Shown: positions 1 through 64,000 of the stretch, piece by piece
How the letters are laid out: the number at the start of each line of letters is the position of its first letter
Numbering within the stretch: position 1 is the stretch's first letter
From: a bacterium
Lineage (GTDB): Bacteria > Patescibacteriota > Minisyncoccia > Phycocordibacterales > UBA12079
Reading direction: 5' to 3'
Assembly: GCA_030641525.1 (NCBI GenBank)
Contig: DAOWHH010000016.1
Coordinates: 1,073 to 65,072, forward strand
Length of the DNA: 64,000 bases
Program-made: the position numbers and the translations under genes
The notes under the pieces: model-generated
Database searches by the model: none
Told to the model about the DNA's origin: nothing
The model's input: only the letters and a program-made list of their open reading frames with translations

Positions 1-745
1 CAGCAACAGCAATTAAAACAGAAGATGCTTGAGATTTACCTATCACCCCCTTTAAAATTATAGGAATACTTATATCTGAATATTTTACTTCAAAATTAAT
101 CCCAGTCGGAATTGAGTTTTCATAAATAACTTCAATATCTGACCCTAAAACATCAACTCCTTCCTTATACCCAAAAGAAATTGTTTGTATTCCTTCAGCT
201 ACTTGAATAGAATTCACATTTTCATCATCACTGTTTTTTACAAAAATTCCTCCTGCTTTTAAGTATTTCACTAATTTCTTTTTTTCATCCATAAGGGCTT
301 GTGGAGATTTAAAAAATTCTACATGAACAGGAATTTTCGCAAAACGAGTAATAACTGCAATATCTGGTTTAAGCCATTTTGCTAGATTTTCTATATCACC
401 AGGAGCATCAGCCCCAACTTCAAGCACCATCCATTTAGGATAATTACTTTTAAATAATAAAAGTTTCAATCCAATTAAAATATTCTTCAACCATAAAAAA
501 GGATTATTCCAAGCATTTTCACATCCCAAAATAGTCAAAGGTACTCCTATTTCACTATTAAAACTTTTTTCACTTTTTCTTACAAAAAAAGATGAACTTA
601 AAACTGTATAAATAGTATCTTTGGTAGTAGTTTTCCCAACACTCCCTGTAACGGCTACTATTTTGGGTTTGTATTTTTTTAAAACTAATTTAGCTTCTAA
701 TTGTATAATAGAAATCACAACCTTTTTAAATATATTTTTTAACAT
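1..745 (-). CDS. Mur ligase family protein (MurE/MurF-like), partial; C-terminus lies beyond the window start
   Basis: Minus-strand translation from the ATG at 743-745 gives MLKNIFKKVVISIIQLEAKLVLKKYKPKIVAVTGSVGKTTTKD..., containing the Mur ligase P-loop. It sits directly downstream of ftsI in a dcw-type cluster. It runs off the window, so it is absent from the ORF track. Confidence 0.6.
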   Translation of the reverse strand, partial: MLKNIFKKVVISIIQLEAKLVLKKYKPKIVAVTGSVGKTTTKDTIYTVLSSSFFVRKSEKSFNSEIGVPLTILGCENAWNNPFLWLKNILIGLKLLLFKSNYPKWMVLEVGADAPGDIENLAKWLKPDIAVITRFAKIPVHVEFFKSPQALMDEKKKLVKYLKAGGIFVKNSDDENVNSIQVAEGIQTISFGYKEGVDVLGSDIEVIYENSIPTGINFEVKYSDISIPIILKGVIGKSQASSVLIAVA

Positions 746-777
746 TACCTGTATTATAACTTATTTTCATAGAAAAA

Positions 778-806
778 GGCGCCTGCAAAGCAGGCGCCTT
801 TTTTTA
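778..806 (-). terminator. Intrinsic terminator hairpin after ftsI
   Basis: GGCGCCTGC-TTT-GCAGGCGCC hairpin followed by a T-run on the minus strand, immediately after the ftsI stop at 842. Confidence 0.6.
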
Positions 807-841
807 ACTTCCTCTCTAAAAAATTAAAATAAAATTTTATT

Positions 842-2563
842 TTAATTTTCCCTCCCATTCTCTCTGTCAGGAATAACTTCATAATAATTAATTAGAAATC
901 TGAAAATATCCATAAAAGGATGTGTAAGAGTTTGTGATGAATATTTAACTTCTTTTGGATCTATTATATACAAAAAAACCAAAAACTCTGGTTTACTTGC
1001 AGGAAAATAACCAAAAAAACTATGTAAATATTTATTTTCGTAATAACCCCCTATATTTTCTCTCACCATTTGAGCAGTTCCTGTCTTTGCAGCAATAAGA
1101 TAATCATCTGATTTTACAGTTCCACCCAATAAAGCATCATCAACCACAACAGATAACATTCTACTTATTTCCCTACTAGTTTCTTCTTTAAAAATTCTCT
1201 CATTTTCATAAAAAAGTTTTTCAGATGGCATTATGTCATATTCTATTTCCTTAACTAGATGAGGTGTAATTAAAAAACCTCCATTAGCTAAAGTACAAAG
1301 AGCTTTGACTGCACCAATTGGTGTTATCGCAATTCCCTGCCCAAATGATGCCGTGGCATATTCAATATCTCTATTACTTTCAAGATTTGAAAGTAATCCA
1401 TAGGTTTCGTTTGGTAAATCTATTCCTGTCTCCTCTCCTAAACCCAAATCAAATAAATATTTTGCGAATTTTTTATTACCAATTTCTTGAGCTACAAAAA
1501 CTGCCCCTAGATTTAAAGATTGATTCAAAATCTGTTGAAGCTCTACAACACCCCTAGCTTTTCCATCATAATTTGAAATAGTTTTTCCATCTAAAGTTAT
1601 AGACCCTTTGTCATTATAAATAGTATCAGCTGACACAGCTCCTGTATCAAGACCAATAGCTACAGTTAAAGCCTTTATAATAGATCCCATTTCATATACA
1701 TTTTCAACCATAGGATTCCCAAATTTTATACCTTCTGCTTTATTAAAATTATTTGAATCAAAGGTAGGAGAAAAACCTAAGGCGTAAATTTCTCCATTAT
1801 TGGGATTTATAATTATTCCTCCCGCCAATTCTGTTTTCCAATTATCAGAAAGTTCTTCCAGTCTATTTTCCAAATAATTTTGAACAGAAGGTTCAATAGT
1901 CATAATAATATCTCCCTCTTTTTTTATACCCTCTTCAAGAATAACTTGATTTAAATTAGAAAAAATTTCAGCAAAAAAATTAACAAAAAGATTTTTACTT
2001 TCTCTTTGTAATAAATAATCATAATATTTTTCCACCCCATAAATACCCTCTAAAGAATCTCCGTTATAAGCAACAAAACCTAATGTATGAGAAGCTAAAT
2101 TATTTCCAGGATAAAAACGCCATTTATCCATTTCTAAAGAAACACCTATTAAATCTAATTCCCTTATTTTTTCTGCTGACTCAAAATCAAGTCTATCTTT
2201 TATTTCTTCATAAGGATCACCTTTTTTATTAGCTCTGTATAAAAAGATATCTTTATCTATTTCTATAATATTTGATAGCTTTTCATAAACATCTTCAGCA
2301 TTTTCTATTAAATTAGGATTAATAGTTAATTTAAAACCAGAAATTGTCATTCCAGCAGAAAATTTTTTATCATCTTTATATTCAAAAAAAATATTACCTC
2401 TATTAAAGGTATTCTTGGGTTGAATATATTGTCTATTTGCTTCCCTACCATATTCCTCTCCTTTTACAATTTGCACTATATACAACTGAGCTATGATAAC
2501 GAAGAAAAATAAAAAAAACCCTAAACCTAAGAGTTTTATTCTAAAATTATATATATGCTTCAT
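842..2563 (-). CDS. ftsI: Class B penicillin-binding protein (peptidoglycan transpeptidase, FtsI/PBP2-like)
   Basis: 573 aa with an N-terminal TM segment, an SxxK motif (GSIIKAL) and a KTG motif (AAKTGTAQ). Position is after ftsL in the dcw cluster. Confidence 0.85.
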   Translation of the reverse strand: MKHIYNFRIKLLGLGFFLFFFVIIAQLYIVQIVKGEEYGREANRQYIQPKNTFNRGNIFFEYKDDKKFSAGMTISGFKLTINPNLIENAEDVYEKLSNIIEIDKDIFLYRANKKGDPYEEIKDRLDFESAEKIRELDLIGVSLEMDKWRFYPGNNLASHTLGFVAYNGDSLEGIYGVEKYYDYLLQRESKNLFVNFFAEIFSNLNQVILEEGIKKEGDIIMTIEPSVQNYLENRLEELSDNWKTELAGGIIINPNNGEIYALGFSPTFDSNNFNKAEGIKFGNPMVENVYEMGSIIKALTVAIGLDTGAVSADTIYNDKGSITLDGKTISNYDGKARGVVELQQILNQSLNLGAVFVAQEIGNKKFAKYLFDLGLGEETGIDLPNETYGLLSNLESNRDIEYATASFGQGIAITPIGAVKALCTLANGGFLITPHLVKEIEYDIMPSEKLFYENERIFKEETSREISRMLSVVVDDALLGGTVKSDDYLIAAKTGTAQMVRENIGGYYENKYLHSFFGYFPASKPEFLVFLYIIDPKEVKYSSQTLTHPFMDIFRFLINYYEVIPDRENGREN

Positions 2564-2574
2564 TATAGATTTTC

Positions 2575-2889
2575 TTAATTAACCAAAGAAAGCTTATCAT
2601 TAACAACCCTTCTATCTACGAACTTAATATTTGAAGCTTCAATAAAACCAATGGTTTTTGCCATATTAAAATTAATATCTTTTTTCAAGGACATATATTC
2701 AAATTCTAATTTCCCTATATTTGAATCCATATCCACCATCTCTTGTGCAATACTTTTATAAATAGCAATATTCATTGTTATTTGTGTAATAAAATATACA
2801 TACACCACAGACAATGACAATACAGAAAAAGACAAGAATATAAAAATCCTCTTTTTATTTAAATTATTTATTTGTGTTATTGCTTCCAT
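2575..2889 (-). CDS. ftsL: FtsL-like cell division protein
   Basis: 104 aa with a single N-terminal TM helix, located between rsmH and ftsI. Confidence 0.5.
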   Translation of the reverse strand: MEAITQINNLNKKRIFIFLSFSVLSLSVVYVYFITQITMNIAIYKSIAQEMVDMDSNIGKLEFEYMSLKKDINFNMAKTIGFIEASNIKFVDRRVVNDKLSLVN

Positions 2890-2894
2890 ATATT

Positions 2895-2982
2895 TAGCTT
2901 TCTAGCTTTTTAGCTTTTTAGCTTTTTAGCTGGCTAGCTTCTTAGGAGAAAAATCGCTTTGCGATTTTTCCTCTAAGAAGCT
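2895..2982. repeat. Tandem TAGCTTTTT repeats plus a long palindrome centred on GAAAAATCGCTTTGCGATTTTTC
   Basis: Four TAGCTTTT(T) units, then the inverted repeat AGCTTCTTAGGAG...CTCTAAGAAGCT around a perfect A5-TCGC-TTT-GCGA-T5 hairpin. One member of a family seen five or more times in the window. Confidence 0.7.
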
Positions 2983-2995
2983 AATTAGCTAATTC

Positions 2996-3883
2996 CTAAC
3001 TCCCTAATTTGATTGCTCTCAATTTAGCACTACGCGATCTTGGATTATTTTTTATTTCCTCTCTACTAGGAATAATTGGCTTTTTAGTTAAAATTAATCC
3101 TTCTTTATTTTCTTTTAATTTTCTAAAATAATTCTTTACTACTCTATCTTCCAAACTATGAAAAGAAACAATTGCTATTATTCCTCCTTCATTTAAAAGT
3201 CCAAAAGCTTTTTCTAATCCCATTTTTAAAGATCCTATCTCATCGTTTACAGTAATTCTTAAAGCCTGAAAAGTTTTAGTAGCATAATGTAGTCTTTTTG
3301 ATTGATACCATTTAGGTACCGCCTTTTTAATAATCTCTACTAATTCAAAAGTGCTTTCAATAGTTTTTTCTTTTCTTGCTAAAACAATTTCTTTAGCAAT
3401 TTCTTTAGCAAATCTTTCTTCTCCGTACCCAGAAATGATATCTGAAATATTGTCCTCGTCCCAATTATTTACAATTTCTTTAGCTATTAAATCGTCAGAG
3501 CTTGGTTTTTTTTTAAAGGTCATCAGAAGTGGTTCGTTTTTTTGAAAAGAAAAACCTCTTCCTGAATCTTCTAATTGATCAGAACTAAATCCTAAATCAA
3601 AAACTATTTTATCCACCTTTTTAATATCCAATTCTTTCAAAACCTTATCTAGATTTCTGAAATTTTCATTTACCAAATGTCTTCTACAATTTACTTTCAT
3701 TTCTCTCACTCTTTCAAGAGCTGAAATATCTTGATCTAAACCAATAACCATTCCTGATTTTCCAATCTTTTTACATATTTCATTTAGATAACCACCTCCA
3801 CCCACTGTTCCGTCTAAAACAATATCCTTTTCCTGAATATCTAATATATTTATTACCTCATTTAAAAGAACTGGTTTGTGCAT
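2996..3883 (-). CDS. rsmH: 16S rRNA (cytosine1402-N4)-methyltransferase RsmH (MraW)
   Basis: 295 aa. Conserved N-terminus MHKPVLLNEV...LDGTVGGGGY and the DLGFSS motif. Sits between mraZ and ftsL. Confidence 0.9.
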   Translation of the reverse strand: MHKPVLLNEVINILDIQEKDIVLDGTVGGGGYLNEICKKIGKSGMVIGLDQDISALERVREMKVNCRRHLVNENFRNLDKVLKELDIKKVDKIVFDLGFSSDQLEDSGRGFSFQKNEPLLMTFKKKPSSDDLIAKEIVNNWDEDNISDIISGYGEERFAKEIAKEIVLARKEKTIESTFELVEIIKKAVPKWYQSKRLHYATKTFQALRITVNDEIGSLKMGLEKAFGLLNEGGIIAIVSFHSLEDRVVKNYFRKLKENKEGLILTKKPIIPSREEIKNNPRSRSAKLRAIKLGS

Positions 3884-3884
3884 A

Positions 3885-4352
3885 TTAAATAACCCCTATT
3901 TCTCCTAATTTCTCAGCCAATATATCTGCCTGACCTTCAATTTTTTCTTTATAAGTTTTCCAAATCTTTTCATCCCAAATTTCAATATGATCACTCACTC
4001 CGGCAAAAACTACTTTCGTTTTTAATTTTCCATAACTCTTTAAAAAATCTGGAACCAAAACTCTACCAATAGAATCAAGTGATACTTCCGTAGCTCCGGC
4101 TACCATTAATCTTTTAAAACCTCGTTGATCTGCTTGACCCATAGAAAGTCCTGCTAATTTTTCTGATACTTTTTTCCATTCAGACATAGCGTAAACATAA
4201 ATACAATCATCAGAACCTTTTGTCATAATCATTTTTTTTCCCATAACACCACGAAATTTTGTAGGTAACGAAACCCTTTTTTTAGAATCTATAGTATGTG
4301 TATACTCTCCTATCAACATAATATTTAAAATGTATTTACCACCTTTTCCCAC
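3885..4352 (-). CDS. mraZ: Transcriptional regulator MraZ
   Basis: 155 aa. Begins MLIGEYTHTIDSKKRVSLP, the MraZ signature, with a duplicated MraZ domain. It is the first gene of the dcw operon. Confidence 0.85.
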   Translation of the reverse strand: MGKGGKYILNIMLIGEYTHTIDSKKRVSLPTKFRGVMGKKMIMTKGSDDCIYVYAMSEWKKVSEKLAGLSMGQADQRGFKRLMVAGATEVSLDSIGRVLVPDFLKSYGKLKTKVVFAGVSDHIEIWDEKIWKTYKEKIEGQADILAEKLGEIGVI

Positions 4353-4564
4353 TTAGATAATATTTTATAACACAAACGCCCACAACACAAATATAGTTAT
4401 CCACATATCCCCCTAAAACACTTTATTTTTTAAAATTGAAAATTTCAAAAATAAAGTGTTCGGGCGAACACTCTTGTTTTGCAAGAGTGTTTTAGCCATA
4501 AACACCTCACCAACCATATTTTCAAAAAACTTAGTAATCCAACTACTAAGTGAATGAAATATAC

Positions 4565-4593
4565 TAACTTATTCAAATATCCCTCCTATTTTG
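4565..4593 (+). promoter_or_regulatory. Sigma70-like promoter for rnr
   Basis: TTCAAA, then a 17-nt spacer, then TGcTATAAT (the -10 hexamer at 4588-4593), 14 nt upstream of the rnr start. Confidence 0.5.
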
Positions 4594-4606
4594 CTATAAT
4601 AAGAAT

Positions 4607-6576
4607 ATGAAAGAGAATGAAAAAACTAAAAAAACTCTTGAAGAAACAATAATTATTACTACTAAAAGAATAGGAATTATTAGACTTTCTGGTAACGATA
4701 AAATAGAAATACCAGAAAATAATCTAAATACTGCTTTAAACGGAGATTTAATTGAGGTATCTTTAGAAAAAAAACCTCGAGTAATAAATGTAATAAAAAG
4801 AGCTAAGAATAAATTCGTCGGAACAATCTATAGAAAAGATGATGTTTATTTCTTAACCCCAGATGATTTTAGATTTTATCCCCACCTAGAACTTGCTCGT
4901 CCAGTAAGTGGTGTTGGAATTCCTAGTGAATTCTCTAACTTAAAGGAAGATATCTCAAATGGAAATACTAAAGTATTAATTGAGATGTCTGAATGGACAA
5001 ATCCGAAAGAAAACCCTGTAGGAAAAATAATAAAAATATTGGGTAGAAAAGGAGAGAATAATACTGAAATGGAAGCTATTCTTTATGGAAAAGGTTTTGA
5101 CACAAGCTTTCCTCAAGAAGTTGAAGAAGAAGCCAATAAAATTAAAAATACAGCCACTAAAGAATTTGCAAAAGAAATTAAAAAAAGAAAAGATATAAGA
5201 AAAACCACAACCTTTACTATTGATCCTGATGATGCTAAAGATTTTGACGACGCCTTATCTTTTAAAAAACTAAAAGATGGTAATTATGAAATTGGTATTC
5301 ATATTGCAGATGTCACTCATTATGTAAAAATAAATTCAATTATTGATAAAGAAGCTATAAGTAGAGCCACTTCAGTTTATTTAGTAGACAGAACTATTCC
5401 AATGCTTCCAGAAATTCTATCTAATAACTTATGTTCTCTAAACCCCGATGAAGATAAACTTACCTATTCCGTTATTTTCACAATAAATAAAAATACTCAA
5501 ATAATAGATACTTGGTTTGGAGAAACTATTATCCATTCAGATAAAAGATTTACCTATAAGGAAGCTCAGGGTAATTTAGATAGAGGAAAAGGTGATTTTT
5601 ATGAAGAATTAAAAATTCTAGATGAATTGGCTAAAAAAATAAGAAAAGAACGAGCTAAAAAAGGAGCTATCTCTTTTGGAAGTAATGAATATAAATTCAC
5701 TCTTGATGAAGACGGAAAAGCTATTGATGTACATAAAAAAGAGCTAATGCAAACTAATGATTTAATTGAGGATTTTATGCTTTTAGCTAATAAAGCTGTA
5801 GCCGAATTTATTCATAATCAAGAAAAGAAATTAAAAATAGAAATACCTTTTGTTTATCGTATTCACGATATTCCTAAAGTAGATCAAATTAAAGAATTAG
5901 CCGATTTTCTTAAAAAGACAGGTTATCACTTAAGTATCAAAAAAATAAAGTATCCTCACGAGATTTAAATAATTTATTAGAAAAAATAGAAGGTGAGCCC
6001 GAAGAAAATCTAATCGCTACTGCTATGCTTAAATCAATGGCCAAAGCTATTTATTCCACTCAAAATATTGGACATTATGGTTTAGCTTTTGAACATTATA
6101 CTCATTTTACATCCCCTATTCGTCGTTATCCTGATATGATGGTTCATCGTTTAATGAAAAAATATTTAGCAGGTGAAAATATATCTCCTCGTTCAATCAA
6201 AAAATATAAAGAATTAACTTCCCGATCAACCCAACAAGAAATAGCAGCTGTAGATGCTGAAAGGAATTCTGTTAGATATAAATTTACAGAATTTATGTCA
6301 GATAAAATAGGAGAAGAATTTGAAGGTGTTATTTCTGGAATTACTAAATGGGGAGTATATGTTCAAATAGAAAACGGAGCTAATGGAATGATAAGTCTTA
6401 GAACTTTGAAAAACGATTATTATGATCTTGATACGAAAAATTATAGTTTAGTTGGACAAAAAACAAGAACTAAATATTCTCTTGGAGATAAAATAAAAGT
6501 CCGTTTAATAAAAACAAATATAGACCGACAATTAATCGATTTTGAAATCTCCGGAGGTTCAACCTCCGGAGGTTAA
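4607..6576 (+). pseudogene. rnr: Ribonuclease R (VacB), interrupted by a frameshift in an A7 run at 5939-5945
   Basis: ORF 4607-5968 carries the cold-shock and RNB domains and ends at a stop. Reading frame 1 from 5950 gives VSSRDLNNLLEKIEGEPEENLIATAMLKSMAKAIYS...HYGLAFEHYTHFTSPIRRYPD plus the S1 domain, through 6576. Adding one A (A8) gives a continuous ...GYHLSIKKNKVSSRDL... protein. Confidence 0.75.
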
Positions 6577-6590
6577 ATTTGAATGCTTAT

Positions 6591-8879
6591 TTATTTCGCT
6601 ACCTGTACTGCCTCACCAAATTGAATAGATAATAATTTTGATACCCCATCAGCCCCCATCGTCACACCATAAAGAATATTAGCTCGTGACATAGTTTCCC
6701 TATTATGGGTAATTAAAATTAATTGAGAAAGTTCCGATAATTTCTCAATCATATCTCCATATTTCTTTGAATTAGCTTCATCAAGAGCAGCGTCAGTTTC
6801 ATCTAAAACAATAAAAGGAGGTGGGTTTACTTGTGACATAGCAAAAAGTAATGCAATGGAGGTTAAAGACCTTTCTCCTCCTGATAACATTTGAAGACCT
6901 TTTGTCTTTTTGTTCGGCAAAGAAACATTAACCTCAATTCCTTTTTCATCATTTATTTCTTCTTCCTCTTCCACTTCAGCAATTAAATCTTCTTCATCCA
7001 AATTCAAATCCGTATCTTTTTTCCGACGAACAATTTTTTCCTTAACCAAACTCAGATTAGCTTTTCCCCCTCCAAACATAAGAGTAAAAAATTCTTGAAA
7101 TTGTTTATCAATTTTTTCTAACCCATCTTTAAATTCTACTTCTAGTTTTTCTTTAAGTTCTTCAATCAAAGCCACTAAAGATTCTGCTGATTTTTCTAGG
7201 TCTTCTATTTCATTAATCAAAAACTCATCTCTTTTTTGAACCTCTTCATATTCCTGAACTATATCCTCACCAGAACCTCCCCCTGAATCTTCTATTAAGA
7301 TCTTAATCCTTTCAATCTTCTTCAATCTTTCTGTTTGTGTTTCTCTCATCTCATTAACTATATCTGATATAGATAAAATATTCCTATTTTCATCTTCTAA
7401 TTTTAAATCCTTAATTTGTATAGCATCTCTCCCTACCAAAACATAAGATTCTGTCATTTCTTTTTTATAATTCTCATCAGCTAAGATTATTTTTTCTTCT
7501 AAGTTTTGTAGAGAATTTAATTCTGATTTAATCTCACTTTGTTTAGCAGATATCTCAAAAACTGCCAATTCAGCTCCCCTATTAGAATCTTTTTCTTTTT
7601 CTATTTCAGATTTAAGAATATTAAACTTAGATAAAATTCCAGTCTCTTGTTTCTTAATATCCATAACCTCTTTTTCAATCTTTTCTTTTTCTAAATTTAA
7701 TTCATTTAATTTATCATCTGTTTTAACATCACCTTCCTCTACTAATTCAGTATTGGAATATTTCTTAATAAATTGAGAAAAAGATTCTTTAATTCTTTTC
7801 AATACTCCTTTTATTTGGGCAATATCTTCTAGATTATCAGCTAATTTAATTTGGTCATTTATTTCTAACTCTAGATTTTTAACCTTCTCAAAATCAATCC
7901 TTATTTCATTATCATTATTCTTTAAGGAAGGTTTTACTTCTAAAACAGAAATTGTCCCCTCCACTCTTCCTAATTTTAATGTTAATTCGTCTTTTTGAGA
8001 TCTAAAATTAGTTAATTGTTTTTCTAACTCAACCAAAGATCCTGACTTATCGTTATCTTTTTCTGAATTTTCTAAAATAGATTTTGCTTCCTTCAAATCT
8101 TTTTCTAATTGAGTTAATTTTATCAATAGAGGACTTTTATCTTTTTCTATTTTTTCTTTCCAATATTTTAAATAAATATCTTCTCTCTTAAAATATTCTT
8201 GATAAAGAATTTTTAACTCATTCCTCATCTCAAGAGTTTTTTCTATTTTAATTATTTGTTTTTTCAAAAATTTAAGATGAGGTACATTTTCTTTTCTTAA
8301 AGATTGAACCGAATCTATATTTTCTCTAACCTTGTCCAATTTCTTTTCACTAGCAATTCTTTTATATTGATAAATTTTTAACCCTAGAGCTTCTTCTATA
8401 ATCAATTTTCTCTCTTTAGGGTTTACATTTAAAATTTTATCAGCTTCACCTTGTGAAATAATATGATGACCAGAAGAACCTATATTCGCCCCTGCTAATA
8501 ATTCCGAAACATCTTTTAAACGAACTGGACTTTTATTAATAAAATATTGATTAACACCATCACGATGAACCTGTCTTTCTATTATTACCTCGTCATAATC
8601 AATATCCAAAAAACGACCTCTATTATCAAAAACAATTTTAACACTCGCCCTATTTCCTCTAGGAATAGATTGTGAACCATTAAATATCAAATCTTCTCCT
8701 CTTTTACCTCTCATCGTCTTAATAGATTGTTCACCTAAAGCAAAACGAAAAGCCTCAACCACATTTGATTTACCAGAACCATTAGGGCCTACAACAGACG
8801 ATATATTTGTATTAAATTCTAAAAAAGTCTTCTTGGCAAAAGACTTAAAACCCGCTATTTCTAACGATTTTAGATGCAT
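6591..8879 (-). CDS. smc: SMC-family chromosome segregation ATPase (short form, 762 aa)
   Basis: N-terminal Walker A (GPNGSGKSN), long coiled-coil-type central region, and C-terminal LSGGERSLTSIALLFAM signature with a Walker B (FIVLDETDAALD). Confidence 0.75.
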   Translation of the reverse strand: MHLKSLEIAGFKSFAKKTFLEFNTNISSVVGPNGSGKSNVVEAFRFALGEQSIKTMRGKRGEDLIFNGSQSIPRGNRASVKIVFDNRGRFLDIDYDEVIIERQVHRDGVNQYFINKSPVRLKDVSELLAGANIGSSGHHIISQGEADKILNVNPKERKLIIEEALGLKIYQYKRIASEKKLDKVRENIDSVQSLRKENVPHLKFLKKQIIKIEKTLEMRNELKILYQEYFKREDIYLKYWKEKIEKDKSPLLIKLTQLEKDLKEAKSILENSEKDNDKSGSLVELEKQLTNFRSQKDELTLKLGRVEGTISVLEVKPSLKNNDNEIRIDFEKVKNLELEINDQIKLADNLEDIAQIKGVLKRIKESFSQFIKKYSNTELVEEGDVKTDDKLNELNLEKEKIEKEVMDIKKQETGILSKFNILKSEIEKEKDSNRGAELAVFEISAKQSEIKSELNSLQNLEEKIILADENYKKEMTESYVLVGRDAIQIKDLKLEDENRNILSISDIVNEMRETQTERLKKIERIKILIEDSGGGSGEDIVQEYEEVQKRDEFLINEIEDLEKSAESLVALIEELKEKLEVEFKDGLEKIDKQFQEFFTLMFGGGKANLSLVKEKIVRRKKDTDLNLDEEDLIAEVEEEEEINDEKGIEVNVSLPNKKTKGLQMLSGGERSLTSIALLFAMSQVNPPPFIVLDETDAALDEANSKKYGDMIEKLSELSQLILITHNRETMSRANILYGVTMGADGVSKLLSIQFGEAVQVAK

Positions 8880-8930
8880 TGAGATAAGTATATCATAATT
8901 ATTTTATTAAAAAATGATAAAAAATAAAAA

Positions 8931-9000
8931 AGATATCTGGGGAGGTTGGGCCTCCCCAGATTAAAAGTTGGCTATGCGATAGCCGACTTTTTTAAATTTT
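8931..9000. repeat. 70-bp double-hairpin element, copy 1
   Basis: AAAAGATATCTGGGGAGGTTGGGCCTCCCCAGATTAAAAGTTGGCTATGCGATAGCCGACTTTTTTAA, nearly identical to 9730-9800. Confidence 0.8.
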
Positions 9001-9116
9001 TAAACAATTTTCAATGCTCAAATACTTGACGAGATATGTACTATAATATATAATATAAATAAGTTTTTAAAGAGCAGTACCTTCCTAAATCAATTCCAAT
9101 TCAAAAGGAGAACAAG

Positions 9117-9659
9117 ATGAAAAAGCAAATAGTTAGTCTGTGTTTGTCCTTGTTTATTATGATGTTTTTGGTTGTAACTCAAGGATATGCACAGCAAACC
9201 AACAGAATGATATATCAAGATTCTTCAGTTAATATTTCTGTAGAGATTGATACTAAGGTTTGTTTAGATAAAGCATCGATAAAAACAAGTGGTGAAAAAA
9301 GGTGGACTCCATCAGCAGTCACTACTGATAATGTATCTTTCTATATCTCATTCCTGAAAAATGAAACAACTGGAATCGTTACCATTTTGTATAAAATAAC
9401 CTTTCCTTCATCATCGGGGAGTATGTTAATACTACCTCTGGTTTTTCTTGACACCAAAACAAAAGAAGAGCGATCTAAACTCATATCTGAATTACTTGAT
9501 TTCGCCAAAACAAGACTTACAAAAAAGGAGTTTGTTTGGTTTAAAACCAATATCAATGGGATACCCTCAATAAGAAACCGTTTGGATGTAGGTTGGGTCT
9601 ACTTCGGGAACTCTTCTGACAACATCCTCAATAAAACATGTTTAGGGGACGGAGAATAG
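9117..9659 (+). CDS. Secreted hypothetical protein (signal peptide)
   Basis: 180 aa. N-terminus MKKQIVSLCLSLFIMMFLVVTQGYAQQ is a signal peptide. The gene has its own terminator and is bracketed by the 70-bp repeat copies. Confidence 0.5.
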   Translation: MKKQIVSLCLSLFIMMFLVVTQGYAQQTNRMIYQDSSVNISVEIDTKVCLDKASIKTSGEKRWTPSAVTTDNVSFYISFLKNETTGIVTILYKITFPSSSGSMLILPLVFLDTKTKEERSKLISELLDFAKTRLTKKEFVWFKTNINGIPSIRNRLDVGWVYFGNSSDNILNKTCLGDGE

Positions 9660-9682
9660 ACACCCTGTTCCTTTTGAAAACC

Positions 9683-9728
9683 AAACCCTCACGAAACTGC
9701 AAAGTGTCGTGAGGGTTTTTCTATTTTT
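9683..9728 (+). terminator. Intrinsic terminator
   Basis: AAACCCTCACGA...TCGTGAGGGTTTTT hairpin followed by a T-run. Confidence 0.6.
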
Positions 9729-9729
9729 A

Positions 9730-9800
9730 ATAAAAAAGATATCTGGGGAGGTTGGACCTCCCCAGATTAAAAGTTGGCTATGCGATAGCCGACTTTTTTA
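9730..9800. repeat. 70-bp double-hairpin element, copy 2
   Basis: Near-identical direct copy of 8931-9000, with one G/A difference in the first hairpin. Confidence 0.8.
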
Positions 9801-9849
9801 AATTTTCACAGTTAAAATTTGCATTAAAATCAATTATGTTGTATTACTA

Positions 9850-12084
9850 TTGGCTATGACAAAGTTATTAATTGTTGAGTCACCAGCAAAATCAAAAACT
9901 ATTTCAAAATATCTTGGTAGCGACTATGTCGTGGAATCTTCTATTGGGCATATTCGTGATATTCCTAAATCAAATTCTAAAAAAGTTAATGCTGTTGATA
10001 TTGAAAATAATTTCAAACCAAATTACGAAACAATCAAAGGAAAAGAAAAGGTTATTGCTACTTTAAAAAGAGAAGCAACAAAGGCTGACGAGGTTCTACT
10101 TGCGATGGATCCAGACCGTGAAGGAGAAGCTATCGCTTGGCATATCGCTGAAGTTTTAAAAATGCCCAAAGCTCAAAGAGTGGTTTTTAACGAAATTACA
10201 GAAGAAGCTGTTCAAGAGGCAATAAAAAATCCTCGTGAAATTGACCAAAAATTAAGAAGGGCTCAAGAAGCCAGAAGAATTTTAGATAGATTATTTGGTT
10301 ATGGTTTAAGTGGATTAATTTGGAAAAAATTAAGATACGGACTTTCCGCAGGAAGAGTTCAATCCCCTGCTCTTAGAATTATAATGGAAAGAGAAAGATT
10401 AATTAGAGCTTTTATTCCAGAAAATTTCTGGGTAATTACAGCAGACCTTAAAACAAAAATAGGAAATATTTTAACCCTTACTTGTTCTGAAGAACCAAAA
10501 GATGAAAAAAGAGTGGCTAATATTTTAAAAATCGGAAAAAAAGAAAAATGGACAGTATCAGAAATTAAAGAAACAGAAACTAAAAGATCACCTCGTGCTC
10601 CATTTATTACTTCCACCTTACAACAAACAGCTAGTTCTCGTTTAGGATTTTCCCCTAGCCAAACTATGATGTTTGCTCAAAAGCTTTACGAAGCGGGATA
10701 TATCACCTATATGCGAACTGACAGTATTACTTTAAGTGCTAACGCCCAAAAACAAGCTCATTCTGTTATATCTAAAGAATACGGAAAGGAATATTTAAGT
10801 CCTAGAGTATTTAAGTCTAAAAGCAAAAATGCTCAAGAGGCTCACGAGGCAATCCGACCTTCTAATTTAAGTGTAGTCACTGCTGGAAAAACTCCCGAAC
10901 AAAATAAATTATATACTCTTATTCGTCAAAGAACTTTAGCTTCTCAAATGAGTGATGCTAAATTATTAAAAACAAAAATAATTACCCGTATTGGAAAAAG
11001 AGCTAAAAAAGACTTTAAACTTACGAGTGGACAAAGTGATGATTTTCCGTATTTTTTTATAAATGGTTCACGATTACTTTTTGATGGTTGGCTAAAAGTT
11101 GATCCATTAGCTCGTGGAGAAGATATTGAAGTTCCAGAGATTAAAAAAGGTGACGCTTTAGACCTATTAGAAATGAAAACTGAGGCTAAAGAAACTCAAC
11201 CGCCAACACGCTACTCAGAAGCATCTTTAATTAAAGAATTAGAAAAAAGAGGATTGGGTCGCCCAAGTACTTATGCTACAATAACTAAAACACTCTATAA
11301 TAGAGCTTATATTGAGAAAATAAATAAAGCTTTACACCCAACCGACACAGGAGATATTGTTAGTTCTTTTTTAGAAGATCATTTTACCAATTATATTAGT
11401 GATGATTTCACTGCCAAAATGGAAGATGAATTAGACGACATAGCTAACGGAGATGATACCTATGAAAATTTACTTAATAATTTTTATAAACCTTTTATAA
11501 AAACAATGAAAGAAAAAGAATCTATAGAAAAAATATCTAATTTAGGACCAGCTGATGAAAAATACAAATGTCCTAAATGTAAAGCCAAGATGGTAATCAA
11601 ATTAGGTAAAACTGGTAAATTTATAAGTTGTGAAAAATTCCCTGATTGTGATGGAGCTTTGACTATAGACGGAGAAGAAATGGCTGGACCTCAGGAAACA
11701 GGAGAAAAATGTCCTGATTGTGGAGAGAAAAAAGATGGTAAATTAGTTATCAGAGAAGGTCGTTTTGGAAAATTCATTTCCTGTTCCAATTATCCAAAAT
11801 GTAAATATATTAAAAATGATCCTGAAGAAGAAAAGAAAAAAATGACAGGAGTTAAATGTCCTGATTGTGGAAAGGGAGAAATGATGGAAAGAAATGGAAG
11901 ATTTGGAATCTTTTATAGTTGTTCAAATTACCCTAAATGTAAAAATGCTATTAAAGCCAAGCCAACCGGAAAATTATGTCCAATGTGTAGTAAATTAATG
12001 ATGGAAGGAACTAAAACCATCCCAGAAAGGTGTTCAGATAAAACTTGCCCTAACCATAGACCAGATAGATTAAAGCCTGTTTAG
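9850..12084 (+). CDS. topA: DNA topoisomerase I with four C-terminal zinc ribbons
   Basis: 744 aa. TOPRIM N-terminus (LLIVESPAKSKTISKYLG), the active-site region, and four CPxCx(n)CxxC motifs at the C-terminus. Confidence 0.9.
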   Translation: MAMTKLLIVESPAKSKTISKYLGSDYVVESSIGHIRDIPKSNSKKVNAVDIENNFKPNYETIKGKEKVIATLKREATKADEVLLAMDPDREGEAIAWHIAEVLKMPKAQRVVFNEITEEAVQEAIKNPREIDQKLRRAQEARRILDRLFGYGLSGLIWKKLRYGLSAGRVQSPALRIIMERERLIRAFIPENFWVITADLKTKIGNILTLTCSEEPKDEKRVANILKIGKKEKWTVSEIKETETKRSPRAPFITSTLQQTASSRLGFSPSQTMMFAQKLYEAGYITYMRTDSITLSANAQKQAHSVISKEYGKEYLSPRVFKSKSKNAQEAHEAIRPSNLSVVTAGKTPEQNKLYTLIRQRTLASQMSDAKLLKTKIITRIGKRAKKDFKLTSGQSDDFPYFFINGSRLLFDGWLKVDPLARGEDIEVPEIKKGDALDLLEMKTEAKETQPPTRYSEASLIKELEKRGLGRPSTYATITKTLYNRAYIEKINKALHPTDTGDIVSSFLEDHFTNYISDDFTAKMEDELDDIANGDDTYENLLNNFYKPFIKTMKEKESIEKISNLGPADEKYKCPKCKAKMVIKLGKTGKFISCEKFPDCDGALTIDGEEMAGPQETGEKCPDCGEKKDGKLVIREGRFGKFISCSNYPKCKYIKNDPEEEKKKMTGVKCPDCGKGEMMERNGRFGIFYSCSNYPKCKNAIKAKPTGKLCPMCSKLMMEGTKTIPERCSDKTCPNHRPDRLKPV

Positions 12085-12173
12085 GATCTTAGAGAAAAAA
12101 GAAAAAAGTCCGATTGTTAATATAATCGAACTTTTAAAATAATACCGACTCAATGATTTTAGAAAATTTTTGG

Positions 12174-12488
12174 TTAATCGTTCCAAAAAGCTGCAGCTGG
12201 ATTATCATAACCTTCTATTTTAGATGCCGAGCACCTATCTTCCAACTCCTGTATAAACTTATCAATTTCAGAATCGTTTTTTTCTTCAGCTAAATCTCTT
12301 GCCATCTTAGTTACTTTAGCAAACGCTTTATTAGCCTGAACAATTGCATCGCCTAATTGTTTTTTACGAAGCCATTTTTTAAAAAACTCTTCTATCATCC
12401 TATCTGTGATATATGTTTCAAATTCAGACGACCAAACCCTAAACACACGACCTTGACGATCAATAATAATATCTTTACTGATTTCCAT
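12174..12488 (-). CDS. Hypothetical protein
   Basis: 104-aa ORF with no recognisable motif. Confidence 0.35.
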   Translation of the reverse strand: MEISKDIIIDRQGRVFRVWSSEFETYITDRMIEEFFKKWLRKKQLGDAIVQANKAFAKVTKMARDLAEEKNDSEIDKFIQELEDRCSASKIEGYDNPAAAFWND

Positions 12489-12610
12489 AGAAACCCCTCG
12501 TTTTAAACGGTTATATATTTTCTTTCTGACTTAAACTTATGTATAGCAGATTACTTGTTTTTTAAAAATAAGTCAATAACGACTATTTTTATTTTTTATG
12601 ACATAATAAT

Positions 12611-12689
12611 TAAGTAGTAAGTATTAGGTATGTAAAATTCGCTTTGCGAATTTTAGCTTAATACTTACTACTTGATACTTAATACTTAT
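12611..12689. repeat. Palindromic intergenic element around AAAATTCGCTTTGCGAATTTT
   Basis: Arms TAAGTAGTAAGTATTAG and CTAATACTTACTACTT flank the CGC-TTT-GCG hairpin. Same family as 2936-2982. Confidence 0.7.
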
Positions 12690-12691
12690 CT

Positions 12692-13063
12692 ATGGATATT
12701 AAAAACACCACTAAACAAAATAATCCTCGCATCCCTGCACAAAAAATCAAAGACAAAATCTTAGGTAAAAATTATAAATTGTCTTTAGTTTTTTGTGGTG
12801 ATAAATTATCTAAAAGATTAAATAAAGAATATAGAAAAATTGACAAAGCTACAGACATTTTAAGTTTTCCTCTTTCAAAAGATGAGGGTGAGATTTTTAT
12901 AAATCTTAATTTAAGTAAAAAGAAAGCGAGTGAATATAATAGAAATTACACAAATTTTATCGCCTTTTTACTTATCCACGGTTTATTGCATTTGAAAGGT
13001 TACTCACATAGTAGTAAAATGGAGAAGGAAGAAGAAAAAATCCGAAAAGTTTTTAATATTTAG
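12692..13063 (+). CDS. ybeY: rRNA maturation endoribonuclease YbeY
   Basis: 123 aa with the HGLLHLKGYSH metal-binding motif. Confidence 0.8.
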   Translation: MDIKNTTKQNNPRIPAQKIKDKILGKNYKLSLVFCGDKLSKRLNKEYRKIDKATDILSFPLSKDEGEIFINLNLSKKKASEYNRNYTNFIAFLLIHGLLHLKGYSHSSKMEKEEEKIRKVFNI

Positions 13064-13186
13064 AGCCTGTCTATCAACAGGCGAGTTCATAAAGTTAAAA
13101 GTTTTTAAAATTTAAAGTAAAAATTTGCAGAGCAAATTTTTATAACTTTTAACTTTATAAACTTTACAAACTTTCTACTTATTTTT

Positions 13187-14355
13187 ATGTCAAAAAAATT
13201 GCAGTTGGAATAGATGTTGGATCATATCAAATAAAAGTAGTTGTCACCGAATTAGTCAAAAAGGACAACAAATATGTTCCTGAAGTGATAGGAAAGGGTC
13301 TTCATAAATCCAAAGGGTTAATGCATGGTTATATCATAAATAAAAATGAAGTGTCAAGAAGCATTATCAGTGCAGTAGAACAGGCTGAAACACAATCTGG
13401 AGTAAAAATTAAAAAAGCTTTCATATCAATAGGTGGTGTTAGTTTAGAAGGAATTAATTTAAAAAGTACTACCATTATTACCCGTGCTGATTTAGAAGTG
13501 ACTCAAATAGACTTAGACAATATAAACATAGAAAACGAAAAGAACCCAGCTCTCCTTAATAAAAAAATAATTAGTGCCATTCCGATTGAATACAAAATAG
13601 ATGATAAAAAAGTATTAGGTAATCCTATCGGAATGCAAGGATCAAAATTAAAATCAGAAATATTGTACATTACCTGTCTTAAACAACATCTCCATGACCT
13701 TATTCAAGCTATTGAAGAAGTAGATATAGAAGTGGAAGATGTTTACGCTTCTCCAATAGCTGGATCTTTTGTCACCCTAACAAAATCACAAAAAATAGCT
13801 GGTTGTGTATTAGCTAATTTAGGATCTGAAACAGTTTCAATCATTGTATTTGAAAATGATATCCCTATTTCTTTGGAAATACTTCCAATTGGATCAACTA
13901 ATATTACAAATAATATAGCTTTAGAATTAAAAACCACATTAGAAGAAGCAGAAAAGATTAAACACGGAATTTTAACTTCTACTATATATCCAAAAAAGAA
14001 ATTAGATGAAATTGTCAAAATTCAATTAGAAAATATTTTTAAATTAATAGAAGCTCATTTGAAAAAGATAAATAGAAATGCCTTATTACCAGCTGGAATT
14101 ATAATTTCAGGAGGAGGGTCAGGTATAACTACAATAAAAGATTTAGCTGAAGCTTATCTAAATATACCATCACGAATAGCTAATTTAAATTTTATAAATA
14201 ATTCAAGTGAAATTATTCATGATTCAACATGGGCAGTAGCCTATGGTTTATGTTTAATGGGCTTAAGTTCTGATAGAGAAAAATCTTCCTCATTTAATAG
14301 CATTTCAGGATTTATTAAACAGATCAAAAACTGGATAGCACAATATTTTGTATAG
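13187..14355 (+). CDS. ftsA: Cell division protein FtsA, with an apparent frameshift in an A7 run at 13192-13198
   Basis: ATG at 13187 gives MSKK and then runs out of frame. Frame 1 from 13189 gives KKIAVGIDVGSYQIKVVV, the phosphate-1 motif, and continues into ORF 13285-14355. Adding one A (A8) yields MSKKIAVGIDVGS.... The track ORF alone lacks this essential N-terminus. Confidence 0.75.
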
Positions 14356-14423
14356 ACTTGTGTTTTTTGTTAATATATATTAGAAATAATAGATAAATAA
14401 CTTATTATTATAAGGAAATCAAT

Positions 14424-15614
14424 ATGCCAAAAATTAACACAGATGTAGAAGCGTTCGCTAGAATAAAAATCATTGGAATTGGTGGTGCAGGAAAAAACGC
14501 TACTAATTATATGATAAAGTCAAAAGTACAAGGAGTAGAGTTTATAGCTATAAATACTGATGCTCAGGATCTTCATCATTCACTATCAAAAAAGAAAATT
14601 CACATTGGTAAGCATTTAACTAATGGCTTAGGAGCAGGAATGAATCCAGAAATAGGTAAAAAAGCAGCTGAAGAAACAGTTGAGGAAATTCAAGATATCT
14701 TGAAAGGAGCCAATATGGTTTTCATTACTGCTGGTATGGGTGGAGGTACTGGTACAGGTGCAGCCCCTATTATAGCTAAAACAGCTAAAGATTTAGGTGT
14801 ACTTACAGTAGCAGTTGTAACGAAACCGTTTTTATTTGAAGGAGCAAAAAGAATGTCAATTGCAGAACAAGGACTTGAAAAATTAAAAGAATCTGTGGAT
14901 GCATTGATAGTTATTCCTAATGATCGCATATTAAGTGTTGCTCCAGAAGGAACTACAATGGATAATGCTTTTGCTATGAGTGATAAAATACTGAAAGAAG
15001 CAGTTGAAGGTATCTCAGATCTTATTACCGTTCCTGGAAGAATTAATGTTGATTTCGCTGATATCTTGGCAATTATGGGTAATGCTGGTTCTGCACTTAT
15101 GGGTATAGGAAAAGCAATTGGAGAAAATAGAGCTGAGGAAGCAGCAAAAATGGCTATTAATTCCCCACTATTAGATATCTCCATAGCAGGAGCTAAAGGA
15201 GTTCTTCTTTCAGTTGCAGGAGGTGATGATCTAACAATAAATGAAATTCAAAATGCAGCTAAGATTATAACAGAATCAATTGATCCAGATGCTAAAGTTA
15301 TATTTGGAACATCAAAGACAGATAAATTAAAGAAGAATGAAATTAAAGTCACAGTTATTGCTACCGGTTTTAAAGACGGAGTAAAAAATACAGTCAATAC
15401 TGGAGGAATATTTCAAAAACCAATTAAAATTGAAGAAGAAAAAGGAGGTATTTTTGGAGGATCAAATAAAAAAACAGAAGCATCTGATAAAAATAAAACT
15501 GAAGAAAAGAAAAAGCCAGAATCCAAAAAGAATATAATTATAGAAGAAAACGAGGATGATGATGACACATGGGACGCAATTCCATCTTTTCTTAAACGAT
15601 CTAAGTTGAAATAG
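14424..15614 (+). CDS. ftsZ: Cell division GTPase FtsZ
   Basis: 396 aa with GGGTGTG and NTDAQ motifs and an acidic C-terminal tail. Confidence 0.95.
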   Translation: MPKINTDVEAFARIKIIGIGGAGKNATNYMIKSKVQGVEFIAINTDAQDLHHSLSKKKIHIGKHLTNGLGAGMNPEIGKKAAEETVEEIQDILKGANMVFITAGMGGGTGTGAAPIIAKTAKDLGVLTVAVVTKPFLFEGAKRMSIAEQGLEKLKESVDALIVIPNDRILSVAPEGTTMDNAFAMSDKILKEAVEGISDLITVPGRINVDFADILAIMGNAGSALMGIGKAIGENRAEEAAKMAINSPLLDISIAGAKGVLLSVAGGDDLTINEIQNAAKIITESIDPDAKVIFGTSKTDKLKKNEIKVTVIATGFKDGVKNTVNTGGIFQKPIKIEEEKGGIFGGSNKKTEASDKNKTEEKKKPESKKNIIIEENEDDDDTWDAIPSFLKRSKLK

Positions 15615-15620
15615 GAAATA

Positions 15621-15713
15621 GCTTACTAGCTTTTTGGCTTGTTAGAGAAAAAATCGCTTTGCGATTTTTTCCCTAATTAGCTAACCAGCTATAAGCTAGT
15701 AAGCTAAAATAAG
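15621..15713. repeat. Palindromic intergenic element around GAAAAAATCGCTTTGCGATTTTTTC
   Basis: Same conserved hairpin core with extended imperfect inverted arms (GCTTACTAGC / GCTAGTAAGC). Confidence 0.7.
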
Positions 15714-15833
15714 TAGTAAGTATTGAATATCAAGTATGAAAAACTTTACTTCGTAAAATTTTTACCTTTAATTATTAGTATAATAAATAAAAAGTAGAAA
15801 GTTAAAAGTAGAATATTGAGAAAAATTTGCTTC

Positions 15834-15962
15834 CTAAATTAAAACTTTGTTTTAATCCTAAATTAAAACTTTGTTTTAATCCTAAATTAAAACTTTGTTT
15901 TAATCGGACGAACATCAAAGATGTTTTAGTCGGACGAACATTCTTTAGAATGTTTTAGTCGC
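15834..15962. repeat. Array of five tandem palindromic units upstream of trxB
   Basis: Three copies of CCTAAATTAAAACTTTGTTTTAAT (24 bp, each containing the palindrome TTAAAAC-TTT-GTTTTAA). Then CGGACGAACATCAAAGATGTTTTAGT and CGGACGAACATTCTTTAGAATGTTTTAGT, each also palindromic. Confidence 0.8.
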
Positions 15963-15988
15963 AAATTTTTCCGCCTAATACTTAATAC

Positions 15989-16924
15989 TTGCTACTTAAT
16001 ACTATGTTGTTTGATTTAGTAATAATCGGCGGAGGGCCAGCTGGTGTAGCCGCTGGCGTTTACGCTTCAAGAAAAAAAATAAAAACACTTTTTATCGCCA
16101 AAAACTTTGAGGGACAAAGCACTGTTTCGTCTGAAATTCAAAATTGGATAGGCACAATCAAAATTTCTGGAGCAGAATTATCTAAAAATCTAGAAAATCA
16201 TCTATTAGCATATAAAAACGATGTTATAGATATAAAAAAAGAATTAGTTGAGAATATAGTAAAAAAAGACTCTATTTTTGAAATAAAAACAGATAAAGAT
16301 AATTACCAAGCCAAAACTATTCTTGTGAGCTCAGGAAGCAAAAGAAAAAAACTAGAAATTCCAGGAGCTGAAAAATACGAAGGAAAAGGAGTTGTTTATT
16401 GTGCCACTTGTGATGGTCCTCTATTTACAGATAAAGATGTCGTAGTAATAGGTGGAGGAAATGCGGGATTTGAAAGTGTTTTACAACTTTTAGCTTATGC
16501 TAAAAGTGTCACTTTATTACAAAGATCAGATAAGTTTCGTGCTGATGAAATAACAATTAAAAATATATCTAAGAATCCAAAATTCAAAGCAATATTAAAT
16601 GCCAAAATATCAGAAATTAAAGGAGATAATTTCGTAAAATCAATTGTTTACAAAAACCCCAAAACTGGAGAAGAAAAAGAAATTCAAACAGAAGGGGTAT
16701 TCATAGAAATAGGTTCTATCCCTACTACGGATATTGTTAAAGATTTAGTTAATTTAGATGATTATAGGGCTATTATTGTTGATCATATGACACAAAAAAC
16801 TTCATTAGAAGGAATTTGGGCAGCTGGAGACTGTACTAATGGATTATATAAACAAAATAATATTGCAGTTGGAGACGGAATCAAAGCTTTAGAGAATATT
16901 CATCAATGGCTACAAAATCATTAA
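15989..16924 (+). CDS. trxB: Thioredoxin-disulfide reductase
   Basis: 311 aa with FAD (GGGPAG) and NADPH (GGGNAG) binding motifs and the redox-active CATCDG. Confidence 0.9.
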   Translation: MLLNTMLFDLVIIGGGPAGVAAGVYASRKKIKTLFIAKNFEGQSTVSSEIQNWIGTIKISGAELSKNLENHLLAYKNDVIDIKKELVENIVKKDSIFEIKTDKDNYQAKTILVSSGSKRKKLEIPGAEKYEGKGVVYCATCDGPLFTDKDVVVIGGGNAGFESVLQLLAYAKSVTLLQRSDKFRADEITIKNISKNPKFKAILNAKISEIKGDNFVKSIVYKNPKTGEEKEIQTEGVFIEIGSIPTTDIVKDLVNLDDYRAIIVDHMTQKTSLEGIWAAGDCTNGLYKQNNIAVGDGIKALENIHQWLQNH

Positions 16925-16940
16925 TATGAAAGTAAAAAAT

Positions 16941-16970
16941 AGAGGGTATTTTACCTCCCTCTTTTTTTTA
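16941..16970 (+). terminator. Intrinsic terminator after trxB
   Basis: AGAGGG...CCCTCT hairpin followed by T8. Confidence 0.55.
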
Positions 16971-16985
16971 ATAAACCTCCCAGGT

Positions 16986-17123
16986 CTAGCTACATTTTGG
17001 TTCATCTGTTTTTTTAAAGAATTTTATTTTAGGAAAACCCTTTAAATATACATAAAGAACAAGTAATGATATTATCCCTACGAATATCTTACTTAAATCA
17101 CTATTAAAAAATAATTCCAACAT
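16986..17123 (-). CDS. Possible small hydrophobic protein (45 aa), below the ORF-track threshold
   Basis: Minus-strand ATG at 17121-17123 is preceded by AGGAGA with a 6-nt spacer. It encodes MLELFFNSDLSKIFVGIISLLVLYVYLKGFPKIKFFKKTDEPKCS. Confidence 0.3.
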   Translation of the reverse strand: MLELFFNSDLSKIFVGIISLLVLYVYLKGFPKIKFFKKTDEPKCS

Positions 17124-17316
17124 AATGTTTCTCCTATAAAAATTCACATTATATTATAAGTACAAATATACTTACATTAAATCACATATTATTTTATTTA
17201 CTAAAACCTTAGGTTGATAACTTTTATAGGATTATTATTTTCTAATTTATTTAGAATTACAAATTTGAAAAAACCAGCTATCGGATAGCTGGTTTTAGGG
17301 ACATTTTAATTATTTT

Positions 17317-18126
17317 TTAAACCTTCTTAAAAAACCCCTTCCCTTCTTGGCGAACTTTTTCATAAAGAATAATAGAAGTAGCCGAACCAACATTCAAAGA
17401 GTCAATCCCCCTTTTCATTGGAATAGATAATTTATTATCACAACGATTTGAAATATTATCTGATACCCCCTCTTTTTCAGAACCTAAAACAAAAGCCGTC
17501 GGACCTTTCAAATCTTCGTTTGAATAAATACTTCCTTCCATATCCAGAGTAAATATCTTAATACCATTTTTCTTAAGCTCTTTTAGGGCTTCAAAAATAT
17601 TCATTTTCACTAGGGGAATTCTAGCAATCGCTCCAATTGAAAACTGAATAGTATCTTCATTAAAAACCAAATTCATATCTTTTTGAAAAATTAAACCATT
17701 CACTCCTGCAGCAAAAGCTGTACGAGCAATAGTTCCAATATTAGTTGAATAATCAACCTTTTCAAGAAGCAAAAAGAAAGGTTCCTTATCTTTCTCGTAA
17801 AGATTACCTAATAATTTTTTTAAAGTAATAGATTCCTTTCGTTTTAAAATACCTAAAACAGCTTCTCTGCTTTCACGATCTCTTCTTTTAGCCATCTTAC
17901 TATAAGGTGTATTTTCAATTGGTATTTGTCTTTTATTAGCTTCCGATACAATTGCCTTGGTTAAATCATCTTGTTCAAGACCAGCCAATATTACTATTTT
18001 TTCAAAAGCAACATCGCCAATCAGCAATTCATAGATAGCATTTTTATTTCTTATTTTTATCATCTTTTTAGGATACAGGATTATAGAGGTTTTTTCAATG
18101 ATTTGATTTTTGAATAAAAAAATCAC
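17317..18126 (-). CDS. TrmH/SpoU-family RNA 2'-O-methyltransferase (RlmB-like)
   Basis: A SpoU methylase domain (VDYSTNIGTIARTAFAAGVNGLIF ... LGSEKEGVS) with an N-terminal substrate-binding region. The true start is probably an internal Met. Confidence 0.75.
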   Translation of the reverse strand: MIFLFKNQIIEKTSIILYPKKMIKIRNKNAIYELLIGDVAFEKIVILAGLEQDDLTKAIVSEANKRQIPIENTPYSKMAKRRDRESREAVLGILKRKESITLKKLLGNLYEKDKEPFFLLLEKVDYSTNIGTIARTAFAAGVNGLIFQKDMNLVFNEDTIQFSIGAIARIPLVKMNIFEALKELKKNGIKIFTLDMEGSIYSNEDLKGPTAFVLGSEKEGVSDNISNRCDNKLSIPMKRGIDSLNVGSATSIILYEKVRQEGKGFFKKV

Positions 18127-18170
18127 CGTTCATTTTCAATTACTAGGTGATTTGTGTTAAAAACCAAGGA

Positions 18171-18572
18171 TTAATCATCTCTACAAATTGTTGGTAGAAA
18201 TCGCCCTTTTAATCTTCTCGTATGAGAAAACAAAGGTGCGCCATCTTTATAAGAAGATATTTCAAAACCATCTTCTAGTTTTATCCATTTGGTTTTCGAC
18301 GTAATCTTAACAATATTATCTTTGATTTCAAGTGGATACTTTGATAAGTCAGAAACACGAATTTTATTCTTAACACATTCTGCAATAAGAATTACTTCTG
18401 TATTCCTTATAAGCCAAAGCCTTTTATCACATCCATTAGCTTTAAATTCTATTCTATCTACAGGTGTACTTCTTATTAGCTCATAACCATCAATACTTAC
18501 GATAAGAAGTAAACCACTTTTGTCATCTGAAACAATGCCATGTTGACAAAATTCCCAGTCGAACCAAGTCAT
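18171..18572 (-). CDS. Hypothetical protein
   Basis: 133-aa ORF with no motif recognised. Confidence 0.35.
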   Translation of the reverse strand: MTWFDWEFCQHGIVSDDKSGLLLIVSIDGYELIRSTPVDRIEFKANGCDKRLWLIRNTEVILIAECVKNKIRVSDLSKYPLEIKDNIVKITSKTKWIKLEDGFEISSYKDGAPLFSHTRRLKGRFLPTICRDD

Positions 18573-18705
18573 AATCCCCCTTTTCGATTTTTTTTATTTA
18601 AAATCAAATAACTTTAAACTTTATATTTTTTAACATATTTTTGATAAATTAGCAAGAGAAATATATTTAAATAAAAAAATCCCCAACAAAGTTGGGGTTT
18701 TTGTT

Positions 18706-18975
18706 TTACTTCGGCATCGGAAATGCTTCTTGAGCAATAGGAAGAATTAGGTTATGAGTAAACTCCTGAACTTCTTCTATTTTGATACCGAATCTTTTAG
18801 CAGTTAATCCAACCCAAATCTGAATAATTTCAGGATTAAATGAACCAAACCCTTCTTTCCGAACCAAATCCTGAAGTTGAGAATAACAATCTTTCTCCGA
18901 CCTTGGAATTAACTTTTGTTTTTTAAAAAGATATGAACGAGCTATCTCATTTTTTCGTTCTTCTGTCATAGCCAT
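18706..18975 (-). CDS. Hypothetical protein
   Basis: 89-aa ORF. Confidence 0.3.
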   Translation of the reverse strand: MAMTEERKNEIARSYLFKKQKLIPRSEKDCYSQLQDLVRKEGFGSFNPEIIQIWVGLTAKRFGIKIEEVQEFTHNLILPIAQEAFPMPK

Positions 18976-19165
18976 TGTAACCTCCTTTTAATGAACTTTT
19001 ACATAAATCTATAATTTGGTGAGATCAAATGATTTATGATTACGTTAATATGGTACTATAAAATAACAGGAATGTAAAGAATCTTTCTTTGCTCTTGTAA
19101 TTAATTTTTCTATAAAAAAACAGCTGATCAAATTAATCAACTGTTTAGAGGAAAAATGAAAGAGT

Positions 19166-19438
19166 TTAGATATGTTTGTAGCACACCACCACCTGAACAT
19201 CTCCGTACTTACCTTTTTCATTATATACGTCTTTTTTAATCAAGTTGTTCTTTTTTCTTCGTCTATCTTCACCTTCTTGTTGAACTTCCAAAGATACAGA
19301 AGATAGACAAGCACTAACAACTTCAATTGACTTTTGTTCATCAATCCATTTTTGAGCAACTTCTAAGGCTTTACTTGCACTCTCATAGAAACATGTCCTA
19401 TGAACAAGGATCTCTTCACTCATTTTTAATTCCTTCAA
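19166..19438 (-). CDS. Hypothetical protein
   Basis: 90-aa ORF. Confidence 0.3.
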   Translation of the reverse strand: MKELKMSEEILVHRTCFYESASKALEVAQKWIDEQKSIEVVSACLSSVSLEVQQEGEDRRRKKNNLIKKDVYNEKGKYGDVQVVVCYKHI

Positions 19439-19533
19439 TTATATTCAAATTTAAATTTGTCATAACACGAAATGATATACAAATATAAAATATATATATC
19501 ATAAACTGGTATTGAAAACAAATATCACAAAAA

Positions 19534-19938
19534 TCAATATTTATAATAATACTCATATCCATAACCCCATCTCCATGGAGCAGGAATTAAAGGGTGTCCA
19601 AAAGGTCTTATACCTAAATACATAATACTTCCCATTGGATATAGAATTTTATTTACTTCGTTTTTCAACTCTATGTCAGAGTTTTTTCTCTCTTCTGCAC
19701 TTCCTCCCGCCCAATATTGCATATCATGATTAATGCAAATATTTGTAAAATCAACTCCCAAAAAACCATTAGGCCAAAGGGAGCAACCATCTGTTGTGAA
19801 TCTTTTAGGAGGAATAACTTCTCTATTCTCTACGGATAATTTAATTAAATCTTCCATATTTGTTGGTTTGAATTTTTGATCGATGAGAACAATAATCAGG
19901 AAAATTATTAGGATTGTTATGAGGGATATCTTTTTCAT
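19534..19938 (-). CDS. Membrane-anchored or secreted protein with a prokaryotic phospholipase A2-like motif
   Basis: N-terminal TM or signal segment. Then GCSLWPNGF...CINHDMQYWAGG, resembling the C-x-x-H-D-x-x-Y catalytic signature of bacterial PLA2. Confidence 0.4.
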   Translation of the reverse strand: MKKISLITILIIFLIIVLIDQKFKPTNMEDLIKLSVENREVIPPKRFTTDGCSLWPNGFLGVDFTNICINHDMQYWAGGSAEERKNSDIELKNEVNKILYPMGSIMYLGIRPFGHPLIPAPWRWGYGYEYYYKY

Positions 19939-20092
19939 AAGGTTATTATAATATTTTTTTAATGTTGAGGTAAGGGTTATTGAAATAAAAAATCGCTAAA
20001 GTTTTGTTTTTAGCGATCTCGTCATAATAATCGGTTATTTAGAAATTTTGGATTATTACCCCATCTCCACCGTTAGCCATATCCATTATTGA

Positions 20093-20557
20093 TTACTCAA
20101 TTATAGTTGGTCTTCGATGAACTTTACCTTTACCATCTTCATCTGGTATCCATTGTCCTGCATAATCTGCTCCTGTCTCAGCACAAGTTGTTCTACCACA
20201 ACCTACAACAGCCATTCTCTCTTTGTCATAAATAACGGCATTTTCAGGCAATTCAAACTCATCTTTGTTTCTCGGAGAATAAAGAGTAATTGAGCTTCCG
20301 ATAAAAATCGGTTTTTTACACCAAGCACAGAGAATCGCCATTTTACCAATACACTCAAGACAATACTCAACTGAACCGTCTTTATTCACTAGCATTTTCA
20401 TTGTGATTGTTTCTCCAAAAGCTGAAATTTTTCCTTTGATTCTAGTCTTATGTCCACATTTAGCTATGAAATTCTTTTTGCGGATTGAATAAATAGCCCA
20501 CATTAAACACAAAAGTCCTAATATAGGAAATGCAATCCATATAGCTTGATTTTCCAT
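20093..20557 (-). CDS. Membrane protein with cysteine-rich zinc-ribbon-like motifs
   Basis: N-terminal TM segment. Cysteine pairs CGHK, CLEC, CAWC and CGRTTC. Confidence 0.35.
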   Translation of the reverse strand: MENQAIWIAFPILGLLCLMWAIYSIRKKNFIAKCGHKTRIKGKISAFGETITMKMLVNKDGSVEYCLECIGKMAILCAWCKKPIFIGSSITLYSPRNKDEFELPENAVIYDKERMAVVGCGRTTCAETGADYAGQWIPDEDGKGKVHRRPTIIE

Positions 20558-20801
20558 TCTGTACTCCTTTCGTTTGTTATATAAGGTACTTCTATTAAGA
20601 GGTCTTAATAATAAAACAAAATAACCATAAAATCAAGAAAAAGATTTTATGGTTATTTTAAATTTTATATATAATTTAATTTACTTCTCCCAAACTATGT
20701 TCTCTACCAGTTTTTCCATCAGTTATCATTCTATCAAAATTGGGGTAGATTTTGATAGAATATAGGATATTTATGTAAAATATACCTCAATTTTGATAGA
20801 A

Positions 20802-21188
20802 TTAGATGTTCAAAGTGTAATAAACACCTTTGCCTGATTCTCCTATTTGAGTGATTTTTTCTTCATCCTCCAATTCATTTAAATATTTTCTAGCTGTTGC
20901 ACCTGACACATCAAGTAATTCTTCAACATCATTACAAGTAATCCCTTTTTTAGTATTATCTAAATTACAAGTTTTTAATTCTTCTTGGTGAATAGCTTCG
21001 CTATTCATTAGATTCAAAATCTTTTCTTTTCGATTTTCCATTCTTTCATCCAAAGATTTTTTAGCTTCAACTCGCATATCACTTAATTCAACCTCTGATT
21101 TTGGGGTAAAGGTTTTTTGTCTTTTAACACTTTTTCTTCCGATGAAGAAACTTATTATGGCGATGGTTATTAAGATTAGATAGTTCAT
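20802..21188 (-). CDS. Membrane-anchored winged-HTH protein
   Basis: N-terminal TM segment. C-terminal region CNDVEELLDVSGATARKYLNELEDEEKITQIG resembles a wHTH domain. Confidence 0.35.
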   Translation of the reverse strand: MNYLILITIAIISFFIGRKSVKRQKTFTPKSEVELSDMRVEAKKSLDERMENRKEKILNLMNSEAIHQEELKTCNLDNTKKGITCNDVEELLDVSGATARKYLNELEDEEKITQIGESGKGVYYTLNI

Positions 21189-21267
21189 GAGGTTATTATA
21201 CTATTTTTTGGGATAAAAAAATCGATTAAACATACATATGTTTAACTGATTATAGAAACAAATGAAA

Positions 21268-21681
21268 TTATTTATTTTCGTTCACTATAACTCTTACTAT
21301 AGATTCTTCATAATCATTTATCACGACTATTGCTCCAAAATCATATTTTAAATTAGATTGAAACCAAAAACTTTTAATTTTATCTAACTCTTGTTCAACA
21401 TCTTGTCTTTTTCTTTTTACTTCAACAATAAGAAAATTATGATCATGATTACCTCTCTTATGCACAACAATATCAGGTCTTTTATTTTCTAAATTTGGTT
21501 TTGATATATCAACATCACAACTATAGTCATGAAAAACTTTTTGGATTTCACTTGAATAATGATGTGTAATATTCCATTCGGTCTGGTTTGTAGCAGATGT
21601 AAATTCAAAAAAATCTTTTTGACTTTCCAAAAGATTTTTTACTGCTTTTTTTAATATTTCTTCAATTTTAATTTTATCCAC
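21268..21681 (-). CDS. Small PD-(D/E)xK-like protein; fourth gene of the type III R-M operon
   Basis: 137 aa with RPDIVVHKRGNHDHNFLIVEVKRK (a PD ... E-x-K arrangement). Clear paralogue of 54917-55408. Starts 10 bp after the res stop. Confidence 0.5.
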   Translation of the reverse strand: MDKIKIEEILKKAVKNLLESQKDFFEFTSATNQTEWNITHHYSSEIQKVFHDYSCDVDISKPNLENKRPDIVVHKRGNHDHNFLIVEVKRKRQDVEQELDKIKSFWFQSNLKYDFGAIVVINDYEESIVRVIVNENK

Positions 21682-21691
21682 CTTTTTTGTT

Positions 21692-24448
21692 TTAAGAAAT
21701 CAAATATTTCTGAATCTTAGTCAATATATTATCCACCGTCAATTTATTCTTTGGTGAACAACCAACAATATGATCAACATACTTTTTATTTTTTAGTTCT
21801 GTTAGTAAATTAGCACTTACATTTCCTTTCCCAGAATGATGATGAATTTGAGCAGTAATAATAACACTATATTTACTTTGTCCACTTTTCAATTTTCCCA
21901 TAATGCCGCTATTTTTAAGTTTTATATTATTGAAAAAATCAATATCCCATTCAGTCGCATTAATTCCAAATTTTGAAAAGTAGTTATTTAATTCTTGTTT
22001 AATTGTGTTTTCATCAACAACCTCACCTAAAACACAAATATTGAATGGTTTTTGTATTTTTAATTCTCTTTGTTGTGTTTGGGTTGTGTTATCCTGATAT
22101 TGTAAAACTGCTTCAAGATTGCTTTTTGCATCTCCTAATTGCATTGTCAAAAGTTCATTTTTCTCTTTTTCATTTTCGAGATCTTTTAATGCTTTTTCCC
22201 ATTCTTTGCCAATTTCTTCTAAAAATTTTTCATCACCAACTACTTTTTTACTCTGTGCAACTTTTCTCAATCCTTTTTCATAAATTGAGGAAAAGCTACC
22301 TAAATCTTGCTCCTTTAGACTTTTGAAAAAATTTAAATAATCTATTGGTGAAATTATCCAAAAATGTAATTTTTCTTTCCCCTTATATTTTTTTAAATAA
22401 GATTTTCCAGCATTAAGTTTAAGAATATTTTCATTTTTGAAATCTTTATCATCTTTAATTTCAACTACTAAAATATCTTTTTTTGTTTTTATAACAAAAT
22501 CAGGGTAAAAACCATAAAAGTGGTTATCTTCCTTTTTGTAAGAAATCCCGAAATACTTACTTTCTCGCTCACCATTTTTCCACCACCACAAAATATCATC
22601 ATCTGTCTTTTCTAATTCATTAATAAATATTTCTTCCGGTTTAGATTGTATTAATTTTCCGTTTTTATTTTTCTTGATTGAATATGGTTTCAGAATTGAT
22701 TTTTTAACATCTGTTATAGTTTGATAGTTATCAAATACACTTAAAAACTCAGGTACTTGCCAATTTTTATTTTTATTTACAATATCAATTTTTTCTGGAA
22801 GTTGCTTATATTCTTCCTTAGCAAGTTCAATTAATTGTTCAATTTCACTTCTATTTTTTGGATTAAGGACTATGTTAGCAATTATGTCTTCATCATCAAT
22901 TTTTAACCTCCTTTTGAAAAGTGAGCGTACGCTACTTTTTAAAATTTCTGTTGAACGAGTGGGAGCAAATGGAGAAGTTTTAGATCGTAAAAATTTTGTG
23001 TATTCAGCACAAATTTCTTCTCTATCTTTCAAAATATCTGTTGTTTCATCAAAATTAACTGTTTGTACGATGTCAATATCTACAATTTCTCCATCCACAC
23101 CGATTTTCTTTTGAAGAGGAACAATATTAGCATTGATAGCTTTCTTTAGATTTTTATCTTCAGCAACTTTCAACAAACATTTTCTAAATTCGCCCGAAAG
23201 TCTTGTTTTCTCTCTTTTTCTGCGAATATGTTCACTTGGTAAATAAATATTTCCATAAACAGTATTATCTCGTTGCATTATTTCCTTACTTACATAATCT
23301 TTTGCTAAATCTTCTACTATACTAAAATTGTCAGAAGCAGTGTAAACATAACCAATATTTAAATCTGGATTATTCTCATAGTACTTATGTTCTGGCATTC
23401 GCATAATTCGTCCAAGTGTTTGAACATTGAAAATATAGTTATCTACATTCCATTCTCTCTGTAAGAGTAAAATACTTGCTCGAGGACAATCCCAGCCCAA
23501 AGCTATAGCTTCTTTGAAAACTAAAACATTGACATCACTATCATTGTTTTCTAAATAATCTAGATTCTTTTTTTTATCTTTTTCCGAGAGCCAAATGGCT
23601 AATTTTTTGTTTTGTGTTGTAATTCCTTGTTTACTCAATACTTCTAAAATCCTATCTTCAGGATCTCTCACATCTCCAGGACTTTTTCTCGGAATTTGAA
23701 TAAGTAAAAGTGGATTTACTTTCGAGCCAATTTCTTCATATTGTTTCTTGAGTTGTTTTTGTCTGCGAAGTGCAGCTTCAACAACATCTTTATTCGTTTC
23801 TGCTTTTTTCAAACCAAGATTTATCTGAATTCCTGACTTAATCATTTCTTCAACAATTACATCTGATCGCTTTACAGATATTTTATGATTACTTGCCATT
23901 TCTTTCGGTGTTGCCGAAACTTCAATTGTTAAATTTGGAGAAATAATATTAATAATCTCTTTTGATTTACTCGTCTTAGCATTCCTATGGCTTTCGTCAA
24001 TAATTAAAACAATTTTTCGATCTTCTTCTTTTGTATTATCAATTATTTTGCTCAAATTCCAATCCCTCTCATTATCAAGCATAAAAACATTTCCTTTTTT
24101 GTTAAGACTTTCCCAATTAACAAAGAGAATTTGATTTTCTTCAATTTCATTGTTTTGAATTTCGTTTACTGAAATACATTCAAGTAATCTTTCGTTTTCA
24201 AAATATCCTTCTAATTTTTCTTTACTTTGTTTGTGCAGATAATTTACAGAAATCCAAACAAAAGATAATTCTTTCTTTCCTTGAGCTTTTTTTGTAATCT
24301 GCGACAAACTTTCAGCAAGCATAATTGTTTTTCCTGCTCCTGTCGGAGCCTGAAAAACAATTACACCGTTATCTTCCTCTTCTAATAATTCTGTGGAGTA
24401 ATCAACTAGTTTTTTTACCGCCTTATTTTGATAGTTTAATTCTTTCAT
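21692..24448 (-). CDS. res: Type III restriction enzyme Res subunit (SF2 helicase plus nuclease)
   Basis: 918 aa. Motif I FQAPTGAGKT, motif II IIDESHR, and a PDFVIKTKKDILVVEIK PD-(D/E)xK block, plus an extra roughly 200-aa C-terminal region. Its start overlaps the mod stop by 4 bp. Confidence 0.85.
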   Translation of the reverse strand: MKELNYQNKAVKKLVDYSTELLEEEDNGVIVFQAPTGAGKTIMLAESLSQITKKAQGKKELSFVWISVNYLHKQSKEKLEGYFENERLLECISVNEIQNNEIEENQILFVNWESLNKKGNVFMLDNERDWNLSKIIDNTKEEDRKIVLIIDESHRNAKTSKSKEIINIISPNLTIEVSATPKEMASNHKISVKRSDVIVEEMIKSGIQINLGLKKAETNKDVVEAALRRQKQLKKQYEEIGSKVNPLLLIQIPRKSPGDVRDPEDRILEVLSKQGITTQNKKLAIWLSEKDKKKNLDYLENNDSDVNVLVFKEAIALGWDCPRASILLLQREWNVDNYIFNVQTLGRIMRMPEHKYYENNPDLNIGYVYTASDNFSIVEDLAKDYVSKEIMQRDNTVYGNIYLPSEHIRRKREKTRLSGEFRKCLLKVAEDKNLKKAINANIVPLQKKIGVDGEIVDIDIVQTVNFDETTDILKDREEICAEYTKFLRSKTSPFAPTRSTEILKSSVRSLFKRRLKIDDEDIIANIVLNPKNRSEIEQLIELAKEEYKQLPEKIDIVNKNKNWQVPEFLSVFDNYQTITDVKKSILKPYSIKKNKNGKLIQSKPEEIFINELEKTDDDILWWWKNGERESKYFGISYKKEDNHFYGFYPDFVIKTKKDILVVEIKDDKDFKNENILKLNAGKSYLKKYKGKEKLHFWIISPIDYLNFFKSLKEQDLGSFSSIYEKGLRKVAQSKKVVGDEKFLEEIGKEWEKALKDLENEKEKNELLTMQLGDAKSNLEAVLQYQDNTTQTQQRELKIQKPFNICVLGEVVDENTIKQELNNYFSKFGINATEWDIDFFNNIKLKNSGIMGKLKSGQSKYSVIITAQIHHHSGKGNVSANLLTELKNKKYVDHIVGCSPKNKLTVDNILTKIQKYLIS

Positions 24449-26229
24449 GATTGTTTTAATTTATGAATGTTTTTATAAATTTTTCGGTATACATTCAAAA
24501 TTACTTCTGGAATTGGTTTTATTTCCACGATACTTGATATGTCGTCAAAATCTTCTTTATTGAAAGTGTGATCATAACTGAATACATAAACTGTAAGTGG
24601 TTTCTTTAATTTTTTAACCACCTTGATAAAATTATCAATTGCATCTTCATCATAAATAATACCTGTCATTTTTTCTGAATTCTCAAAAATTACAAAAAAA
24701 TCTTTTTTCTCTAACACTTTATCAAAAGTATCTTCAGTTAAACAGAGCATTTCGGTACTTTTACTTACTAATTTCCTTTTATCATTATCTGTTCTTATTT
24801 GATTAACAAAAGCAGTTTCATAGTAGCGTAGACTTCCACCCAAACCATCAATTTTCTTCATTTTAGAATTTTTATAACCATTGATAATTTTTTCTATTCG
24901 TGGATATGTAACTCTCTGACATATACCAATTTGATCTTTATTAAGTTTTGGGTTTTCCTTTACTAATTTACTACCAACACCGTTTAATTCGTTGTTAGTA
25001 CATAAAATAAATTTTCTATTTCCTTTGTCTTCACTATTCAAAAGTAGGGTAGCGACTCCAGTCGTTCCACTTCCAGCCATAAAATCTAAAATAATTGAAT
25101 TTTTATCACTTGTCAAATAAAGAATATCTTTTATAAGTTCCAGTGGTTTAGGGTTGTCAAACACCTTGTCTCCAAACATATCTTTTAATTGAGCTGTTCC
25201 ATTTCCGCTACTGTATTCTGGCTTATAAAATAAAGTTTTTGGTTTTTTTGTGGGTAAATCCCTAAGTTGTGGTCGTTGTTTTTTGTATAAACTATATTCA
25301 CCATTTAGTGAAACAATTATATTGTGATTTTCTTCATTTAATTTCTTTTTACTCCATCTCCACGACATTTCTTTTTTTTCTGTAATTGGCAAAATAATTT
25401 TATCCTTTTTATTCAAAGGTTTATCATTTATTGTTGTATAAAAACTTCCGTTAGATTTAAAAAATATTGGATAAAAAAGATTTGGTCTTTTTTCTCTTGG
25501 TGCATTTGTACCGGTTGCTTTTAAGTTTGCCCCTTTTTTATAATAGCCGTATTCATCTTCATCCCATTCTTCCATTATTTTTTCTTCATCAACATCAAAC
25601 TCATTTATATTCGCCAAAGATTTATTTTTAGCATAAATAAGAGTATATTCGTGAGTCCCTGCAAATCCAAATTGATCATTATTACCTTTTAGGTTCATTA
25701 CTGTTGGAAGCATGGCAATAAAATTATTTTCACCAAAAAAGTTTGGATCATCCATTAATACTCTTAGTTGCCCAATTTCATTATCATCAATACTGATAAC
25801 AATAATTCCAGTATCTTTGAGTAAATATTTTGCTAGTTTTAATCTTTTAGCAATAAAAGATAACCATTTTGAATGACGAAATCTATTTTCTTTATCGATA
25901 TAGTCATCATTATATACAAAGTCCTTATTTCCAGTATTATATGGCGGATCAATATAAATCACATCTACTTTCTTTTTGTGTGTATAACACAAAGTTGAAA
26001 GAGCATGATAATTATCACCTTTAATTAAAATATGTTTTAAATCATCTTTATTATTTTCAATTCTTTTCTTTTTTATTTCACTTAAAATAGGTAAAAAATC
26101 TTTACATTTATCTGCGACATTCTCATCTTTATCCTCCCAAACAAGACCAAATTTCTTTCTTTGTAAAAGAGCCTTAATCTCATGGACAAGTTTGTCTTTT
26201 GACCATTTGTGATAATCTTTTTTCACCAT
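24445..26229 (-). CDS. mod: Type III N6-adenine DNA methyltransferase Mod subunit
   Basis: 594 aa with the DPPY motif (IYIDPPYNTG) and an AdoMet motif (FMAGSGTTG). Confidence 0.85.
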   Translation of the reverse strand: MVKKDYHKWSKDKLVHEIKALLQRKKFGLVWEDKDENVADKCKDFLPILSEIKKKRIENNKDDLKHILIKGDNYHALSTLCYTHKKKVDVIYIDPPYNTGNKDFVYNDDYIDKENRFRHSKWLSFIAKRLKLAKYLLKDTGIIVISIDDNEIGQLRVLMDDPNFFGENNFIAMLPTVMNLKGNNDQFGFAGTHEYTLIYAKNKSLANINEFDVDEEKIMEEWDEDEYGYYKKGANLKATGTNAPREKRPNLFYPIFFKSNGSFYTTINDKPLNKKDKIILPITEKKEMSWRWSKKKLNEENHNIIVSLNGEYSLYKKQRPQLRDLPTKKPKTLFYKPEYSSGNGTAQLKDMFGDKVFDNPKPLELIKDILYLTSDKNSIILDFMAGSGTTGVATLLLNSEDKGNRKFILCTNNELNGVGSKLVKENPKLNKDQIGICQRVTYPRIEKIINGYKNSKMKKIDGLGGSLRYYETAFVNQIRTDNDKRKLVSKSTEMLCLTEDTFDKVLEKKDFFVIFENSEKMTGIIYDEDAIDNFIKVVKKLKKPLTVYVFSYDHTFNKEDFDDISSIVEIKPIPEVILNVYRKIYKNIHKLKQS

Positions 26230-26231
26230 AA

Positions 26232-26441
26232 CTATTTAATCAAATTATCAATTTTAATTTCTAAACCTTTTGCTATTTTTTCCACAGTTTGAATTGAAGG
26301 TTTAGTAATAACATTAGATTCTAATTTCGTGAGAGTTGTATAGGGAACATTTGATTTTCGGGCGAGTGTATCTTGAGTTATACCAAGTTTTGCTCTTCGA
26401 GCCTTTATTTTATCCCCGATAGTTATTTTTTTACTTTCCAT
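26232..26441 (-). CDS. XRE-family HTH regulator (possible controller protein of the R-M operon)
   Basis: 69 aa with the HTH LGITQDTLARKSNVPYTTLTKLE. It is the first gene of the operon. Confidence 0.7.
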   Translation of the reverse strand: MESKKITIGDKIKARRAKLGITQDTLARKSNVPYTTLTKLESNVITKPSIQTVEKIAKGLEIKIDNLIK

Positions 26442-26443
26442 AG

Positions 26444-26455
26444 TATGATATCATA
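26444..26455 (-). promoter_or_regulatory. Perfect 12-bp palindrome TATGATATCATA abutting the HTH start codon
   Basis: It sits 3 nt upstream of the regulator's ATG, making it a candidate auto-operator. Confidence 0.35.
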
Positions 26456-26713
26456 AATATACTAGTTGGGTAATTCCCTAAATATTAATATCATTATAGC
26501 ACATTAAAAAATTCCACCAACAACCCACCAAATCAACCTGCAGTAAGCAGTCAGTATCTCCAAGCATTCAATACTGGCTATTTGTAGAAACCACCCTCAA
26601 AAAATTTCTTTTCCTTTTCTCTAAAAAAAATTTGGGGGGCGAAAAAAAAGGAAAAAATGCAAAGAAAGTTTTTTGAGGTGGTCAAAGGAACACTTCGTAT
26701 GCATAATCTATGT

Positions 26714-26789
26714 GGTCACAAATCACTAAATATTTTTTTCGTCCTTTGGACTCAAAAATATCTAAGTGTTTGCCGACCCCGGCTCACGG
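26714..26789 (+). repeat. Family-B element, copy 1 (GGTCACAAATCACTAA...TAAGTGTT...GACCCCG...TCA)
   Basis: A roughly 75-nt element with two small hairpins. Related copies are at 26894-26967 and 53513-53590. Confidence 0.7.
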
Positions 26790-26873
26790 TTTTTACTTCT
26801 TTGTGGGAAGCAAAAACATCGCTCCGCCTTCACAAAACTAAAAAAGTAAAGCAGTTTACTTTTTCTTAACGTT

Positions 26874-26894
26874 TTGTGACCCTACCGGGAATCG
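26874..26894 (-). repeat. Partial copy of the tRNA-Glu 3' end (about 20 nt)
   Basis: TGTGACCCTACCGGGAATCG matches 27061-27080. Confidence 0.75.
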
Positions 26895-26967
26895 GTCACA
26901 AATCACTAATGATTTTGTTCGTGCTTCGCACTCCAAAATCATAAGTGTTCGCGACCCCGTCTCAGAA
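26894..26967 (+). repeat. Family-B element, copy 2
   Basis: GGTCACAAATCACTAATGATTTTGTTCGTGCTTCGCACTCCAAAATCATAAGTGTTCGCGACCCCGTCTCAG. The first hairpin is GTGC-TTC-GCAC here versus GTCC-TTT-GGAC in copy 1, a compensatory change. Confidence 0.7.
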
Positions 26968-27062
26968 AATTTCGAATTTTCTTCCGACTTTCGATTATCT
27001 CCATAAGAGATTCACTAGAATTTAAAAAGAGATAGTTGAAAAACTATCTCTTTTTAAATTTG

Positions 27063-27134
27063 TGACCCTACCGGGAATCGAACCCGGATTGCCGGCTTGA
27101 AAAGCCGATGTCCTAACCATTAGACGATAGGGCC
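27063..27134 (-). tRNA. tRNA-Glu (anticodon UUC)
   Basis: Minus strand reads GGCCCTATCGTCTAATGGTTAGGACATCGGCTTTTCAAGCCGGCAATCCGGGTTCGATTCCCGGTAGGGTCA. Cloverleaf folds, with the anticodon loop TTTTCAA giving anticodon TTC. Confidence 0.85.
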
Positions 27135-27475
27135 ATTATTTATTATTTTAAACTAATTACATTTCTTATATTTTACACGAACATCGGCTTTTACAAAGCC
27201 TTACCCTATTTTCTATCTCACTACCGCTCGATAACGAAAATTTTTTCTTCCAGAAAAATCGGATAAAAAACAAAGAAATTTGTTTTTTATTCCAATAACC
27301 ATTAGACGATAGGGCCATTATTTATTATTTTAAACTAATTACATTTCTTATATTTTACACGAACATCGACTTTTGAAAAGCCGCCTATTTCCTATTTCGC
27401 CCTACTCAATAACGGAAATTTTTTACTTCGTAAAAATCGGATTAAAAGCAAAATGTTTTAGCCATATTACTCCAA
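27115..27475. repeat. Tandem duplication of a roughly 182-bp unit that begins inside the 5' end of tRNA-Glu
   Basis: 27115-27295 and 27297-27475 are about 80% identical. Each starts AACCATTAGACGATAGGGCCATTATTTATTATTTTAAACTAATTAC..., so the second copy holds a 20-nt fragment of the tRNA 5' end. Confidence 0.8.
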
Positions 27476-27530
27476 TATTATACCAATTTTTGTGAAAAAA
27501 GCAAAAAAATGGTAAATTGTTTAATATATT

Positions 27531-27618
27531 GGAGGTGTGGCTGAGTGGTTGAAGGTACCGCTTTCGAAAAGCGGCATGCGGGAAACTGCATCAGAGGTTC
27601 GAATCCTCTCACCTCCGC
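27531..27618 (+). tRNA. tRNA-Ser (anticodon CGA), long variable arm, CCA not encoded
   Basis: GGAGGTGTGGCTGAGTGGTTGAAGGTACCGCTTTCGAAAAGCGGCATGCGGGAAACTGCATCAGAGGTTCGAATCCTCTCACCTCCG. Anticodon loop is TTCGAAA. Confidence 0.85.
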
Positions 27619-27631
27619 AATATAAATTATT

Positions 27632-28843
27632 ATGAAAATATTATCCATAGAAACAAGTTGTGATGAAACTGCTATCAGTATTTTAGAAGCTGAGGGTGAT
27701 TTTTATAATGAAGATAACCCAATTAAATTTAAAATTCTAGCCAATAATTTAATCTCCCAAATTGATATTCACAAGGAATATGGAGGAGTTTTCCCAGCTC
27801 TAGCTAAAAGAGAACATAGTAAAAATCTCATTCCTCTTCTAACAAAAACCCTCAAAGATTCTTCACTTAGTGCTCCAAGGTCTAAGTACAAGGACATAAA
27901 TGATGATATAAGTAAAATATTAGAAAGAGAACCTGAATTACTTAAATTATTTTTGAAATATATCCCTACAATTGAAATCCCTGATATTGATATAATCACA
28001 GTCACCCAAGGCCCAGGATTAGAACCAGCTTTATGGGTAGGAATTAATTTTGCTAAAGCTCTAAGTTTAGTATGGGATAAACCATTAATTCCTGTTAATC
28101 ATATGGAAGGACACCTTCTTGCTTCACTCGCAAGTTCAAAAATAGAAAATATTGAGTTCCCAGCTATCGCATTATTAATTTCAGGAGGACATACTGAATT
28201 AATTTTAATGAAAGATTGGAATAAGTATGAAAAAATAGGACAAACTAGAGACGATGCAGTAGGTGAAGCTTTTGATAAAGTAGCTCGAATGATAGATCTC
28301 CCCTACCCAGGAGGACCTGAAATATCAAAATTAGCTGAAATAGAAAGAATACTTAGTAATCCAACTACTAAGTTTGATATTTCTTTACCAAGACCTATGT
28401 TAAATACTAATGATTTGGACTTTTCTTTTTCGGGACTCAAAACCGCTGTTCTGTATTTAGTCAAAAATTTGAAAAAAGAAATTAATCAAGATTATCTACC
28501 AATAGAGATAAAACAAAAAATAGCTTTGGAATTTGAAAATGCTGTTATTGAAATTTTACTCAAAAAAACCCAAAAAGCACTTCAACAATATAATGCTAAA
28601 ACTCTAATCTTAGGTGGTGGCGTCACAGCCAATAATCAAATACGAAAAGAATTCCAAAAACTTAGTGCTCCAAGGTCTAAGTTAGAGGTTTTGATACCTG
28701 AAAAAGAATTTTCAACTGATAATGCTGTGATGATAGGAATCGCTGGATATTTTAGATATCTAAATCTATCTATAAAAGGAGAAAAACTTTTCGCAACAAA
28801 AATCCTTGAATTCTCAGCCGATGGAAATTTAAGTCTTAATTAA
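27632..28843 (+). CDS. tsaD: tRNA N6-adenosine threonylcarbamoyltransferase TsaD (Kae1/YgjD family)
   Basis: 403 aa with the SIETSCDET N-terminus and ASKH-fold motifs. It carries insertions relative to typical TsaD. Confidence 0.85.
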   Translation: MKILSIETSCDETAISILEAEGDFYNEDNPIKFKILANNLISQIDIHKEYGGVFPALAKREHSKNLIPLLTKTLKDSSLSAPRSKYKDINDDISKILEREPELLKLFLKYIPTIEIPDIDIITVTQGPGLEPALWVGINFAKALSLVWDKPLIPVNHMEGHLLASLASSKIENIEFPAIALLISGGHTELILMKDWNKYEKIGQTRDDAVGEAFDKVARMIDLPYPGGPEISKLAEIERILSNPTTKFDISLPRPMLNTNDLDFSFSGLKTAVLYLVKNLKKEINQDYLPIEIKQKIALEFENAVIEILLKKTQKALQQYNAKTLILGGGVTANNQIRKEFQKLSAPRSKLEVLIPEKEFSTDNAVMIGIAGYFRYLNLSIKGEKLFATKILEFSADGNLSLN

Positions 28844-29051
28844 TCTTAAAAAAATTCTTCGTAATCTAAGCATCGAAGGGTGCTAAGAAAACAACGACCC
28901 CCAGGGAAAACAAACTCACTTAATAAGTGGATTTTTTAATTAAATTTAAAACCTCCGGAGGTTCAACCTCCGGAGATAATTAAATAATTTTATACTACTG
29001 AAAACAAAAAGTAAAATAAATATAATTCGTGCTATAATACGATATATCACT

Positions 29052-31202
29052 ATGAACGACAAATTTTTAAAACCCTATAATCCGCAAGAAACTGAAAAAA
29101 GAATCTATGAATTTTGGGAAAAAAGTGGATTTTTTAATCCTGATAATCTTCCCCAAAGACACAAAGATCCTTTTACTATTATTATGCCCCCTCCTAATGC
29201 TAATGGTTCCCTTCATTCGGGACATGCTCTTTTTGTAGCTCTTGAAGACCTGATGGTTAGGTATAAAAGAATGAGAGGATATAAAACTTTATGGCTTCCT
29301 GGAGCAGATCATGCTGGTTTTGAAACTCAAGTAGTTTACGAAAAGAAATTGGAAAAAGAAGGTCGTTCTCGTTTCAAAATGGATCCAAAAGAACTTTATG
29401 ACGAAATAATGGAATTCACTTTGAGTAATAAAAGTTTTATGGAAGGACAAGTGCGTTCTCTTGGAGCTTCCTGTGATTGGTCACGAGAAAGATTTACTTT
29501 AGAACCTGAAATCAAAAAAATTGTTTACGGTACTTTCAAAAAACTTTCTGATGATAAATTACTTTATCGTGGAAAAAGAATTGTAAATTGGTGTTCTAAA
29601 CATCAAACCTCCTTATCAGAATTAGAAACTGAATCAATAGAACAAGAAGATAAATTCTATTATTTTCAATATGGACCTTTCCAAATAGGAACCACCCGAC
29701 CTGAAACTAAATTTGGCGATAAATACGTTGTGGTTCATCCTGATGATGAAAGATATAAACAATATAAAGATGGACAGAAATTTGATTTAGAATGGGTAAA
29801 TGGACCAATTACAGCCACTCTCATTAAAGATGATGTAATAGATATGGAATTTGGAACAGGAGCTATGACTATCACACCTTGGCATGATCCTGTTGATTTT
29901 GAAATTGCCCAAAGACATAATTTAGAATACGAACAAATTATTGATTTTCATGGAAAAATGCTTCCGATTGCAGGACAAGAATTTGAAGGTAAAAATATCA
30001 AAGACGCCCGAGAATTGATAATTAAAAAATTAGATGAAAAAGGTTTATTAGTAAAAACCGACGAAAATTTTAAGCACAGTATTAAAATTTGTTATAAATG
30101 TAACCGCCCCATAGAACCTCAAATAAAAGCTCAATGGTTTATTAAAATGCAACCATTGGCTCAAAAAGCAATGGAAGCTGTGAAAAATAAAAAAATTAAT
30201 TTCGTTACAGAAAGACACGAAAAAATATTTTTCCATTGGCTAGAAAATATAAGAGATTGGAATATCTCTAGACAAATAATTTGGGGAATTCCTATTCCTG
30301 CTAAAATTTGCAAAAAATGCAACGAAGGAATCGTTGATTTAGATAATATTATTTCAAAATGTCCAAAATGTAATAATGAAGTAGAAAAAGACCCTGACAC
30401 TTTTGATACATGGTTTTCCTCCGGACAATGGCCTTTTGCTACTCTTAATTACCCAGATGGAGATGATTTCAAAAACTTCTATCCTACCGATGTAATGGAA
30501 ACAGGTCATGATATCCTATTCTTTTGGGTAGCTAGAATGATTATGTTAGGGATTTACCGTACCAATGAAATTCCATTCAAAAACATTTATTTACACGGAA
30601 TGGTTAGAGATGCTAAAGGTAAGAAAATGAGTAAATCCAAAGGAAATGTAATCAATCCCCTAGATATGAGCGAAAAATTTGGAACAGACGCCTTGAGAAT
30701 GTCACTAATTGTTGGCAACACCCCTGGAACAGATATGAATCTTTCCGAAGACAAAATCCGAGCTTACAAAAAATTTGCTAATAAATTATGGAATATTAGT
30801 CGTTTTATTCTTGAAAATATTGATGATTCCAAAGAAATTGATTTACAATCTGATGAATTAAATAAATTAAGAAAGACAGATTCTGAATTACAAAAACTTC
30901 AAAAATTAACTTTGGATATCACTGATGATATGGAAAATTATCGTTTCTATATGGCTAGTGAAAAGATTTATCATTATGTATGGCATGAATTTGCAGATAA
31001 AATAATAGAAGAAAGTAAATTAAAGATAAATAACCAAAAAGATGAAAACATAAATGAAATTAAATTAATATTATTAGAAATATTGCAAAATGTGTTAAAA
31101 TTACTACATCCTTTTATGCCCTTTATCACAGAAGAAATTTGGACCGAATTACCTATTAAAAATAAGAAATATCTAATTATTGAAGAATGGACTAATGTTT
31201 AA
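29052..31202 (+). CDS. valS: Valine--tRNA ligase (compact form)
   Basis: 716 aa. N-terminus YNPQETEKRIYEFWEKSGFF and HIGH-type PPPNANGSLHSGHAL, plus KMSKS. Matches ValRS architecture without the C-terminal coiled coil. Confidence 0.85.
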   Translation: MNDKFLKPYNPQETEKRIYEFWEKSGFFNPDNLPQRHKDPFTIIMPPPNANGSLHSGHALFVALEDLMVRYKRMRGYKTLWLPGADHAGFETQVVYEKKLEKEGRSRFKMDPKELYDEIMEFTLSNKSFMEGQVRSLGASCDWSRERFTLEPEIKKIVYGTFKKLSDDKLLYRGKRIVNWCSKHQTSLSELETESIEQEDKFYYFQYGPFQIGTTRPETKFGDKYVVVHPDDERYKQYKDGQKFDLEWVNGPITATLIKDDVIDMEFGTGAMTITPWHDPVDFEIAQRHNLEYEQIIDFHGKMLPIAGQEFEGKNIKDARELIIKKLDEKGLLVKTDENFKHSIKICYKCNRPIEPQIKAQWFIKMQPLAQKAMEAVKNKKINFVTERHEKIFFHWLENIRDWNISRQIIWGIPIPAKICKKCNEGIVDLDNIISKCPKCNNEVEKDPDTFDTWFSSGQWPFATLNYPDGDDFKNFYPTDVMETGHDILFFWVARMIMLGIYRTNEIPFKNIYLHGMVRDAKGKKMSKSKGNVINPLDMSEKFGTDALRMSLIVGNTPGTDMNLSEDKIRAYKKFANKLWNISRFILENIDDSKEIDLQSDELNKLRKTDSELQKLQKLTLDITDDMENYRFYMASEKIYHYVWHEFADKIIEESKLKINNQKDENINEIKLILLEILQNVLKLLHPFMPFITEEIWTELPIKNKKYLIIEEWTNV

Positions 31203-31917
31203 TATATTAATAACAAATCACTTAATTCTTTATCCATTATTAGGAGGTCTTTTACCAACAATTATTTGGCTTTGGTTTTGGTTAAAAGAAGATAAACTCA
31301 ACCCTGAACCTAAAAAATATATCTTTTATTCATTTATTATTGGAATGATAACAGCTCTTTTAGTTTTACCACTAGAAGGACTTATTATAAAATATTTTCC
31401 TTATACCGGTCTATTAACAATTATATTATTATCATCCTCCGAAGAATTATTTAAGTATTTTGGAGCATATTTCAGCGCTCTTAGAAAGAAATATATGGAT
31501 GAACCTATTGATGCTGTTGTGTATTTAATCACAGTAGCTCTTGGATTTGCTGCTTTAGAAAATTCACTTTTTGTAATAAGTACCATAAAATCCATTGATT
31601 TTAATCTTACTAAAACAATTTTAGTAAGCGATATGCGCTTTATGGGAGCTACTTTACTCCATATTCTATCTTCTGGAGTTATAGGTTTATTTATTGCTTT
31701 ATCTTTTTATAAAAGTAAAATCCTTAAAATTAGTTATTTATTTTTTGGACTTATCCTCTCTATAATATTGCACTCAACTTTTAACTTTTTTATAATTAAA
31801 GAAGGTGATGATGGTATATTTATTATTTTTATGATTACATGGATAGCAATAATTATTCTAATTCTTTCTCTAGAAAAAGTTAAACGCCTAGGTAGAAATA
31901 ATTTAAAACTAAATTAA
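31180..31917 (+). CDS. PrsW-family intramembrane protease-like protein
   Basis: 245 aa, polytopic. SSSEELFKYFGAYF and AALENSLF resemble PrsW motifs. Confidence 0.55.
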   Translation: MKNGLMFNILITNHLILYPLLGGLLPTIIWLWFWLKEDKLNPEPKKYIFYSFIIGMITALLVLPLEGLIIKYFPYTGLLTIILLSSSEELFKYFGAYFSALRKKYMDEPIDAVVYLITVALGFAALENSLFVISTIKSIDFNLTKTILVSDMRFMGATLLHILSSGVIGLFIALSFYKSKILKISYLFFGLILSIILHSTFNFFIIKEGDDGIFIIFMITWIAIIILILSLEKVKRLGRNNLKLN

Positions 31918-31959
31918 TAAAATCTAATACTTTTATAAATAATTGATTAAAAAAAATAT

Positions 31960-32418
31960 ATGAAATCTTTTTTTGACAAATTAACCGGTACAAATAATTT
32001 AGACAAAGAAATAGATGAGTTAATAGATTTTGAAAATGATAATAATGGAAACAATAACTCATCTCTATCTTCTAAAGAAGAAGATAATTATAAAGAAGGA
32101 GAATTGGCTGTGGATATTTATGACGAAGGAGAAAATATAATTGTAAAAGCAATGATAGCAGGAGTTAAACCCGAAGATTTAGATGTGTCTATAACAAGAG
32201 ATATGATAACCATCCACGGTTCTCGTCATGAAGAAAAAGAAATGTCTAAAGATAATTATCATCAACAAGAATTATATTGGGGCTCTTTTTCTAGAACAAT
32301 AATGCTACCAGCTGAAGTTGATATAAGTGAATCAGAAGCACATGAAAAACACGGACTTTTAATCCTAACATTACCAAAGGTAGATAAAGAAAAGAGAACA
32401 AAATTAAAAATTAGATAA
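31960..32418 (+). CDS. Hsp20/alpha-crystallin family small heat shock protein
   Basis: 152 aa. Alpha-crystallin domain (ELAVDIYDEGENIIVKAMIAGVKPEDLDVSI ... GLLILTLPK). Confidence 0.8.
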   Translation: MKSFFDKLTGTNNLDKEIDELIDFENDNNGNNNSSLSSKEEDNYKEGELAVDIYDEGENIIVKAMIAGVKPEDLDVSITRDMITIHGSRHEEKEMSKDNYHQQELYWGSFSRTIMLPAEVDISESEAHEKHGLLILTLPKVDKEKRTKLKIR

Positions 32419-32450
32419 ATAGAAATTTAAACAAAGAGTAAAATTGAAAA

Positions 32451-32480
32451 GGCGACCGCTTTGCGGTCGCCTTTTTGTTT
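32451..32480 (+). terminator. Intrinsic terminator after hsp20
   Basis: GGCGACCGC-TTT-GCGGTCGCC hairpin followed by a T-run. Confidence 0.65.
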
Positions 32481-32506
32481 TAGACAAAACAAACTTTCTT
32501 TTGAAA

Positions 32507-33559
32507 TTAATATATGTATAACCTCTTATACCGTTTATGCTCTTCAAAATCTTCGGAATAATACATATTCCCCTGCCTATCAGATAGATAAAACAAATAA
32601 TTTGATTCAATAGGTGTCACAGCAGCCAAAAGCGAATATATACTAGGATTAGCAATTGGACCTATCGGTAAACCCTTATTAGCATAAGTATTATAAGGAG
32701 AATCCACTTTAAGATCCTCTAAAGATAATTGATAAGTATTTTTTCCGTTAATATATGGAAAAACAGCATCTACTTGAAGAGGCATATTAATATCTATTCT
32801 TTTCCATAGAATACCAGAAATTATTTGTTTTGATTTTAAGGTTCTTGCTTCTTTTTCCAAAAGAGAAGCCATTATTACAATCTCTTCTAATGTTTTTCCT
32901 GAGTCTTCAATCTGTTCAGCAATCTCTTCTATCCTGGTATCAAAATTATCTTTCATAGTTTTAATTACAGTTCTAGGAGTAACATTTGGTAAAAAATAAT
33001 ATGTATCAGGAAACAAAAAACCTTCTTCATCTTCAGCTAATCTAATAAATTTATCTTTATTGAATTTATCAAATTTATTACTTAAAACATCAGCAATATC
33101 ATAAATAGTATAGCCTTCTAAAATAGTCACTCTAGTAGGGCTTATACCCCACACACCCCGTATTGTTTTCCAAACTATTGAAATCACAGAATAGTCCTTA
33201 CCGAAAACATAATCCCCTGCCATCACTCCTTTTCCTCTTATAGACAATCTAGTCAAGAACATATACATAGAAGTTGATTTTATTACATTCTCTTCCTTAA
33301 GATGTTCAGCAATCTCACTTAAAGTCTTTCCCTCTTCTATACTTACAAAAGAACCTTTAGGAAAATCAGACGGGGCTTTAATAAGATAAAAATTTAATAA
33401 AGTAATAGTCGTTAAAATAACAATAATTGATATCAATCTTTTTCTTGTTAATTTTGGAGCACACCAATTTATACAAAAAGAAACACACCTATTTTTAATA
33501 TAGGGTTTATTAAAAAGACTTTTTAAGTTTCTTGGGTTATAATTTTTAAAATTAATCAT
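32507..33559 (-). CDS. mltG: Endolytic murein transglycosylase MltG (YceG-like)
   Basis: 350 aa. N-terminal TM segment and a YceG-like domain. The true start may be an internal Met. Confidence 0.7.
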   Translation of the reverse strand: MINFKNYNPRNLKSLFNKPYIKNRCVSFCINWCAPKLTRKRLISIIVILTTITLLNFYLIKAPSDFPKGSFVSIEEGKTLSEIAEHLKEENVIKSTSMYMFLTRLSIRGKGVMAGDYVFGKDYSVISIVWKTIRGVWGISPTRVTILEGYTIYDIADVLSNKFDKFNKDKFIRLAEDEEGFLFPDTYYFLPNVTPRTVIKTMKDNFDTRIEEIAEQIEDSGKTLEEIVIMASLLEKEARTLKSKQIISGILWKRIDINMPLQVDAVFPYINGKNTYQLSLEDLKVDSPYNTYANKGLPIGPIANPSIYSLLAAVTPIESNYLFYLSDRQGNMYYSEDFEEHKRYKRLYIY

Positions 33560-33574
33560 ACTATAGATTAGTTA

Positions 33575-33720
33575 AAAGTTCATAAAGTTCATAAAGCTGA
33601 AAGTCCGCCTCAGGAGGGTCAAAAGTTTTTTAAGAAAAATCGCTTTGCGATTTTTCTTACCTGCCTGCCGGTAGGCAGGCTTTATGAACTTTCAACTTTT
33701 TACTTTTAACTTGACTTAAT
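33575..33720. repeat. Large palindromic intergenic element around AAGAAAAATCGCTTTGCGATTTTTCTT
   Basis: Arms built of CATAAAGTT and CATAAAGCT words (left) and AAGCCTGCCTACCGGCAGGCAGG...CTTTATGAACTTT (right), with a second hairpin CCTGCCTGCCGGTAGGCAGG. Confidence 0.7.
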
Positions 33721-33731
33721 TTTTACAAAAA

Positions 33732-34988
33732 TTAAGTCGGTAAATCAAAAGGTGCTTCTGCTTTCTTTGACATCAAACGAGAAAAAGTAGGTGTTTGCGA
33801 TACCCCTCCTGGAAAATGAAAAATTGTGGCTAATTCTTCTGTATTGAGAACAAAGGATCCACGATCACCTGAAAATGCTCTTCGTTTATACTCATTTACT
33901 ATTTTTCTTTGATTATTACGCTCTCTAATACCTCTAAAATCTTCCCATGGGTAATCAAAGCCAGTTGCCCATGCAGGACTAAAGCCATTCAAATCTAATG
34001 AATTATATTGCTTAAAAGCTCCTAATAATCCCATAATATTAATAGGATCAAATTTCCCATTTTCAGCAAAATAAATTCCACGAATATTACAATCAAAACT
34101 TAATTTTGAAATATTCCTTTCTATAGCTCCTATAATATTAGCCTCTCCTTTTGTCGGAATCCTCATACCTTTGCTGGGATCCTTTGGATCAAGATAAGTT
34201 TTTTTCATTAAATTTTTAATCTCTTCTTCTCCTTGTTCTTTCCAAGATTCTGTTTTAGTTAATTCTAATTTACTTAATCTTTCATTCCAAGCTAATTTTA
34301 CTCTTCTTTCTTTTTTATGAGCTTTCACAATAATCTGAAACCAAACTTGCTGACCTTGACCAATAGAACCTAAAAATTCAATGATAGGGGTAATAGGATC
34401 AACTTTTTCCTCTTCTTTCACCCCAGGTTTTTCCATACTATAATCAACATAAGTTTTTATAGGATAAAAATCCGCCTTACTTAATTTATATTCCAAACCC
34501 CATAAAGCCAATGATTTAGGATCAAATTTAATAAAATTAGTGTAATTAGGAACTTCAAATATTTCTATATCAGGATATTGAGCATAAATTTGAGATTCAA
34601 TTAAATTTTTCCATATACCTCTTGTCCATATAAAAAATTTAACTTGACCTTCAAAAGACACCATTTCCAAAGAAAAAGTTGGTCTGGATTTACCATTAAT
34701 ATATTTAGCTATCCAAGTACTTTCTCCTGATGTCACAAAAAGAGTATTCAAAAAAAGTTCCATCGCCTGAGGTGTCTTTCTTATCTCTGTCGGTAACCTT
34801 ATCTCAAGAAGTTTATAATTCTGCTTATTAGAAAATTTTGTCGTAATATAATCCATCCATTTGTTCCACAGAATAATCACTAAAAAAAACGGTAACCATA
34901 AAGGTAATAATAAATACAATATATTTATAGTTTCACCTACTAAACCTTCAAAAGTATTAGGTAAAATTGCTACAAAAGTTTCTAACAT
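33732..34988 (-). CDS. Hypothetical membrane-associated protein
   Basis: 418 aa with an N-terminal hydrophobic region and no motif recognised. Confidence 0.4.
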   Translation of the reverse strand: MLETFVAILPNTFEGLVGETINILYLLLPLWLPFFLVIILWNKWMDYITTKFSNKQNYKLLEIRLPTEIRKTPQAMELFLNTLFVTSGESTWIAKYINGKSRPTFSLEMVSFEGQVKFFIWTRGIWKNLIESQIYAQYPDIEIFEVPNYTNFIKFDPKSLALWGLEYKLSKADFYPIKTYVDYSMEKPGVKEEEKVDPITPIIEFLGSIGQGQQVWFQIIVKAHKKERRVKLAWNERLSKLELTKTESWKEQGEEEIKNLMKKTYLDPKDPSKGMRIPTKGEANIIGAIERNISKLSFDCNIRGIYFAENGKFDPINIMGLLGAFKQYNSLDLNGFSPAWATGFDYPWEDFRGIRERNNQRKIVNEYKRRAFSGDRGSFVLNTEELATIFHFPGGVSQTPTFSRLMSKKAEAPFDLPT

Positions 34989-35050
34989 ATAATTTATATT
35001 TTACTATAAAAACAAAATTAAAAATAACTAAACTGTATATAGTAAAAACA

Positions 35051-35103
35051 AAAATCGGCTATACGATAGCCATAGGCTATCGTATAGCCGATTTTTGTTT
35101 TTT
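35051..35103. terminator. Bidirectional terminator-like palindrome (GGCTATACGATAGCC / GGCTATCGTATAGCC)
   Basis: A5-TCGGCTATACGATAGCC-ATA-GGCTATCGTATAGCCGA-T5. Related hairpins are at 17267-17298, 39919-39970 and 43128-43178. Confidence 0.6.
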
Positions 35104-35106
35104 ATA

Positions 35107-36252
35107 TTATTTAGAAATTAAAGAATATTTTCCATTAGAATTTTTCTTGAAAAAATCACTATTTTGAAGATTAACCAAAATTGTATTTTCTTTAACATAT
35201 CTTTCTCTCAAAACCTTTTCTATAATATCTTCTTTAGCTAAAGGACCATTTTTCTTTAAAATATCCCTAACAACATCTTTTACTATCCCTTTAGAATAAC
35301 CCCATTCTGATAGACCATAAAGACCTCGTCCTACCAAAACAAATCTTTCATCTTTTATCAACTCATTATGACAAGTAGCAGTATGTACTTTTTTACCAAA
35401 ATGTTTACTTATCATTTTAGCTACTTCTGTAAAATGCATAGGTGAACCATTCTGTCTAACAATTAAATAAGCATGACCTCTAACTCCTCTAATTTTTATA
35501 TTTTGAGACATTGCTAACCCCCATTCACCAAAAGGATTTTTTGCTATAACTTTAGATAAATCTAACCATCTATTTACATATTCTTGATTAAATTCCTTTA
35601 TATTTTTAGATTTTTTAATTTCTTTTTTAACTAGAGACATTAAATCATCTTCGTTCATAAGATCATCACCATTAAATTTTTTATGAACATTATTTAAAAC
35701 ATCAGTAACATTATTTGATAATGTTTTATCAAGAAACCATCTTGCTTCAAATTCAGGTATATTTTTCTCTTTTATAAAAGAATTACTTAATATTAAGAAA
35801 AAATATAAATTATTTTGCTCTGACTTATTTTCTGATAAATATTCAAGCAAAGAATCTTCTGCCACAATACCTCCAATAGATTCAATAATAGTCATTAATT
35901 CTTTAAAAACATATTCGGCATCATTAAAACTTCCAGAATTACAAATATTCTTTAATGATTGGTTTTCTATCTGTCTTACTCTTTCTCTTGTAATATTATA
36001 TTTTTGACCTATAGATTCAAGAGTGTATCTTTTAGGATTATTACCTAAACCATATCTCTGTGTAATAATATCACGAGACCTTTCTGGTAGCTCAGAAAGA
36101 AATTGTTTAACTATTTGTTTTGAATTAAAATTCAACATAATTCTTATATTTTTATCATTTTTTATAGAAAAAGTCAAGAGTTTATTTAAACATCTTAGAA
36201 TTCCAATAAAATTTAATATTATATTAATATCATAACTTATGATATAAGTCAA
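35107..36252 (-). CDS. Protein with an N-terminal sigma-70 region-4-like HTH and an unknown C-terminal domain
   Basis: ERSRDIITQRYGLGNNPKRYTLESIGQKYNITRERVRQIENQSLKNI matches sigma-70 region 4. About 250 aa follow with no match. The real start is likely Met39 (about 36138). Confidence 0.5.
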   Translation of the reverse strand: MTYIISYDINIILNFIGILRCLNKLLTFSIKNDKNIRIMLNFNSKQIVKQFLSELPERSRDIITQRYGLGNNPKRYTLESIGQKYNITRERVRQIENQSLKNICNSGSFNDAEYVFKELMTIIESIGGIVAEDSLLEYLSENKSEQNNLYFFLILSNSFIKEKNIPEFEARWFLDKTLSNNVTDVLNNVHKKFNGDDLMNEDDLMSLVKKEIKKSKNIKEFNQEYVNRWLDLSKVIAKNPFGEWGLAMSQNIKIRGVRGHAYLIVRQNGSPMHFTEVAKMISKHFGKKVHTATCHNELIKDERFVLVGRGLYGLSEWGYSKGIVKDVVRDILKKNGPLAKEDIIEKVLRERYVKENTILVNLQNSDFFKKNSNGKYSLISK

Positions 36253-36258
36253 GAAATT

Positions 36259-38772
36259 TTAAATTACAATACTAAAGAGTTTATTTTCCACATAAATCGT
36301 CTTTTTAACCTTATTCTCTCCTATCCATTTTTGTATCTTTTCATCAGCTAAAACCACCTTTTCCAGATCTTTTTCGCTCGTTCCAGCCTTAATTTCCACT
36401 TCTGAGCGTATTTTTCCGTTTACTTGAATAGCAATCATATAAGTATCATCTTTAGCTAATTTAGCATCATATTTTGGCCATTCTTCCAAATGGATTGAAT
36501 TTGTATGTCCTAATTGATTCCAAATCTCTTCCGTAATATGAGGAGCAAAAGGAGCAAGAATTTTCAAAAATACTTCAAAAGATTCTTTAGAAATATTTTT
36601 CTTTTGTCCGACCGAAGGTTTAGGATTTTCTTCAATTACATTCACCAATTTCATCATTGAACTCACAGCAGTATTCAATTTAAATTCTTCTATATCTTCC
36701 TCAACTTTTTTAATAGTCTTATGTAATTCTCGGATAAGGTCTTCACCTGATTTAGAATCTTCTTTCCTAAAACATTTCCTATCGGAAATGTTCGGACGAA
36801 CCTCTTTGCTTTGCAAAGATGTTTTAGTCAGATTTTCAGAAATTTTCCAAATTTTTTCTAAAAATCTTCTAGCTCCTACCAAACCATTGGTACTCCAAGA
36901 TCCTGATTGACTAAAAGGTCCCATAAACATTTCATACACTCTCATTGAATCAGCCCCGAAAATTTCTACTATTTCATCTGGGTTAATTACATTCCCCCAC
37001 CTCTTACTCATCTTTCTTCCATCTTCAGCTAAAATCAAACCCACATGTTGTAATCTTTCAAATGGTTCATCATAATTTAACACTCCAATATCAAAAAGGA
37101 ATTTATGCCAAAATCGTGCATAAATTAAATGTCTAGTAGCATGTTCCGCTCCTCCTACATAAAAATCTACAGGTGACCAATATTTATCTTTATCTTTAGA
37201 TATTAATTCTTTATCATTTTTCGGATCAATATATCTTAAATAATACCAAGATGATCCGGCCCATTGAGGCATTGTATTTGTTTCTCTTTTTCCTTCTCCT
37301 CCACATTTTGGACAAGCCGTGTTTACCCATTCATCAATCCCAGCCAAAGGAGATTCCCCTGTCCCGGTTGGTTCATAATTTTTCACATCAGGTAATTCTA
37401 TCGGAAGTTCTTCTTCGGGAATAGGTACTGCTCCACATTTTTCACAGTGAATAATCGGAATTGGTTCTCCCCAATATCTTTGTCTAGAAAATACCCAATC
37501 TTGCAAACGATAATTTGTTGTTAATTTCCCTCCTACAAATTCTGTAATTTTTTGTTTAGCTTCTTCTGAAGATAGCCCATCAAATTGAGCTGAGTTTACT
37601 AATTCTCCATCTCCAGTATAAACTTTATTTTCCTCATCAGTCTGTGAAGATATAACCTGAGTGATAGGAAGATTATATTTTATTGCAAATTCGTTGTCTC
37701 GCTCGTCGTGAGCTGGCACAGCCATAATTGCTCCAGTTCCGTAACTACTTAAAACATAATCGGCAATGAAAATTGGAATTTCTTCATTATTTGCCCTAAA
37801 CCCTTCGGATCGGACGACAGCTGGATTGATAGCCGAAATTCCTTTAAGCTGAACTCCTGTTTTTTCTTTGGTTAAGTCTAACCTATCTATTTCTGATTTT
37901 TTCTGAGATTCTTTTTGATATTTTTCAACTTCCTCCCAATTTTTGATTTGATCTTTTAGTTCTTCAACCAATTTGTGTTCGGGAGACAAAACCATATAAG
38001 TTGCACCAAACAAAGTATCCGGTCTAGTTGTAAATACTTCTATTTCCTTTTCTAAATCTTTAATTTGGAATTTTATTCTAGCTCCTTCAGATTTTCCAAT
38101 CCAATTTCTCTGCATTTCTTTTATAGATTTATCCCAATTTGGTAATTTATCCAAATCCTGCAATAATCTTTCTGCGTAATCAGTAATTTTCAAAACCCAT
38201 TGTCGCATTGGTTTTTTTTCAATTTCACTATCGCATCTTTCACATCGCCCGTTTTCCAAATCTTCATTAGCCAAACCTGTTTTACAACTTGGACACCAAT
38301 TTATTGGTTCATAAGATTCATAAGCTAAACCTTTTTTAAACATTTGGATAAAAGCCCATTGAGTCCATTTATAAAATTTTGGATCAGTGGTATTTATTTC
38401 TCTATCCCAGTCATAAGAAAAACCTAATTTTCCTAATTGTTCTTTGAAAGTAGCTATATTTTTCTCAGTACTAGTTCGAGGATGTTCTTTATTTTTCAAA
38501 GCAAAATTTTCAGCTGGCAAGCCAAAAGCATCCCACCCCATCGGATGAAGCACATTAAAACCTTTCATTCTTTTGACTCGAGCAAAAATATCAGTTGCAA
38601 TATATCCCTTAGGATGTCCTACATGTAAACCAGCTCCAGATGGGTACGGAAACATATCTAGAATATAAAATTTTTCTTTATCAGAATCTTCAGAAGTTTT
38701 ATAAATCCCTTTTTCCTCCCAATCTTTAGCCCATTTTTTTTCTATTTTTTTATGATCGTATTTTTTCATCAA
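36259..38772 (-). CDS. leuS: Leucine--tRNA ligase
   Basis: 837 aa. FPYPSGAGLHVGHP HIGH region, editing domain and KMSKR. Confidence 0.9.
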   Translation of the reverse strand: MMKKYDHKKIEKKWAKDWEEKGIYKTSEDSDKEKFYILDMFPYPSGAGLHVGHPKGYIATDIFARVKRMKGFNVLHPMGWDAFGLPAENFALKNKEHPRTSTEKNIATFKEQLGKLGFSYDWDREINTTDPKFYKWTQWAFIQMFKKGLAYESYEPINWCPSCKTGLANEDLENGRCERCDSEIEKKPMRQWVLKITDYAERLLQDLDKLPNWDKSIKEMQRNWIGKSEGARIKFQIKDLEKEIEVFTTRPDTLFGATYMVLSPEHKLVEELKDQIKNWEEVEKYQKESQKKSEIDRLDLTKEKTGVQLKGISAINPAVVRSEGFRANNEEIPIFIADYVLSSYGTGAIMAVPAHDERDNEFAIKYNLPITQVISSQTDEENKVYTGDGELVNSAQFDGLSSEEAKQKITEFVGGKLTTNYRLQDWVFSRQRYWGEPIPIIHCEKCGAVPIPEEELPIELPDVKNYEPTGTGESPLAGIDEWVNTACPKCGGEGKRETNTMPQWAGSSWYYLRYIDPKNDKELISKDKDKYWSPVDFYVGGAEHATRHLIYARFWHKFLFDIGVLNYDEPFERLQHVGLILAEDGRKMSKRWGNVINPDEIVEIFGADSMRVYEMFMGPFSQSGSWSTNGLVGARRFLEKIWKISENLTKTSLQSKEVRPNISDRKCFRKEDSKSGEDLIRELHKTIKKVEEDIEEFKLNTAVSSMMKLVNVIEENPKPSVGQKKNISKESFEVFLKILAPFAPHITEEIWNQLGHTNSIHLEEWPKYDAKLAKDDTYMIAIQVNGKIRSEVEIKAGTSEKDLEKVVLADEKIQKWIGENKVKKTIYVENKLFSIVI

Positions 38773-38774
38773 TA

Positions 38775-38999
38775 TTATTTTCTATAAATTTTATTTAAAT
38801 CTATATCCTTTCCAATATAACAAGGAATTCCATAATAATCACAAGATGATTTATGTTCTTCAATAAATTTTTTATCTAACACTTGCTTTTTAGTCATTAC
38901 CCCAATTTCATCTCCACAAAAAGAAATATCTTCGGAAGTAATTTCATCCTTTATCACAAAATGTTTTCCTTTATAATTACTTAATTTAAATTCTTCCAT
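38775..38999 (-). CDS. Hypothetical small protein
   Basis: 74-aa ORF ending 2 bp before the leuS start. It contains a CGDE...C...C pattern. Confidence 0.3.
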   Translation of the reverse strand: MEEFKLSNYKGKHFVIKDEITSEDISFCGDEIGVMTKKQVLDKKFIEEHKSSCDYYGIPCYIGKDIDLNKIYRK

Positions 39000-39138
39000 A
39001 TTTTTACATATTTTACTTAATTAATTCAAAATTAGATACAATTCGAGGAGACGAGGAAAAATATTCTGAGCCTTACCACTGGTAAGGTGAAGAATATTTT
39101 TCCGAAGACGACAAAGAAGTGTGCTAATTTTAATTTAA

Positions 39139-39687
39139 TTATTCAGTGAATTTTTTTATTGCTAAGTACATCAATACAGCTAAAGCAATCCCAAGAATTA
39201 TCAAATGCAACCAATCACTTGCGTATTGCCAATACCTAATAGAAGCAATTACAAAAGATAGAACTCCACCTAAGGATAGAGCGATAGAAACTACTTCTTT
39301 ACCAATAGTTAAGAAACCAGCCACAACAGAAACTACACCTAATATAATCAACATTATGAAAACATTTTTCTCATAATTTTCTCTTGCTTCATCATATTCG
39401 TTATTACAAACGAAATTTAAATTACAATAACCTTTTGTTCTTCCTTCAATTCCAATAGGTATCTCTATACCTCTATCATAAATAACACCTATATTTTCAT
39501 CCCATTGACCTCCTTTTTCTAAACATTGTTCTTGATTATCTATTCTTTCAATTACTTGTTCTTTTTGACAAAAATCTTCATAAACAGGTTTAGGATAAGC
39601 AACTTTAATTGCATACAAAAAGAATAAATTTAACACTATTACTATTCCCACAATAAGAGGCCATTTTAAAATTTGTTTTGTTTTCAT
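39139..39687 (-). CDS. Hypothetical membrane protein
   Basis: 182 aa with N- and C-terminal TM helices and a Cys-containing central domain. Confidence 0.4.
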   Translation of the reverse strand: MKTKQILKWPLIVGIVIVLNLFFLYAIKVAYPKPVYEDFCQKEQVIERIDNQEQCLEKGGQWDENIGVIYDRGIEIPIGIEGRTKGYCNLNFVCNNEYDEARENYEKNVFIMLIILGVVSVVAGFLTIGKEVVSIALSLGGVLSFVIASIRYWQYASDWLHLIILGIALAVLMYLAIKKFTE

Positions 39688-39918
39688 AATATTATTTTAA
39701 TTAGTATTAATTAATCTAATATTATCAAATACACCCTTTTATTACAATAAATATATTGATTAACCAATAATTAATTAATATTCGGAGGCTCAGCCTCCGG
39801 ATATAGAAAAACCCAATTTGTTGTTAAAAAAGCCTCGCAGACACAATGTGTTTTGCGGGGATTAATTTTGTCTAAAAAACTAAAACTTGGACCTCCAAGG
39901 TCCAAGTAATAATAAATA

Positions 39919-39970
39919 AAAAAATCAGCTATCCTATAGCTAGTAGCTATAGGATAGCTGATTTTTTTAT
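39919..39970. terminator. Bidirectional terminator-like palindrome (CAGCTATCCTATAGC / GCTATAGGATAGCTG)
   Basis: A7-TCAGCTATCCTATAGC-TAGTA-GCTATAGGATAGCTGA-T8, sitting between ychF and the upstream gene. Confidence 0.6.
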
Positions 39971-39973
39971 TTA

Positions 39974-41068
39974 TTAAATTTTAAACTCAATCACATCTCC
40001 ATCTTTTACTATATATTCTTTTCCTTCCATACGAATAAACCCCTTTTCTCGTGCTTCAGATCTAGACCCTGATTTTAATAATTCTTCCCAATTAATTACA
40101 TCTGCTTTAATAAATTTCTCCATAAAATCTGTATGAATAGATGCCCCTGCTTCAGGAGTTGTAGAATCTCTTTTAGTTGTCCAAGCCCGAGATTCCTCCT
40201 CCCCTGTTGTGAAATAAGTAATCAAATTTAATAAATCATATCCCTTATGAATTAAATAATCTATATCATCACTAGAACCACCTAAGGATTGTTTATAATC
40301 CAATCGCTCATCTTCTGGTAAATCTTTTAATTCATGTTCAATTTGAGTATCTATCTTAACCCATTTAGAATTAGATTCCTCTAAAAACCTTTCAACCTTG
40401 ATCCATCTTTCATCATCTGTTTCGTCTAAATTTTCAGCTCCCATTTTTTTATTAAAAGCATACAAAATTGGCTTCATAGTTAATAAATGTAATCCTTTAA
40501 TTACTTCTAATTCTTTTTCTGATAAATCCAAAGAATTTGCAAATTTCCCTGCATCAAGAATTTTCTCAATTTTTTCTAAAACTTCTTTTTCTAAAACAGA
40601 ATCTTTATCTCCTCTTTTCACATCTTTAATTAAATTAGCAATTCTTTTAGAAACAGTCTGAAAATCAGCCATTATTAACTCAAGATTAATAACCTCAATA
40701 TCATTCATAGGGTCTACTTTTCCTTTTACATGAATCACATCATTATCCTCAAATATCCTAACTACCTGTAATATAGCATCTGTTTCTCTAATATTAGCTA
40801 AAAACTTATTACCCAAACCTTCACCAGAATGTGCCCCTTCCACCAACCCAGCAATATCCACAAATTCAATAGCAGTATAAATAGTTTTTTTAGAATTAGA
40901 AAATTTACTCAATTTATCCAAACGAGTATCACACACAGAAACAACCCCTACTGAGGGATCTATTGTACAAAAGGGATAATTCTCCGCAGAAACACTCTTC
41001 TCTGTTAGAGCATTAAAGAGAGTTGATTTCCCTACATTTGGTAATCCTACTATTCCAATTGAAAGCAT
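39974..41068 (-). CDS. ychF: Ribosome-binding ATPase YchF
   Basis: 364 aa. [16 protein letters not shown]1 motif and a C-terminal TGS domain. Confidence 0.9.
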
Positions 41069-41139
41069 TTTTTGATTAAATTTAAATAATAAAAATCTAT
41101 TATGACATATTTTAAAGGTAATTTCTAGAAATTTAAATT

Positions 41140-41640
41140 TTAATCTTTCAATCTCAAAGCTTTTTCAATTATCTTTTCACCTATTCCACCCCAATCAAAA
41201 TATTTTTTATAATCTTTTGGATTAATACAAAGAATTTTATCAATAGACCCATCTGGATCAGATTCAAATTCTCCTATTTTTTCAACAACAGTAAAGTATC
41301 TTAATTGGTAAAATGGCTTTTGAATTCCTCTTGTATCGATAACTTTTTGGTAACCGAGAGGCTTAAACTCAACAACTTTCATATTAGATTCTTCCTGTAC
41401 CTCTCTAATTAAAGTCTCTTCAGGATGTTCACCTTTTTCAACAGAACCGCCAACCAACCCCCAAGTATCTTTTTTACCATTATGAACTATAACCATCTTT
41501 TCATTATAAAAAGCTGTTGAATAGCATTGTCTTAAACTTTCTTTTGGTAAATGATCAAAAGAATCACATTCATAATATTCAAAAATATATTTAACTCCAA
41601 CATTACCGATGTATTCTTCTGAAATAATTAGTTTTTTCAT
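41140..41640 (-). CDS. NUDIX hydrolase
   Basis: 166 aa with the Nudix box GGSVEKGEHPEETLIREVQEESNM. Confidence 0.8.
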   Translation of the reverse strand: MKKLIISEEYIGNVGVKYIFEYYECDSFDHLPKESLRQCYSTAFYNEKMVIVHNGKKDTWGLVGGSVEKGEHPEETLIREVQEESNMKVVEFKPLGYQKVIDTRGIQKPFYQLRYFTVVEKIGEFESDPDGSIDKILCINPKDYKKYFDWGGIGEKIIEKALRLKD

Positions 41641-41944
41641 TTTTTATTTTTTAGCAATTCCCAAACAATTTCTTTGGGGCGGGTAGTTTTATGGTGAATT
41701 CAAGGGGAATTTTTATATTACTTATATTATGTCGTTTAGTGTTCCTACCGTGCCAATTGAAAGCATTTTTTGATTAAATTTAAAAACTTAAAGATTAATA
41801 AAAACCCATTATCACATATTTTTAAGTTAATTTCTAGAGATTTTGCAAATAAAATCCTTTACTTAATACTTTAACTATTGTATTATATTCACAGTTGTAT
41901 TAAAGGAAAAAAACATAAACCTCAAAAAAAGGAGAGTAATTACA

Positions 41945-42433
41945 ATGAGACTTAAGGACTTAACTTCCAGAGACATCAAGAAAGTGTTTTGGGAATCTGC
42001 AAAAAGTGGTTATGGTAGCAATAAAGTTGAAAAAATAAGAATTGATGAATTGCCAGGATACAAATGTATCCTTTTCAAATCAGGAAAATTTTCTGTTTTA
42101 GATGCATATTGTGTCACCCCTCTCAGCAACAAATCCCTTGGAACAATAACTATCTGGCTTGATAATGTTCCTGTTTGGGTTATGCAATACGGAGGATTTT
42201 ACCCAAAAAAGGTAGTTCCGTTTTTGAAACTTGCTCTTCAATCAACCATACTGAATGAAAAATTCATCGGGGGTCGTGGACCATCTTTATTTAAACATAA
42301 GGATTACCCAAATTTAAGCTATGTGAACAACCCAGAGGTAAATGACTTTACTATTTTTTGGGGGAAAGAATGGATCACTGAAGATGCTCAACCTCTCGGC
42401 TATCATTATTATAATGGTATAATTCTTATATAA
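41945..42433 (+). CDS. Hypothetical protein
   Basis: 162-aa ORF with a plausible SD (AAAGGAGAG) upstream. Confidence 0.4.
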   Translation: MRLKDLTSRDIKKVFWESAKSGYGSNKVEKIRIDELPGYKCILFKSGKFSVLDAYCVTPLSNKSLGTITIWLDNVPVWVMQYGGFYPKKVVPFLKLALQSTILNEKFIGGRGPSLFKHKDYPNLSYVNNPEVNDFTIFWGKEWITEDAQPLGYHYYNGIILI

Positions 42434-42489
42434 TCCCGCTCAATAGGAAACCGTTCCTATCTGAGCGGTTTTCTTATTATTTAAGTATA

Positions 42490-42714
42490 TTACTTCAATA
42501 TATCTTTAAGTTCGTTTTGATAATTACTCATAACTTCCATAGTGGCTGACATTTGATCTTTTCCTTCTTTTATTTTAGCTTGTACTTCTAGACCAATTTT
42601 TTGAAATAATTCTGGATTACTCTCAACTACTTTTAAAATTTTTTCTTGTTCTGCTTCAGGTACATCTTTTAATTGTGACTTAAGCATCTTTTTCATTAAC
42701 ATATTTTTAAACAT
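42490..42714 (-). CDS. Hypothetical small protein
   Basis: 74-aa ORF. Confidence 0.3.
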   Translation of the reverse strand: MFKNMLMKKMLKSQLKDVPEAEQEKILKVVESNPELFQKIGLEVQAKIKEGKDQMSATMEVMSNYQNELKDILK

Positions 42715-43208
42715 AATAAGTTAGTCGAAAGTCAAAAGTCCATAAAGTCCAAAGTTGGGAAAAATCGCTTTACGATTTTTTCTACCACCTTCCACTTACC
42801 ACTTTCTACCTTCTATTCATTAATTAATCTTATAAAATTATTATCGACCATACGATAGCCACAGGCTATCGTATAGATATAGTTGTAATAATATTATCAC
42901 TTTAGAATGAAAATATAAATACTCAATACTTAGTTCTACTTAGTCCTCCAAGGTCTAAGTATTTTGGCAATGAAAAACACCACCCGAAGGCGATGTTTTT
43001 CATTGTACTCAGATTGTAGCAAGCTACGATCCGAGTACAATTTATATATTATCAAAACTGATTTTAAAGTCAATTAAAATTGTGGATAAACTATATAAAT
43101 AATTAATTGTCAAATAATTAAAAAATTAATGAAATCAGCTATCCTATAGCCAGTGGCTATAGGATAGCTGATTTTCTTAATTTTTATATGATATAATATT
43201 CTTAATGA

Positions 43209-43327
43209 ATCCCGTTAGAGGCCACGGTCACATATGGGAGATAAAATATTAAATTAGAAATGTCGAACTTCTTATTAAAAAATTAATTAAGCAAGTCGTA
43301 ATGATCGCGACCTGCCTCTAACGGGAT
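43209..43327 (+). promoter_or_regulatory. Structured 5' leader of the PfkB kinase gene
   Basis: A perfect 14-bp long-range helix, ATCCCGTTAGAGGC (43209-43222) paired with GCCTCTAACGGGAT (43314-43327). It encloses about 90 nt and overlaps the GGGA SD-like site and the AT of the start codon. Confidence 0.45.
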
Positions 43328-44351
43328 GAATAATGAATTTGATTTTATTGCTATTGGAGATATAGTTATTGATGCTTTTATAAAAATAAACAATGCTAAG
43401 GTAAGGAACGAAAAAGGAAGTCCTGAACTTTGTATTTCTTTTGCCAACAAAGTCCCTTACGAATGGCTAGAGGTTGTTTCAGCTGTAGGTAATAGTCCAA
43501 ACGCTAGTGTATCGGCTAGTCGTTTAGGATTAAAATCCGCTTTGGTGACAAATATAGGAGATGACGACCATGGTCGTAATTGCCAAAGAGTTTTAGAAAA
43601 AGAAAATGTAGCTACTAATTTTGTTAAAATCCACCCTAATGATAATACAAATTATCATTTCGTATTATTATATGAAGCTGATAGAACTATTTTAGTAAAA
43701 CATACTGAATTTGATTATAAATTACCTAATATAGGTACACCTAAATGGATCTATTTCAGTTCTGTAGCTAAAAACTCTCTTTCTTATCATAAAGAAATTG
43801 CAAAATATTTAAAAAACAATCCTGAAGTAAAATTAGCTTTTCAGCCAGGAACTTTTCAAATGGAATTAGGATATGAAAAATTAAAAGAAATTTATGAACA
43901 AAGTGAAGTTTTTTTCTGTAATGTTCAAGAAGCCAAAAGAATCTTAAACCCTATCAAACCAGAAATATTAAATAAAATAATTGGAAAAAACAAAAAAGAG
44001 ACTGTAATTGAATTATTAAAAGAAATGAGAAATTTGGGACCAAAAATTGTTGCTATAACTGATGGACCAGAGGGGGCTTATACCTATGATGGTAAAAAAA
44101 TACTTTATACTCCAATGTATCCTGATATACAAAAACCATTAGATAGAACAGGAGCAGGAGATGCTTTTGCTTCAGCTTTTACAAGCGCTTTAGCTATTGG
44201 AAAAAATATAGAAGAAGCCCTTCAATGGGGACCTATAAATTCTATGAGTGTGGTCCAATTTGTAGGAGCTCAAAAAGGTCTTTTAACTCAAGCAAAATTA
44301 AAAGAATATTTAGAAAAAGCTCCTGAGCATTATAAAGTTACTGAACTTTAA
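43326..44351 (+). CDS. PfkB-family carbohydrate/nucleoside kinase (ribokinase-like)
   Basis: 341 aa with the TGAGDAFASAF anion-hole motif. Confidence 0.75.
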   Translation: MNNEFDFIAIGDIVIDAFIKINNAKVRNEKGSPELCISFANKVPYEWLEVVSAVGNSPNASVSASRLGLKSALVTNIGDDDHGRNCQRVLEKENVATNFVKIHPNDNTNYHFVLLYEADRTILVKHTEFDYKLPNIGTPKWIYFSSVAKNSLSYHKEIAKYLKNNPEVKLAFQPGTFQMELGYEKLKEIYEQSEVFFCNVQEAKRILNPIKPEILNKIIGKNKKETVIELLKEMRNLGPKIVAITDGPEGAYTYDGKKILYTPMYPDIQKPLDRTGAGDAFASAFTSALAIGKNIEEALQWGPINSMSVVQFVGAQKGLLTQAKLKEYLEKAPEHYKVTEL

Positions 44352-44400
44352 TAAAAAAAATCCCAGTAATAAAACTGGGAGAGTAAATTATTTGATGATT

Positions 44401-44679
44401 TTACTTTTTTTCATCAAGTTTTTTATAAAAAATCATAACAAATTGAGCTATTAGCTTGTCAATTGATTTTCCACAACACTCTATAACGATTTTTATTCCC
44501 ATCACCTCAACCACATGACAAGGATTCGGAACTTTACTAGAATGATTAGGAAAATTCTCTGTAGTATGTACCAAACCACAATACTCACAAATTACAGGAA
44601 ATGGAGTTTCTATTCCCCCTAATTCCTCTACACTAAAAATCTTTGATGCTCCAACTGATATTATAGATTTTTTCAGCAT
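44401..44679 (-). CDS. Hypothetical Cys-rich small protein
   Basis: 92 aa with CEYCG ... CHVVE ... CCGK. Confidence 0.3.
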   Translation of the reverse strand: MLKKSIISVGASKIFSVEELGGIETPFPVICEYCGLVHTTENFPNHSSKVPNPCHVVEVMGIKIVIECCGKSIDKLIAQFVMIFYKKLDEKK

Positions 44680-44742
44680 TTCTATCTCCTAAAAGGTTAA
44701 CTTCTAAACTTGATAGTACCAAAACAAACATTAAAAAACAAT

Positions 44743-45717
44743 TTAATTTTTAATCTCTGTATTCAATTCATAAACAACATTTTTAATTGCCTTTGCATCA
44801 AGTTTATAATATTTCAACAATTCTTCTGGGGTTCCTGATTGTCCATATTGATCCCTTACCGCTATAAATTTAATTTTAGTGGGATAATTTTCAGATAAAA
44901 ATTCAGCAATAGCTGACCCCATTCCTCCCGCTAATTGATGGTCCTCAACTGTTATGATCCCCTTAGATTCTTTTGCTAAAGAAAGAATCATTTTTTCGTC
45001 AAGAGGTTTTATTCTAGATAAATTAATTACTTTTGTATTTATTCCTTCCTTTCTTAATTCCTGTGAAGCTGTAATCGCTTGATGAACTAAATGACCTGTG
45101 GCAATAATCACAATATCCCCTTCTTTTGATAATTCTTCTTTATCTAATTCAGGAACAGATATTCTAGCAAGACGGATATATACAGGTCCTTTTATTTTCA
45201 CAGCTTCAAGTGTCATTTGCTTAGCTTCTTCATAATCGGCAGGGGAAAAAACAGTCATTCTCGGTAATACACGAGCAAGAGCTATATCCTCAAGAGCTTG
45301 ATGACTTCCCCCGTCAGCTCCTGTGACGACTCCTCCATGGGAACCAATGATTTTAACATTAGCATCATTATAAGTAATAGTTGTCCGAATTTGCTCCCAA
45401 TTCCTACCTGGACTAAAAACAGCATAAGAGGTTGCAAAAGGTATTTTACCCATAGCCGCCATACCTGAAGCTACACTAGCTAAATTTTGCTCAGCCACTC
45501 CCACTTCAATAAATCTTTCAGGAAATTTCTCTGCAAACATATCAGATTTAGTTGAATCTCTTAAATCGGCAGATAAAACAACCACATTTTCATTTTCTAT
45601 CCCTGCTTGAACAAGACCTTCTCCAAAACCTTCCCTAATTGATTTTAAATTTTTAGTTGACATAATATTTTGACTTGTTATAATTGAACTAATCACGCCC
45701 CCCCTATGTGTTCGCAT
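44743..45717 (-). CDS. Transketolase, C-terminal (pyrimidine-binding) subunit; no adjacent N-terminal subunit
   Basis: Conserved FIEVGVAEQNLASVASGMA and C-terminal domain. The real start is likely the internal MSTKNLKS. The track's N-terminal extension reads through a GC hairpin repeat. Confidence 0.75.
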   Translation of the reverse strand: MRTHRGGVISSIITSQNIMSTKNLKSIREGFGEGLVQAGIENENVVVLSADLRDSTKSDMFAEKFPERFIEVGVAEQNLASVASGMAAMGKIPFATSYAVFSPGRNWEQIRTTITYNDANVKIIGSHGGVVTGADGGSHQALEDIALARVLPRMTVFSPADYEEAKQMTLEAVKIKGPVYIRLARISVPELDKEELSKEGDIVIIATGHLVHQAITASQELRKEGINTKVINLSRIKPLDEKMILSLAKESKGIITVEDHQLAGGMGSAIAEFLSENYPTKIKFIAVRDQYGQSGTPEELLKYYKLDAKAIKNVVYELNTEIKN

Positions 45718-45846
45718 ATAGGGGGGGGCATTTTTATATAAAAAGTTTTAAATTTAATCTTTTCATCAATTGATATAAAATTTTAATTTGTTACAATTAA
45801 TCTAATCACGCCTCCTCTGTATTATTATACAGAGGATGGATTATTT

Positions 45847-46371
45847 TTACAGACCCATTAACTTACTTAAACTAAGTTTATACAAACCTTTCTTCATACA
45901 ATAAACTTCTTTACCTAAATGACCGTGTTCGAAAACAACAATAACTTGTTTTCTTTTTTTAATTAAATACTCATATATCGGAGCAAAGTCTCCGTCTCCA
46001 CTCATAAATATATATGAGTCATAATTTTTGTCTAAACAACCATAAACTGACATACAAATTTCAATATCAAAATCACATTTTCTTTGTTCTATATCTGTAT
46101 TTTCTATTTTAATATACTTAACTGGTTTTGTAGATAGTTTATAACCTATTTTTTCAATTGTCTTTAAGAATTTTTTAGATTTTGGATGTTCATCTAATCC
46201 GTAATAGAAATTGATTTCTTTTATATTTTTATAATTTTTAAGATATTTAAAAATAATTTTTGGGTTAGGTTCTTTTTTGATAGATTTTTTCCAATTGTAA
46301 ACATTTGCCCAATCTACAAAAACTGCTGTATCACCATTCAATTTTAAAATTTGTTTTTTAAAATTAAACAC
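45847..46371 (-). CDS. NYN-domain (LabA-like, PIN-fold) protein
   Basis: 174 aa with AVFVDWANVY ... FMSGDGDFAPIYEYL. Confidence 0.5.
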   Translation of the reverse strand: MFNFKKQILKLNGDTAVFVDWANVYNWKKSIKKEPNPKIIFKYLKNYKNIKEINFYYGLDEHPKSKKFLKTIEKIGYKLSTKPVKYIKIENTDIEQRKCDFDIEICMSVYGCLDKNYDSYIFMSGDGDFAPIYEYLIKKRKQVIVVFEHGHLGKEVYCMKKGLYKLSLSKLMGL

Positions 46372-46407
46372 TACTTAAATTTTAACATATTTTCTTACAA
46401 CTTATTT

Positions 46408-47214
46408 TTATATTTCAATTGATATTGGACAATGATCTGAACCAAAAATATCATCATGAATTTCGGCTTTTTTAATTTTTTTCATTAATTTTTTAGAGAC
46501 TACAAAATAATCCAATCTCCATCCTATATTTCTTTCCCTCACCACCCCTCTATATGACCACCAAGAATAACGAATTGTTTCAGGGTAAAGTTCTCTAAAA
46601 GTATCAATCATATTATCTTCCAAAAAATTAGAAATCCATTTTCTCTCCTCAAAAGTAAATCCAGCATTTCCAATATTATCTTTTGGTCGAGCTAAATCAA
46701 TTTCATTATGAGCTACATTGAAATCCCCTGTTATAATTACAGACTTTTTCTTTTCCAATTTCTTGGTTAATTTATGTATTTTTTGATTATATTCAATTTT
46801 ATAATTTAAACGAGAAAGTTCATGATTTGAATTAGGAAAATAATTATTAATTAAATAAAAATCTTTAAATTCTAAGATTTGAGTTCTTCCTTCCTTATCA
46901 AATTTTTCATCTCCAAGACCATTTTTATGAATTAAAACTTTTTTTTCTAATTCTTTTTTTACTAAAATTAAAGTTCCACTATAACCAGGTCTTTGAGCTG
47001 AATTCCAATATTCTATATAGCCAAATTCTGAAAAAATATTTTCTCCAGACAAAGTTAAAGGAAATTCTTTATTTCGAGCTTCTTTAGAAATTTTAACCTC
47101 TTGCAGGCATAAAATATCAGGAAATTCTTTCTTTAAAAAATTTTTAACTTCTGGTTTTTTCAACCAAGCTCTTATTCCATTTATATTCCATGAGTAGATT
47201 TTCATTATGAACAC
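46408..47214 (-). CDS. xth: Exodeoxyribonuclease III (AP endonuclease)
   Basis: MKIYSWNINGIRA N-terminus and EEP-fold motifs. Probable start at the second Met (47205). Confidence 0.85.
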   Translation of the reverse strand: MFIMKIYSWNINGIRAWLKKPEVKNFLKKEFPDILCLQEVKISKEARNKEFPLTLSGENIFSEFGYIEYWNSAQRPGYSGTLILVKKELEKKVLIHKNGLGDEKFDKEGRTQILEFKDFYLINNYFPNSNHELSRLNYKIEYNQKIHKLTKKLEKKKSVIITGDFNVAHNEIDLARPKDNIGNAGFTFEERKWISNFLEDNMIDTFRELYPETIRYSWWSYRGVVRERNIGWRLDYFVVSKKLMKKIKKAEIHDDIFGSDHCPISIEI

Positions 47215-47251
47215 ATTGTATCATAACTGGATTTAGATTTATTCTAATTTA

Positions 47252-47509
47252 TTATTTAGATTTAATTCTTTTAATTAATTTTATGATTTGATAAATAATA
47301 ATTCCTAAAATTCCGCCAAAAATTGCACCCATAATTGAAAATAGGATTAATATAAAGGGTAAAACAGCAATGATACTTAAACCAACCTCATCAGAGTTCA
47401 TAGGAAGCCAAATTGCAAGAATATAAATAACCGAAATTATAATTCCTATAATAGAACCCATTAGTCCTATTAATAAGTTTTTTCCAATTTTTTTGAGGAT
47501 TTTTTTCAT
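47252..47509 (-). CDS. Small membrane protein
   Basis: 85 aa with two TM helices. Confidence 0.35.
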   Translation of the reverse strand: MKKILKKIGKNLLIGLMGSIIGIIISVIYILAIWLPMNSDEVGLSIIAVLPFILILFSIMGAIFGGILGIIIYQIIKLIKRIKSK

Positions 47510-47536
47510 TGTAGTTATAAAGAGAACAGGATATTA

Positions 47537-48295
47537 TTATGGACAGTTTGTGGCTTTACGAAAACCAGCAGATTGAGCTTCTTGTTCGGTGCAGAAATAA
47601 GACTCTCCTTTTCTAGTGTCTATAATGGTTCTTTTGTAATTATCACAACCTGGTAATAAATAGATTTTTCCGTATCCGGCATCGGAGATATTACCTTTAA
47701 TAATGCATTCTGGATCTATTGGTTCGGTGCTTTGTTCTCTCAGGGCTGCGGCTCCTTCACTCACTTGTTCTTGATAATCGCAGTCTTTCCATAATCCTAG
47801 ATTGTCTTCTTGGGCTTGTCTTTGAGCGGTAATGAATAAGTCTCGATATCTATTATCTGGCGGGCTAGATTGGTAAAAGGCAAAGCCATTTCGTATCATA
47901 TAATAATTGACTGGGATATTGTCTTGTTCTGGGTCTTCATAGATGACTATGACATAACGAAGCAATCGTTTATATTTATCTAAACCAGAAATATCTTTTT
48001 CAATATTGATGTTTTTGTCTTTGGTAATTTCAGTTAGAGCTTCTTTTGATTCTTCATAATAGCAGGCTCCTTTTTCGGGGGCATTAATTCCTATGAGTCT
48101 GATTTTTCGTGTTTTTAAAATTCCGGTTTTGATTTTTAAGGTATCACCATCAATGATTTTGGTAATTTTGTGTTCTTGAGTTTCAAAATTAGGCTGTTGT
48201 ATATCAGTGGTTTTAACAATAGTATAGCCAGTTAAACCGCTGGCGGCTAGAAGGGTTGTTATGGCTGAGAGAATAGCTTTTTTCTTTTTTGACAT
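47537..48295 (-). CDS. Secreted thermonuclease (SNase-like)
   Basis: Signal peptide MSKKKKAILSAITTLLAASG and the SNase motif LIGINAPEKG. GC-richer than the core. Confidence 0.7.
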   Translation of the reverse strand: MSKKKKAILSAITTLLAASGLTGYTIVKTTDIQQPNFETQEHKITKIIDGDTLKIKTGILKTRKIRLIGINAPEKGACYYEESKEALTEITKDKNINIEKDISGLDKYKRLLRYVIVIYEDPEQDNIPVNYYMIRNGFAFYQSSPPDNRYRDLFITAQRQAQEDNLGLWKDCDYQEQVSEGAAALREQSTEPIDPECIIKGNISDAGYGKIYLLPGCDNYKRTIIDTRKGESYFCTEQEAQSAGFRKATNCP

Positions 48296-48347
48296 TGGGG
48301 TTATTGTAGCATGAATTGGGTGTTATGTATGAAAAAGTAAATTAAGA

Positions 48348-48953
48348 TTAAAGATTACTTGAAGTGGAACCAGAAATAAACATATTTAATCCAGTAATAG
48401 CTCCTCCCAAAGCATTTTCCAAATCTTGTACAGAAGATAGATTATTGATATTATTTTCTACATTTCTAGTTTTAGTCGGATTGATATTATTAACTATATC
48501 TTCAAACCATTTATCTAAACCTTGCAAAATTTCATCTGTCATATTACGAACATCAAGTATTAAAACATCATTAAATAGACAACGATGAATTATATTCCCA
48601 TTCAGATCAGGAGAACTAACAAATTTGTAACTCACATATCTTCTACTACTTAAAGTAATTCCTTGATGTAAAATTTTACATCTTATTTCATACCACTCAT
48701 CATCTAATAAAAACGGGCTTGCAACATAATCAGATGCCCACTTTTTATAACGACTTGAATTAGCTAATCCATTTGTTGATTCTAATGCCCCACAGATATC
48801 TGGAAAAATAATAATATAATGTAGTAATGCCCAATAAGCACCAGCTCCTCGCATTAAGGAAATCTGGTCAGTATATACAGAAAATTTTTCTTCAAGTTCT
48901 TCTTTATTCATGGTCTTATTTTTGCTTAATTTTATTAATATATTTTTTATCAA
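48348..48953 (-). CDS. Hypothetical protein, translationally coupled to the upstream helicase (38-bp overlap)
   Basis: 201-aa ORF with no motif. It is the last gene of the AbiH-like/helicase operon. Confidence 0.4.
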   Translation of the reverse strand: MIKNILIKLSKNKTMNKEELEEKFSVYTDQISLMRGAGAYWALLHYIIIFPDICGALESTNGLANSSRYKKWASDYVASPFLLDDEWYEIRCKILHQGITLSSRRYVSYKFVSSPDLNGNIIHRCLFNDVLILDVRNMTDEILQGLDKWFEDIVNNINPTKTRNVENNINNLSSVQDLENALGGAITGLNMFISGSTSSNL

Positions 48954-50544
48954 TAAATTCTAAAATCTTGGGATTTTCATCTTCTAAAGAAATCAATGTT
49001 AGTTTTTCTTTTGCTCTAGTTATACCAACCAAAAATTCGCATATCTTTTGATCAGTAAAATCTGATGTTTCTCGATCTAATATAATTTTATCATTTATAC
49101 CTACATAATAAACAAAATCCATTGAAAGCCCTTTCGAACTCATAACTGTTGTTATCTCTATTTCTGTTGCATCTTTTTTAATTGAGTCAAAACCATTTAT
49201 CATTTTTGAAAGTATATTTTTTAAATTAAAAATCTCACTAAATCTTTTTAACTCTTTGTTATTTAATTTATCTCTACCACTTTTAACTTTTTTAAAAATT
49301 TTAATATCTTCTTCTATATTTTCTTTTATATCTTTTTCTAGACAACTCCAAATTCCTTTTTTTTCTTGATTACTTTGAATTATTATATTTTTCACTTTAT
49401 CCTCAGAAGAAAAATATAGAAACAGAACCTTTCTTAATGATAAATTATCAGTTTTTCTCTCAAAAAGTATCTCAAAAATTTCTACTAAATTTTTGTGCTT
49501 TATTTTATTACATTTTTCTTCTGAAAATAATTCAAAATTAATAACATTAAATCCTTTTTTTATTAAACCTTCATATATTGTTTGTTTTAAATAACTAGGT
49601 ACCAAAACCAAAATCTTTTTTTTAACTCCTTTTTCAATATCTTTTTTTATAGCTTCTGATAATTGATAAATCAACAAGTGGCCTCCACAAGGTACAGAAG
49701 GTATAAAATCAATTTTAGGGTATTTTTCACTAATTTTGTTCTTTTCTTTTATACTATTTGGATATAAAAACTTTTTGTCTAATCGATCTTCTAAATAACC
49801 AGCACCCTTTGAGTTTCTAATTAAATCATTTGTAGTATTAACAATAACTTCCGTGCATCTAAAACAATAATCAAGAGAAAATTCTTCTGTACTAACGTCA
49901 CTATACAAATTTCTTATTTGTTCTGGTTTCGCATTTTTCCAATCATATAGAGATTGATCATCGTCACCAACTAAAACAACTTTATTTTTTTTATTGAGTA
50001 ACTTAATTAATTCATATTCAGATTTATTAAAATCTTGAAATTCGTCTATTAAAATTAAATCGTATTTCGGAATACAAGATTCTTGTTCTGAAAAAATTAA
50101 ATTGATAAGATAAATAATGGAATTAAATGAGTATAATCTTTCTCCATATTTATAAAAAAGAATTCGTTCTTTATAAAAATTTAACTCGTCCTCAGTCAAG
50201 TTATTTTCATGAAATCTTTCTTCATAATTAATATTATCTTTTTTTATAAAAAAATAATCTTCACTTATAACACAATCTAAATTTGAATCAAAATCTACAT
50301 CCCCTATCTTTTTTTTAGCAAAAGCATGTAAAGTCGAAACTTCTACATTTTTAAAATCTTTAAATTCTTGAGATAAATCATCTATCAATTTATTTATAAA
50401 AGAAAGAATTAGTATTTTTTTACCTTTATATTCATCTGATTCTATAATAGTTTTAAAGGTATAACTTTTACCTGTTCCTGGACCAGCTAATCCAACAAAT
50501 AAATTCTTTTCAGATTTTCTTATTTTTTCTAAAATATCAGTCAT
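48916..50544 (-). CDS. Compact UvrD/Rep-type SF1 helicase-like ATPase
   Basis: 542 aa. Walker A LAGPGTGKSYT, motif II ILIDEFQDFN, motif V SSKGLSMDFV, motif VI VGITRAKEKL. Confidence 0.7.
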   Translation of the reverse strand: MTDILEKIRKSEKNLFVGLAGPGTGKSYTFKTIIESDEYKGKKILILSFINKLIDDLSQEFKDFKNVEVSTLHAFAKKKIGDVDFDSNLDCVISEDYFFIKKDNINYEERFHENNLTEDELNFYKERILFYKYGERLYSFNSIIYLINLIFSEQESCIPKYDLILIDEFQDFNKSEYELIKLLNKKNKVVLVGDDDQSLYDWKNAKPEQIRNLYSDVSTEEFSLDYCFRCTEVIVNTTNDLIRNSKGAGYLEDRLDKKFLYPNSIKEKNKISEKYPKIDFIPSVPCGGHLLIYQLSEAIKKDIEKGVKKKILVLVPSYLKQTIYEGLIKKGFNVINFELFSEEKCNKIKHKNLVEIFEILFERKTDNLSLRKVLFLYFSSEDKVKNIIIQSNQEKKGIWSCLEKDIKENIEEDIKIFKKVKSGRDKLNNKELKRFSEIFNLKNILSKMINGFDSIKKDATEIEITTVMSSKGLSMDFVYYVGINDKIILDRETSDFTDQKICEFLVGITRAKEKLTLISLEDENPKILEFIDKKYINKIKQK

Positions 50545-50550
50545 TTTATT

Positions 50551-51402
50551 TCATTTTGTTAGCTTAGAGATATCAATTTTTTCCAAAAAAACTGATTGTA
50601 GAAAGTCAGCCAAATTACTATTGGTTAATTGATCCATTCTATAATCTAGTTCATCCTTAGAATTCTCACCAAAATAATATAAGTCCATATGTAATTTTGA
50701 TATATTTTCGTTTTGACTAAGCCAATTAAATGGGTTTTTAAAGTACATCTCATCAGAAACACCTAATGAATATCCAAATATCGCAATATCGTATCCTTTT
50801 TTTAAATTTTCTGGTAAATCACATCTCTGAAATCCTTCACCTGTTGTCTTTTTAATAAACGTGTGAAATTTAGTTGACTTAGTATCGTCTTGAATTCCAA
50901 ATATTATATTCGACTCAAGATCACCATGAACGTGAATGTGTTTCTCTGCGATATCATTAGAACTCCATCCTTGATTAGCTAAAATATTCTTAACAGTTGA
51001 AGTATAGTTGAAATTATAAATTAAGATGTCAGTAGTTTTGTTGTACTTATCTACCGAGTTATTAGTAATAAAGTTGTATGCTTTTGACTTTTTATTAATT
51101 TTATCATATTTAATACTCTTCAAATATTCTAAAAATTGTTTAGCCAATTCTTTATATTCTTCCTTAAAAGAAGAAAGGATTTTACTACCAAGATTATTGA
51201 TATTGTCTGCGTAATCTTTTAACGCAACTTCTACATCTACCCAATTTTCGAGTTCCGACCGATTTTTTAAATTATTTGCAATTTGATTTCCGTCTTCTAA
51301 GAGTTCATCAAAATATAGACTTTTCAAAAAATGTGAATAAGAGGTTGGTAATCCTAGATTTAAATCAAATCCATTGCCTATGATGATAATTTTCTTTTTC
51401 AT
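50551..51402 (-). CDS. AbiH-like abortive-infection family protein
   Basis: Starts MKKKIIIIGNGFDLNLGLPTSYSHF, the GNGFD N-terminal signature recalled for the AbiH family. The track ORF extends further, from a GTG at 51510, and that extension reads into repeat A1. Ends 6 bp before the helicase start. Confidence 0.55.
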   Translation of the reverse strand: MKKKIIIIGNGFDLNLGLPTSYSHFLKSLYFDELLEDGNQIANNLKNRSELENWVDVEVALKDYADNINNLGSKILSSFKEEYKELAKQFLEYLKSIKYDKINKKSKAYNFITNNSVDKYNKTTDILIYNFNYTSTVKNILANQGWSSNDIAEKHIHVHGDLESNIIFGIQDDTKSTKFHTFIKKTTGEGFQRCDLPENLKKGYDIAIFGYSLGVSDEMYFKNPFNWLSQNENISKLHMDLYYFGENSKDELDYRMDQLTNSNLADFLQSVFLEKIDISKLTK

Positions 51403-51413
51403 TTTTATTTTTT

Positions 51414-51510
51414 TAATGCGGGCAACCTCGTGCTGGAACCGTGGATGGTTAAACTCTGTGAGGTCATTTTTCAATAGATTTATTTTATCAAAATTAAGGT
51501 CTTCGTGCAC
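51414..51510 (-). repeat. Family-A intergenic element, copy 1 (AATGCGGGCAACCTCGTGCTGGAACCGTGG...CGTGCAC)
   Basis: A roughly 95-nt element filling the spacer between the 145-aa gene and the AbiH-like gene. Confidence 0.75.
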
Positions 51511-51516
51511 TTAATT

Positions 51517-51954
51517 TCAATCAAAAAAGAAAGTGATATCAGAACAAATCAAAAAAATAATTATTCCAACAATAATCTTATTTTTGTTATTTTTTATCCA
51601 TCCAATAATATCTATCCAAACCATTCTAAAAAATTGTCTATACGGATTGTTTAAATGCGTTATGTTGATGGTAGTATTTAAATAGAGGGAAAAATTATCT
51701 ACATGAAATTTAAATATATATCCGTTTATAATTTTATTTTTAGGAAGTCTATGCTTATTTATATCTTTATCATCATAATCTGAATCCGAATTGTTTATAA
51801 GTGTATCCAACATTTTATGATATCTGACTAAAAAATACTTATCAACTGATTTTTCCTCAGGAAAAGAAGCGGCCGAACTGAGTAAAGCCTTGATCTCTGA
51901 TTGACATCCCTCCATAACATTTTGTATTTTTATATTATTAATTTTATGATGCAT
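51517..51954 (-). CDS. Hypothetical protein with a C-terminal TM helix
   Basis: 145-aa ORF. Confidence 0.35.
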   Translation of the reverse strand: MHHKINNIKIQNVMEGCQSEIKALLSSAASFPEEKSVDKYFLVRYHKMLDTLINNSDSDYDDKDINKHRLPKNKIINGYIFKFHVDNFSLYLNTTINITHLNNPYRQFFRMVWIDIIGWIKNNKNKIIVGIIIFLICSDITFFFD

Positions 51955-52348
51955 TTGTTTTATTTGGGTGCTTGTCCCACAAATCCCAATAAGATTTCTT
52001 GTCTCTAGGATTACCGGGATCTTTTTTTAAATAAGAATATAAAGTACCTTGTATTTGATGTGCCTGTAGCCAAATCCATCTATCGGTCATGTCTTCAGGA
52101 AATCCAGATTCAAGCAATCTTATTTCTAATCCCTCAATAATTTCAGGTGTTGTTATTTTACATTTTTTTATCCAAAGATATCTTCTTTCTTTGTGTACTC
52201 CATTCACGAAAGAATCCAAAGGACCGAGAACTTTATCCCAAAGTTCTACTGTAATTTTAAGTTGATGGGACGATAGAAACTCTTCTATTTTATTGCAGAA
52301 TCTGTCAATAGTTTCTTTCGATGGTTTTTCTTTATACTTTATTTTCAT
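51944..52348 (-). CDS. Hypothetical protein
   Basis: 134-aa ORF overlapping the next gene by 11 bp. Confidence 0.35.
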   Translation of the reverse strand: MKIKYKEKPSKETIDRFCNKIEEFLSSHQLKITVELWDKVLGPLDSFVNGVHKERRYLWIKKCKITTPEIIEGLEIRLLESGFPEDMTDRWIWLQAHQIQGTLYSYLKKDPGNPRDKKSYWDLWDKHPNKTNAS

Positions 52349-52377
52349 ATATTTAATTATCTTCGTGATAGCTCTAA

Positions 52378-52472
52378 AATGCGGGCAATCTCGAGCTAGA
52401 ACTGTGGGCGGTTAAGTTTGGTAAGGTTGTTTTTAATAAATTCATTCTATCCTTTTGAAGGCCCTCGTGCAC
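52378..52472 (-). repeat. Family-A intergenic element, copy 2
   Basis: AATGCGGGCAATCTCGAGCTAGAACTGTGGGCGGTTAAG...CCCTCGTGCAC, lying between the HNH gene and the 134-aa gene. Confidence 0.75.
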
Positions 52473-52500
52473 TTCTCTTTAATTAAAAATTTTTTGGCGA

Positions 52501-53421
52501 CTATTTAGAATGTCTATTTCCTTTTCCTAAATTACATTTTTCGCAAAGTGTTTGTAAGTTGTCTAGAATTGTTTTACCGCCTTTTGAAAATGGAATTATA
52601 TGATCGATGTGTAATTTACATTTCGGGTCGGTAGCGGGGCTTGTACCACACTTAATACATTTGAACTTATCCCTACTCAAAATTTTATAACGTAAGCCTA
52701 GTTTAATTTCATGGCGATCTTCGCTTGGTACACTAATTTTTTTAATTTCTTCTTCTGGCTCTTTGACAACTGATGTAATCTCTTTTTGTTCTAACTCGTC
52801 GTCTTTTTTATCCATTTTATTAATAAATGCTTCGAGTGCTTTTCTCCAACTTCCAAAACGTGATTCATATGCTGATGGGGTAATTGCCGATGGATGTTCT
52901 GCCATTTCTCTTAAAAAAGGCTGTCGTCCACAATGTGTCCAGACGTTTAACAGGTTTTCATAATATTCATTTTCGGTAAATCTTTTTCCGTAAGGTGACA
53001 ATTGTAATCCTGCCTTTTTAAGTCCTTTGGACCAAGAACCAAATCTGTAAATAACAGTTGAAGCACTAATCATTTCTGAATTATCCTTTATTTCTTCTTG
53101 GGATATATAATTTTTATCGAGTTTCTCAGCAGCCGTTCGTAATTCTTTCAAAATTTCTTTGTCAGTTAAATTTTTATTTTGCTTGCGCATTTTTTCAGAG
53201 ACTGTACGTCCAGAATATTTATGTCCAAGTTTTGCAACATTAAGAGCTTTTTGCCAACCACCTAATCTTTTTTGAATAGTACCAGAAGTTATTTTCCCAT
53301 GCTCATCATAGTCTTTCCTAGTTAATAATTCTTTACCCACAATTACATCAACACGTTTAATCTCATCTATTATTTCTTTGTCGGAGCAATTTCTTGTTAA
53401 GTTTTTTAGTTCAAATTTCAT
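52501..53421 (-). CDS. HNH endonuclease with three N-terminal helix-repeat modules (homing-endonuclease-like)
   Basis: C-terminal HNH (HIDHIIPFSKGGKTILDNLQTLCEKCNLGKGN). Three repeats of the xFGSWxKAL motif (RLGGWQKALNVAKL, RFGSWSKGLKKAGL, RFGSWRKALEAF). Confidence 0.7.
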   Translation of the reverse strand: MKFELKNLTRNCSDKEIIDEIKRVDVIVGKELLTRKDYDEHGKITSGTIQKRLGGWQKALNVAKLGHKYSGRTVSEKMRKQNKNLTDKEILKELRTAAEKLDKNYISQEEIKDNSEMISASTVIYRFGSWSKGLKKAGLQLSPYGKRFTENEYYENLLNVWTHCGRQPFLREMAEHPSAITPSAYESRFGSWRKALEAFINKMDKKDDELEQKEITSVVKEPEEEIKKISVPSEDRHEIKLGLRYKILSRDKFKCIKCGTSPATDPKCKLHIDHIIPFSKGGKTILDNLQTLCEKCNLGKGNRHSK

Positions 53422-53512
53422 GTTTTTATCCTAACGTAATTACTGGTTTTATAATAGTAAGTTACTAACAAACTACTTCGTGCTAGCACGATGTTGCGGA
53501 GAGGACAGGATT

Positions 53513-53590
53513 GGTCACGAATCACTAAGTATATTTCTTCGCTATCGCTCAAAATCTACTAAGTGTTCTCGACCCCGACTCAGCGACAAG
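53513..53590 (+). repeat. Family-B element, copy 3
   Basis: GGTCACGAATCACTAAGTATATTTCTTCGCTATCGCTCAAAATCTACTAAGTGTTCTCGACCCCGACTCAG. Confidence 0.65.
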
Positions 53591-53696
53591 CACTCGCTCC
53601 GCTCGTCTTGTGTACCGCTTCCGTCTTTCGAATCCTGTCTTCTCTTCTGTATGTTTGAAATCAGGAATACCACTCAATGTGGTATTCCTAATTTCA

Positions 53697-53791
53697 AATG
53701 CGGGCAACCTCGTGCTGGAACCGTGGGGTATCAAGCCCTGTAAGGCGGTTTTAAGCTTTTTAGGACTACTAATCGAAGGATCCTCGTGCAC
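53697..53791 (-). repeat. Family-A intergenic element, copy 3
   Basis: AATGCGGGCAACCTCGTGCTGGAACCGTGGGGTATCAAG...TCCTCGTGCAC, preceded by the hairpin CAGGAATACCAC-TCAA-TGTGGTATTCCT at 53661-53690. Confidence 0.75.
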
Positions 53792-53807
53792 CTTTGTTTT
53801 TTCAAAA

Positions 53808-53847
53808 AGTGACAAAAGTGACACATAATTGATATATAAAATTACAG
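53808..53847. repeat. Family-C 40-nt direct repeat, copy 1 (downstream of the EEP gene)
   Basis: AGTGACAAAAGTGACACATAATTGATATATAAAATTACAG. Confidence 0.7.
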
Positions 53848-53903
53848 TCAATTGTAACTTTTGTGATAAATTATGACTCTAAATTCATTAGTTTCAATAA
53901 CCT

Positions 53904-54833
53904 CTAATCATCATCACCCAAATCCGTTCTAAATCTCGCATATATAGGATAATGATCTGAAACTTTAACAACAAAATCTTGATCGGTAATTCCATATTCT
54001 TGATCGAAATAAAATACTTCGGCGCTGTTCGGAATATATTCATAATTTAATGTACTGTCTCTAATTACAATTCTGTCATATGTCCAGCCAGTTTTAGTCA
54101 TTGTGTCCATATCGTTGGTGATTATCCAATGGTAAGGAAAAGATTTGAAAGTATTAGAGGTGGTGTCTTCGTCAAAATAACTACCGTCAGCATTGAAATC
54201 ACCCATAACAATTATGTCTTTTTCATTAGGATTTTTGTTTAAGATTGAATCAACAACATCTGCAAGATGAGCAATTTCTGAATCAGCATCATCCGGTTTT
54301 ATATGAATTCCTGCAAGTGTGAAATCAAAGTCTTCAGCCCGAAAAGAAGCGATATACGGTTCTCTTTCAAAAATATCATTTAAATCTTCATAAACATAAT
54401 CAGAATTTTCTAAAAATTCCACTTGGCAAGTGTTATAGAAATATGCATAAGCCTCTTTACTACTTGTTCTTCCCAGCCTCTGGCTTTTAATAAAGTTAAA
54501 TTTAGGATATTCAAAATCTTCGTTTATTTTAGTTAGATAATATGAAGCAGTTTCTTCTTTTGAGTCTCTTATTTCTTGAACTAATACAACATCAAACTCT
54601 TTGGTAATTTTCTTTAAGACCTTCATGACATCTTCTTTCGCTCTTTTTGTTTTGCCGAATACTTGAATATTAAAAGATGCTATTTTTATTTCTGATTTCG
54701 GGATTTCATTACATGAAGTAGAAGGAGAAGTGCTGATACCATTACCGTTACCAGACAATATAATAATTAAACCTACCACCAACAGAACAAGTAAGTTAAG
54801 GATATTCTTTTTTGATAAGTGTTTTGTAGACAT
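53904..54833 (-). CDS. Secreted or membrane-anchored endonuclease/exonuclease/phosphatase (EEP, DNase I-like) family nuclease
   Basis: Signal/TM N-terminus. EEP motifs (SFNIQVF, VLVQEIRD, MGDFNAD, SDHYPI). Confidence 0.7.
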   Translation of the reverse strand: MSTKHLSKKNILNLLVLLVVGLIIILSGNGNGISTSPSTSCNEIPKSEIKIASFNIQVFGKTKRAKEDVMKVLKKITKEFDVVLVQEIRDSKEETASYYLTKINEDFEYPKFNFIKSQRLGRTSSKEAYAYFYNTCQVEFLENSDYVYEDLNDIFEREPYIASFRAEDFDFTLAGIHIKPDDADSEIAHLADVVDSILNKNPNEKDIIVMGDFNADGSYFDEDTTSNTFKSFPYHWIITNDMDTMTKTGWTYDRIVIRDSTLNYEYIPNSAEVFYFDQEYGITDQDFVVKVSDHYPIYARFRTDLGDDD

Positions 54834-54881
54834 GAGTTTATTTTAACATATATAAATTAAAGGATTCTTGAGTATCTTTGT

Positions 54882-54922
54882 AGTGACAAAAAGTGACACA
54901 TAATCGATATATAAAGTTACAG
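54882..54922. repeat. Family-C direct repeat, copy 2 (upstream of the EEP gene)
   Basis: AGTGACAAAAAGTGACACATAATCGATATATAAAGTTACAG. Confidence 0.7.
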
Positions 54923-55408
54923 CTTCATGTCACTTTTAATTTCGTTATTATCAAGTACCCAACCGTAAACCTCGACTATGCCAATCTTACTTTTATCAAA
55001 GTCTGGCAACACATTTGGTAGCTTTCCTATTGAGATTAATATTCCAAATTTATAAAAATAAGGATCTTTAAAAAAAGTTTCATTAATCTTGTCGAGATCT
55101 TCTTGAAGATCTTTAGTTTTTGGATTTTTCTTTGCTTGAAAAACAACTAAGTTGTCTGAATGATTACTCCTCTTGTGAATAGCAATATCAGGACGTTTTC
55201 TGTCATTCTTTATAAGTTCAACATCAACATTATGTTTAGAAAACATTTCATTAAGTTTACTCTGAAGATGTGAGCATATATTCCACTCTGTTGTTTTCCA
55301 TATCTCGGGCTCAGTATCTGATATTTGTTTACAAGCAAGTGTTGTTTTGTTTAGAATTTCTTGGATTTCCATATTTTTGTTTTGAATTAAATATTTCTTT
55401 TCATCCAA
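54917..55408 (-). CDS. Small PD-(D/E)xK-like protein, paralogue of 21268-21681
   Basis: Shares TEWNI..H ... VDV ... KRPDI.IHKR.NH.DN ... LDKI with the R-M-linked paralogue. Confidence 0.5.
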   Translation of the reverse strand: MDEKKYLIQNKNMEIQEILNKTTLACKQISDTEPEIWKTTEWNICSHLQSKLNEMFSKHNVDVELIKNDRKRPDIAIHKRSNHSDNLVVFQAKKNPKTKDLQEDLDKINETFFKDPYFYKFGILISIGKLPNVLPDFDKSKIGIVEVYGWVLDNNEIKSDMKL

Positions 55409-55668
55409 TCAGTAACCTTTTTATCAACTCCCATAGTTCCCCAATCATCATCTGTAACATTCATTACTAATAATTCATCATTAGAGTCAATAAATTTCTT
55501 GAGATGATCTCTGATTTCAGAAGCTGAACTTTCAGAAACAACAAACCAAGTAGACTCTAGTGGTTTTGCCCATGAACCAAGCTTTTTAATTTGATCAATA
55601 AGACGTTTATATTCTGATGATGTTTCTCCTTTGTTTAAATCGTAAGCGATTAAAAATGTTTGTAACAT
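55387..55668 (-). CDS. Hypothetical small protein with a Cas2/VapD-like sequence pattern (weak)
   Basis: 93 aa. FLIAYDL ... LGSW ... STWFVVSE ... DELLVMNV resembles the Cas2 pattern hhhYDh...G.R.Q.SVF.C...DS.hhY.h. No cas1 and no array nearby. Confidence 0.3.
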   Translation of the reverse strand: MLQTFLIAYDLNKGETSSEYKRLIDQIKKLGSWAKPLESTWFVVSESSASEIRDHLKKFIDSNDELLVMNVTDDDWGTMGVDKKVTDWMKRNI

Positions 55669-55673
55669 AGTTT

Positions 55674-55919
55674 TTAAAATTTAGTATCTTTAGGTGGGCA
55701 TGGATCATTGCCTGGTTTTACTGTGTCACTATCACGAATAGGACCACCGTTTGGTTTATGAATTCTTACTTCACCACCACCAGATTTAGCTGATAATTCT
55801 TTTGCGATTTTTTCGGCTTCTTTTTGGGTGCTAGCTGTAGCAGAAGCACGATTTGCTCCGGCTTTGATAGCTTTCCAAACGCCAGAACCTTTTGGATTTG
55901 TTACATGGTAATTTGCCAT
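55674..55919 (-). CDS. DUF2188 (YjzC-like) family protein
   Basis: MANYHVTNPKGSGVWKAIKAGANRASATASTQKEAEKIAKELSAKSGGGEVRIHKPNGGPIRDSDT matches the DUF2188 consensus. Confidence 0.65.
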   Translation of the reverse strand: MANYHVTNPKGSGVWKAIKAGANRASATASTQKEAEKIAKELSAKSGGGEVRIHKPNGGPIRDSDTVKPGNDPCPPKDTKF

Positions 55920-55925
55920 ATGTTT

Positions 55926-56543
55926 TTAATATAGATCTTCTGGAAGTACTGCAACAACTACCCCTTGGATCATACAATTATCTGTTAATACGATAGGTCT
56001 GTGTTCTTTGTTCTTTGATTTTGGTCGAAGAATAATAGCATCACGAGTCCTCTCAAAAATTTTGACAGTTGCTTCATCATTAATAAGAGCAACTACCTTA
56101 TCTCCATTGTCTGCTGTATTTTGCTGTCTTATAAGAAGCAAGTCGCCATTATTGATTCCATCTGCATCCATTGAATCACCTAACGCTCGGAGAAAAAAAT
56201 ATTTTGATCCCTTTTGAACCATTCTTGTTGAAACAGGAATGTAGGTCTGTATATTTTCTTCTGCAAAGATTGGAGTTCCGCAGGCAACAGAGCCAACGAG
56301 GGGGACATCTACAATACTTACAGAATTTTCTTTATAAGTATTCACGAGTACTAAGTTTCTCCCTTTTTTCTTTATAAGACCAGATGCAATAAGTCGATTA
56401 ATTACAAGACTTGCTGACCTTGGAGATCTTCCACCCGTTACTTCGTTAATTTCACGAAGGGTAGGGCTTTCACCATAATGGATAATCTTGTTGCGGATAA
56501 GGGCAAAAGCTTTTTTGTCTTTGTCACTAAGGTTATTTGTCAT
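55926..56543 (-). CDS. lexA: LexA repressor (S24 peptidase)
   Basis: N-terminal LexA wHTH (LIRNKIIHYGESPTLREINEVTGGRSPRSASLVINRLIASGLIKKKG), cleavage-site region VACG, and catalytic Ser/Lys (GDSM ... K). Start taken at the MTNNLSDK Met; the track ORF begins at 56600. Confidence 0.85.
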   Translation of the reverse strand: MTNNLSDKDKKAFALIRNKIIHYGESPTLREINEVTGGRSPRSASLVINRLIASGLIKKKGRNLVLVNTYKENSVSIVDVPLVGSVACGTPIFAEENIQTYIPVSTRMVQKGSKYFFLRALGDSMDADGINNGDLLLIRQQNTADNGDKVVALINDEATVKIFERTRDAIILRPKSKNKEHRPIVLTDNCMIQGVVVAVLPEDLY

Positions 56544-56616
56544 GGTATAAATAGTATAAATTATTTTATATAATAATGCAAGTATTTTGTTTAAAACCAA
56601 CTCTGTTAAACCACAA

Positions 56617-57309
56617 CTAAGTATTATTTTCTTCTACAACATAATCAATTTTCGTTCTTGCTCCATCTAATACAGGATCATCAAGAGAATACTTTTGGAC
56701 AGGCACAATACCCCTTCCTGAGTATTCTAGTGTTTTATACAAATACCCAAGAAAAGATCCTGTGTACCGATAACAACGTATACATCCTTTTATTTTATCC
56801 TCTACATCATCAGTATAACCTTTCCATTTTTTCAGATAATAATAACGATCAATCCAATCATCAACTGTGTACGTGAGCAAACCAACTAATTCTTGTTGAG
56901 CTAAGACATTACCTTTTTGATACAATCTTACAAGTTTAACTAGAATTTTGTCCCTAGAGGCAAAATCTTTCTCATCAAGTGAAGTAATAAAAGTATATAG
57001 CTTATCTTTATGTTTAGTTAAGATAAGATTAACCTCGTCTTTGTTTTCATATGGTTTTACTACTTTTCGCCTGTACCTTACCCAACGTCTCTGAAATTCT
57101 CTTTCTAGAAGACTGGTAACTCTATCCCAATCTATTTCATCTGTTTCAGTTCTGATATTTTTATGTATAAATCTATATGCACGAGGTACATGTTGAACTA
57201 TCCATGAGCTACTGATTTTTTTAGGTTGTTTTTCACGAATAGTTTTATTTAATTCTTTTATAATACAATTAAGATTCATTGTGAAATTATACACGGGATT
57301 GATTGACAT
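56617..57309 (-). CDS. Hypothetical protein
   Basis: 230-aa ORF upstream of lexA with no motif recognised. Confidence 0.35.
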   Translation of the reverse strand: MSINPVYNFTMNLNCIIKELNKTIREKQPKKISSSWIVQHVPRAYRFIHKNIRTETDEIDWDRVTSLLEREFQRRWVRYRRKVVKPYENKDEVNLILTKHKDKLYTFITSLDEKDFASRDKILVKLVRLYQKGNVLAQQELVGLLTYTVDDWIDRYYYLKKWKGYTDDVEDKIKGCIRCYRYTGSFLGYLYKTLEYSGRGIVPVQKYSLDDPVLDGARTKIDYVVEENNT

Positions 57310-57354
57310 AATATATGGACCCTATATTATTAAAGGTAAGAGTTCTTGAAGAAA

Positions 57355-57585
57355 ACCACATATTGAGCGCATCTCCTCGAGCGCTACCATGTAATCGGCA
57401 GTACCAATTACATTAACGAGGCCGTCTAAGGAAAAACCTAAGACGAAGAGATTTACATCGGCAGAACCGGAGTGAATCTAGGTAACAAAAAGTAATAGTC
57501 TGATATTTCAGACTAGGTGTTTTTGTTTTCTAGATTTGTTCCGGACAAAATGAAAACACCATTTAAGGGGTGTTTTTTTTCGTTT
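57355..57585 (+). ncRNA. Candidate structured non-coding RNA with two tandem intrinsic terminators
   Basis: GC-richer 230-nt ORF-free stretch containing AGCGC-(n10)-GCGCT and repeated ATCGGCAG(T/A)ACC segments. It ends with TAGTCTGATATTTCAGACTA+T-run (57496-57530) and AACACC-ATTTAAGG-GGTGTT+T8 (57555-57580), just upstream of the ParB-MTase gene. Confidence 0.35.
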
Positions 57586-57618
57586 ACTCTTAATATTAAA
57601 AATTAAGAAATAAACAAC

Positions 57619-58902
57619 ATGTATAAATTAAAATGGACAACGGAAAAACGTCGGATTAATGATTTGGTGCCTTTCGAGAGAAACCCTAGGTCAATTAGCC
57701 CAAAACAATTAAAAGATTTAACAAAGAGTCTTAAAAAATTCAATCTTGTTGAGATTCCTGCAATTGATATAGACAACAAAATACTTGCAGGACACCAACG
57801 CCTAAAAGTATTGCAATTACTTGGACGAGGTGACGAGGAAATAGATGTACGAATTCCAAACCGTAAACTCACTAAAAAAGAATCGGAACAATACCTTATA
57901 TCAAGCAACGTTCTTGGTGGTGATTGGGATTTTGAAAAACTTAAATCATTTGATCTAGATTTGTTGATTGATATTGGTTTTGACCAAGTCGACCTCTCTC
58001 ATCTTTGGAATGATGAGTTAGAAGTGCAAGACGAAGATTTTGAAGTTGAAAAAGAATTAAAGCAGATTAAGAAACCTAAAACAAAAATAGGTGATCTTAT
58101 TTATCTTGGCCCCCATAAATTAATTTGTGGTGATTCCACTGATCCAAAAAATTTAAAAAGATTATTTGGTAACGAACAAGCTTCAATGATTTATTCTGAT
58201 CCTGTATACAACATCTCAATTGATTACAACAAAGGTATTGGGGGAAAACAGAGTTATGGTGGGACCGTTAATGACAACAAGTCTGAAGTTGATTATAGGG
58301 ATCTCATCAAACAAAGTCTTGAGAACGCACTGTCGGTAGCAAAGAAGGATACACATATTTTCTACTGGTGTGATCAAACATACATTTGGTTAATTCAAGA
58401 ACTATATCGAGAACTTGGGATAACAAACAAAAGAGTGTGTTTATGGATTAAAAACGGACACAACCCTGTTCCGAGTGTGGCATTTAATAAGTGCTACGAA
58501 CCATGTACTTATGGTGTGCGAGGAAAACCATACATTACTAAGAATATTCAAAACCTCAATGAAGTTTTGAATAAAGAGATTACTACAGGTAATAACTTAC
58601 TTGAAGAAACTCTTGATGAACTCGATGTATGGCTTGTTAAACGTCTTTCTCACAAAGACTATGAACATGCAACAAGCAAGCCACCAAAGTTACACGAAAA
58701 GGCAATTCGTAGATGTACAAAACCCGGAGATATTATTCTTGATTCATTTTCAGGATCAGGAAGTACTTTAATTGCAGGAGAGCAATTAAAACGCAAAGTC
58801 TACGCGGTCGAACTAGAACCTATCTTTTGTGATCTTGTGATTAAAAGATATGAAAAATTAACAGGCGTTAATGCAAAAATAGAAAATGTCAAAGAAAAAT
58901 AA
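57619..58902 (+). CDS. ParB-like nuclease domain fused to a DNA (N4/N6) methyltransferase
   Basis: N-terminal ParB/Srx domain (FERNPRSISPKQLKDL ... AGHQRLKV). C-terminal methylase motifs (SDPVYNI; DSFSGSGST). This is a phage-typical architecture. Confidence 0.75.
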   Translation: MYKLKWTTEKRRINDLVPFERNPRSISPKQLKDLTKSLKKFNLVEIPAIDIDNKILAGHQRLKVLQLLGRGDEEIDVRIPNRKLTKKESEQYLISSNVLGGDWDFEKLKSFDLDLLIDIGFDQVDLSHLWNDELEVQDEDFEVEKELKQIKKPKTKIGDLIYLGPHKLICGDSTDPKNLKRLFGNEQASMIYSDPVYNISIDYNKGIGGKQSYGGTVNDNKSEVDYRDLIKQSLENALSVAKKDTHIFYWCDQTYIWLIQELYRELGITNKRVCLWIKNGHNPVPSVAFNKCYEPCTYGVRGKPYITKNIQNLNEVLNKEITTGNNLLEETLDELDVWLVKRLSHKDYEHATSKPPKLHEKAIRRCTKPGDIILDSFSGSGSTLIAGEQLKRKVYAVELEPIFCDLVIKRYEKLTGVNAKIENVKEK

Positions 58903-59290
58903 AGTTAGAGATTCCTTTCTTGATGAATTAAAGAAAATTCCTATTGTTCAAGTTGCCTGTGAAAAAACAAGAGTTTCTCGCAATAGTATTTATAGGTGGA
59001 AAAAGGAAGATAAGGAGTTTTGCAAAGAAATGGAAGAAGCTTTAGCTGAAGGTGAAGCATTAGTTAACGATATGAGTGAAAGTCAATTACTGACACTTAT
59101 TAAAGAGAAAAACTTCTCTGCTATAAGCTTCTGGCTTCGACATAGAAATTCAAAGTTTAAAAACAAAGTTGAAGTTACCACAAAAATAGGAATTGATGAC
59201 GACGATCTTACGCCCGAACAAGAAACTATTGTAAAAAGAGCTTTAGAGCTTGCAACTTCAACTAAACCTAATGAAAAAAATCATGACTGA
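58886..59290 (+). CDS. Terminase small subunit-like HTH protein
   Basis: 134 aa. HTH (VACEKTRVSRNSIYRWKKEDKEF). Overlaps the upstream and downstream genes. Confidence 0.55.
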   Translation: MSKKNKVRDSFLDELKKIPIVQVACEKTRVSRNSIYRWKKEDKEFCKEMEEALAEGEALVNDMSESQLLTLIKEKNFSAISFWLRHRNSKFKNKVEVTTKIGIDDDDLTPEQETIVKRALELATSTKPNEKNHD

Positions 59291-60788
59291 TGAAACGCAA
59301 AAAATTATTGAAATAATGCTAAAGGATATAAAAGTGAGAAGAAGTATTGCGAGAGAAAATCACTTATTATTTTTCAGTGCTTACTTTGGACATTATATGG
59401 AATATGAATTTGCAGATTTTCACCGAGAAATGTTTGATTTAAGCTCTAATGAAAATATTCAAACACTTGTAATCACCGCGGCTCGAGGAATTGGTAAATC
59501 AACTATTCTTAATATGAGTTTAGCTATTTGGTCGATACTTGGAAGACGAAGAAAAAAGTTTGTTATTATCCTCAGTCATACTCAAGCAAAAGCACGACAA
59601 CATTTCAATAACTTAAGAAAAGAGTTTGAAGAAAATAAATTACTTCAAAGTGATTTAGGACCTTTCAAAGAAGACAGTGGTGAATGGGGATCATCTTTGG
59701 TCCTTCCTCATTACGATGCTCGTATAACTTTTGCTTCAACCGAGCAAAGTATCCGTGGGATGCGTCACAAACAACATAGACCTGATTTGATTATTGCAGA
59801 CGACTTAGACGATAATGATTCGATAAAGACATTGGACGGAAGAAATAAAACATATGACTGGCTAACGAAAGATATTATTCCTGCAGGAGAAACAAATACA
59901 AAGTTGGTTATAGTTGGAACACTTCTTCATGAAGATTCAATCATGATGAGACTAAAGAAAGAAATATTAGAAGGAAAAAGAACTGGTGAGTATAGAGAAT
60001 ATCCACTTGTCGATGATAATGGATTAATACTTTGGAAAAGTAAGTACCCAAATAAATTAGCTTTGGAAGCAGAGAGGTTAAGAATTGGTAATGAAAAGTC
60101 TTGGTGCCAAGAATATCTTTTAAAGATTGTTTCTGATGCTGATAGGGTTATCCACCCAGAATGGATTCGATATCATGAAGAAATTCCTAGTAGGACACCA
60201 GAAAATAGTTATCGCTATACTTTTACAGCAATTGACTTAGCAATTTCAGAAAGAGAACGGGCTGATTGTACTGCTATGGTTTCAGCTAGTGTGTATGGTT
60301 ATGGTGAAAATATGAGAATATATATTTTGCCAAATCCAATTAATGAGCGTTTGGATTTTCCAAGTGCAATAGAAAAAGCTAAATTACTTTCATTAAGTCT
60401 TTCTCATAATGGAAAGAAAACAAGACTTGTTATTGAGGATAATATGTATCAAAGGGCTTTTCCACAAATGCTACAAAAAGATAGATACCCTGCAGAGGGA
60501 GTCCAGTCTGTCGGAGATAAGCGAACTCGCTTAACACTCATAAACCCAACAGTGAAAGCGGGGCAAGTATTATTTCCAAAAGAAGGAACTGAAACTTTGA
60601 TTCAACAACTTATTGGTTTTGGAGTAGAGCGATACGATGACTTAGCTGATGCTTTTGCAATTCTTGTTGGAGAAGTTATGAAAAATAACCCCAACAGATC
60701 ATTTAGTGAAAGTGCTCAAAAAATGATAGAGATAAATGGGTGGGATAAAGAAGATGGAGAGATTCCGATTCTTTATAAGCAATATTAA
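59250..60788 (+). CDS. Terminase large subunit
   Basis: 512 aa. ATPase Walker A-like LVITAARGIGKST and Walker B DLIIADDLDD. C-terminal RNase-H-like nuclease (TAIDLAISERERADCTAM). Confidence 0.8.
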   Translation: MQLQLNLMKKIMTDETQKIIEIMLKDIKVRRSIARENHLLFFSAYFGHYMEYEFADFHREMFDLSSNENIQTLVITAARGIGKSTILNMSLAIWSILGRRRKKFVIILSHTQAKARQHFNNLRKEFEENKLLQSDLGPFKEDSGEWGSSLVLPHYDARITFASTEQSIRGMRHKQHRPDLIIADDLDDNDSIKTLDGRNKTYDWLTKDIIPAGETNTKLVIVGTLLHEDSIMMRLKKEILEGKRTGEYREYPLVDDNGLILWKSKYPNKLALEAERLRIGNEKSWCQEYLLKIVSDADRVIHPEWIRYHEEIPSRTPENSYRYTFTAIDLAISERERADCTAMVSASVYGYGENMRIYILPNPINERLDFPSAIEKAKLLSLSLSHNGKKTRLVIEDNMYQRAFPQMLQKDRYPAEGVQSVGDKRTRLTLINPTVKAGQVLFPKEGTETLIQQLIGFGVERYDDLADAFAILVGEVMKNNPNRSFSESAQKMIEINGWDKEDGEIPILYKQY

Positions 60789-61151
60789 TTATTTTTTACA
60801 AATATGATCTCGTATATGATTTACGAGTTTCTTTACGCTATCATCTTGTCTTATAATCCATTTCATTTTTACTTTATTACCAGAAGCAAAAAATGAAATA
60901 GTATGACCCATTATTCCTTTACCTACTTCAATTGAAGATATGTTCGAGTATGGAAATACTTCAAGTTCGTAACCAATAAGTTTTTTTGCAAAGAAGACCA
61001 AGCGATCATCTGTTGTTAAAAAAATACCTTTCCGTGCTGTTTTTTGACCAAACCTTTCAATTTCATATGAGCCAAGAACTACAGTAAGAATATTTTCATT
61101 TATATCTAAATGTTCTTTTACCTTTTCTGTTAACTTGTTTATTTTTGACAT
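60789..61151 (-). CDS. Bacterial PH-domain-like protein
   Basis: 120-aa ORF whose pattern resembles bPH family proteins. Confidence 0.35.
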   Translation of the reverse strand: MSKINKLTEKVKEHLDINENILTVVLGSYEIERFGQKTARKGIFLTTDDRLVFFAKKLIGYELEVFPYSNISSIEVGKGIMGHTISFFASGNKVKMKWIIRQDDSVKKLVNHIRDHICKK

Positions 61152-61155
61152 ATTT

Positions 61156-61304
61156 CTTTAGCGGATTTAAAAACGGTGGAAGTCTTTAGAATTACAAAAG
61201 ACTCCTCGCCATCGCGAATGAACCGAAGCTCATCCCATATGGGTTTCCCCACATGACCGCTAAAGTGACTCTGGACGAGGAGTCTTTTATACTTTAGCGG
61301 ATTT
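61156..61304. repeat. Structured element bounded by 13-bp direct repeats CTTTAGCGGATTT, with a 13-bp long-range inverted repeat
   Basis: AAAAGACTCCTCG (61196-61208) pairs with CGAGGAGTCTTTT (61276-61288), enclosing the hairpin CCCATATGGG. Followed by a (TA)6 tract before the recombinase gene. Confidence 0.6.
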
Positions 61305-61507
61305 TTCAACCATGCCTTATAAAAATTTTATAAGGGTTAGGTCTACTACTAATATTCAATTGTTAATTAACATAATACCGTATCTTTACAGTATTATCCA
61401 TACACCTTATCGCAAATCCTTTGTTTTGCTAAGGGAAGTTGCCAACAAGTTGTCGACGCCACATCGCTTAGCAAGAGACTCTTTCTCTGTCATTAATATA
61501 TATATAT

Positions 61508-62827
61508 ATGGAAACGAATACATTTTCACAACAAACCAAGTCGGCAGTAATTCCAGACATTAAGATGAAGTATTGCCTATATGCTCGAAAAAGTACTGAA
61601 TCAGACGAACGACAAGCCCTGTCTATTGATTCTCAAGTCAAAGAGATGTTACAGATAGCAGAAAGAGAGGGTCTCGAGATTATAGATATTAGAAGAGAAT
61701 CAAAATCAGCTAAAGACTCGAATAATAGACCTGTATTTAAAGAATTACTTCGTGATATATCGGAAGGACGATTTAACGCTATCCTCACATGGGCACCTGA
61801 TAGATTATCAAGAAATGCAGGTGATCTTGGTTCTGTTGTTGATTTAATGGATGCAAAAAAACTTATAGGTATTCGTACTTATGGGCAAACTTTTTCTAAT
61901 TCTCCAAACGAAAAATTTCTCTTGATGATTCTTTGTTCTCAGGCAAAACTAGAAAATGATAATAGAGGTATAAATGTAAAAAGAGGATTACGAACAAGAT
62001 GTGAAATGGGATTATGGCCGACCTGTCCACCCACTGGGTATTTTAAAGAAAAAAGAATGGATCGAAAATGTGAATGTCTTATTGATGAAGAAAGAGCCCC
62101 TGTTATAAAACAAATATTTGAGAAAGTGGCTTATGAGAAATGGTCTGGAAGAAAAATTTATCACTGGCTTAGGTTTGATTTGAATTTTAGAACAGAAGCT
62201 GGAAAGAAACATTTTAGTCTAGGTAATATTTATCGGATGTTAGAGAATCCATTTTATTATGGAACTTTTGAATATCCCAGAGGATCAGGCAATTGGTACA
62301 AAGGAAAACACGAGCCAATAATCACCAAAGAACTTTTTGATTTAGTACAAGGTCAAGTAAAGAATTCTCAACTTGTTAGAAAAGAAAATATTGAATTTGC
62401 CTTTACCAAAATTATGAAATGCGGACTTTGTGGATCTGGAATTTCAGCAACTGAAAAATTCAAAAAATTAAAAAGTGGAGATTTTAATCGACATGTTTAC
62501 TATGGTTGTACAAAAGCGAAAGATAAATATTGTAAATGTGGGTTTATAAACGAAAACAATCTTATTCAACAGCTACAGAACTTGGTTGATGAGATACAGA
62601 TGGACGAAACAGGCGTTCTTAAGAAAATAAAAGCGGAGGTGGCTCGCTATAAAAAATTCCAAGCAACCCTATTGGGGAATGAGATGGATACCGTGGTGTC
62701 TGACGTAGATACTAGGGATTATGTGAAATTCCTGATTAAGAACGGCACTCTTGAAGAGAAGCGAGAGATTATGTTGTGCTTCACGTCTAGTATTAGCTTA
62801 AAAAATGGAAAAATTGGCTTAAAATAA
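61508..62827 (+). CDS. Large serine recombinase (integrase/resolvase family)
   Basis: N-terminal resolvase catalytic domain (YARKSTESDERQALSIDSQ ... LTWAPDRLSRN). Recombinase domain and zinc ribbon (CGLCGS ... YYGCTKAKDKYC). Probable start at MKYCLYARKST. Confidence 0.85.
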   Translation: METNTFSQQTKSAVIPDIKMKYCLYARKSTESDERQALSIDSQVKEMLQIAEREGLEIIDIRRESKSAKDSNNRPVFKELLRDISEGRFNAILTWAPDRLSRNAGDLGSVVDLMDAKKLIGIRTYGQTFSNSPNEKFLLMILCSQAKLENDNRGINVKRGLRTRCEMGLWPTCPPTGYFKEKRMDRKCECLIDEERAPVIKQIFEKVAYEKWSGRKIYHWLRFDLNFRTEAGKKHFSLGNIYRMLENPFYYGTFEYPRGSGNWYKGKHEPIITKELFDLVQGQVKNSQLVRKENIEFAFTKIMKCGLCGSGISATEKFKKLKSGDFNRHVYYGCTKAKDKYCKCGFINENNLIQQLQNLVDEIQMDETGVLKKIKAEVARYKKFQATLLGNEMDTVVSDVDTRDYVKFLIKNGTLEEKREIMLCFTSSISLKNGKIGLK

Positions 62828-62844
62828 GCCCTATAAAGTTTTCC

Positions 62845-63966
62845 ATGCAACAGTTTTCCACATTTTGTCCCTTTTATCTATATATTTGTCCCACATTATG
62901 CTACAATACTAGTATGAAAGAGCAAATACAAAAAAAAAATATCCTCAATCTTATTAAATATCACGCCGAGAAGAACGATTCTGGCTTCAAAAAAGAAGCG
63001 TACGATATGGCCAGATATTTTGACTCCATCGGTGACTCGGAGCTAGCTCAGTATATCATGGCGTTACTCTCTGGTACCAATACCTTCGTTCCTCAAGACA
63101 ACGAGTATAACCTACCGTTTTTTAGCAAGATAAATCTTTCAGCTAGCAGTACTCTACCGCTCCCGTCACAGATACAGAAAGACGTGATAGGCATCATTAA
63201 TTCAATTGGCCACAAAGCTGATATTACCAAGTTCCTATTCGAAGGTGAGCCTGGTACTGGTAAGACTGAGACGGTTAAGCAAGTGGCTCGTATTCTTGAG
63301 CGTGAGTTGTATATTATCGACTTTGATACAGTAATTGATAGCAAGCTCGGTCAAACGTCAAAAAACCTCGCTTCGGTTTTTGTAGAATTAAAAAATCTAC
63401 CACAACCAGAGCGAGTTATTGTACTATTTGATGAGATAGATGCTATTGCTCTTGATCGAGTAAACTCAAACGACTTACGAGAAATGGGCCGAGTGACTTC
63501 TTCGATGCTTAAAGGCCTTGATGGTCTGAGTGATGATGTTGTTCTTATCGCCACCACTAATTTGTATAGCCAATTCGACAAGGCATTATTTCGACGTTTT
63601 GACATGATTGTCAATTTCAACCGATACAGTGATGAAGACTTGGTTGAGGTTGCTGAGTCCATCCTTGGTCAGTTTCTAACGAAATTTAAATCGGCAGGTC
63701 GTAATAAACGACTATTCCGTAAAATTCTCCTGACCATGGAGCATATACCGTACCCTGGCGATCTCAAGAACATGATTAAAATCGCTTTAGCTTTTAGTGA
63801 CCCTCAGAGTGAGTATGATTATTTAAAGAAAATGTATGAAGCGATACATTCTGAGAAAGATGCACTTGATTTGAAAGTACTTCAGAGTAAAGGATTCACT
63901 GTTCGTGATATTGAAATTCTTACCGATAAATCGAAGAGTCAAGTGGCCAGAGATTTAAATATATAA
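62845..63966 (+). CDS. AAA+ ATPase
   Basis: Walker A GEPGTGKTE, Walker B VLFDEIDAIALDR, sensor-1 IATTN. Highest local GC. Probable start at MKEQIQKK. Confidence 0.75.
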   Translation: MQQFSTFCPFYLYICPTLCYNTSMKEQIQKKNILNLIKYHAEKNDSGFKKEAYDMARYFDSIGDSELAQYIMALLSGTNTFVPQDNEYNLPFFSKINLSASSTLPLPSQIQKDVIGIINSIGHKADITKFLFEGEPGTGKTETVKQVARILERELYIIDFDTVIDSKLGQTSKNLASVFVELKNLPQPERVIVLFDEIDAIALDRVNSNDLREMGRVTSSMLKGLDGLSDDVVLIATTNLYSQFDKALFRRFDMIVNFNRYSDEDLVEVAESILGQFLTKFKSAGRNKRLFRKILLTMEHIPYPGDLKNMIKIALAFSDPQSEYDYLKKMYEAIHSEKDALDLKVLQSKGFTVRDIEILTDKSKSQVARDLNI

Positions 63967-64000
63967 GATTATGAATGATATTCTCCAATTAAAAGGAAAT

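Follow-up and report, generated by a model that had tools for sequence, protein, structure and literature searches.

A direct repeat that runs from the T-loop to the end of a tRNA is the geometry known for integrase att sites, and for T-loop-using integrases the same stretch forms the identity block. Patescibacteria have tiny genomes in which few mobile elements or regulatory RNAs are recognized. Here we analyse positions 26442-27530 of a 64,000-nucleotide stretch of patescibacterial DNA (hereafter the window), where a sequence-only reading had described partial copies of a tRNA-Glu gene beside a restriction-modification (R-M) island and had taken them as scars of integrase-mediated insertion or excision. 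The repeats bracket structured elements, not the edges of the type III R-M island, and no link to the R-M genes was found. We tentatively interpret the locus as a stack of two elements, B2 nearest the tRNA and B1 beyond it, belonging to a widespread Patescibacteria family whose members are gained and lost as units.

The tRNA-Glu locus and its variable site

The tRNA calls bore out both the tRNA-Glu(UUC) on the minus strand and the tRNA-Ser(CGA) beyond it, which are the only two tRNAs that ARAGORN reports in the window. The downstream copy of the tRNA-Glu 3' end, a tandem duplication of about 182 bp, two local family-B elements and a palindrome had also been described, and all are real, the earlier coordinates deviating by 1-2 nt only. 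The features are as follows, L022 being a syntenic relative and L139 a metagenome contig.

27531-27618, plus strand: tRNA-Ser(CGA).
27317-27475, minus strand: U2, the second, diverged copy of the U unit (repeat families D1 and D3; alignment with L022).
27296-27316, minus strand: exact 21-nt duplicate of tRNA-Glu positions 1-21, from the 5' end into the D-loop.
27135-27295, minus strand: U1, the region upstream of tRNA-Glu (85% identity to L022).
27062-27134, minus strand: intact tRNA-Glu(UUC) (ARAGORN; 66 bits with the Rfam tRNA model).
27059-27080, minus strand: a#1, the repeat copy formed by the last 18-22 nt of tRNA-Glu (position 57 to C74, plus AAA), an exact 22-mer.
27019-27060, minus strand: T1, a perfect 19-bp terminator-like hairpin with A and T runs beside it (inverted repeat I2, 100% complementary).
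26997-27018, minus strand: a' region of B2, read as GTGA, a small hairpin (ATCTC..GAGAT) and AATCG.
26888-26996, minus strand: core of B2, class I, with junction GAAAG, hairpin P3, long irregular hairpin P1/P2 and a GTGACC end.
26873-26894, minus strand: a#2, in which the tRNA-Glu 3' end recurs, displaced and in direct orientation (T-loop 56/57 through C74, plus AAA).
26840-26868, minus strand: P4, a hairpin with a CUGC loop, kept in L022 and L139.
26708-26836, minus strand: core of B1, class II (model R1, 82 bits, E 5.6e-19).
26688-26707, minus strand: small C-GAA-G hairpin, kept behind tRNA-Glu-type B elements.
26585-26688, no strand assigned: palindrome, long and rich in A, T and G, that separates B1 from the R-M control gene (inverted repeat I1).
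53488-53650, minus strand (model match 53507-53633): B3, an orphan class I element (model R1, 100.4 bits).

The tRNA-Glu 3'-end repeat, TTTGTGACCCTACCGGGAATCG, is an exact 22-mer whose two copies (26873-26894 and 27059-27080) are spaced by 186 nt; none would be expected by chance (100 shuffles), and a search of the window that allowed up to three mismatches gave no third copy. In L022 the 22-mer occurs once only, as the end of the tRNA itself, and B2 is missing, the gap falling exactly at the 22-bp repeat. The B2 insert consists of 164 nt of non-coding DNA bracketed by the 22-nt copy and by tRNA-Glu's own end, and its left end is T1, which lies immediately behind the tRNA in a segment also missing from L022. 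When metagenomes were scanned for more closely related loci, two contigs came up, the informative one being L139, which carries a different insert of ~180 nt at the same tRNA-Glu repeat. The sites in L022, the window and L139, whose occupancy is directly observed, are all bounded by the same 22-23-nt tRNA 3'-end repeat. The proposal of an integration hotspot thus survives for the discrete insert between tRNA copies and for the recurrent use of the site (empty in L022, B2 here, another insert in L139), but not for the R-M island. It should be emphasized, however, that L022 may just as well have lost B2 by deletion between the direct repeats.

Had the R-M genes been inserted at tRNA-Glu, a copy of the tRNA end was expected on their far side, near 21.2 kb, and there is none there or elsewhere in the window. 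Comparison with relatives cuts both ways: B1, the U region and the 5' fragment are shared without the R-M island, which speaks against the earlier view, while the content just behind the tRNA varies, as that view predicted. Pfam searches of ten ORFs lying in the 15.6-26.4 kb interval identified type III Res and Mod and housekeeping-like genes, and no integrase or recombinase. The palindrome (arms 26595-26618 and 26655-26678, 79% complementary) belongs to the conserved flank of the tRNA block and is not specific to the R-M island; the region around it (~26540-26713) is conserved beside the B1 orthologue in the MAG L095, the remaining 8 kb of which has no similarity to any part of the window, R-M genes included. 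L095 was rejected as an empty site of the island, having no genes in common with the window beyond B1. Within 26442-27530 the single ORF of at least 60 aa is a 70-aa frame (26657-26869, plus strand) that crosses B1, and a promoter and terminator scan of the locus gave the same counts as in shuffled sequence.

The 182-bp duplication upstream of tRNA-Glu is a separate tandem event that comprised the promoter region and the first 21 nt of the tRNA, rather than the integrase scar that had been supposed: one copy plus the 21-nt fragment is already present in L022, which has no counterpart of U2. The units (27114-27295 and 27296-27475) each open with the 21-nt tRNA 5' end, a sequence with exactly two occurrences and none expected, and are 97% identical over the first 87 nt and 81% over a further 48 nt. 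An assembler artefact is unlikely because the copies have diverged. Tandem Repeats Finder, run on 25-29 kb, called nothing, this duplication included. As read from its sequence, U1 contains a terminator-like hairpin, a promoter-like TAAAAT and an inverted 12-mer of the tRNA anticodon arm (AAAAGCCGATGT).

Anatomy and distribution of family B

In tRNA orientation, the order of the unit, as directly observed, is T1, then a', which repeats the 3' end of the same tRNA in inverted form, then a conserved core of ~110 nt and finally a#2, in which tRNA positions 57-74 recur in direct orientation. The core, flanked on both sides by CGAA, comprises the junction GAAAG, hairpin P3 and the long hairpin P1/P2, and folds on the tRNA-sense strand; a' is often split by P4 exactly between its acceptor and T-stem parts. 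From their complementarity, a' and a#2 are predicted to pair and so close the core in a helix resembling the acceptor/T arm, the tRNA itself staying intact.

The three family-B elements that the covariance model finds in the window all lie in minus sense, with E values from 1e-19 to 1e-23, and there are no others. The B2 core, missing from L022, scores 90.7 bits with model R1 (E 3.5e-21) and has an RNA fold z of -5.8. Its a' repeats the tRNA-Glu 3' end in inverted form only in part (it pairs with CGATT and TCAC), unlike that of the L139 insert at the same site, which is perfect over 16 nt. A pattern scanner did not score T1 as a terminator, its G-C pairs being too few. Hairpins of the P4 type are common to many loci; the one here is the original tRNA-Glu terminator, and its stem is lengthened where TCACAAAAC, from the tRNA end and trailer, pairs with GTTTTGTGA (26830-26838). 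The B1 core is followed by ACA only (discriminator, C74 and A), with no long tRNA copy. The small C-GAA-G hairpin on that side occurs in covarying forms in L022, L044, L111 and L126 (GTGCGAAGCAC, ATGCGAAGCAT, ACACGAAGTGT). Although the B1 and B2 cores are ~85% alike, their P3 hairpins and flanks are unrelated, and the closest relatives of B2 lie in other genomes behind other tRNAs. The third element, B3, has a fold z of -4.5, and its a' (GAGAAGACAGGATTCGAAAG) and a#2 (AATCCTGTCCTCTCCGCAA) fit a tRNA-Ser-like 3' end, yet it has no tRNA gene in its vicinity; in P3 it is similar to the element that follows tRNA-Ser(GCU) in L059. The HNH, EEP and AbiH genes around B3 were rejected as partner enzymes, being missing from other B loci.

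A 24-base gapped pattern recovered the family at more than 117 loci, nearly all of them in Patescibacteria MAGs; viral matches to a separate shorter pattern of ~15-16 bases (18 loci, none with the rest of the motif) were set aside as chance. The partial tRNA copies bracket ~110-190 nt of non-coding, highly structured sequence, and every copy of the element measures about 150-230 nt. In an alignment of 78 sequences, 95.2% of cells are paired, compared with 77% after shuffling and 30-40% when partners are slid, and the covariation score of 0.436, against 0.12, was matched by none of 500 shuffles. One P3 pair alone appears as CG in 27 sequences, GC in 21, AU in 19 and UA in 6, and a G.U pair is conserved in 76 of 78. 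Among 77 whole elements, 74 fold better as the tRNA-sense strand, the mean advantage being 9.3 kcal/mol. Family B is a structured element with a strand-specific fold in tRNA orientation, as RNA or as single-stranded DNA. Rfam 15 contains no match to it at E <=10 (window locus), <=1 (L045) or <=0.1 (around B3), only tRNAs scoring in those scans, and no description of such elements was found in the literature searched.

Linkage to tRNAs is pronounced. Among the listed loci, a same-strand tRNA lies upstream of 126 of 158 copies, its end most commonly 50-100 nt before the element, and 105 of 190 tRNA or tmRNA genes have a copy downstream. The bearers among these loci include 37 of 43 anticodon types and one tmRNA, and 15 tRNAs in the same set are followed by stacks of two to three copies, the stacking being plain from the sequences. 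A direct copy of the tRNA 3' end (at least 14 of 16 positions matching) stands behind 34 of 122 elements. The inverted copy is tailored to its neighbour: measured as the longest uninterrupted stretch complementary to the end of the element's own tRNA, it has a median length of 11 nt and reaches at least 10 nt in 64% of cases, versus 2% when the end of another tRNA is substituted. Where the acceptor stem has a non-Watson-Crick pair, a' complements the 3' strand and not the tRNA's own 5' base (7/7), a result that rules out a' as a decayed tRNA 5' half. Related cores do occur at different tRNAs, as the 88% identity between those of L035 (Gly) and L119 (Leu) illustrates, and the L139 insert and its L060 relatives share flanks while a' fits tRNA-Glu in one and tRNA-Gly in the other. 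At least two other core families (GAAGCCCGATTGAGC... and AGGTTGCC...GACAACCT) share the layout.

Interpretation of the elements

The best reading, which we hold tentatively, is that of a structured RNA carried by a non-autonomous element whose insertion point is the tRNA T-loop. The core would act as a single-stranded nucleic acid, most likely RNA, and the element would rely on an enzyme encoded elsewhere, insertion taking place at the conserved T-loop sequence. Candidate chemistries include exchange at a folded att site by a tyrosine recombinase, nicking of the HUH type, or a route through RNA and reverse transcription. Several observations sit uneasily with mobility. No mobilizing enzyme, circular form or autonomous version was found, the last sought as a distant tRNA-end copy with ORFs between; the largest distance is ~650 nt, and that is a stack. 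Class II copies such as B1 have a repeat of 2-3 nt only, and what serves as their a' may be an extended terminator arm belonging to the tRNA itself, an arm also seen without a B element in L065 and L108. B2's own a' is poor, and simple crossover models would give a chimeric tRNA when a' matches a new tRNA. In addition, the genomes that carry B1 orthologues have diverged, TsaD and a tRNA synthetase being merely 71-79% identical; the conservation of B1 between such genomes (90% identity to L022, with compensatory stem changes) therefore looks like selection in place, and hence host function, rather than a decaying selfish insert. The host may have retained some copies, for example B1, to serve in the handling of tRNA 3' ends.

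It could be argued that the elements are instead host non-coding RNAs that are transcribed together with the tRNA or shortly after it, released by RNase P, RNase Z and the CCA-adding enzyme, and act on the tRNA via a'. The a':a#2 helix would then mimic the acceptor/T arm, ending in discriminator and C74, with a role in 3'-end processing, quality control or regulation, and copies would spread by local duplication and vertical inheritance. A precedent may be seen in the RNase Z-processed plant tRNA-snoRNA dicistrons, as far as the reference list of PMC12045711 indicates. This explanation, which we regard as unlikely but serious, draws on the strong conservation of orthologues with compensatory changes, on a core that is nearly invariant across many MAGs, and on the position of P4, which falls precisely at the point of an acceptor/T minihelix from which the D and anticodon arms would depart. 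After the core, both classes have the discriminator and C of the local tRNA, GC being present in all tRNA-Trp copies and AC where the discriminator is A. Approximately two-thirds of the 190 listed tRNA genes have an a'-type module (105 with a B element and 22 others), and nearest-neighbour cores share an amino acid above chance (18 observed versus 5.8 expected). The same comparison also tells against a host RNA, as the tRNA type differs for 80% of nearest neighbours. Elements come and go between relatives, with different cores at the same site; many tRNAs have no copy, and both the stacks of two to three copies and the orphan B3 are ill-suited to a dedicated per-tRNA function. A terminator-like hairpin separates tRNA and element, and the L045 mimic has A-U in place of the alanine identity pair G3.U70.

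More speculatively, and as something we consider unlikely, a' may be a programmable, target-derived guide in a tRNA-directed system of several structured-RNA families (B and at least two more) that home to the T-loop or guide per-tRNA processing or modification. In such a system every unit would combine antisense and sense versions of a single tRNA's 3' end. To our knowledge, no bacterial equivalent of guided T-loop homing or of a per-tRNA guide RNA has been described.

The earlier view, that the repeats are attL/attR remnants of larger, mostly deleted elements of phage or island type once integrated at tRNA-Glu, with B as a leftover attP arm, we consider improbable. The extent of the repeat, from the T-loop to just past the tRNA end, agrees with it, as do the targeting of a tmRNA, the tandem accumulation at one tRNA, and the first bases of a#2, which appear to move with the element (GCTTCT in L035 and L119) as they would for a crossover inside the repeat. 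However, all copies lie within ~650 nt of the cognate tRNA-end copy, so no integrase gene or cargo fits between, and Pfam found no integrase in the ORFs scanned beside the locus. RNA-type covariation and a one-strand fold are not expected of a double-stranded protein-binding arm, the per-tRNA inverted copy is left unexplained, and the R-M genes are not bounded by tRNA copies.

Ordinary local duplication, in which replication slippage or template switching acts on the hairpin-rich flanks of tRNA genes and no dedicated element is involved, is very improbable as a general account and is refuted for the B elements, which have a conserved core at >=117 loci and of which B1 and B2 are not copies of each other, B2's closest relatives being elsewhere; yet it is the best account of U1/U2, a plain tandem duplication with comparable 5'-fragment duplications at 11 of 185 tRNAs, and it gains some force from the terminator stems of L065 and L108, which form an extended, a'-like arm reaching into the tRNA end without any B element. 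Template switching at quasi-palindromes can generate inverted copies.

Whichever of the first two readings holds, in the ~1 Mb of loci sampled, over half of the tRNA genes carry a conserved, strongly covarying, tRNA-tailored element that matches no Rfam family. If mobile, the family represents a new way to colonize essential genes without breaking them, maybe via a guide-like segment; if composed of host RNAs, it points to an unknown tRNA 3'-end step in a major bacterial lineage. With more than 150 examples there is enough for a curated RNA family and for direct experiments, and the family also accounts for assembly breaks at tRNA loci in Patescibacteria.

Comparison with known systems

Similar to integrative elements at tRNA sites, and to cis-mobilizable and tycheposon remnants, family B targets the 3' part of tRNA and tmRNA genes. 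The integrative elements likewise have a T-loop-to-end repeat, leave the tRNA intact, build up in tandem and include integrase-less copies. Direct repeats of the tRNA 3' part surround the B2 insert, with the corresponding copy at 34/122 elements, but there is no recombinase gene inside it or among the ten neighbouring ORFs searched with Pfam, and no element at the other loci is gene-sized. In contrast with those systems, family B is limited to 150-230 nt and has no cargo genes, its core shows RNA-type covariation and it carries an inverted copy of its target; moreover, one core family occurs at 37 anticodon types, where a single tRNA or a handful would be usual for an integrase family. A MITE was rejected, as conservation lies in the interior, with flanking stems that differ according to the local tRNA, the reverse of MITE organization, and the repeat is 18-22 nt of tRNA where a MITE would have a short fixed target duplication.

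Transposons of the IS200/IS605 and IS91 types and their miniature derivatives also have hairpin-rich ends and an internal 'guide' that pairs with flanking target. IS91 is reported to insert after GTTC, a sequence that also precedes the family-B junction (GGTTC|GAAT). Their guides, however, are 4-5 nt long, they have no long target duplication and their ends are conserved, while no TnpA, TnpB or Rep gene is associated with family B. An omega-RNA/TnpB system was dismissed on reading ten element regions base by base, none of which had an adjacent ORF; the Rfam IS605-orfB models gave a chance-level match only, at T1 (12.4 bits against a threshold of 94). The omega-RNA layout of a scaffold followed by target-identical sequence is present, but here that sequence pairs with a'. 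TIGR-Tas was checked and is unrelated.

A retron or other reverse transcriptase-linked RNA was likewise discarded, no reverse transcriptase domain occurring in the 20 window ORFs scanned, where the only Endonuclease-reverse transcriptase (Exo_endo_phos_2) matches are two EEP-family nucleases; the other loci examined have no adjacent ORF. As a possible mark of an RNA intermediate, CCA after a#2 is too rare (~4-5 of 25 clear cases) and has other explanations, since it may stem from genes that originally encoded CCA. Set against a tRNA-derived, SINE-like retroelement, a' copies the gene's trailer and not CCA, and complements the 3' strand with no copy of the 5' half.

Folded attachment sites, as in integron attC and the CTX phage attP, share with family B a one-strand structure with stem mismatches and serial units beside a fixed site, and their stem could mimic a double-stranded target. 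No integron integrase, attI or ORF-attC array was seen in the scanned parts of the window; family B differs further in that no Xer/dif context was seen, its core is far larger than attC and its stem is tailored to each tRNA.

The properties of a generic structured non-coding RNA, compensatory pairs and a one-strand fold, are both present in family B. As in plant tRNA-snoRNA genes and mascRNA, a non-coding RNA lies behind, or is bounded by, a tRNA-like helix, and by analogy with such dicistrons RNase P, RNase Z and the CCA-adding enzyme could cut the RNA out. The plant tRNA-snoRNA genes and mascRNA, however, are eukaryotic single loci, whereas family B is multi-copy and variable between genomes, and its mimic copies the neighbouring tRNA's own 3' end.

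Family B, a structured element behind tRNA genes

Family B is a small non-coding structured element of which a covariance model detects three copies, and no more, in the window. They are listed here with the tRNA-Glu gene:

26708-26836, minus: B1
26888-26996, minus: B2
about 53.5 kb, minus: B3, an orphan copy
27062-27134, minus: tRNA-Glu(UUC)

The two copies at tRNA-Glu and the third at 53.5 kb have in common a core of ~75 nt, whose stem pairing is kept through compensatory changes. In a collection of species-representative genomes more than 117 loci, a lower bound, match a 24-base gapped pattern of the element. The B-bearing loci listed come nearly all from Patescibacteria MAGs (Paceibacteria, Kaiserbacteria, Lloydbacteria and Nomurabacteria) and include a complete Campbellbacteria genome; among the matches listed, one is labelled Patiriisocius and a few only 'bacterium'. 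The Patiriisocius sp. locus (L026, a contig in a Flavobacteriaceae MAG) is probably a binning error, because nearly all other matches are to Patescibacteria. Viral sequences scanned with another, shorter pattern gave chance matches only, and no Rfam 15 family matched family B in the regions scanned.

Covariation is strong in an alignment of 78 sequences, where paired cells amounted to 95.2%, compared with 77% after shuffling and 30-40% when partners were slid; the covariation score was 0.436 versus 0.12, and one pair used all four Watson-Crick types. Folding is specific to one strand, the one that runs in the same sense as the tRNA beside it: this strand was the more stable in 97 of 113 P2 hairpins, in 69 of 77 P3 hairpins and, by a mean of 9.3 kcal/mol, in 74 of 77 whole elements. 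On it, 76 of the 78 sequences keep a G.U pair. Thus, the functional sense of family B is the minus strand of the window.

Across ~1 Mb of loci, which were selected for carrying B so that the linkage fractions are biased upward, a same-strand tRNA or tmRNA lies upstream of 126/158 copies, typically with 50-100 nt between its end and the element, and a copy lies downstream of 105/190 tRNA or tmRNA genes, representing 37 of 43 anticodon types. Two or three copies are stacked behind 15 tRNAs. In class I units the order, in tRNA orientation, is tRNA, a terminator-like hairpin (T1), an inverted copy of the tRNA 3' end (a'), a GAAAG junction, P3, a long P1/P2 ending in GACC, and a displaced direct copy of the tRNA 3' end (a#2), with CGAA on both sides of the core (TTCGAA/AG...GAC/CGAAT). 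Here a' is the reverse complement of the tRNA from its T-loop and T-stem through the acceptor strand to the discriminator and C74, and in many units P4 (CUGC loop) interrupts it exactly between its acceptor and T-stem parts; a#2 copies tRNA positions 57-74. In class II units, which include B1, a#2 is reduced to discriminator-C-A, and a', complementary to the last acceptor bases and the trailer, therefore forms a helix around P4 with the end of the tRNA itself.

Both a' and a#2 show specificity for the neighbouring tRNA. When each element's longest exact complement to the end of its own tRNA was measured, the median was 11 nt, and 64% of cases gave at least 10 nt, compared with 2% when the end of another tRNA was used. 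Behind 34 of 122 elements, a#2 agrees with the local tRNA at no fewer than 14 of 16 positions. A tRNA duplicate whose 5' half decayed is ruled out as the origin of a', since at non-Watson-Crick acceptor pairs it complements the 3' strand in 7/7.

Gain, loss and change of target

The behaviour of family B across its population of copies is, like its anatomy, directly observed. A syntenic relative, L022 (protein identity 71% for TsaD and 79% for a tRNA synthetase), has tRNA-Glu, B1, a single copy of the tRNA-Glu upstream region and the 21-nt 5' fragment; where B2 would lie there is a clean 186-bp gap, and the 22-bp repeat is present once. The metagenome contig L139 shares this tRNA-Glu end and has an element of the B1 type; between the two lies a different insert of ~180 nt, bounded by the same 22-23-nt repeat and with an a' perfect over 16 nt. 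Relatives of that insert, in locus L060, sit behind tRNA-Gly; they keep the sequences flanking a', and a' itself matches tRNA-Gly. Cores 85-88% identical occur in different genomes behind different tRNAs; L035 (Gly) and L119 (Leu) are one such pair. By eye, these two also have in common an unusual P2 apex and an a#2 beginning GCTTCT where their tRNAs have GATTCT. Nearest-neighbour cores have the tRNA amino acid in common in 18 of 90 cases (5.8 expected). Presence and absence, related cores at different tRNAs and stacking therefore suggest that discrete units insert at the T-loop or are lost from it, and that their flanks come to match the new tRNA.

Similar layouts occur elsewhere. Of 67 tRNAs with no detectable B, 33% are followed within 150 nt by at least 10 nt that complement their own 3' end (controls 0.6%). 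Some of these complements, as in L065 and L108, are terminator stems that reach into the acceptor strand; behind others lie structured cores of other kinds in the same layout, with at least two further core families (GAAGCCCGATTGAGC...GCCAATTGGGGTACTGA and AGGTTGCC...GACAACCTGTACTGA). Other repeats and hairpins in the window are:

51410-51470, 52373-52433 and 53692-53752, plus: ~61-nt repeat (ATGCGGGCAACCTCGTGCTGGAACCGTGG...), three copies ~1 kb apart
35041-35109, 39911-39979 and 43121-43189; 6532-6571 and 28936-28975; 8923-9000 and 9729-9806: long GC-cored perfect intergenic hairpins, several families
61216-61343, minus: full-length LOOT RNA (Rfam RF03000, 82 bits, threshold 46)

The ~61-nt repeat, unmatched in Rfam, resembles the 3' half of the AGGTTGCC...GACAACCTGTACTGA cores, which lie at tRNA T-loop junctions in other loci. 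The GC-cored hairpins, repeated at high identity within families (examples are ATCGGCTATACGATAGCC...GGCTATCGTATAGCCGAT and CCTCCGGAGGTTCAACCTCCGGAG), are probably terminators. LOOT is an orphan structured RNA.

The tRNA-Glu locus and the restriction-modification island

The sequence-only reading had taken the repeats at tRNA-Glu as scars of a likely integration hotspot beside the restriction-modification (R-M) island. The items that it listed (tRNAs, 3'-end copy, 182-bp duplication, two family-B elements and palindrome) are all present. Coordinates, with those of the R-M genes, are:

21692-24448: type III Res (Pfam)
24445-26229: type III Mod (Pfam)
26595-26618 and 26655-26678: palindrome arms
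26873-26894 and 27059-27080: tRNA-Glu 3'-end copy, exact 22-mer (0 expected by chance)
27114-27295 and 27296-27475: units of the 182-bp duplication, which contain the upstream regions U1 and U2 and both start with the 21-nt tRNA 5' end
27531-27618, plus: tRNA-Ser(CGA)

The tRNA-Glu 3'-end copies sought beyond the R-M island were not found; its far side lacks any tRNA-Glu fragment, the window holds no third copy of the 22-mer at up to 3 mismatches, and Pfam found no integrase among ten ORFs scanned (15.6-26.4 kb). Compared with L022, the tRNA block is inverted relative to the genes that flank it, and a stretch of ~11 kb in which housekeeping-like genes occur (15.6-26.7 kb) separates a shared flank gene from B1; the two genomes are too distant to define an empty site. 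We read a 69-aa ORF (26232-26441) as a putative control protein. The palindrome region is conserved beside B1 in L095, a locus that otherwise shares nothing with the window. Conserved with it in L095 is a hairpin (CAGTAT...ATACTG, 26540-26580) that lies between B1 and the R-M genes, just past the palindrome.

The 182-bp duplication is unlikely to be the work of an assembler, because its two units have diverged, with 97% of positions identical in the first 87 nt and 81% in another 48 nt. An ENA contig from another assembly of the same sample starts at 27443, a break inside U2, and repeat-rich tRNA flanks of this kind appear to fragment assemblies. The upstream region also contains an inverted copy of the tRNA-Glu anticodon arm (12-14 nt exact; 27182-27201 and 27364-27383), found too in L022 and L025, which overlaps a promoter-like -35 and in L025 covaries with the tRNA sequence. 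Partial 5'-end copies lie upstream of 11/185 tRNA genes, some as tandem units like U1/U2 and some as tRNA pseudo-copies with a core in the T-loop. Examples are tandem units that combine the 5' fragment with the leader (L084, ~3586-3891), 5' fragments whose D-loop carries 50-60-nt structured inserts with the common motif CCGACGCT (L081, ~5693-5776 and ~6336-6425), and pseudo-copies with a structured core within the T-loop (L089, ~2549-2737; L037, 619-829).

Around the orphan B3 lies a cluster of defence or mobile-type genes:

48916-54833: UvrD-like helicase, AbiH, HNH and EEP genes
52501-53421: HNH endonuclease with homing-endonuclease repeats
53904-54833: EEP-family nuclease

None of these four recurs in other B loci. 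A 163-aa ORF adjoining the EEP nuclease (54917-55408) and a 137-aa ORF adjoining type III Res (21268-21681), for which Pfam returned nothing, are paralogues (30% identity over 141 aa).

Insertion element or host RNA

Family B is, in the reading that we tentatively favour, a non-autonomous insertion element with the T-loop as its target and a structured RNA inside it. The main rival, that it is a host tRNA-linked RNA, we consider rather unlikely; in its favour are the conservation of B1 in place with compensatory changes, and a closing helix that is tRNA-like in design and has the cognate discriminator at its end. The two readings could hold together, should the host have domesticated some copies.

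For an insertion element the chemistry is what we infer, and the repeat from T-loop to C74 would be compatible with three routes. A tyrosine recombinase may carry out the exchange on a single-stranded site that folds by pairing of a' with the tRNA-end copy, in mimicry of the target; an HUH enzyme may nick after GGTTC; or an RNA intermediate may be processed by tRNA enzymes. Folded single-stranded sites are used in integron attC and by CTX phage, and the proposed pairing of a' with the tRNA end would be a target mimic of this type. HUH nicking after GGTTC would have its likeness in IS91-type elements; IS91 is reported to insert after GTTC, which also stands before the junction here. For the small size, covarying core, inverted target copy and use of nearly all tRNA types we found no described counterpart in open-access papers or Rfam; the target geometry is the same as that of known integrative elements.

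Follow-up and report, generated by a model that had tools for sequence, protein, structure and literature searches.

AbiH is treated in the literature as a single-gene, SIR2-like system (PMC13064643; PMC13639185), and the recurrent partner reported for it is DS-37, a PD-(D/E)XK/NERD protein (PMC13639185). In SIR2-HerA (Nezha), the SIR2 effector depends on an ATPase/helicase partner (PMC11559045). Because of this dependence, a pairing of AbiH with a helicase is biologically plausible. Such a pairing had been proposed in a first-pass annotation of the window, by which we mean the whole stretch of 64,000 nucleotides analysed here. Three tightly packed genes at 48348-51510 had been described as a candidate helicase-coupled AbiH system acting as a unit, and three co-directional minus-strand open reading frames were indeed present at this place (Table 1).

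Table 1. Positions of the three genes and of the surrounding features in the window.
Feature	Position	Strand	Description
Small third gene, 187 aa	48348..48911	-	mostly alpha-helical protein; large uncharacterised family with near-invariant R77-x4-H82
Helicase gene, 542 aa	48916..50544	-	compact SF1A UvrD-like helicase; Pfam UvrD-helicase, AAA_19, UvrD_C
AbiH-family gene, 283 aa	50551..51402	-	SIR2-like fold; putative NAD+-consuming effector
Leader copy 1	51406..51512	-	directly upstream of AbiH start; non-coding; nhmmer 96 bits
Leader copy 2	52364..52474	-	upstream of a 134-aa/145-aa gene pair
tRNA-Ser 3'-end remnant	53476..53645	-	candidate att-like site within a ~150-nt strongly structured region
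Leader copy 3	53683..53791	-	long intergenic region upstream of an HNH gene
Large serine recombinase gene	61508..62827	+	tblastn 55% identity over 440 aa, E 1e-153, to a protein of locus L167

The layout of the three genes was compact. The AbiH-family stop was separated from the helicase start by 6 nt, a single leader element lay upstream of all three genes, and no terminator-like site was found between them in a consensus scan. The third gene had been described as a 201-aa gene overlapping the helicase by 38 bp. The tight packing held, but the overlap required a doubtful TTG start. From ATG 48911, 4 nt past the helicase stop, the gene encoded 187 aa, and since this length matched the database entry and all 25 homologues, the overlap is probably absent. 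The two short spacers, the one leader and the lack of a terminator-like site between the genes make co-expression of the three genes almost certain; they are probably co-transcribed by accident. For gene 1, the GenBank call (P0001) was a longer frame of 319 aa from GTG 51510, whose first 36 codons contained a non-coding element repeated upstream of two other genes. We assigned the 283-aa frame because the homologues began at ATG 51402, where MKKKIIIIGNGFD was encoded. The GC3 values were 0.236 for the AbiH-family gene, 0.123 for the helicase gene and 0.149 for the small-protein gene.

The repeated leader (family A) noted before the operon proved to be real, with three copies of ~110 nt. The 19-nt core common to the copies occurred three times, compared with zero occurrences expected by chance. 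Copy 1 contained two CACGARG motifs and was supported by alignment and motif enrichment. A homologous element also followed the AbiH homologue in locus L164 and, weakly, that in locus L339. The core pattern was not found in viral contigs, nor in 170 related loci. A known RNA was rejected for this element, which gave no credible Rfam match and a weak consensus fold (−3.3 kcal/mol).

A census was carried out on 324 listed related loci, taken from searches that each contributed up to 80 loci and comprising 154 with a UvrD-like match (82 of this helicase family), 84 with AbiH and 86 with the third family. Many of the contigs were short metagenome pieces, and long flanks were available in few close AbiH relatives (at least 50% identity); adequate flanks on the four relevant sides were present in 72, 68, 74 and 27 loci. 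Among all the listed loci, more than one of the three families occurred together only in the window. An AbiH-like gene was found upstream of the helicase in none of the 72 listed helicase-family loci with enough upstream DNA, and a third gene downstream in none of the 68 with enough downstream DNA. In the case of AbiH, none of the 74 listed loci with at least 1.7 kb downstream had such a helicase nearby, and neither partner was near the third-family gene in any of the 86 listed loci. Conservation of the trio as a unit was thus contradicted, with no other case among the 324 loci, an outcome that the first-pass annotation had itself named as speaking against its proposal. A helicase-coupled system acting as a unit was not supported either, as the genes did not co-occur and their nearest homologues lay in three different contexts. 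Since the listed related loci never showed the trio together, chance juxtaposition in a variable island is most likely, rather than a new three-gene defence system. The comparative evidence argues against the trio as a true unit.

The proposed gene identities held. Gene 1 belonged to the AbiH family with its GNGFD N-terminus, as had been recognised. In the HMM search, 50551-51402 gave a significant match to Pfam PF14253 (88.3 bits versus a threshold of 30.9), which spanned profile positions 1-251 of 260, and all 104 homologues found carried this domain. The PADLOC search with the gene 1 protein returned no family at E<=0.01, AbiH model included. The product adopted a SIR2-like fold, in which the glycine-rich loop at the N-terminus and the conserved Asn and His were present, and its best structural match was the SIR2 subunit of SIR2-HerA. 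The nearest homologues (50-80% identity) were stand-alone genes. The 80%-identical homologue (locus L164) was located directly after a tRNA-Ser, without a helicase. The 60%-identical one had 54-nt direct repeats on both sides, 1219 bp apart. A dehydrogenase gene followed the 52%-identical homologue, and unrelated genes on the opposite strand came after the 50%-identical one. AbiH relatives were often located on mobile DNA or phages; when a plasmid collection was searched by tblastn with a typical AbiH, the single match offered no useful context. The stand-alone relatives are consistent with single-gene abortive infection conferred by gene 1. To our knowledge, AbiH is a 30-year-old gene without a known mechanism.

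Gene 2 had been described as a compact UvrD-like helicase of 542 aa, and the three Pfam domains agreed with this. Walker A (AGPGTGKS), motif II (DEFQD), motif III (VGDDDQS), motif V (SKG) and the motif VI arginine (R510) were invariant in 36 family members. As for the suggested resemblance to GajB, GajB models were the best PADLOC matches. The top model gave 100 bits with a best stretch of only residues 160-247, and the other GajB models covered the full length at 76-81 bits. More than 100 homologues were found at 50-74% identity, mostly in CPR bacteria. The closest (69-71% identity) showed the order hsdM-helicase-hsdS-(Fic or 236-aa protein) in six of six loci, and hsdR was visible in the three contigs long enough to show it. 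In these loci the helicase started 2 nt past hsdM in three of six cases and overlapped hsdS by 4 nt in five of six. Other family neighbours were PD-(D/E)XK/Cas4-like, RloB-like, SLATT, Fic and HEPN/MNT genes, and neighbours were nearly always defence genes. In the window, HsdM, HsdS and HsdR gave no tblastn match, although the helicase was 69-74% identical to hsd-embedded members. The family was rare in viral contigs, where the best identity was 27%.

In the case of the third protein, R77 and H82 were each at least 90% conserved among 83 diverse members, and the family thus carried an R-x4-6-H motif. It comprised more than 2000 clusters without a covering Pfam or NCBIfam model. The nearest homologues (64-65% identity) had no UvrD-like helicase upstream, and several converged on a serine recombinase; the wider family had no conserved neighbour. 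It matched one PHROG and, in BFVD, only two uncharacterised phage proteins. No HEPN similarity was found with Pfam at E<=5 on 26 members or in a profile search against the PDB. In hhalign, comparison with two small toxin-antitoxin-type neighbours of locus L052 (presumed HEPN and HepT) was negative or uninformative, and DinB-like bundles matched the protein as well as HEPN folds did. The model contained an inserted beta-hairpin region and placed the R-x4-H motif at the C-terminal end of a helix. The protein may tentatively be regarded as a HEPN-like RNase. A 187-aa gene downstream of the helicase in locus L007 was considered as the same protein and rejected, as it was not related.

In line with the island noted in the first-pass annotation, the trio lay in a variable neighbourhood that contained defence-type genes. 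The island had also been called nuclease-rich. SNase, two EEP-family, HNH and NYN genes were present, but SNase and one EEP protein had hydrophobic N-terminal signal or anchor-like segments (judged from the translations alone), and this EEP protein weakly matched the MnuA membrane-nuclease family. The proposed GC shift was weak: the helicase had 22.8% GC versus a window mean of 30.4%, but similar lows occurred elsewhere in the window. The region of the tRNA-Ser remnant contained inverted repeats, had a fold energy of −91.8 kcal/mol (z −8.5) and was followed by the imperfect palindrome ACATCGTGCTAGCACGAAGT. ARAGORN and Rfam gave no match there. The 3' arm of the remnant and its flank matched the 3' end of the L164 tRNA-Ser(tga), after which the 80%-identical AbiH homologue directly followed, and the remnant is a candidate mark of a tRNA-linked island. 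The repeats that parted the gene blocks of the island had motifs in common with the flank of a tRNA-Ser 3' end. The L167 relative of the serine recombinase, a Resolvase/Recombinase/Zn_ribbon_recom protein, converged on a 65%-identical third-gene homologue. The window recombinase is possibly the mobility gene of an element carrying the third gene.

Taken together, the three genes are probably independently distributed and independently mobile and became neighbours in a variable island, each being expected to act alone. The setting would be an island of variable content in a Candidatus Pacebacteria genome, linked to a tRNA and associated with a recombinase, and a shared transcript would probably reflect only genome compactness. 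Beyond the gene identities, the fold of gene 1 and the absence of co-occurrence, which the analysis showed, we infer biochemical activities and triggers. The AbiH-family protein, an enzyme of SIR2 fold, most likely destroys NAD+ once triggered by phage, leading to abortive infection, by analogy with ThsA, DSR and SIR2-HerA. The helicase would be a GajB/UvrD-like SF1 motor of a family repeatedly lodged in other defence operons, chiefly hsdM/hsdS, and probably uses ATP hydrolysis in sensing or acting on DNA ends or damaged DNA. The third protein is one of a widespread family of single-domain proteins with an R-x4-H dyad, and its nearest relatives lie at the edge of serine-recombinase elements. 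The co-expressed genes might conceivably cooperate in this genome. One such arrangement would make the helicase a promiscuous plug-in partner of any operon-mate defence gene, with the AbiH pair functional though not conserved; the helicase could, for example, license its neighbour on detecting DNA ends or intermediates of phage replication. This would fit its tight spacing or overlap with neighbours that are not homologous from one operon to another (hsdM/hsdS; AbiH) and its defence-gene company, and SIR2-HerA is a precedent for ATPase-dependent SIR2 activity. However, no second AbiH-helicase case was present among the 156 relevant loci listed, the GC3 of the two genes differed, and genes lodged as guests in restriction-modification operons, the Fic genes of the hsdM-helicase-hsdS loci among them, are as a rule autonomous. 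We consider this arrangement unlikely.

It is rather more improbable that the helicase and the small protein serve not defence but the maintenance or replication of an integrated serine-recombinase element or prophage at ~48.3-62.9 kb, with AbiH as the only defence cargo. The 55% identity of the window recombinase to the one beside a third-gene homologue pointed in this direction. The third gene and the recombinase faced outward at opposite ends, as if an L167-type circle had integrated, with terminase-like genes, a methylase and an S24 repressor between them, and the PHROG and phage matches of the third family agreed with this. However, no matching att sequences were found at the proposed ends, and a helicase family that is rare in viral contigs has its usual home in restriction-modification operons. 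A lineage-restricted system of an AbiH/SIR2 effector, a helicase sensor and a small protein as adaptor or second effector is very unlikely. The short spacers, the common leader and the mobile or defence contexts of all three families would suit it, but the trio and every pair were seen in one genome only among the loci listed, and the usual context differed gene by gene. We give equally little weight to the idea that, in this Pacebacteria lineage, the SIR2-fold AbiH recruited the UvrD-like helicase, alone or together with the R-x4-H protein, for sensing nucleic acid. The result would be a new SIR2-SF1-helicase defence system resembling SIR2-HerA, with a single genome as its one case so far. 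A genuine three-gene unit would extend the NAD-depletion defence systems by an architecture of SIR2 plus SF1 helicase, and AbiH would be able to work with a partner.

These results suggested that tight packing in small CPR genomes should not be read as a sign of a functional module. Possibly of greater worth than the claim of a three-gene system are three by-products. They are a CPR UvrD-like helicase family whose members are habitually inserted at the hsdM-hsdS junction of type I restriction-modification operons, the uncovered family of small R-x4-H proteins, and an island of repeat-separated gene blocks with motifs common to the tRNA-Ser 3'-end flank.

Compared with AbiH of Lactococcus lactis (PF14253; a single-gene system in DefenseFinder), gene 1 was alike in the GNGFD N-terminus and the SIR2-like fold (PMC13064643). 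However, it was shorter than the more distant homologues (283 aa versus ~340-360 aa), and in the alignment it shared 22-30% identity with these typical members. The reported partner DS-37 is not a helicase, unlike the neighbour of gene 1; a helicase assignment for DS-37 was rejected on the DefensePredictor supplement (SC24, 463 aa, weak NERD PD-(D/E)XK match with an HHpred probability of 0.47). In the case of Gabija, which consists of the OLD-family nuclease GajA and GajB, the helicase was also a compact SF1A protein (542 aa versus ~495 aa for GajB). Its profile was nearer to Rep, UvrD and PcrA in the PDB (E ~1e-22; Rep 3e-22) than to solved GajB (E 1.4e-7), and about one of 80 listed helicase-family loci was Gabija-like (AAA_15/AAA_21 with RloB). 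A Gabija variant was rejected, as there was no GajA, and AAA_15, AAA_21 and TOPRIM were absent from ten flanking proteins. The third protein had no HMM or profile similarity to HEPN RNases (HepT, AbiV, RnlA, Csm6) and differed by its beta-hairpin region. As in SIR2-HerA, a SIR2-fold NADase-type gene adjoined the gene of a nucleic-acid motor ATPase. However, the partner there is a hexameric HerA/FtsK ATPase, whereas here it was a monomer-type SF1 UvrD-like helicase and the pairing was not conserved. A variant of SIR2-HerA was rejected because HerA was absent and the Pfam domains of the neighbour are marks of SF1 helicases. Finally, compared with the guest genes of type I restriction-modification systems (PrrC, Fic), the window helicase stood outside such an operon, without hsd genes, whereas its nearest relatives sat between hsdM and hsdS, alongside Fic.

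Profiles were built for all three families of the trio, AbiH (gene 1), the helicase (gene 2) and the small protein (gene 3), and were run against every fetched locus. The helicase family was sampled in 80 loci, one genome per species, plus viral contigs; the gene 3 family in 80 metagenome loci and one viral locus; and the AbiH family in 80 viral-contig loci plus individual look-ups. A UvrD-like match was found in 154 loci (82 of this helicase family), AbiH in 84 and the gene 3 family in 86. Flanks were long enough in most cases, reaching at least 900 bp upstream in 72 helicase-family loci and at least 600 bp downstream in 68, at least 1.7 kb downstream of AbiH in 74 and at least 1.7 kb upstream of gene 3-family members in 27. 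Except for the window, none of these loci held more than one of the three genes. The first-pass annotation had proposed the trio as a new phage-defence module. It named a lack of conservation of the three genes as a unit as grounds for refutation. This was the outcome here, since no other searched locus paired any of them, and the three-gene module was not supported. The most economical reading is that three independently distributed genes became adjacent by chance in a compact genome.

The three genes were co-directional and tightly packed as described, with spacers of 6 nt (genes 1-2) and 4 nt (genes 2-3) on the minus strand, once the starts were corrected. They are probably co-transcribed. 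The window is part of a Candidatus Pacebacteria MAG, and the database entries identical to the three products are KAR54_00820, one named 'ATP-dependent helicase', and KAR54_00830. KAR54_00820 is 319 aa long in GenBank, with a GTG start at 51510 (50551-51510). This start is probably wrong, as the repeated non-coding leader makes up the first 36 codons of that reading. The ATG at 51402 (MKKKIIIIGNGFD) is the probable start, and AbiH homologues begin at the equivalent position. For gene 3, the ATG at 48911 was the most likely start, giving 187 aa, the length of the database entry and of 25/25 homologues. The 38-bp overlap once noted between helicase and gene 3 came from choosing the longest ORF with a TTG start. 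GC3 was 0.236 for AbiH, 0.123 for the helicase and 0.149 for gene 3, with the fall at the AbiH/helicase boundary. It was 0.19-0.26 in the genes upstream of AbiH; beyond gene 3 it was 0.15-0.19 in the TM85, Xth and NYN genes and 0.277 in the intervening SNase gene.

Positions of features in the window
Feature	Position	Strand	Remarks
Gene 3, small protein	48348-48911	-	
Gene 2, helicase	48916-50544	-	
Gene 1, AbiH	50551-51402	-	
Leader copies	51406-51512, 52364-52474, 53683-53791	-	~110 nt, 74-79% identity
Two overlapping small genes	51517-52348	-	134 aa, 145 aa
Region with tRNA-Ser remnant	53470-53700	-	upstream of HNH gene
Hairpin	53654-53698		20 bp, 95% complementary
49-nt repeat	53814-53862, 54889-54937		84% identity
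Cas2-like and DUF2188 proteins	55387-55919	-	
S24/LexA-type repressor	55926-56600	-	
N6/N4 DNA methylase, small-terminase-like HTH protein, weakly terminase-large-like ATPase	57619-60788	+	
LOOT RNA	61216-61343	-	Rfam RF03000, 82 bits
Serine recombinase	61508-62827		

The repeated leader before the trio proved real. Its three copies were intergenic, one ahead of the HNH gene, one ahead of the 134-aa/145-aa pair and one ahead of the trio, so that each marked a gene block. It had a conserved GC-rich 3' block (CCACGGTTCCAGCACGAGGTTGCCCGCATT). The window has 13 CACGARG matches, 7 of them within the three leader-containing intergenic regions. Its predicted fold was weak, and a comparison with Rfam gave no match to a known RNA. 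The 145-aa protein of the pair had a hydrophobic C-terminal segment resembling a transmembrane helix and two PADLOC matches, PD-Lambda-2_A at E 4e-4 and, at E 4e-3, a SLATT model of the RT-associated type; these gave no family assignment. The 49-nt repeat lay upstream of the EEP nuclease gene in one copy and of leader copy 3 in the other. Within it, an inverted repeat (AAAAGTGACA...TGTCACTTTT) frames a promoter-like core rich in AT; the 49-nt repeat is a candidate shared operator. The Cas2-like 93-aa protein (Pfam CRISPR_Cas2 24.5 bits, phrog_1090) adjoined the DUF2188 protein, and among the neighbouring genes scanned neither a CRISPR array nor a further cas gene was seen.

The relatives of AbiH occurred in other settings. 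The 80%-identical homologue (locus L164) came immediately after tRNA-Ser(tga); a leader-like element was next, then an unrelated gene. The 60% homologue (L339) lay between 54-nt direct repeats (81-134 and 1300-1353; 96% identity) 1219 bp apart, which open with a tRNA/tmRNA-like 3' end, an arrangement that resembles an integrated cassette with a single gene. Homologous leader elements followed AbiH in L164 and, weakly, in L339; the 52% and 50% homologues had unrelated neighbours. Upstream of the window HNH gene, a tRNA-Ser 3'-end remnant was found within a strongly structured ~150-nt region (-91.8 kcal/mol, z -8.5). This region was closed by a 14-bp stem whose 3' arm is the tRNA-Ser 3' end (cf. 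L164 331-418). An imperfect palindrome (CGTGCTAGCACG / ACATCGTGCTAGCACGAAGT) came after the remnant, and the hairpin lay in the same intergenic region. ARAGORN called no tRNA and Rfam had no match here; a tRNA remnant, an att site or an uncharacterised RNA are possible readings of the region. The GCAACAT...CACGARG arrangement of the window recurred after the intact tRNA in L164, and also between the 65% gene 3 homologue and its recombinase (L167).

Gene 3 belonged to a family of single-domain proteins, ~160-200 aa long (P0251-P0397), that formed at least 2048 clusters at 50% identity. P37 and W58 were invariant in it and C40, R77, H82 and H109 nearly so. No Pfam or NCBIfam model covered its members, which included phage proteins (phrog_18591, Arthrobacter phage Nandita). 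None of the 64-65% homologues had a UvrD-like helicase upstream; several, the 65% one included, converged on a large serine recombinase (L167-L170, L084). Across the wider family no conserved neighbour was found, and housekeeping and mobile genes were mixed. The window recombinase was 55% identical to the L167 enzyme and 12.6 kb from gene 3, and the LOOT RNA lay just upstream of its gene. Facing outward, gene 3 and the recombinase would fit the ends of a hypothetical ~14.5-kb integrated element, a proposal kept as such because no matching att sequences were found at those ends. The repressor facing the methylase and terminase-like genes (55.9-60.8 kb) was lysogeny-switch-like and suggested a prophage or satellite beside the island.

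The gene identities originally assigned were supported. Gene 2 was an SF1A UvrD-like helicase with every ATPase and helicase motif invariant. GajB models were its best PADLOC matches (at most 100 bits). Profile comparison placed it nearest to Rep, UvrD and PcrA (E ~1e-22), ahead of solved GajB at E 1e-7. Six loci with 69-71%-identical helicases had the order hsdM-helicase-hsdS-(Fic or 236-aa protein), and hsdR was seen in the three contigs reaching that far. The helicase started 2 nt past hsdM in three of the six; in five, helicase and hsdS shared a 4-nt overlap. A similar arrangement was found in L007, L014, L008 and L011, and Fic often preceded hsdR in these CPR genomes (L332-L337, L007, L014, L008, L011). 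Insertion between hsdM and hsdS in CPR is a recurrent association that may merit separate study; the window held no hsd genes. Other family members neighboured PD-(D/E)XK/Cas4-like, RloB-like, SLATT, Fic and HEPN/MNT genes.

In the reading as independent genes, AbiH, with its SIR2-type fold, would be a stand-alone NAD+-consuming abortive-infection effector. The helicase, habitually carried inside other defence operons, would be an autonomous GajB/UvrD-like ATP-dependent DNA motor. The small protein might tentatively be a HEPN-like nuclease or a mobile-element accessory gene. That the helicase is a plug-in cooperating with whichever gene adjoins it is unlikely. SIR2 activity can rely on an ATPase partner in SIR2-HerA (PMC11559045); however, nothing in this analysis pointed to SIR2 dependence on a UvrD-like partner. 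A true three-gene defence system, with the close packing on its side and the separate distribution of the families against it, is less probable still. The recurrent AbiH partner in the literature is DS-37 (PMC13639185), which has a weak PD-(D/E)XK/NERD match in the DefensePredictor supplement and is not a helicase.

Follow-up and report, generated by a model that had tools for sequence, protein, structure and literature searches.

The repeats and their surroundings

The region of interest in the window (the whole 64-kb stretch of DNA that was analysed) is a series of genes, among them two overlapping small ORFs and an HNH endonuclease gene, that is interspersed with three direct copies of a roughly 95-nt element, at 51414-51510, 52378-52472 and 53697-53791 (Table 1). 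The copies had been described in an earlier note on this DNA, and their coordinates, conserved ends, internal direct repeat (CCTCGTGC) and variable middle all hold. The left end of 29 nt, ATGCGGGCAACCTCGTGCTGGAACCGTGG, is found at exactly two places, against 0 expected (100 shuffles), the right end CYTCGTGCAC is present in all three copies, and copy 2 is a variant with 74% identity; a profile search of the 64-kb window found no further copies. Five Patescibacteria genomes contain copies that share 87-94% identity with copy 3. The two small ORFs had no family match, and NCBIfam and PADLOC likewise gave no result for them.

Because all genes of the region lie on the minus strand, each copy follows the end of one gene and precedes the start of another, and gene stops are found 6, 28 and 112 nt to the right of copies 1, 2 and 3, respectively. 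The earlier note had placed every copy directly upstream of a gene; this applies to copies 1 and 2, which lie 12-30 nt before the next start, but not to copy 3, whose neighbour in the sense direction is a non-coding module of 200 nt. This module opens with 13 nt (AGAGGACAGGATT) that match, base for base, the antisense 3' end of a tRNA-Ser(gga) at another locus (L071), and the module ends with a hairpin at 53654-53698 followed by TAATTTCAAATGC. Copy 3 and the adjoining GC-rich stretch were also considered as a tmRNA, RNase P RNA or tRNA, and this was rejected, ARAGORN giving only tRNA-Glu and tRNA-Ser at 27 kb.

Table 1. Coordinates of the repeat arms, putative cassettes and related features in the window (LSR, large serine recombinase; X, X' and core as defined in the text)
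Feature	Position	Strand	Remarks
tRNA-Ser(cga)	27531..27618	+	antisense 3' end reads ...TTGC-GG-AGGTGAGAGGATTCGAACC
Junction core TGC-GG, copy 1	51417..51421	+	GG at 51420-51421; homology of all 57 copies starts exactly here
X' arm, copy 1	51422..51510	+	LSR-tail frame reads through (RATSCWNRGWLNS..., 31 codons); profile 93.7 bits
Cargo of putative cassette 1	51517..52348	-	two overlapping small ORFs: 145 aa (51517-51954), 134 aa (51944-52348)
X arm and core GG, copy 2	52361..52384	+	CTTCGTGATAGCTCTAAAATGC, degenerate form of the GCTCTAAGA variant; GG at 52383-52384
X' arm, copy 2	52385..52472	+	LSR-tail frame broken (RAISS*); profile 100.3 bits
Cargo of putative cassette 2	52501..53421	-	306-aa HNH endonuclease with three homing-endonuclease-associated repeats; PF18780 3.6e-34, PF01844 2.4e-12
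X arm and core GG, isolated	53476..53499	+	CTTCGTGCTAGCACGATGTTGC, with perfect 14-bp palindrome TCGTGCTAGCACGA; GG at 53498-53499
GC-rich non-coding module at GG core	53500..53701	.	about 200 nt, with terminal stem
Core GG and X' arm, copy 3	53702..53791	+	GG at 53702-53703, X' at 53704-53791; profile 127.9 bits
LSR paralogue	61508..62827	+	Resolvase + Recombinase + Zn ribbon; 35-37% identical to X'-linked LSRs

A fixed boundary and a dyad-symmetric site

Within the window, conservation sets in exactly at the pentamer TGCGG, at 51417, 52380 and 53699. We refer to TGC-GG as the core, to the conserved block of about 90 nt on its right as X', and to a 22-nt arm that sometimes lies on its left as X. 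A set of 57 X' copies was assembled from the window and from 49 Patescibacteria genome or metagenome loci; the loci were collected with exact-match patterns, so that the sample is biased to well-conserved copies, and in the first genome scan only 5 of 47 loci were real, the rest being mostly high-GC chance matches. Homology starts at TGCGG in 57/57 anchored copies, the mean frequency of the top base rising from 0.43 in the 45 nt that precede the pentamer to 0.93 in the 30 nt that follow. What lies to the left falls into three classes: the X arm (18 copies), a strong hairpin that reads as a tRNA-Ser trailer or terminator (20 copies) and other sequences, including LSR coding sequence (19 copies). 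In the window, copy 1 is flanked on the left by the 5' region of the AbiH gene, without an X arm; copy 2 carries the additional conserved arm at 52361-52382, its X arm and core lying 12 nt from the ATG at 52348; and the same arm occurs alone at 53476-53497, where its homologues in other loci abut X' or tRNA-Ser.

The two arms mirror each other. The complete site, GTGCTAGCACGATGTTGC-GG-GCAACCTCGTGCTGGAAC, is an imperfect palindrome of about 40 bp around GG, and in most X-flanked copies 12-15 of 20 positions match between X and X' (chance, 5/20); the window holds a degenerate example at 52361-52404 and a left half only at 53476-53499. This organization, with dyad symmetry around a central dinucleotide over about 40-50 bp, is that of LSR attachment sites. 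The segment GGAAC is invariant in X', and its counterpart in the tRNA-Ser arm of these junctions is TCGAAC, a placement more in keeping with a half-site motif of a recombinase than with the operator, perhaps of LexA, that the earlier note had suggested for a GAAC-containing segment. The spacing of the GGAAC and TCGAAC motifs is suggestive, though not decisive, for assigning P-type and B-type arms.

The repeat as the 3' end of a recombinase gene

Read on the plus strand, X' corresponds to the last ~18 codons (RATSxWNR...F*) and 3' UTR of an LSR family, and in four loci (L068, L075, L082 and L088) an LSR gene runs into it; the X'-linked genes have a Resolvase + Recombinase + Zn_ribbon_recom architecture. 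The frame RATSxWNR...*, which stops at codon 17-18, has been preserved in 37 of the 57 copies. In the window it is intact in copy 3 (RATSCWNRGVSSPVRRF*), and tblastn maps LSR residues 493-510 to copies 3 and 1.

A comparison of the 120 closest LSR homologues showed that they are collinear up to ...R and divergent beyond, the tail being X' in 4 and xDSNP, an antisense tRNA T-arm sequence, in at least 54. The related tails thus switch to antisense tRNA-Ser at the same codon, and in L092, L093, L095 and L096 a tRNA-Ser on the complementary strand contains the end of the LSR gene, at ...CTGC-GG-AGAG.... Both ends of such an element are visible in L096, where a tRNA trailer hairpin-TGCGG-P' junction lies at 6399 and an LSR-TGCGG-tRNA-Ser junction at 11475. 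We considered X' as the far end of these four tRNA-Ser-integrated elements and rejected the idea, X' being absent within 10 kb, a span taken upstream of the LSR in L092 and L093; they carry a different right arm, AGAGGGTGGGACG..., and X' therefore belongs to a subgroup only (4/120 closest LSRs).

The window itself has no LSR with an X'-type tail. Its sole LSR, 7.7 kb from the site, is a paralogue that lacks the C-terminal region of the X'-linked LSRs; given this and its low identity to them, it is probably not the cognate enzyme.

Junctions with tRNA-Ser

In 12 loci a complementary-strand tRNA-Ser gene lies to the right of X' copies, and in 9 of these X directly abuts the tRNA 3' end. L029 is a complete single cassette, reading terminator hairpin-TGC-GG-X'-163-aa gene-X-GG-tRNA-Ser. 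These hybrid junctions are accompanied by an empty/occupied pair: the tRNA-Ser trailer of L068 and the left flank of the X' copy in L055 are identical at 95/95 positions, and directly after GCGG the identity falls to 10/30. Hybrid junctions and the empty/occupied comparison thus agree on one crossover point, as at an LSR attachment site, and the sequences themselves narrow its position to the shared TGCGG. The tRNA-Ser(cga) gene of the window appears to be another such site, unoccupied. A search for circular cassette contigs, by terminal overlaps of contigs, found none, and no X' match was found in the viral contigs searched.

Putative cassettes and their cargo

The cargo keeps one orientation, the stop codon of a minus-strand ORF lying within 150 nt of 49 of 52 copies. 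By cassette logic, each copy would accordingly belong with the gene whose stop it follows and not with the gene that it precedes. The cargo is hypervariable, about 70 protein clusters being represented among about 90 neighbours, and individual cargo genes turn up again in other arrays; a conserved neighbour gene as a regulatory target was considered and rejected, as the neighbours are almost all different. Tandem elements with direct att repeats, including recombinase-less ones, are present in the window (3 copies, two recombinase-less cassettes), L039 (3 copies), L008, L043, L081 and L091, a pattern of the SCC type. Among 44 metagenome contigs, 15 break within ~150 nt of a copy. In several cassettes the start codon is no more than ~12 nt from the site, which suggests expression from an outside promoter.

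For the window, the arrangement of arms and genes is most likely to reflect two cassettes, one with the two small ORFs and one with the HNH gene, a gene-less 200-nt module inserted later in one junction, and a third junction. Since the X arm is missing on the left of copy 1 and the LSR-tail frame is no longer kept in copies 1 and 2, this array may be a fossil.

Alternative explanations

We consider it probable, from the comparisons above, that the repeats are the right-hand arm (X') of a Patescibacteria LSR attachment site, located at the joints between cassettes next to tRNA-Ser. Other origins of such a repeat can be envisaged. One is that the copies are inert debris, leftover 3' ends of decayed recombinase genes that were kept by chance and have no site-specific role. 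X' is indeed the 3' end of an LSR gene, the reading frame is lost in window copies 1 and 2, and some of the 'other' left flanks resemble degraded LSR coding sequence, for example ...GATTGATAAAC-TGCGG in L054. However, random decay would hardly truncate 57 copies at one nucleotide, nor would it be expected to leave a dyad-symmetric partner arm at the truncation point, X-GG-tRNA-Ser junctions in nine loci and an exact empty/occupied pair, and no remnant of an LSR body adjoins any of the window copies; debris is thus an unlikely explanation.

The regulatory readings of the earlier note, a shared promoter, a LexA operator or a 5' leader RNA serving the downstream minus-strand genes, draw on the position of the copies between consecutive co-oriented genes, with copies 1 and 2 close to the next start, and on a LexA-like S24 protein encoded at 55926-56600. 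It may be added that in several loci the X arm and a left extension are conserved just before cassette start codons, so that the junction could contribute to expression. The element itself, however, contains neither a promoter consensus nor a conserved RNA structure nor the palindromic repressor box that was looked for. Sigma-70-like promoter matches in the region number 14, against 11.1 +/- 3.2 in shuffled sequences, and none lies inside a copy on the gene strand; fold z-scores range from -0.7 to +1.4 for both strands, as RNA or DNA, giving no thermodynamic signal; and a consensus fold of 54 distinct copies showed neither conserved structure nor covariation (gene-strand consensus -0.2 kcal/mol, covariation term ~0). 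The motif GAAC-N4-GTTC is absent from the copies and is not enriched in the window, although this box is of the Gram-positive type and may not be that of Patescibacteria. Moreover, the feature to which the copies keep a constant relation is the stop codon of the opposite neighbour, and at many loci a terminator, an LSR gene or a plus-strand gene lies on the left, which leaves no downstream target. We therefore regard cis-regulation as quite improbable. In the set of readings that the earlier note had put forward, from promoter, operator and leader to a small mobile insertion, only the last points in the right direction, and it needs rewording: mobile DNA is probably involved, but the repeat itself would be the conserved arm of the recombination site that borders the inserted cassettes.

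Alternatively, the plus strand could encode a conserved small RNA or other RNA element that lies antisense to the genes of the cassettes. This would account for a GC-rich block in a genome of 30% GC and for the very strong cross-species conservation seen with copy 3, and there is a weak plus-strand 5' consensus helix of -5.3 kcal/mol, a value reached by 4 of 100 column shuffles. Yet the covariation term is near zero here too, and variation falls at third codon positions of the LSR frame while peptide and stop are preserved, which is a coding signature. Rfam had no match at the copies, either at the gathering threshold across the window or at E <= 5 across 51.3-57.7 kb, and a small RNA is accordingly very unlikely. 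Finally, cassettes of ~1 kb in one orientation, partly with defence-type cargo and each with a site of 90-120 nt whose ends are conserved and whose middle varies, recall integron attC sites, the single-stranded hairpin sites of a tyrosine integron integrase, but this identity is close to untenable, since neither strand forms a hairpin (DNA minimum free energies -4 to -11 kcal/mol, z-scores -0.2 to +1.4), no bottom-strand imperfect hairpin with extrahelical bases was found and the 54-copy consensus fold is near zero, the element ends are direct and not inverted repeats, the R''/R' pair RYYYAAC...GTTRRRY is absent (sequence read by eye), the linked recombinase is a serine recombinase, and no IntI or tyrosine integrase is present among 10 ORFs scanned at 48.9-58.9 kb.

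Proposed mechanism and significance

Five things are observed directly: homology that begins sharply at TGCGG, dyad symmetry, hybrid junctions, one empty/occupied pair and the LSR reading frame. The support that they lend to the attachment-site reading is comparative throughout. In the model that we propose, the palindromic X-GG-X' would be the complete site and would serve as the donor (attP-like) partner, with GG as the dinucleotide of the staggered cut and an LSR as the catalyst. A cassette would take the form X'-cargo gene(s) on the opposite strand-X, and would enter a tRNA-Ser gene at its very 3' end, separating the tRNA from its terminator, so that a single insertion would yield terminator-GG-X' ... 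X-GG-tRNA and successive insertions would yield arrays with X-GG-X' between the cassettes. Cassette genes might then be expressed by read-through from the tRNA promoter. The length of X', which exceeds that of a half-site, would be explained by its further content, the last ~18 recombinase codons and the 3' UTR, and a crossover inside the enzyme's own 3' end would swap its C-terminal tail. One difficulty for this model is that canonical LSRs recombine attP with attB only; arrays with intact X-GG-X' between cassettes would call for non-canonical pairs of sites or for multimeric donors.

With genomes of ~1 Mb, Patescibacteria (CPR) take up and exchange accessory and defence genes by routes that are poorly understood. 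If a recombinase and cassette system operates at tRNA-Ser, it would account for hypervariable islets and for the many assembly breaks at X', and the X' profile offers a simple handle for locating such islets in metagenomes. Serine integrases normally depend on a separate directionality factor. Since the crossover would lie within the recombinase coding sequence, the C-terminus of the enzyme would differ before and after recombination, which gives a testable idea on directionality. Natural attachment sites with defined partners, some palindromic and some resembling a tRNA 3' end, could also become tools.

More speculatively, and with considerably less confidence than we place in the attachment-site reading, we suggest that Patescibacteria may possess an integron-like gene-capture platform at tRNA-Ser with a serine recombinase as its driving enzyme. 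Short cassettes, often recombinase-less and each with a palindromic X-GG-X', would be stacked between the tRNA and its terminator and perhaps expressed from the tRNA promoter. Each cassette would carry a spare 'last exon', and each event would rewrite the LSR tail (X', a tRNA-mimic arm or antisense tRNA), possibly as a switch of directionality or stability. Full-text searches of the literature found no description of such a system.

Comparison with known systems

In mycobacteriophage integration-dependent immunity, attP lies inside the repressor gene and the enzyme is a tyrosine integrase. As proposed here, a crossover in the 3' end of an element gene gives different C-termini in the integrated and excised states, but our gene would be the serine recombinase itself rather than a repressor, and a function of the tail swap is conjectured.

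Genomic islands that target tRNA genes, and the tycheposons of Prochlorococcus, have partial-tRNA repeats and mostly tyrosine recombinases (bioRxiv 10.1101/2020.12.28.424599; Islander, PMC4383910). They resemble the present arrays in being site-specific at tRNA genes, in tandem accretion, in cargo-only satellites with att repeats and in forming hypervariable islands in streamlined genomes; they differ in that the repeat here is not tRNA-derived and that the crossover would fall at the last acceptor-stem bases and not in the T loop or the anticodon loop.

The systems most similar to the present arrays are tandem islands of the SCC type and integrons. The SCC and SCCmec elements of staphylococci use the LSRs CcrAB and CcrC and insert at the extreme 3' end of the conserved gene rlmH. 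By analogy, the arrays share with them an LSR-type insertion at a gene 3' end, att direct repeats at every junction, tandem accumulation, and recombinase-less 'pseudo' elements in the same arrays that are presumably moved in trans. In contrast, the target here would be tRNA-Ser and no rlmH context was seen, the cassettes measure ~0.6-1.1 kb with one or two genes instead of 20-60 kb, the repeated arm of ~90 nt doubles as recombinase C-terminal coding sequence, and the host belongs to the Patescibacteria. With integrons (IntI, attI, attC) the arrays have in common short, mostly single-gene, co-oriented cassettes that each bring their own recombination site, start codons that in several cassettes sit close to that site, and a highly variable cargo that includes defence genes, whereas a serine recombinase would act here in place of a tyrosine recombinase, on a double-strand palindrome around a dinucleotide in place of a folded single strand, and at a tRNA gene that would serve as the platform in place of attI beside intI.

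Results

The repeat and its relatives

The evidence throughout is comparative, and it suggests that the approximately 95-nt repeat is one arm of a recombination site at which small gene cassettes are joined. The earlier note had read the repeat as a shared promoter, LexA operator, leader RNA or small mobile insertion. Its three copies are present in the window (30% GC) at 51414-51510, 52378-52472 and 53697-53791 (copies 1 to 3), among genes that all lie on the minus strand; a profile built from them found no fourth copy in the 64 kb. The leftmost 29 nt of copies 1 and 3 are identical (no such match is expected by chance), copy 2 differs as a 74% variant, and all three have CYTCGTGCAC as their right end.

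Features of the array and of other loci in the window
Feature	Position	Strand
GC-rich, gene-less module	26690-27010	
Duplicated block including 5' part of tRNA-Glu	27062-27450 (27135-27290, 27295-27450)	
tRNA-Ser(cga)	27531-27618	+
UvrD/GajB-like helicase	48916-50544	-
AbiH	50551-51402	-
TGC-GG core of copy 1	51417-51421	
X' copy 1	51422-51510	
Cassette 1 cargo, two small ORFs	51517-52348	-
X arm, then GG	52361-52382, 52383-52384	
X' copy 2	52385-52472	
HNH endonuclease	52501-53421	-
X arm, then GG	53476-53497, 53498-53499	
GC-rich non-coding module, ~200 nt, with hairpin	53500-53701	
GG, then X' copy 3	53702-53703, 53704-53791	
Second direct repeat, first copy	53771-53862	
EEP-family nuclease	53904-54833	-
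Second direct repeat, second copy	54855-54937	
LexA-like S24 protein	55926-56600	-
ORF	56617-57309	
GC-rich non-coding segment	57330-57560	
N6/N4 DNA methylase	57619-58902	
LOOT RNA	61216-61343	-
Serine recombinase paralogue	61508-62827	

A first scan with an exact pattern, using one genome per species, gave 47 loci, of which 42 are chance matches in high-GC sequence and five are true homologues, all in Patescibacteria MAGs of ~31% GC and likewise with several copies each, 1-2 kb apart. A second pattern scan, of metagenome contigs, added 44 loci (26-51% GC), and a profile search counted 63 copies over the window and the 49 loci taken together, a collection that exact patterns bias towards well-conserved copies. 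Viral contigs held no copies. A contig end falls within ~150 nt of a copy in 15 of the 44 metagenome contigs, as expected of a repeat or a hypervariable joint.

Anatomy of the site

Anchoring 57 copies on TGCGG revealed a right flank, X', that is near-invariant for 30 nt (mean top-base frequency 0.93) and recognizable for ~95 nt, and a left flank that is unrelated from copy to copy (0.43). An automatic split assigned the left flank to a 22-nt arm, X (C[TC]TCGTGCTAGC...TGC), in 18 copies, to a strong hairpin plus a few bases, its sequence varying among loci, in 20, and to 'other' in 19, among which are stretches of recombinase coding sequence. About the dinucleotide GG, X and X' form an inverted repeat; most X-flanked copies have 12-15 matches over 20 positions (5 expected). 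The site consensus is GTGCTAGCACGATGTTGC-GG-GCAACCTCGTGCTGGAAC.

A LexA operator, proposed with a LexA-like gene nearby, finds no support in that the GAAC-N4-GTTC box is absent from all copies, this box being of the Gram-positive type and perhaps not the host's. No sigma-70-like promoter lies within any copy on the gene strand, and a leader RNA is likewise unsupported: the copies fold no better than shuffled sequence (either strand, RNA or DNA), 54 distinct copies from many genomes have covariation terms of about zero (consensus fold -5.3 kcal/mol for the plus strand, -0.2 kcal/mol for the minus strand), and Rfam returned nothing at the copies even at E = 5.

Link to a large serine recombinase

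In four loci (L068, L075, L082, L088), X' overlaps the 3' end of a plus-strand gene that by Pfam (Resolvase + Recombinase + Zn_ribbon_recom) encodes a large serine recombinase (LSR). Translated in its frame, X' gives RATS[GCS]WNR..F*, and 37 of 57 copies, some far from any recombinase gene, retain this peptide together with the stop at codon 17-18; the variable bases in the first 30 nt of X' are mostly third codon positions. The frame is intact in copy 3 (RATSCWNRGVSSPVRRF*), reads through in copy 1 and meets an early stop in copy 2; by tblastn, copies 3 and 1 match residues 493-510 of the LSR, and no further LSR remnant was found beside them.

At E <= 1e-20 the LSR family exceeds 3,600 homologues, many of them labelled Patescibacteria. 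Its 120 closest members are collinear as far as a conserved ...R and then diverge: four carry the X' tail and at least 54 an xDSNP tail, the translation of GGATTCGAACC, antisense of the tRNA T-arm. In L092, L093, L095 and L096, the LSR gene ends within a complementary-strand tRNA-Ser, at ...CTGC-GG-AGAG.... Genes ending inside an antisense tRNA-Ser and tails diverging after the ...R together argue that crossover falls within the enzyme's own 3' end and that the tail is set by the sequence right of GG. L095 also has two similar gene blocks (6461-7714 and 17955-19160) either side of its recombinase and tRNA-Ser locus, each with a reverse transcriptase (RVT_1), an ABC-membrane-like protein and a PLD-like protein; these could be defence-type retroelement systems.

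Signs of insertion at tRNA-Ser

A complementary-strand tRNA-Ser lies right of X' copies in 12 loci, and in nine of these X directly adjoins the 3' end of the tRNA (X-GG-tRNA). The unoccupied tRNA-Ser trailer of L068 and the left flank of X' in L055 are identical at 95 of 95 positions and, straight after GCGG, at 10 of 30; they are an empty/occupied pair. L029 is a complete single cassette, consisting of terminator hairpin, TGC-GG, X' (4015-4102), a minus-strand gene for 163 aa, X (4614-4636), GG and tRNA-Ser(gga), and this layout indicates that hairpin-class left flanks are the displaced tRNA terminator. In L096 both ends of an element that carries its recombinase can be seen: one, at 6399, is trailer hairpin-TGCGG-AGAGGGTGGGACG..., and the other, at 11475, is LSR-TGCGG-tRNA-Ser. 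The right arm of this element is not X' and encodes RGWD..., the tail found in LSRs P0006, P0014 and P0015, which indicates that X' is the right arm of one LSR subgroup only. When half-sites are tabulated, the LSR coding end is similar to tRNA-Ser trailers, T[GC]GAAC is common to X' and the tRNA arm at equal distance from the core, and the GGAAC of the RGWD arm lies five bases further out, a pattern suggestive, not decisive, of P-type and B-type arms.

In the window, the tRNA-Ser(cga) gene reads, antisense, ...ATATTGC-GG-AGGTGAGAGGATTCGAACC, with the TGC-GG junction motif and neither X nor X' arm, and looks like an unoccupied counterpart of the sites used in other genomes. Near it a ~150-nt block that takes in the 5' portion of tRNA-Glu (ccattagacgatagggccatt...) is duplicated, suggesting a further insertion or duplication at a tRNA gene.

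Cargo genes and gene-less modules

With X' set on the plus strand, a minus-strand ORF stops within 150 nt of its right end in 49 of 52 copies, and start codons of cassette genes lie ~12 nt from X in several cases. The neighbouring proteins are nearly all different (~70 clusters among ~90), including nucleotidyltransferase, P-loop kinase, methyltransferase and solute symporter, and in the window AbiH, HNH and unknowns. Cargo genes recur at differing positions: NTP_transf_6 has an internal place in L043 and stands alone at the tRNA in L059, and a 182-aa family comes after X' copies of two flank classes, hairpin (L048) and X arm (L049, L065).

The ~200-nt module of the array has as its first 13 nt the same sequence as the tRNA-Ser(gga) 3' end of L071 read antisense, and ends in a hairpin plus TAATTTCAAATGC; because it lies between X-GG and the GG-X' of copy 3, it is seated exactly inside an otherwise intact X-GG-X' site. 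Two such modules stand in tandem at the same point in L008 (4280-4690), and another member of this GC-rich, gene-less family occurs near 26.9 kb in the window. The modules open with 13-19 nt that exactly match a tRNA 3' end read antisense (that of tRNA-Ser at 53.5 kb and of tRNA-Glu at 26.9 kb) and continue as GGTCAC[AG]AATCACTAA...CTAAGTGTT..CGACCCCG.CTCA; the 53.5-kb module, inserted exactly at the GG core, has a ~16-bp terminal stem and a terminal hairpin, and the tail of LSR P0011 (RRVRDSVT...) is seemingly encoded by such a module. These modules might be non-autonomous miniature elements or structured RNAs.

The surroundings of the array

Right of the array, the window has no tRNA-Ser gene on the complementary strand, and the sole recombinase there is a 35-37% paralogue without the C-terminal region of the X'-linked family; the array may therefore be old, or reliant on an enzyme whose gene is elsewhere. 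Divergent from this paralogue, and 165 nt upstream of it, is a full-length LOOT RNA (Rfam RF03000), which scored 82.3 bits where the gathering score is 46.4.

On either side of the EEP nuclease gene is a second direct repeat (~85-90 nt, with 75-84% identity), which takes in the last 20 nt of copy 3 and contains a palindrome, AAAAGTGACA...TGTCACTTTT, of operator-like look. Its sequence also follows X' in L008, just upstream of a DNA methylase gene, and in L036. The S24 peptidase and the N6/N4 methylase each occur in eight X'-bearing loci (the window, L008, L036, L057, L058, L066, L069, L070); they may be part of a neighbourhood conserved on the chromosome, or else of the backbone of some larger integrated element starting at copy 3. 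The GC-rich segment before the methylase ends in a terminator-like hairpin and had no Rfam match above noise.

Discussion

The loci directly show the boundary at TGCGG, the dyad symmetry, the hybrid junctions, the pair of empty and occupied sites and the recombinase frame. In the mechanism that we propose from these sequences, the LSR family would catalyse the cassette events, GG would be the cut dinucleotide (it is the dyad centre, yet TGCGG is common to all arms), X-GG-X' would serve as donor site of recombinase-less cassettes, and cassette genes would be read through from the tRNA promoter. Canonical serine integrases pair attP with attB only, and such pairing would not readily account for the intact X-GG-X' joints in arrays; no circular forms were seen.

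Full-text literature searches found no description of this cassette system. It most resembles SCC-type tandem islands, in enzyme class, in 3'-end insertion at a conserved gene, in having tandem as well as recombinase-less elements, and in the att repeats of its joints; integrons are also close in cassette size, orientation and cargo variability, as are tRNA-island arrays such as tycheposons. It differs from SCC-type islands, integrons and tycheposons in its tRNA-Ser target at the last acceptor-stem bases, its palindromic double-strand site, its cassette size and a repeated arm that doubles as the recombinase's own last ~18 codons.
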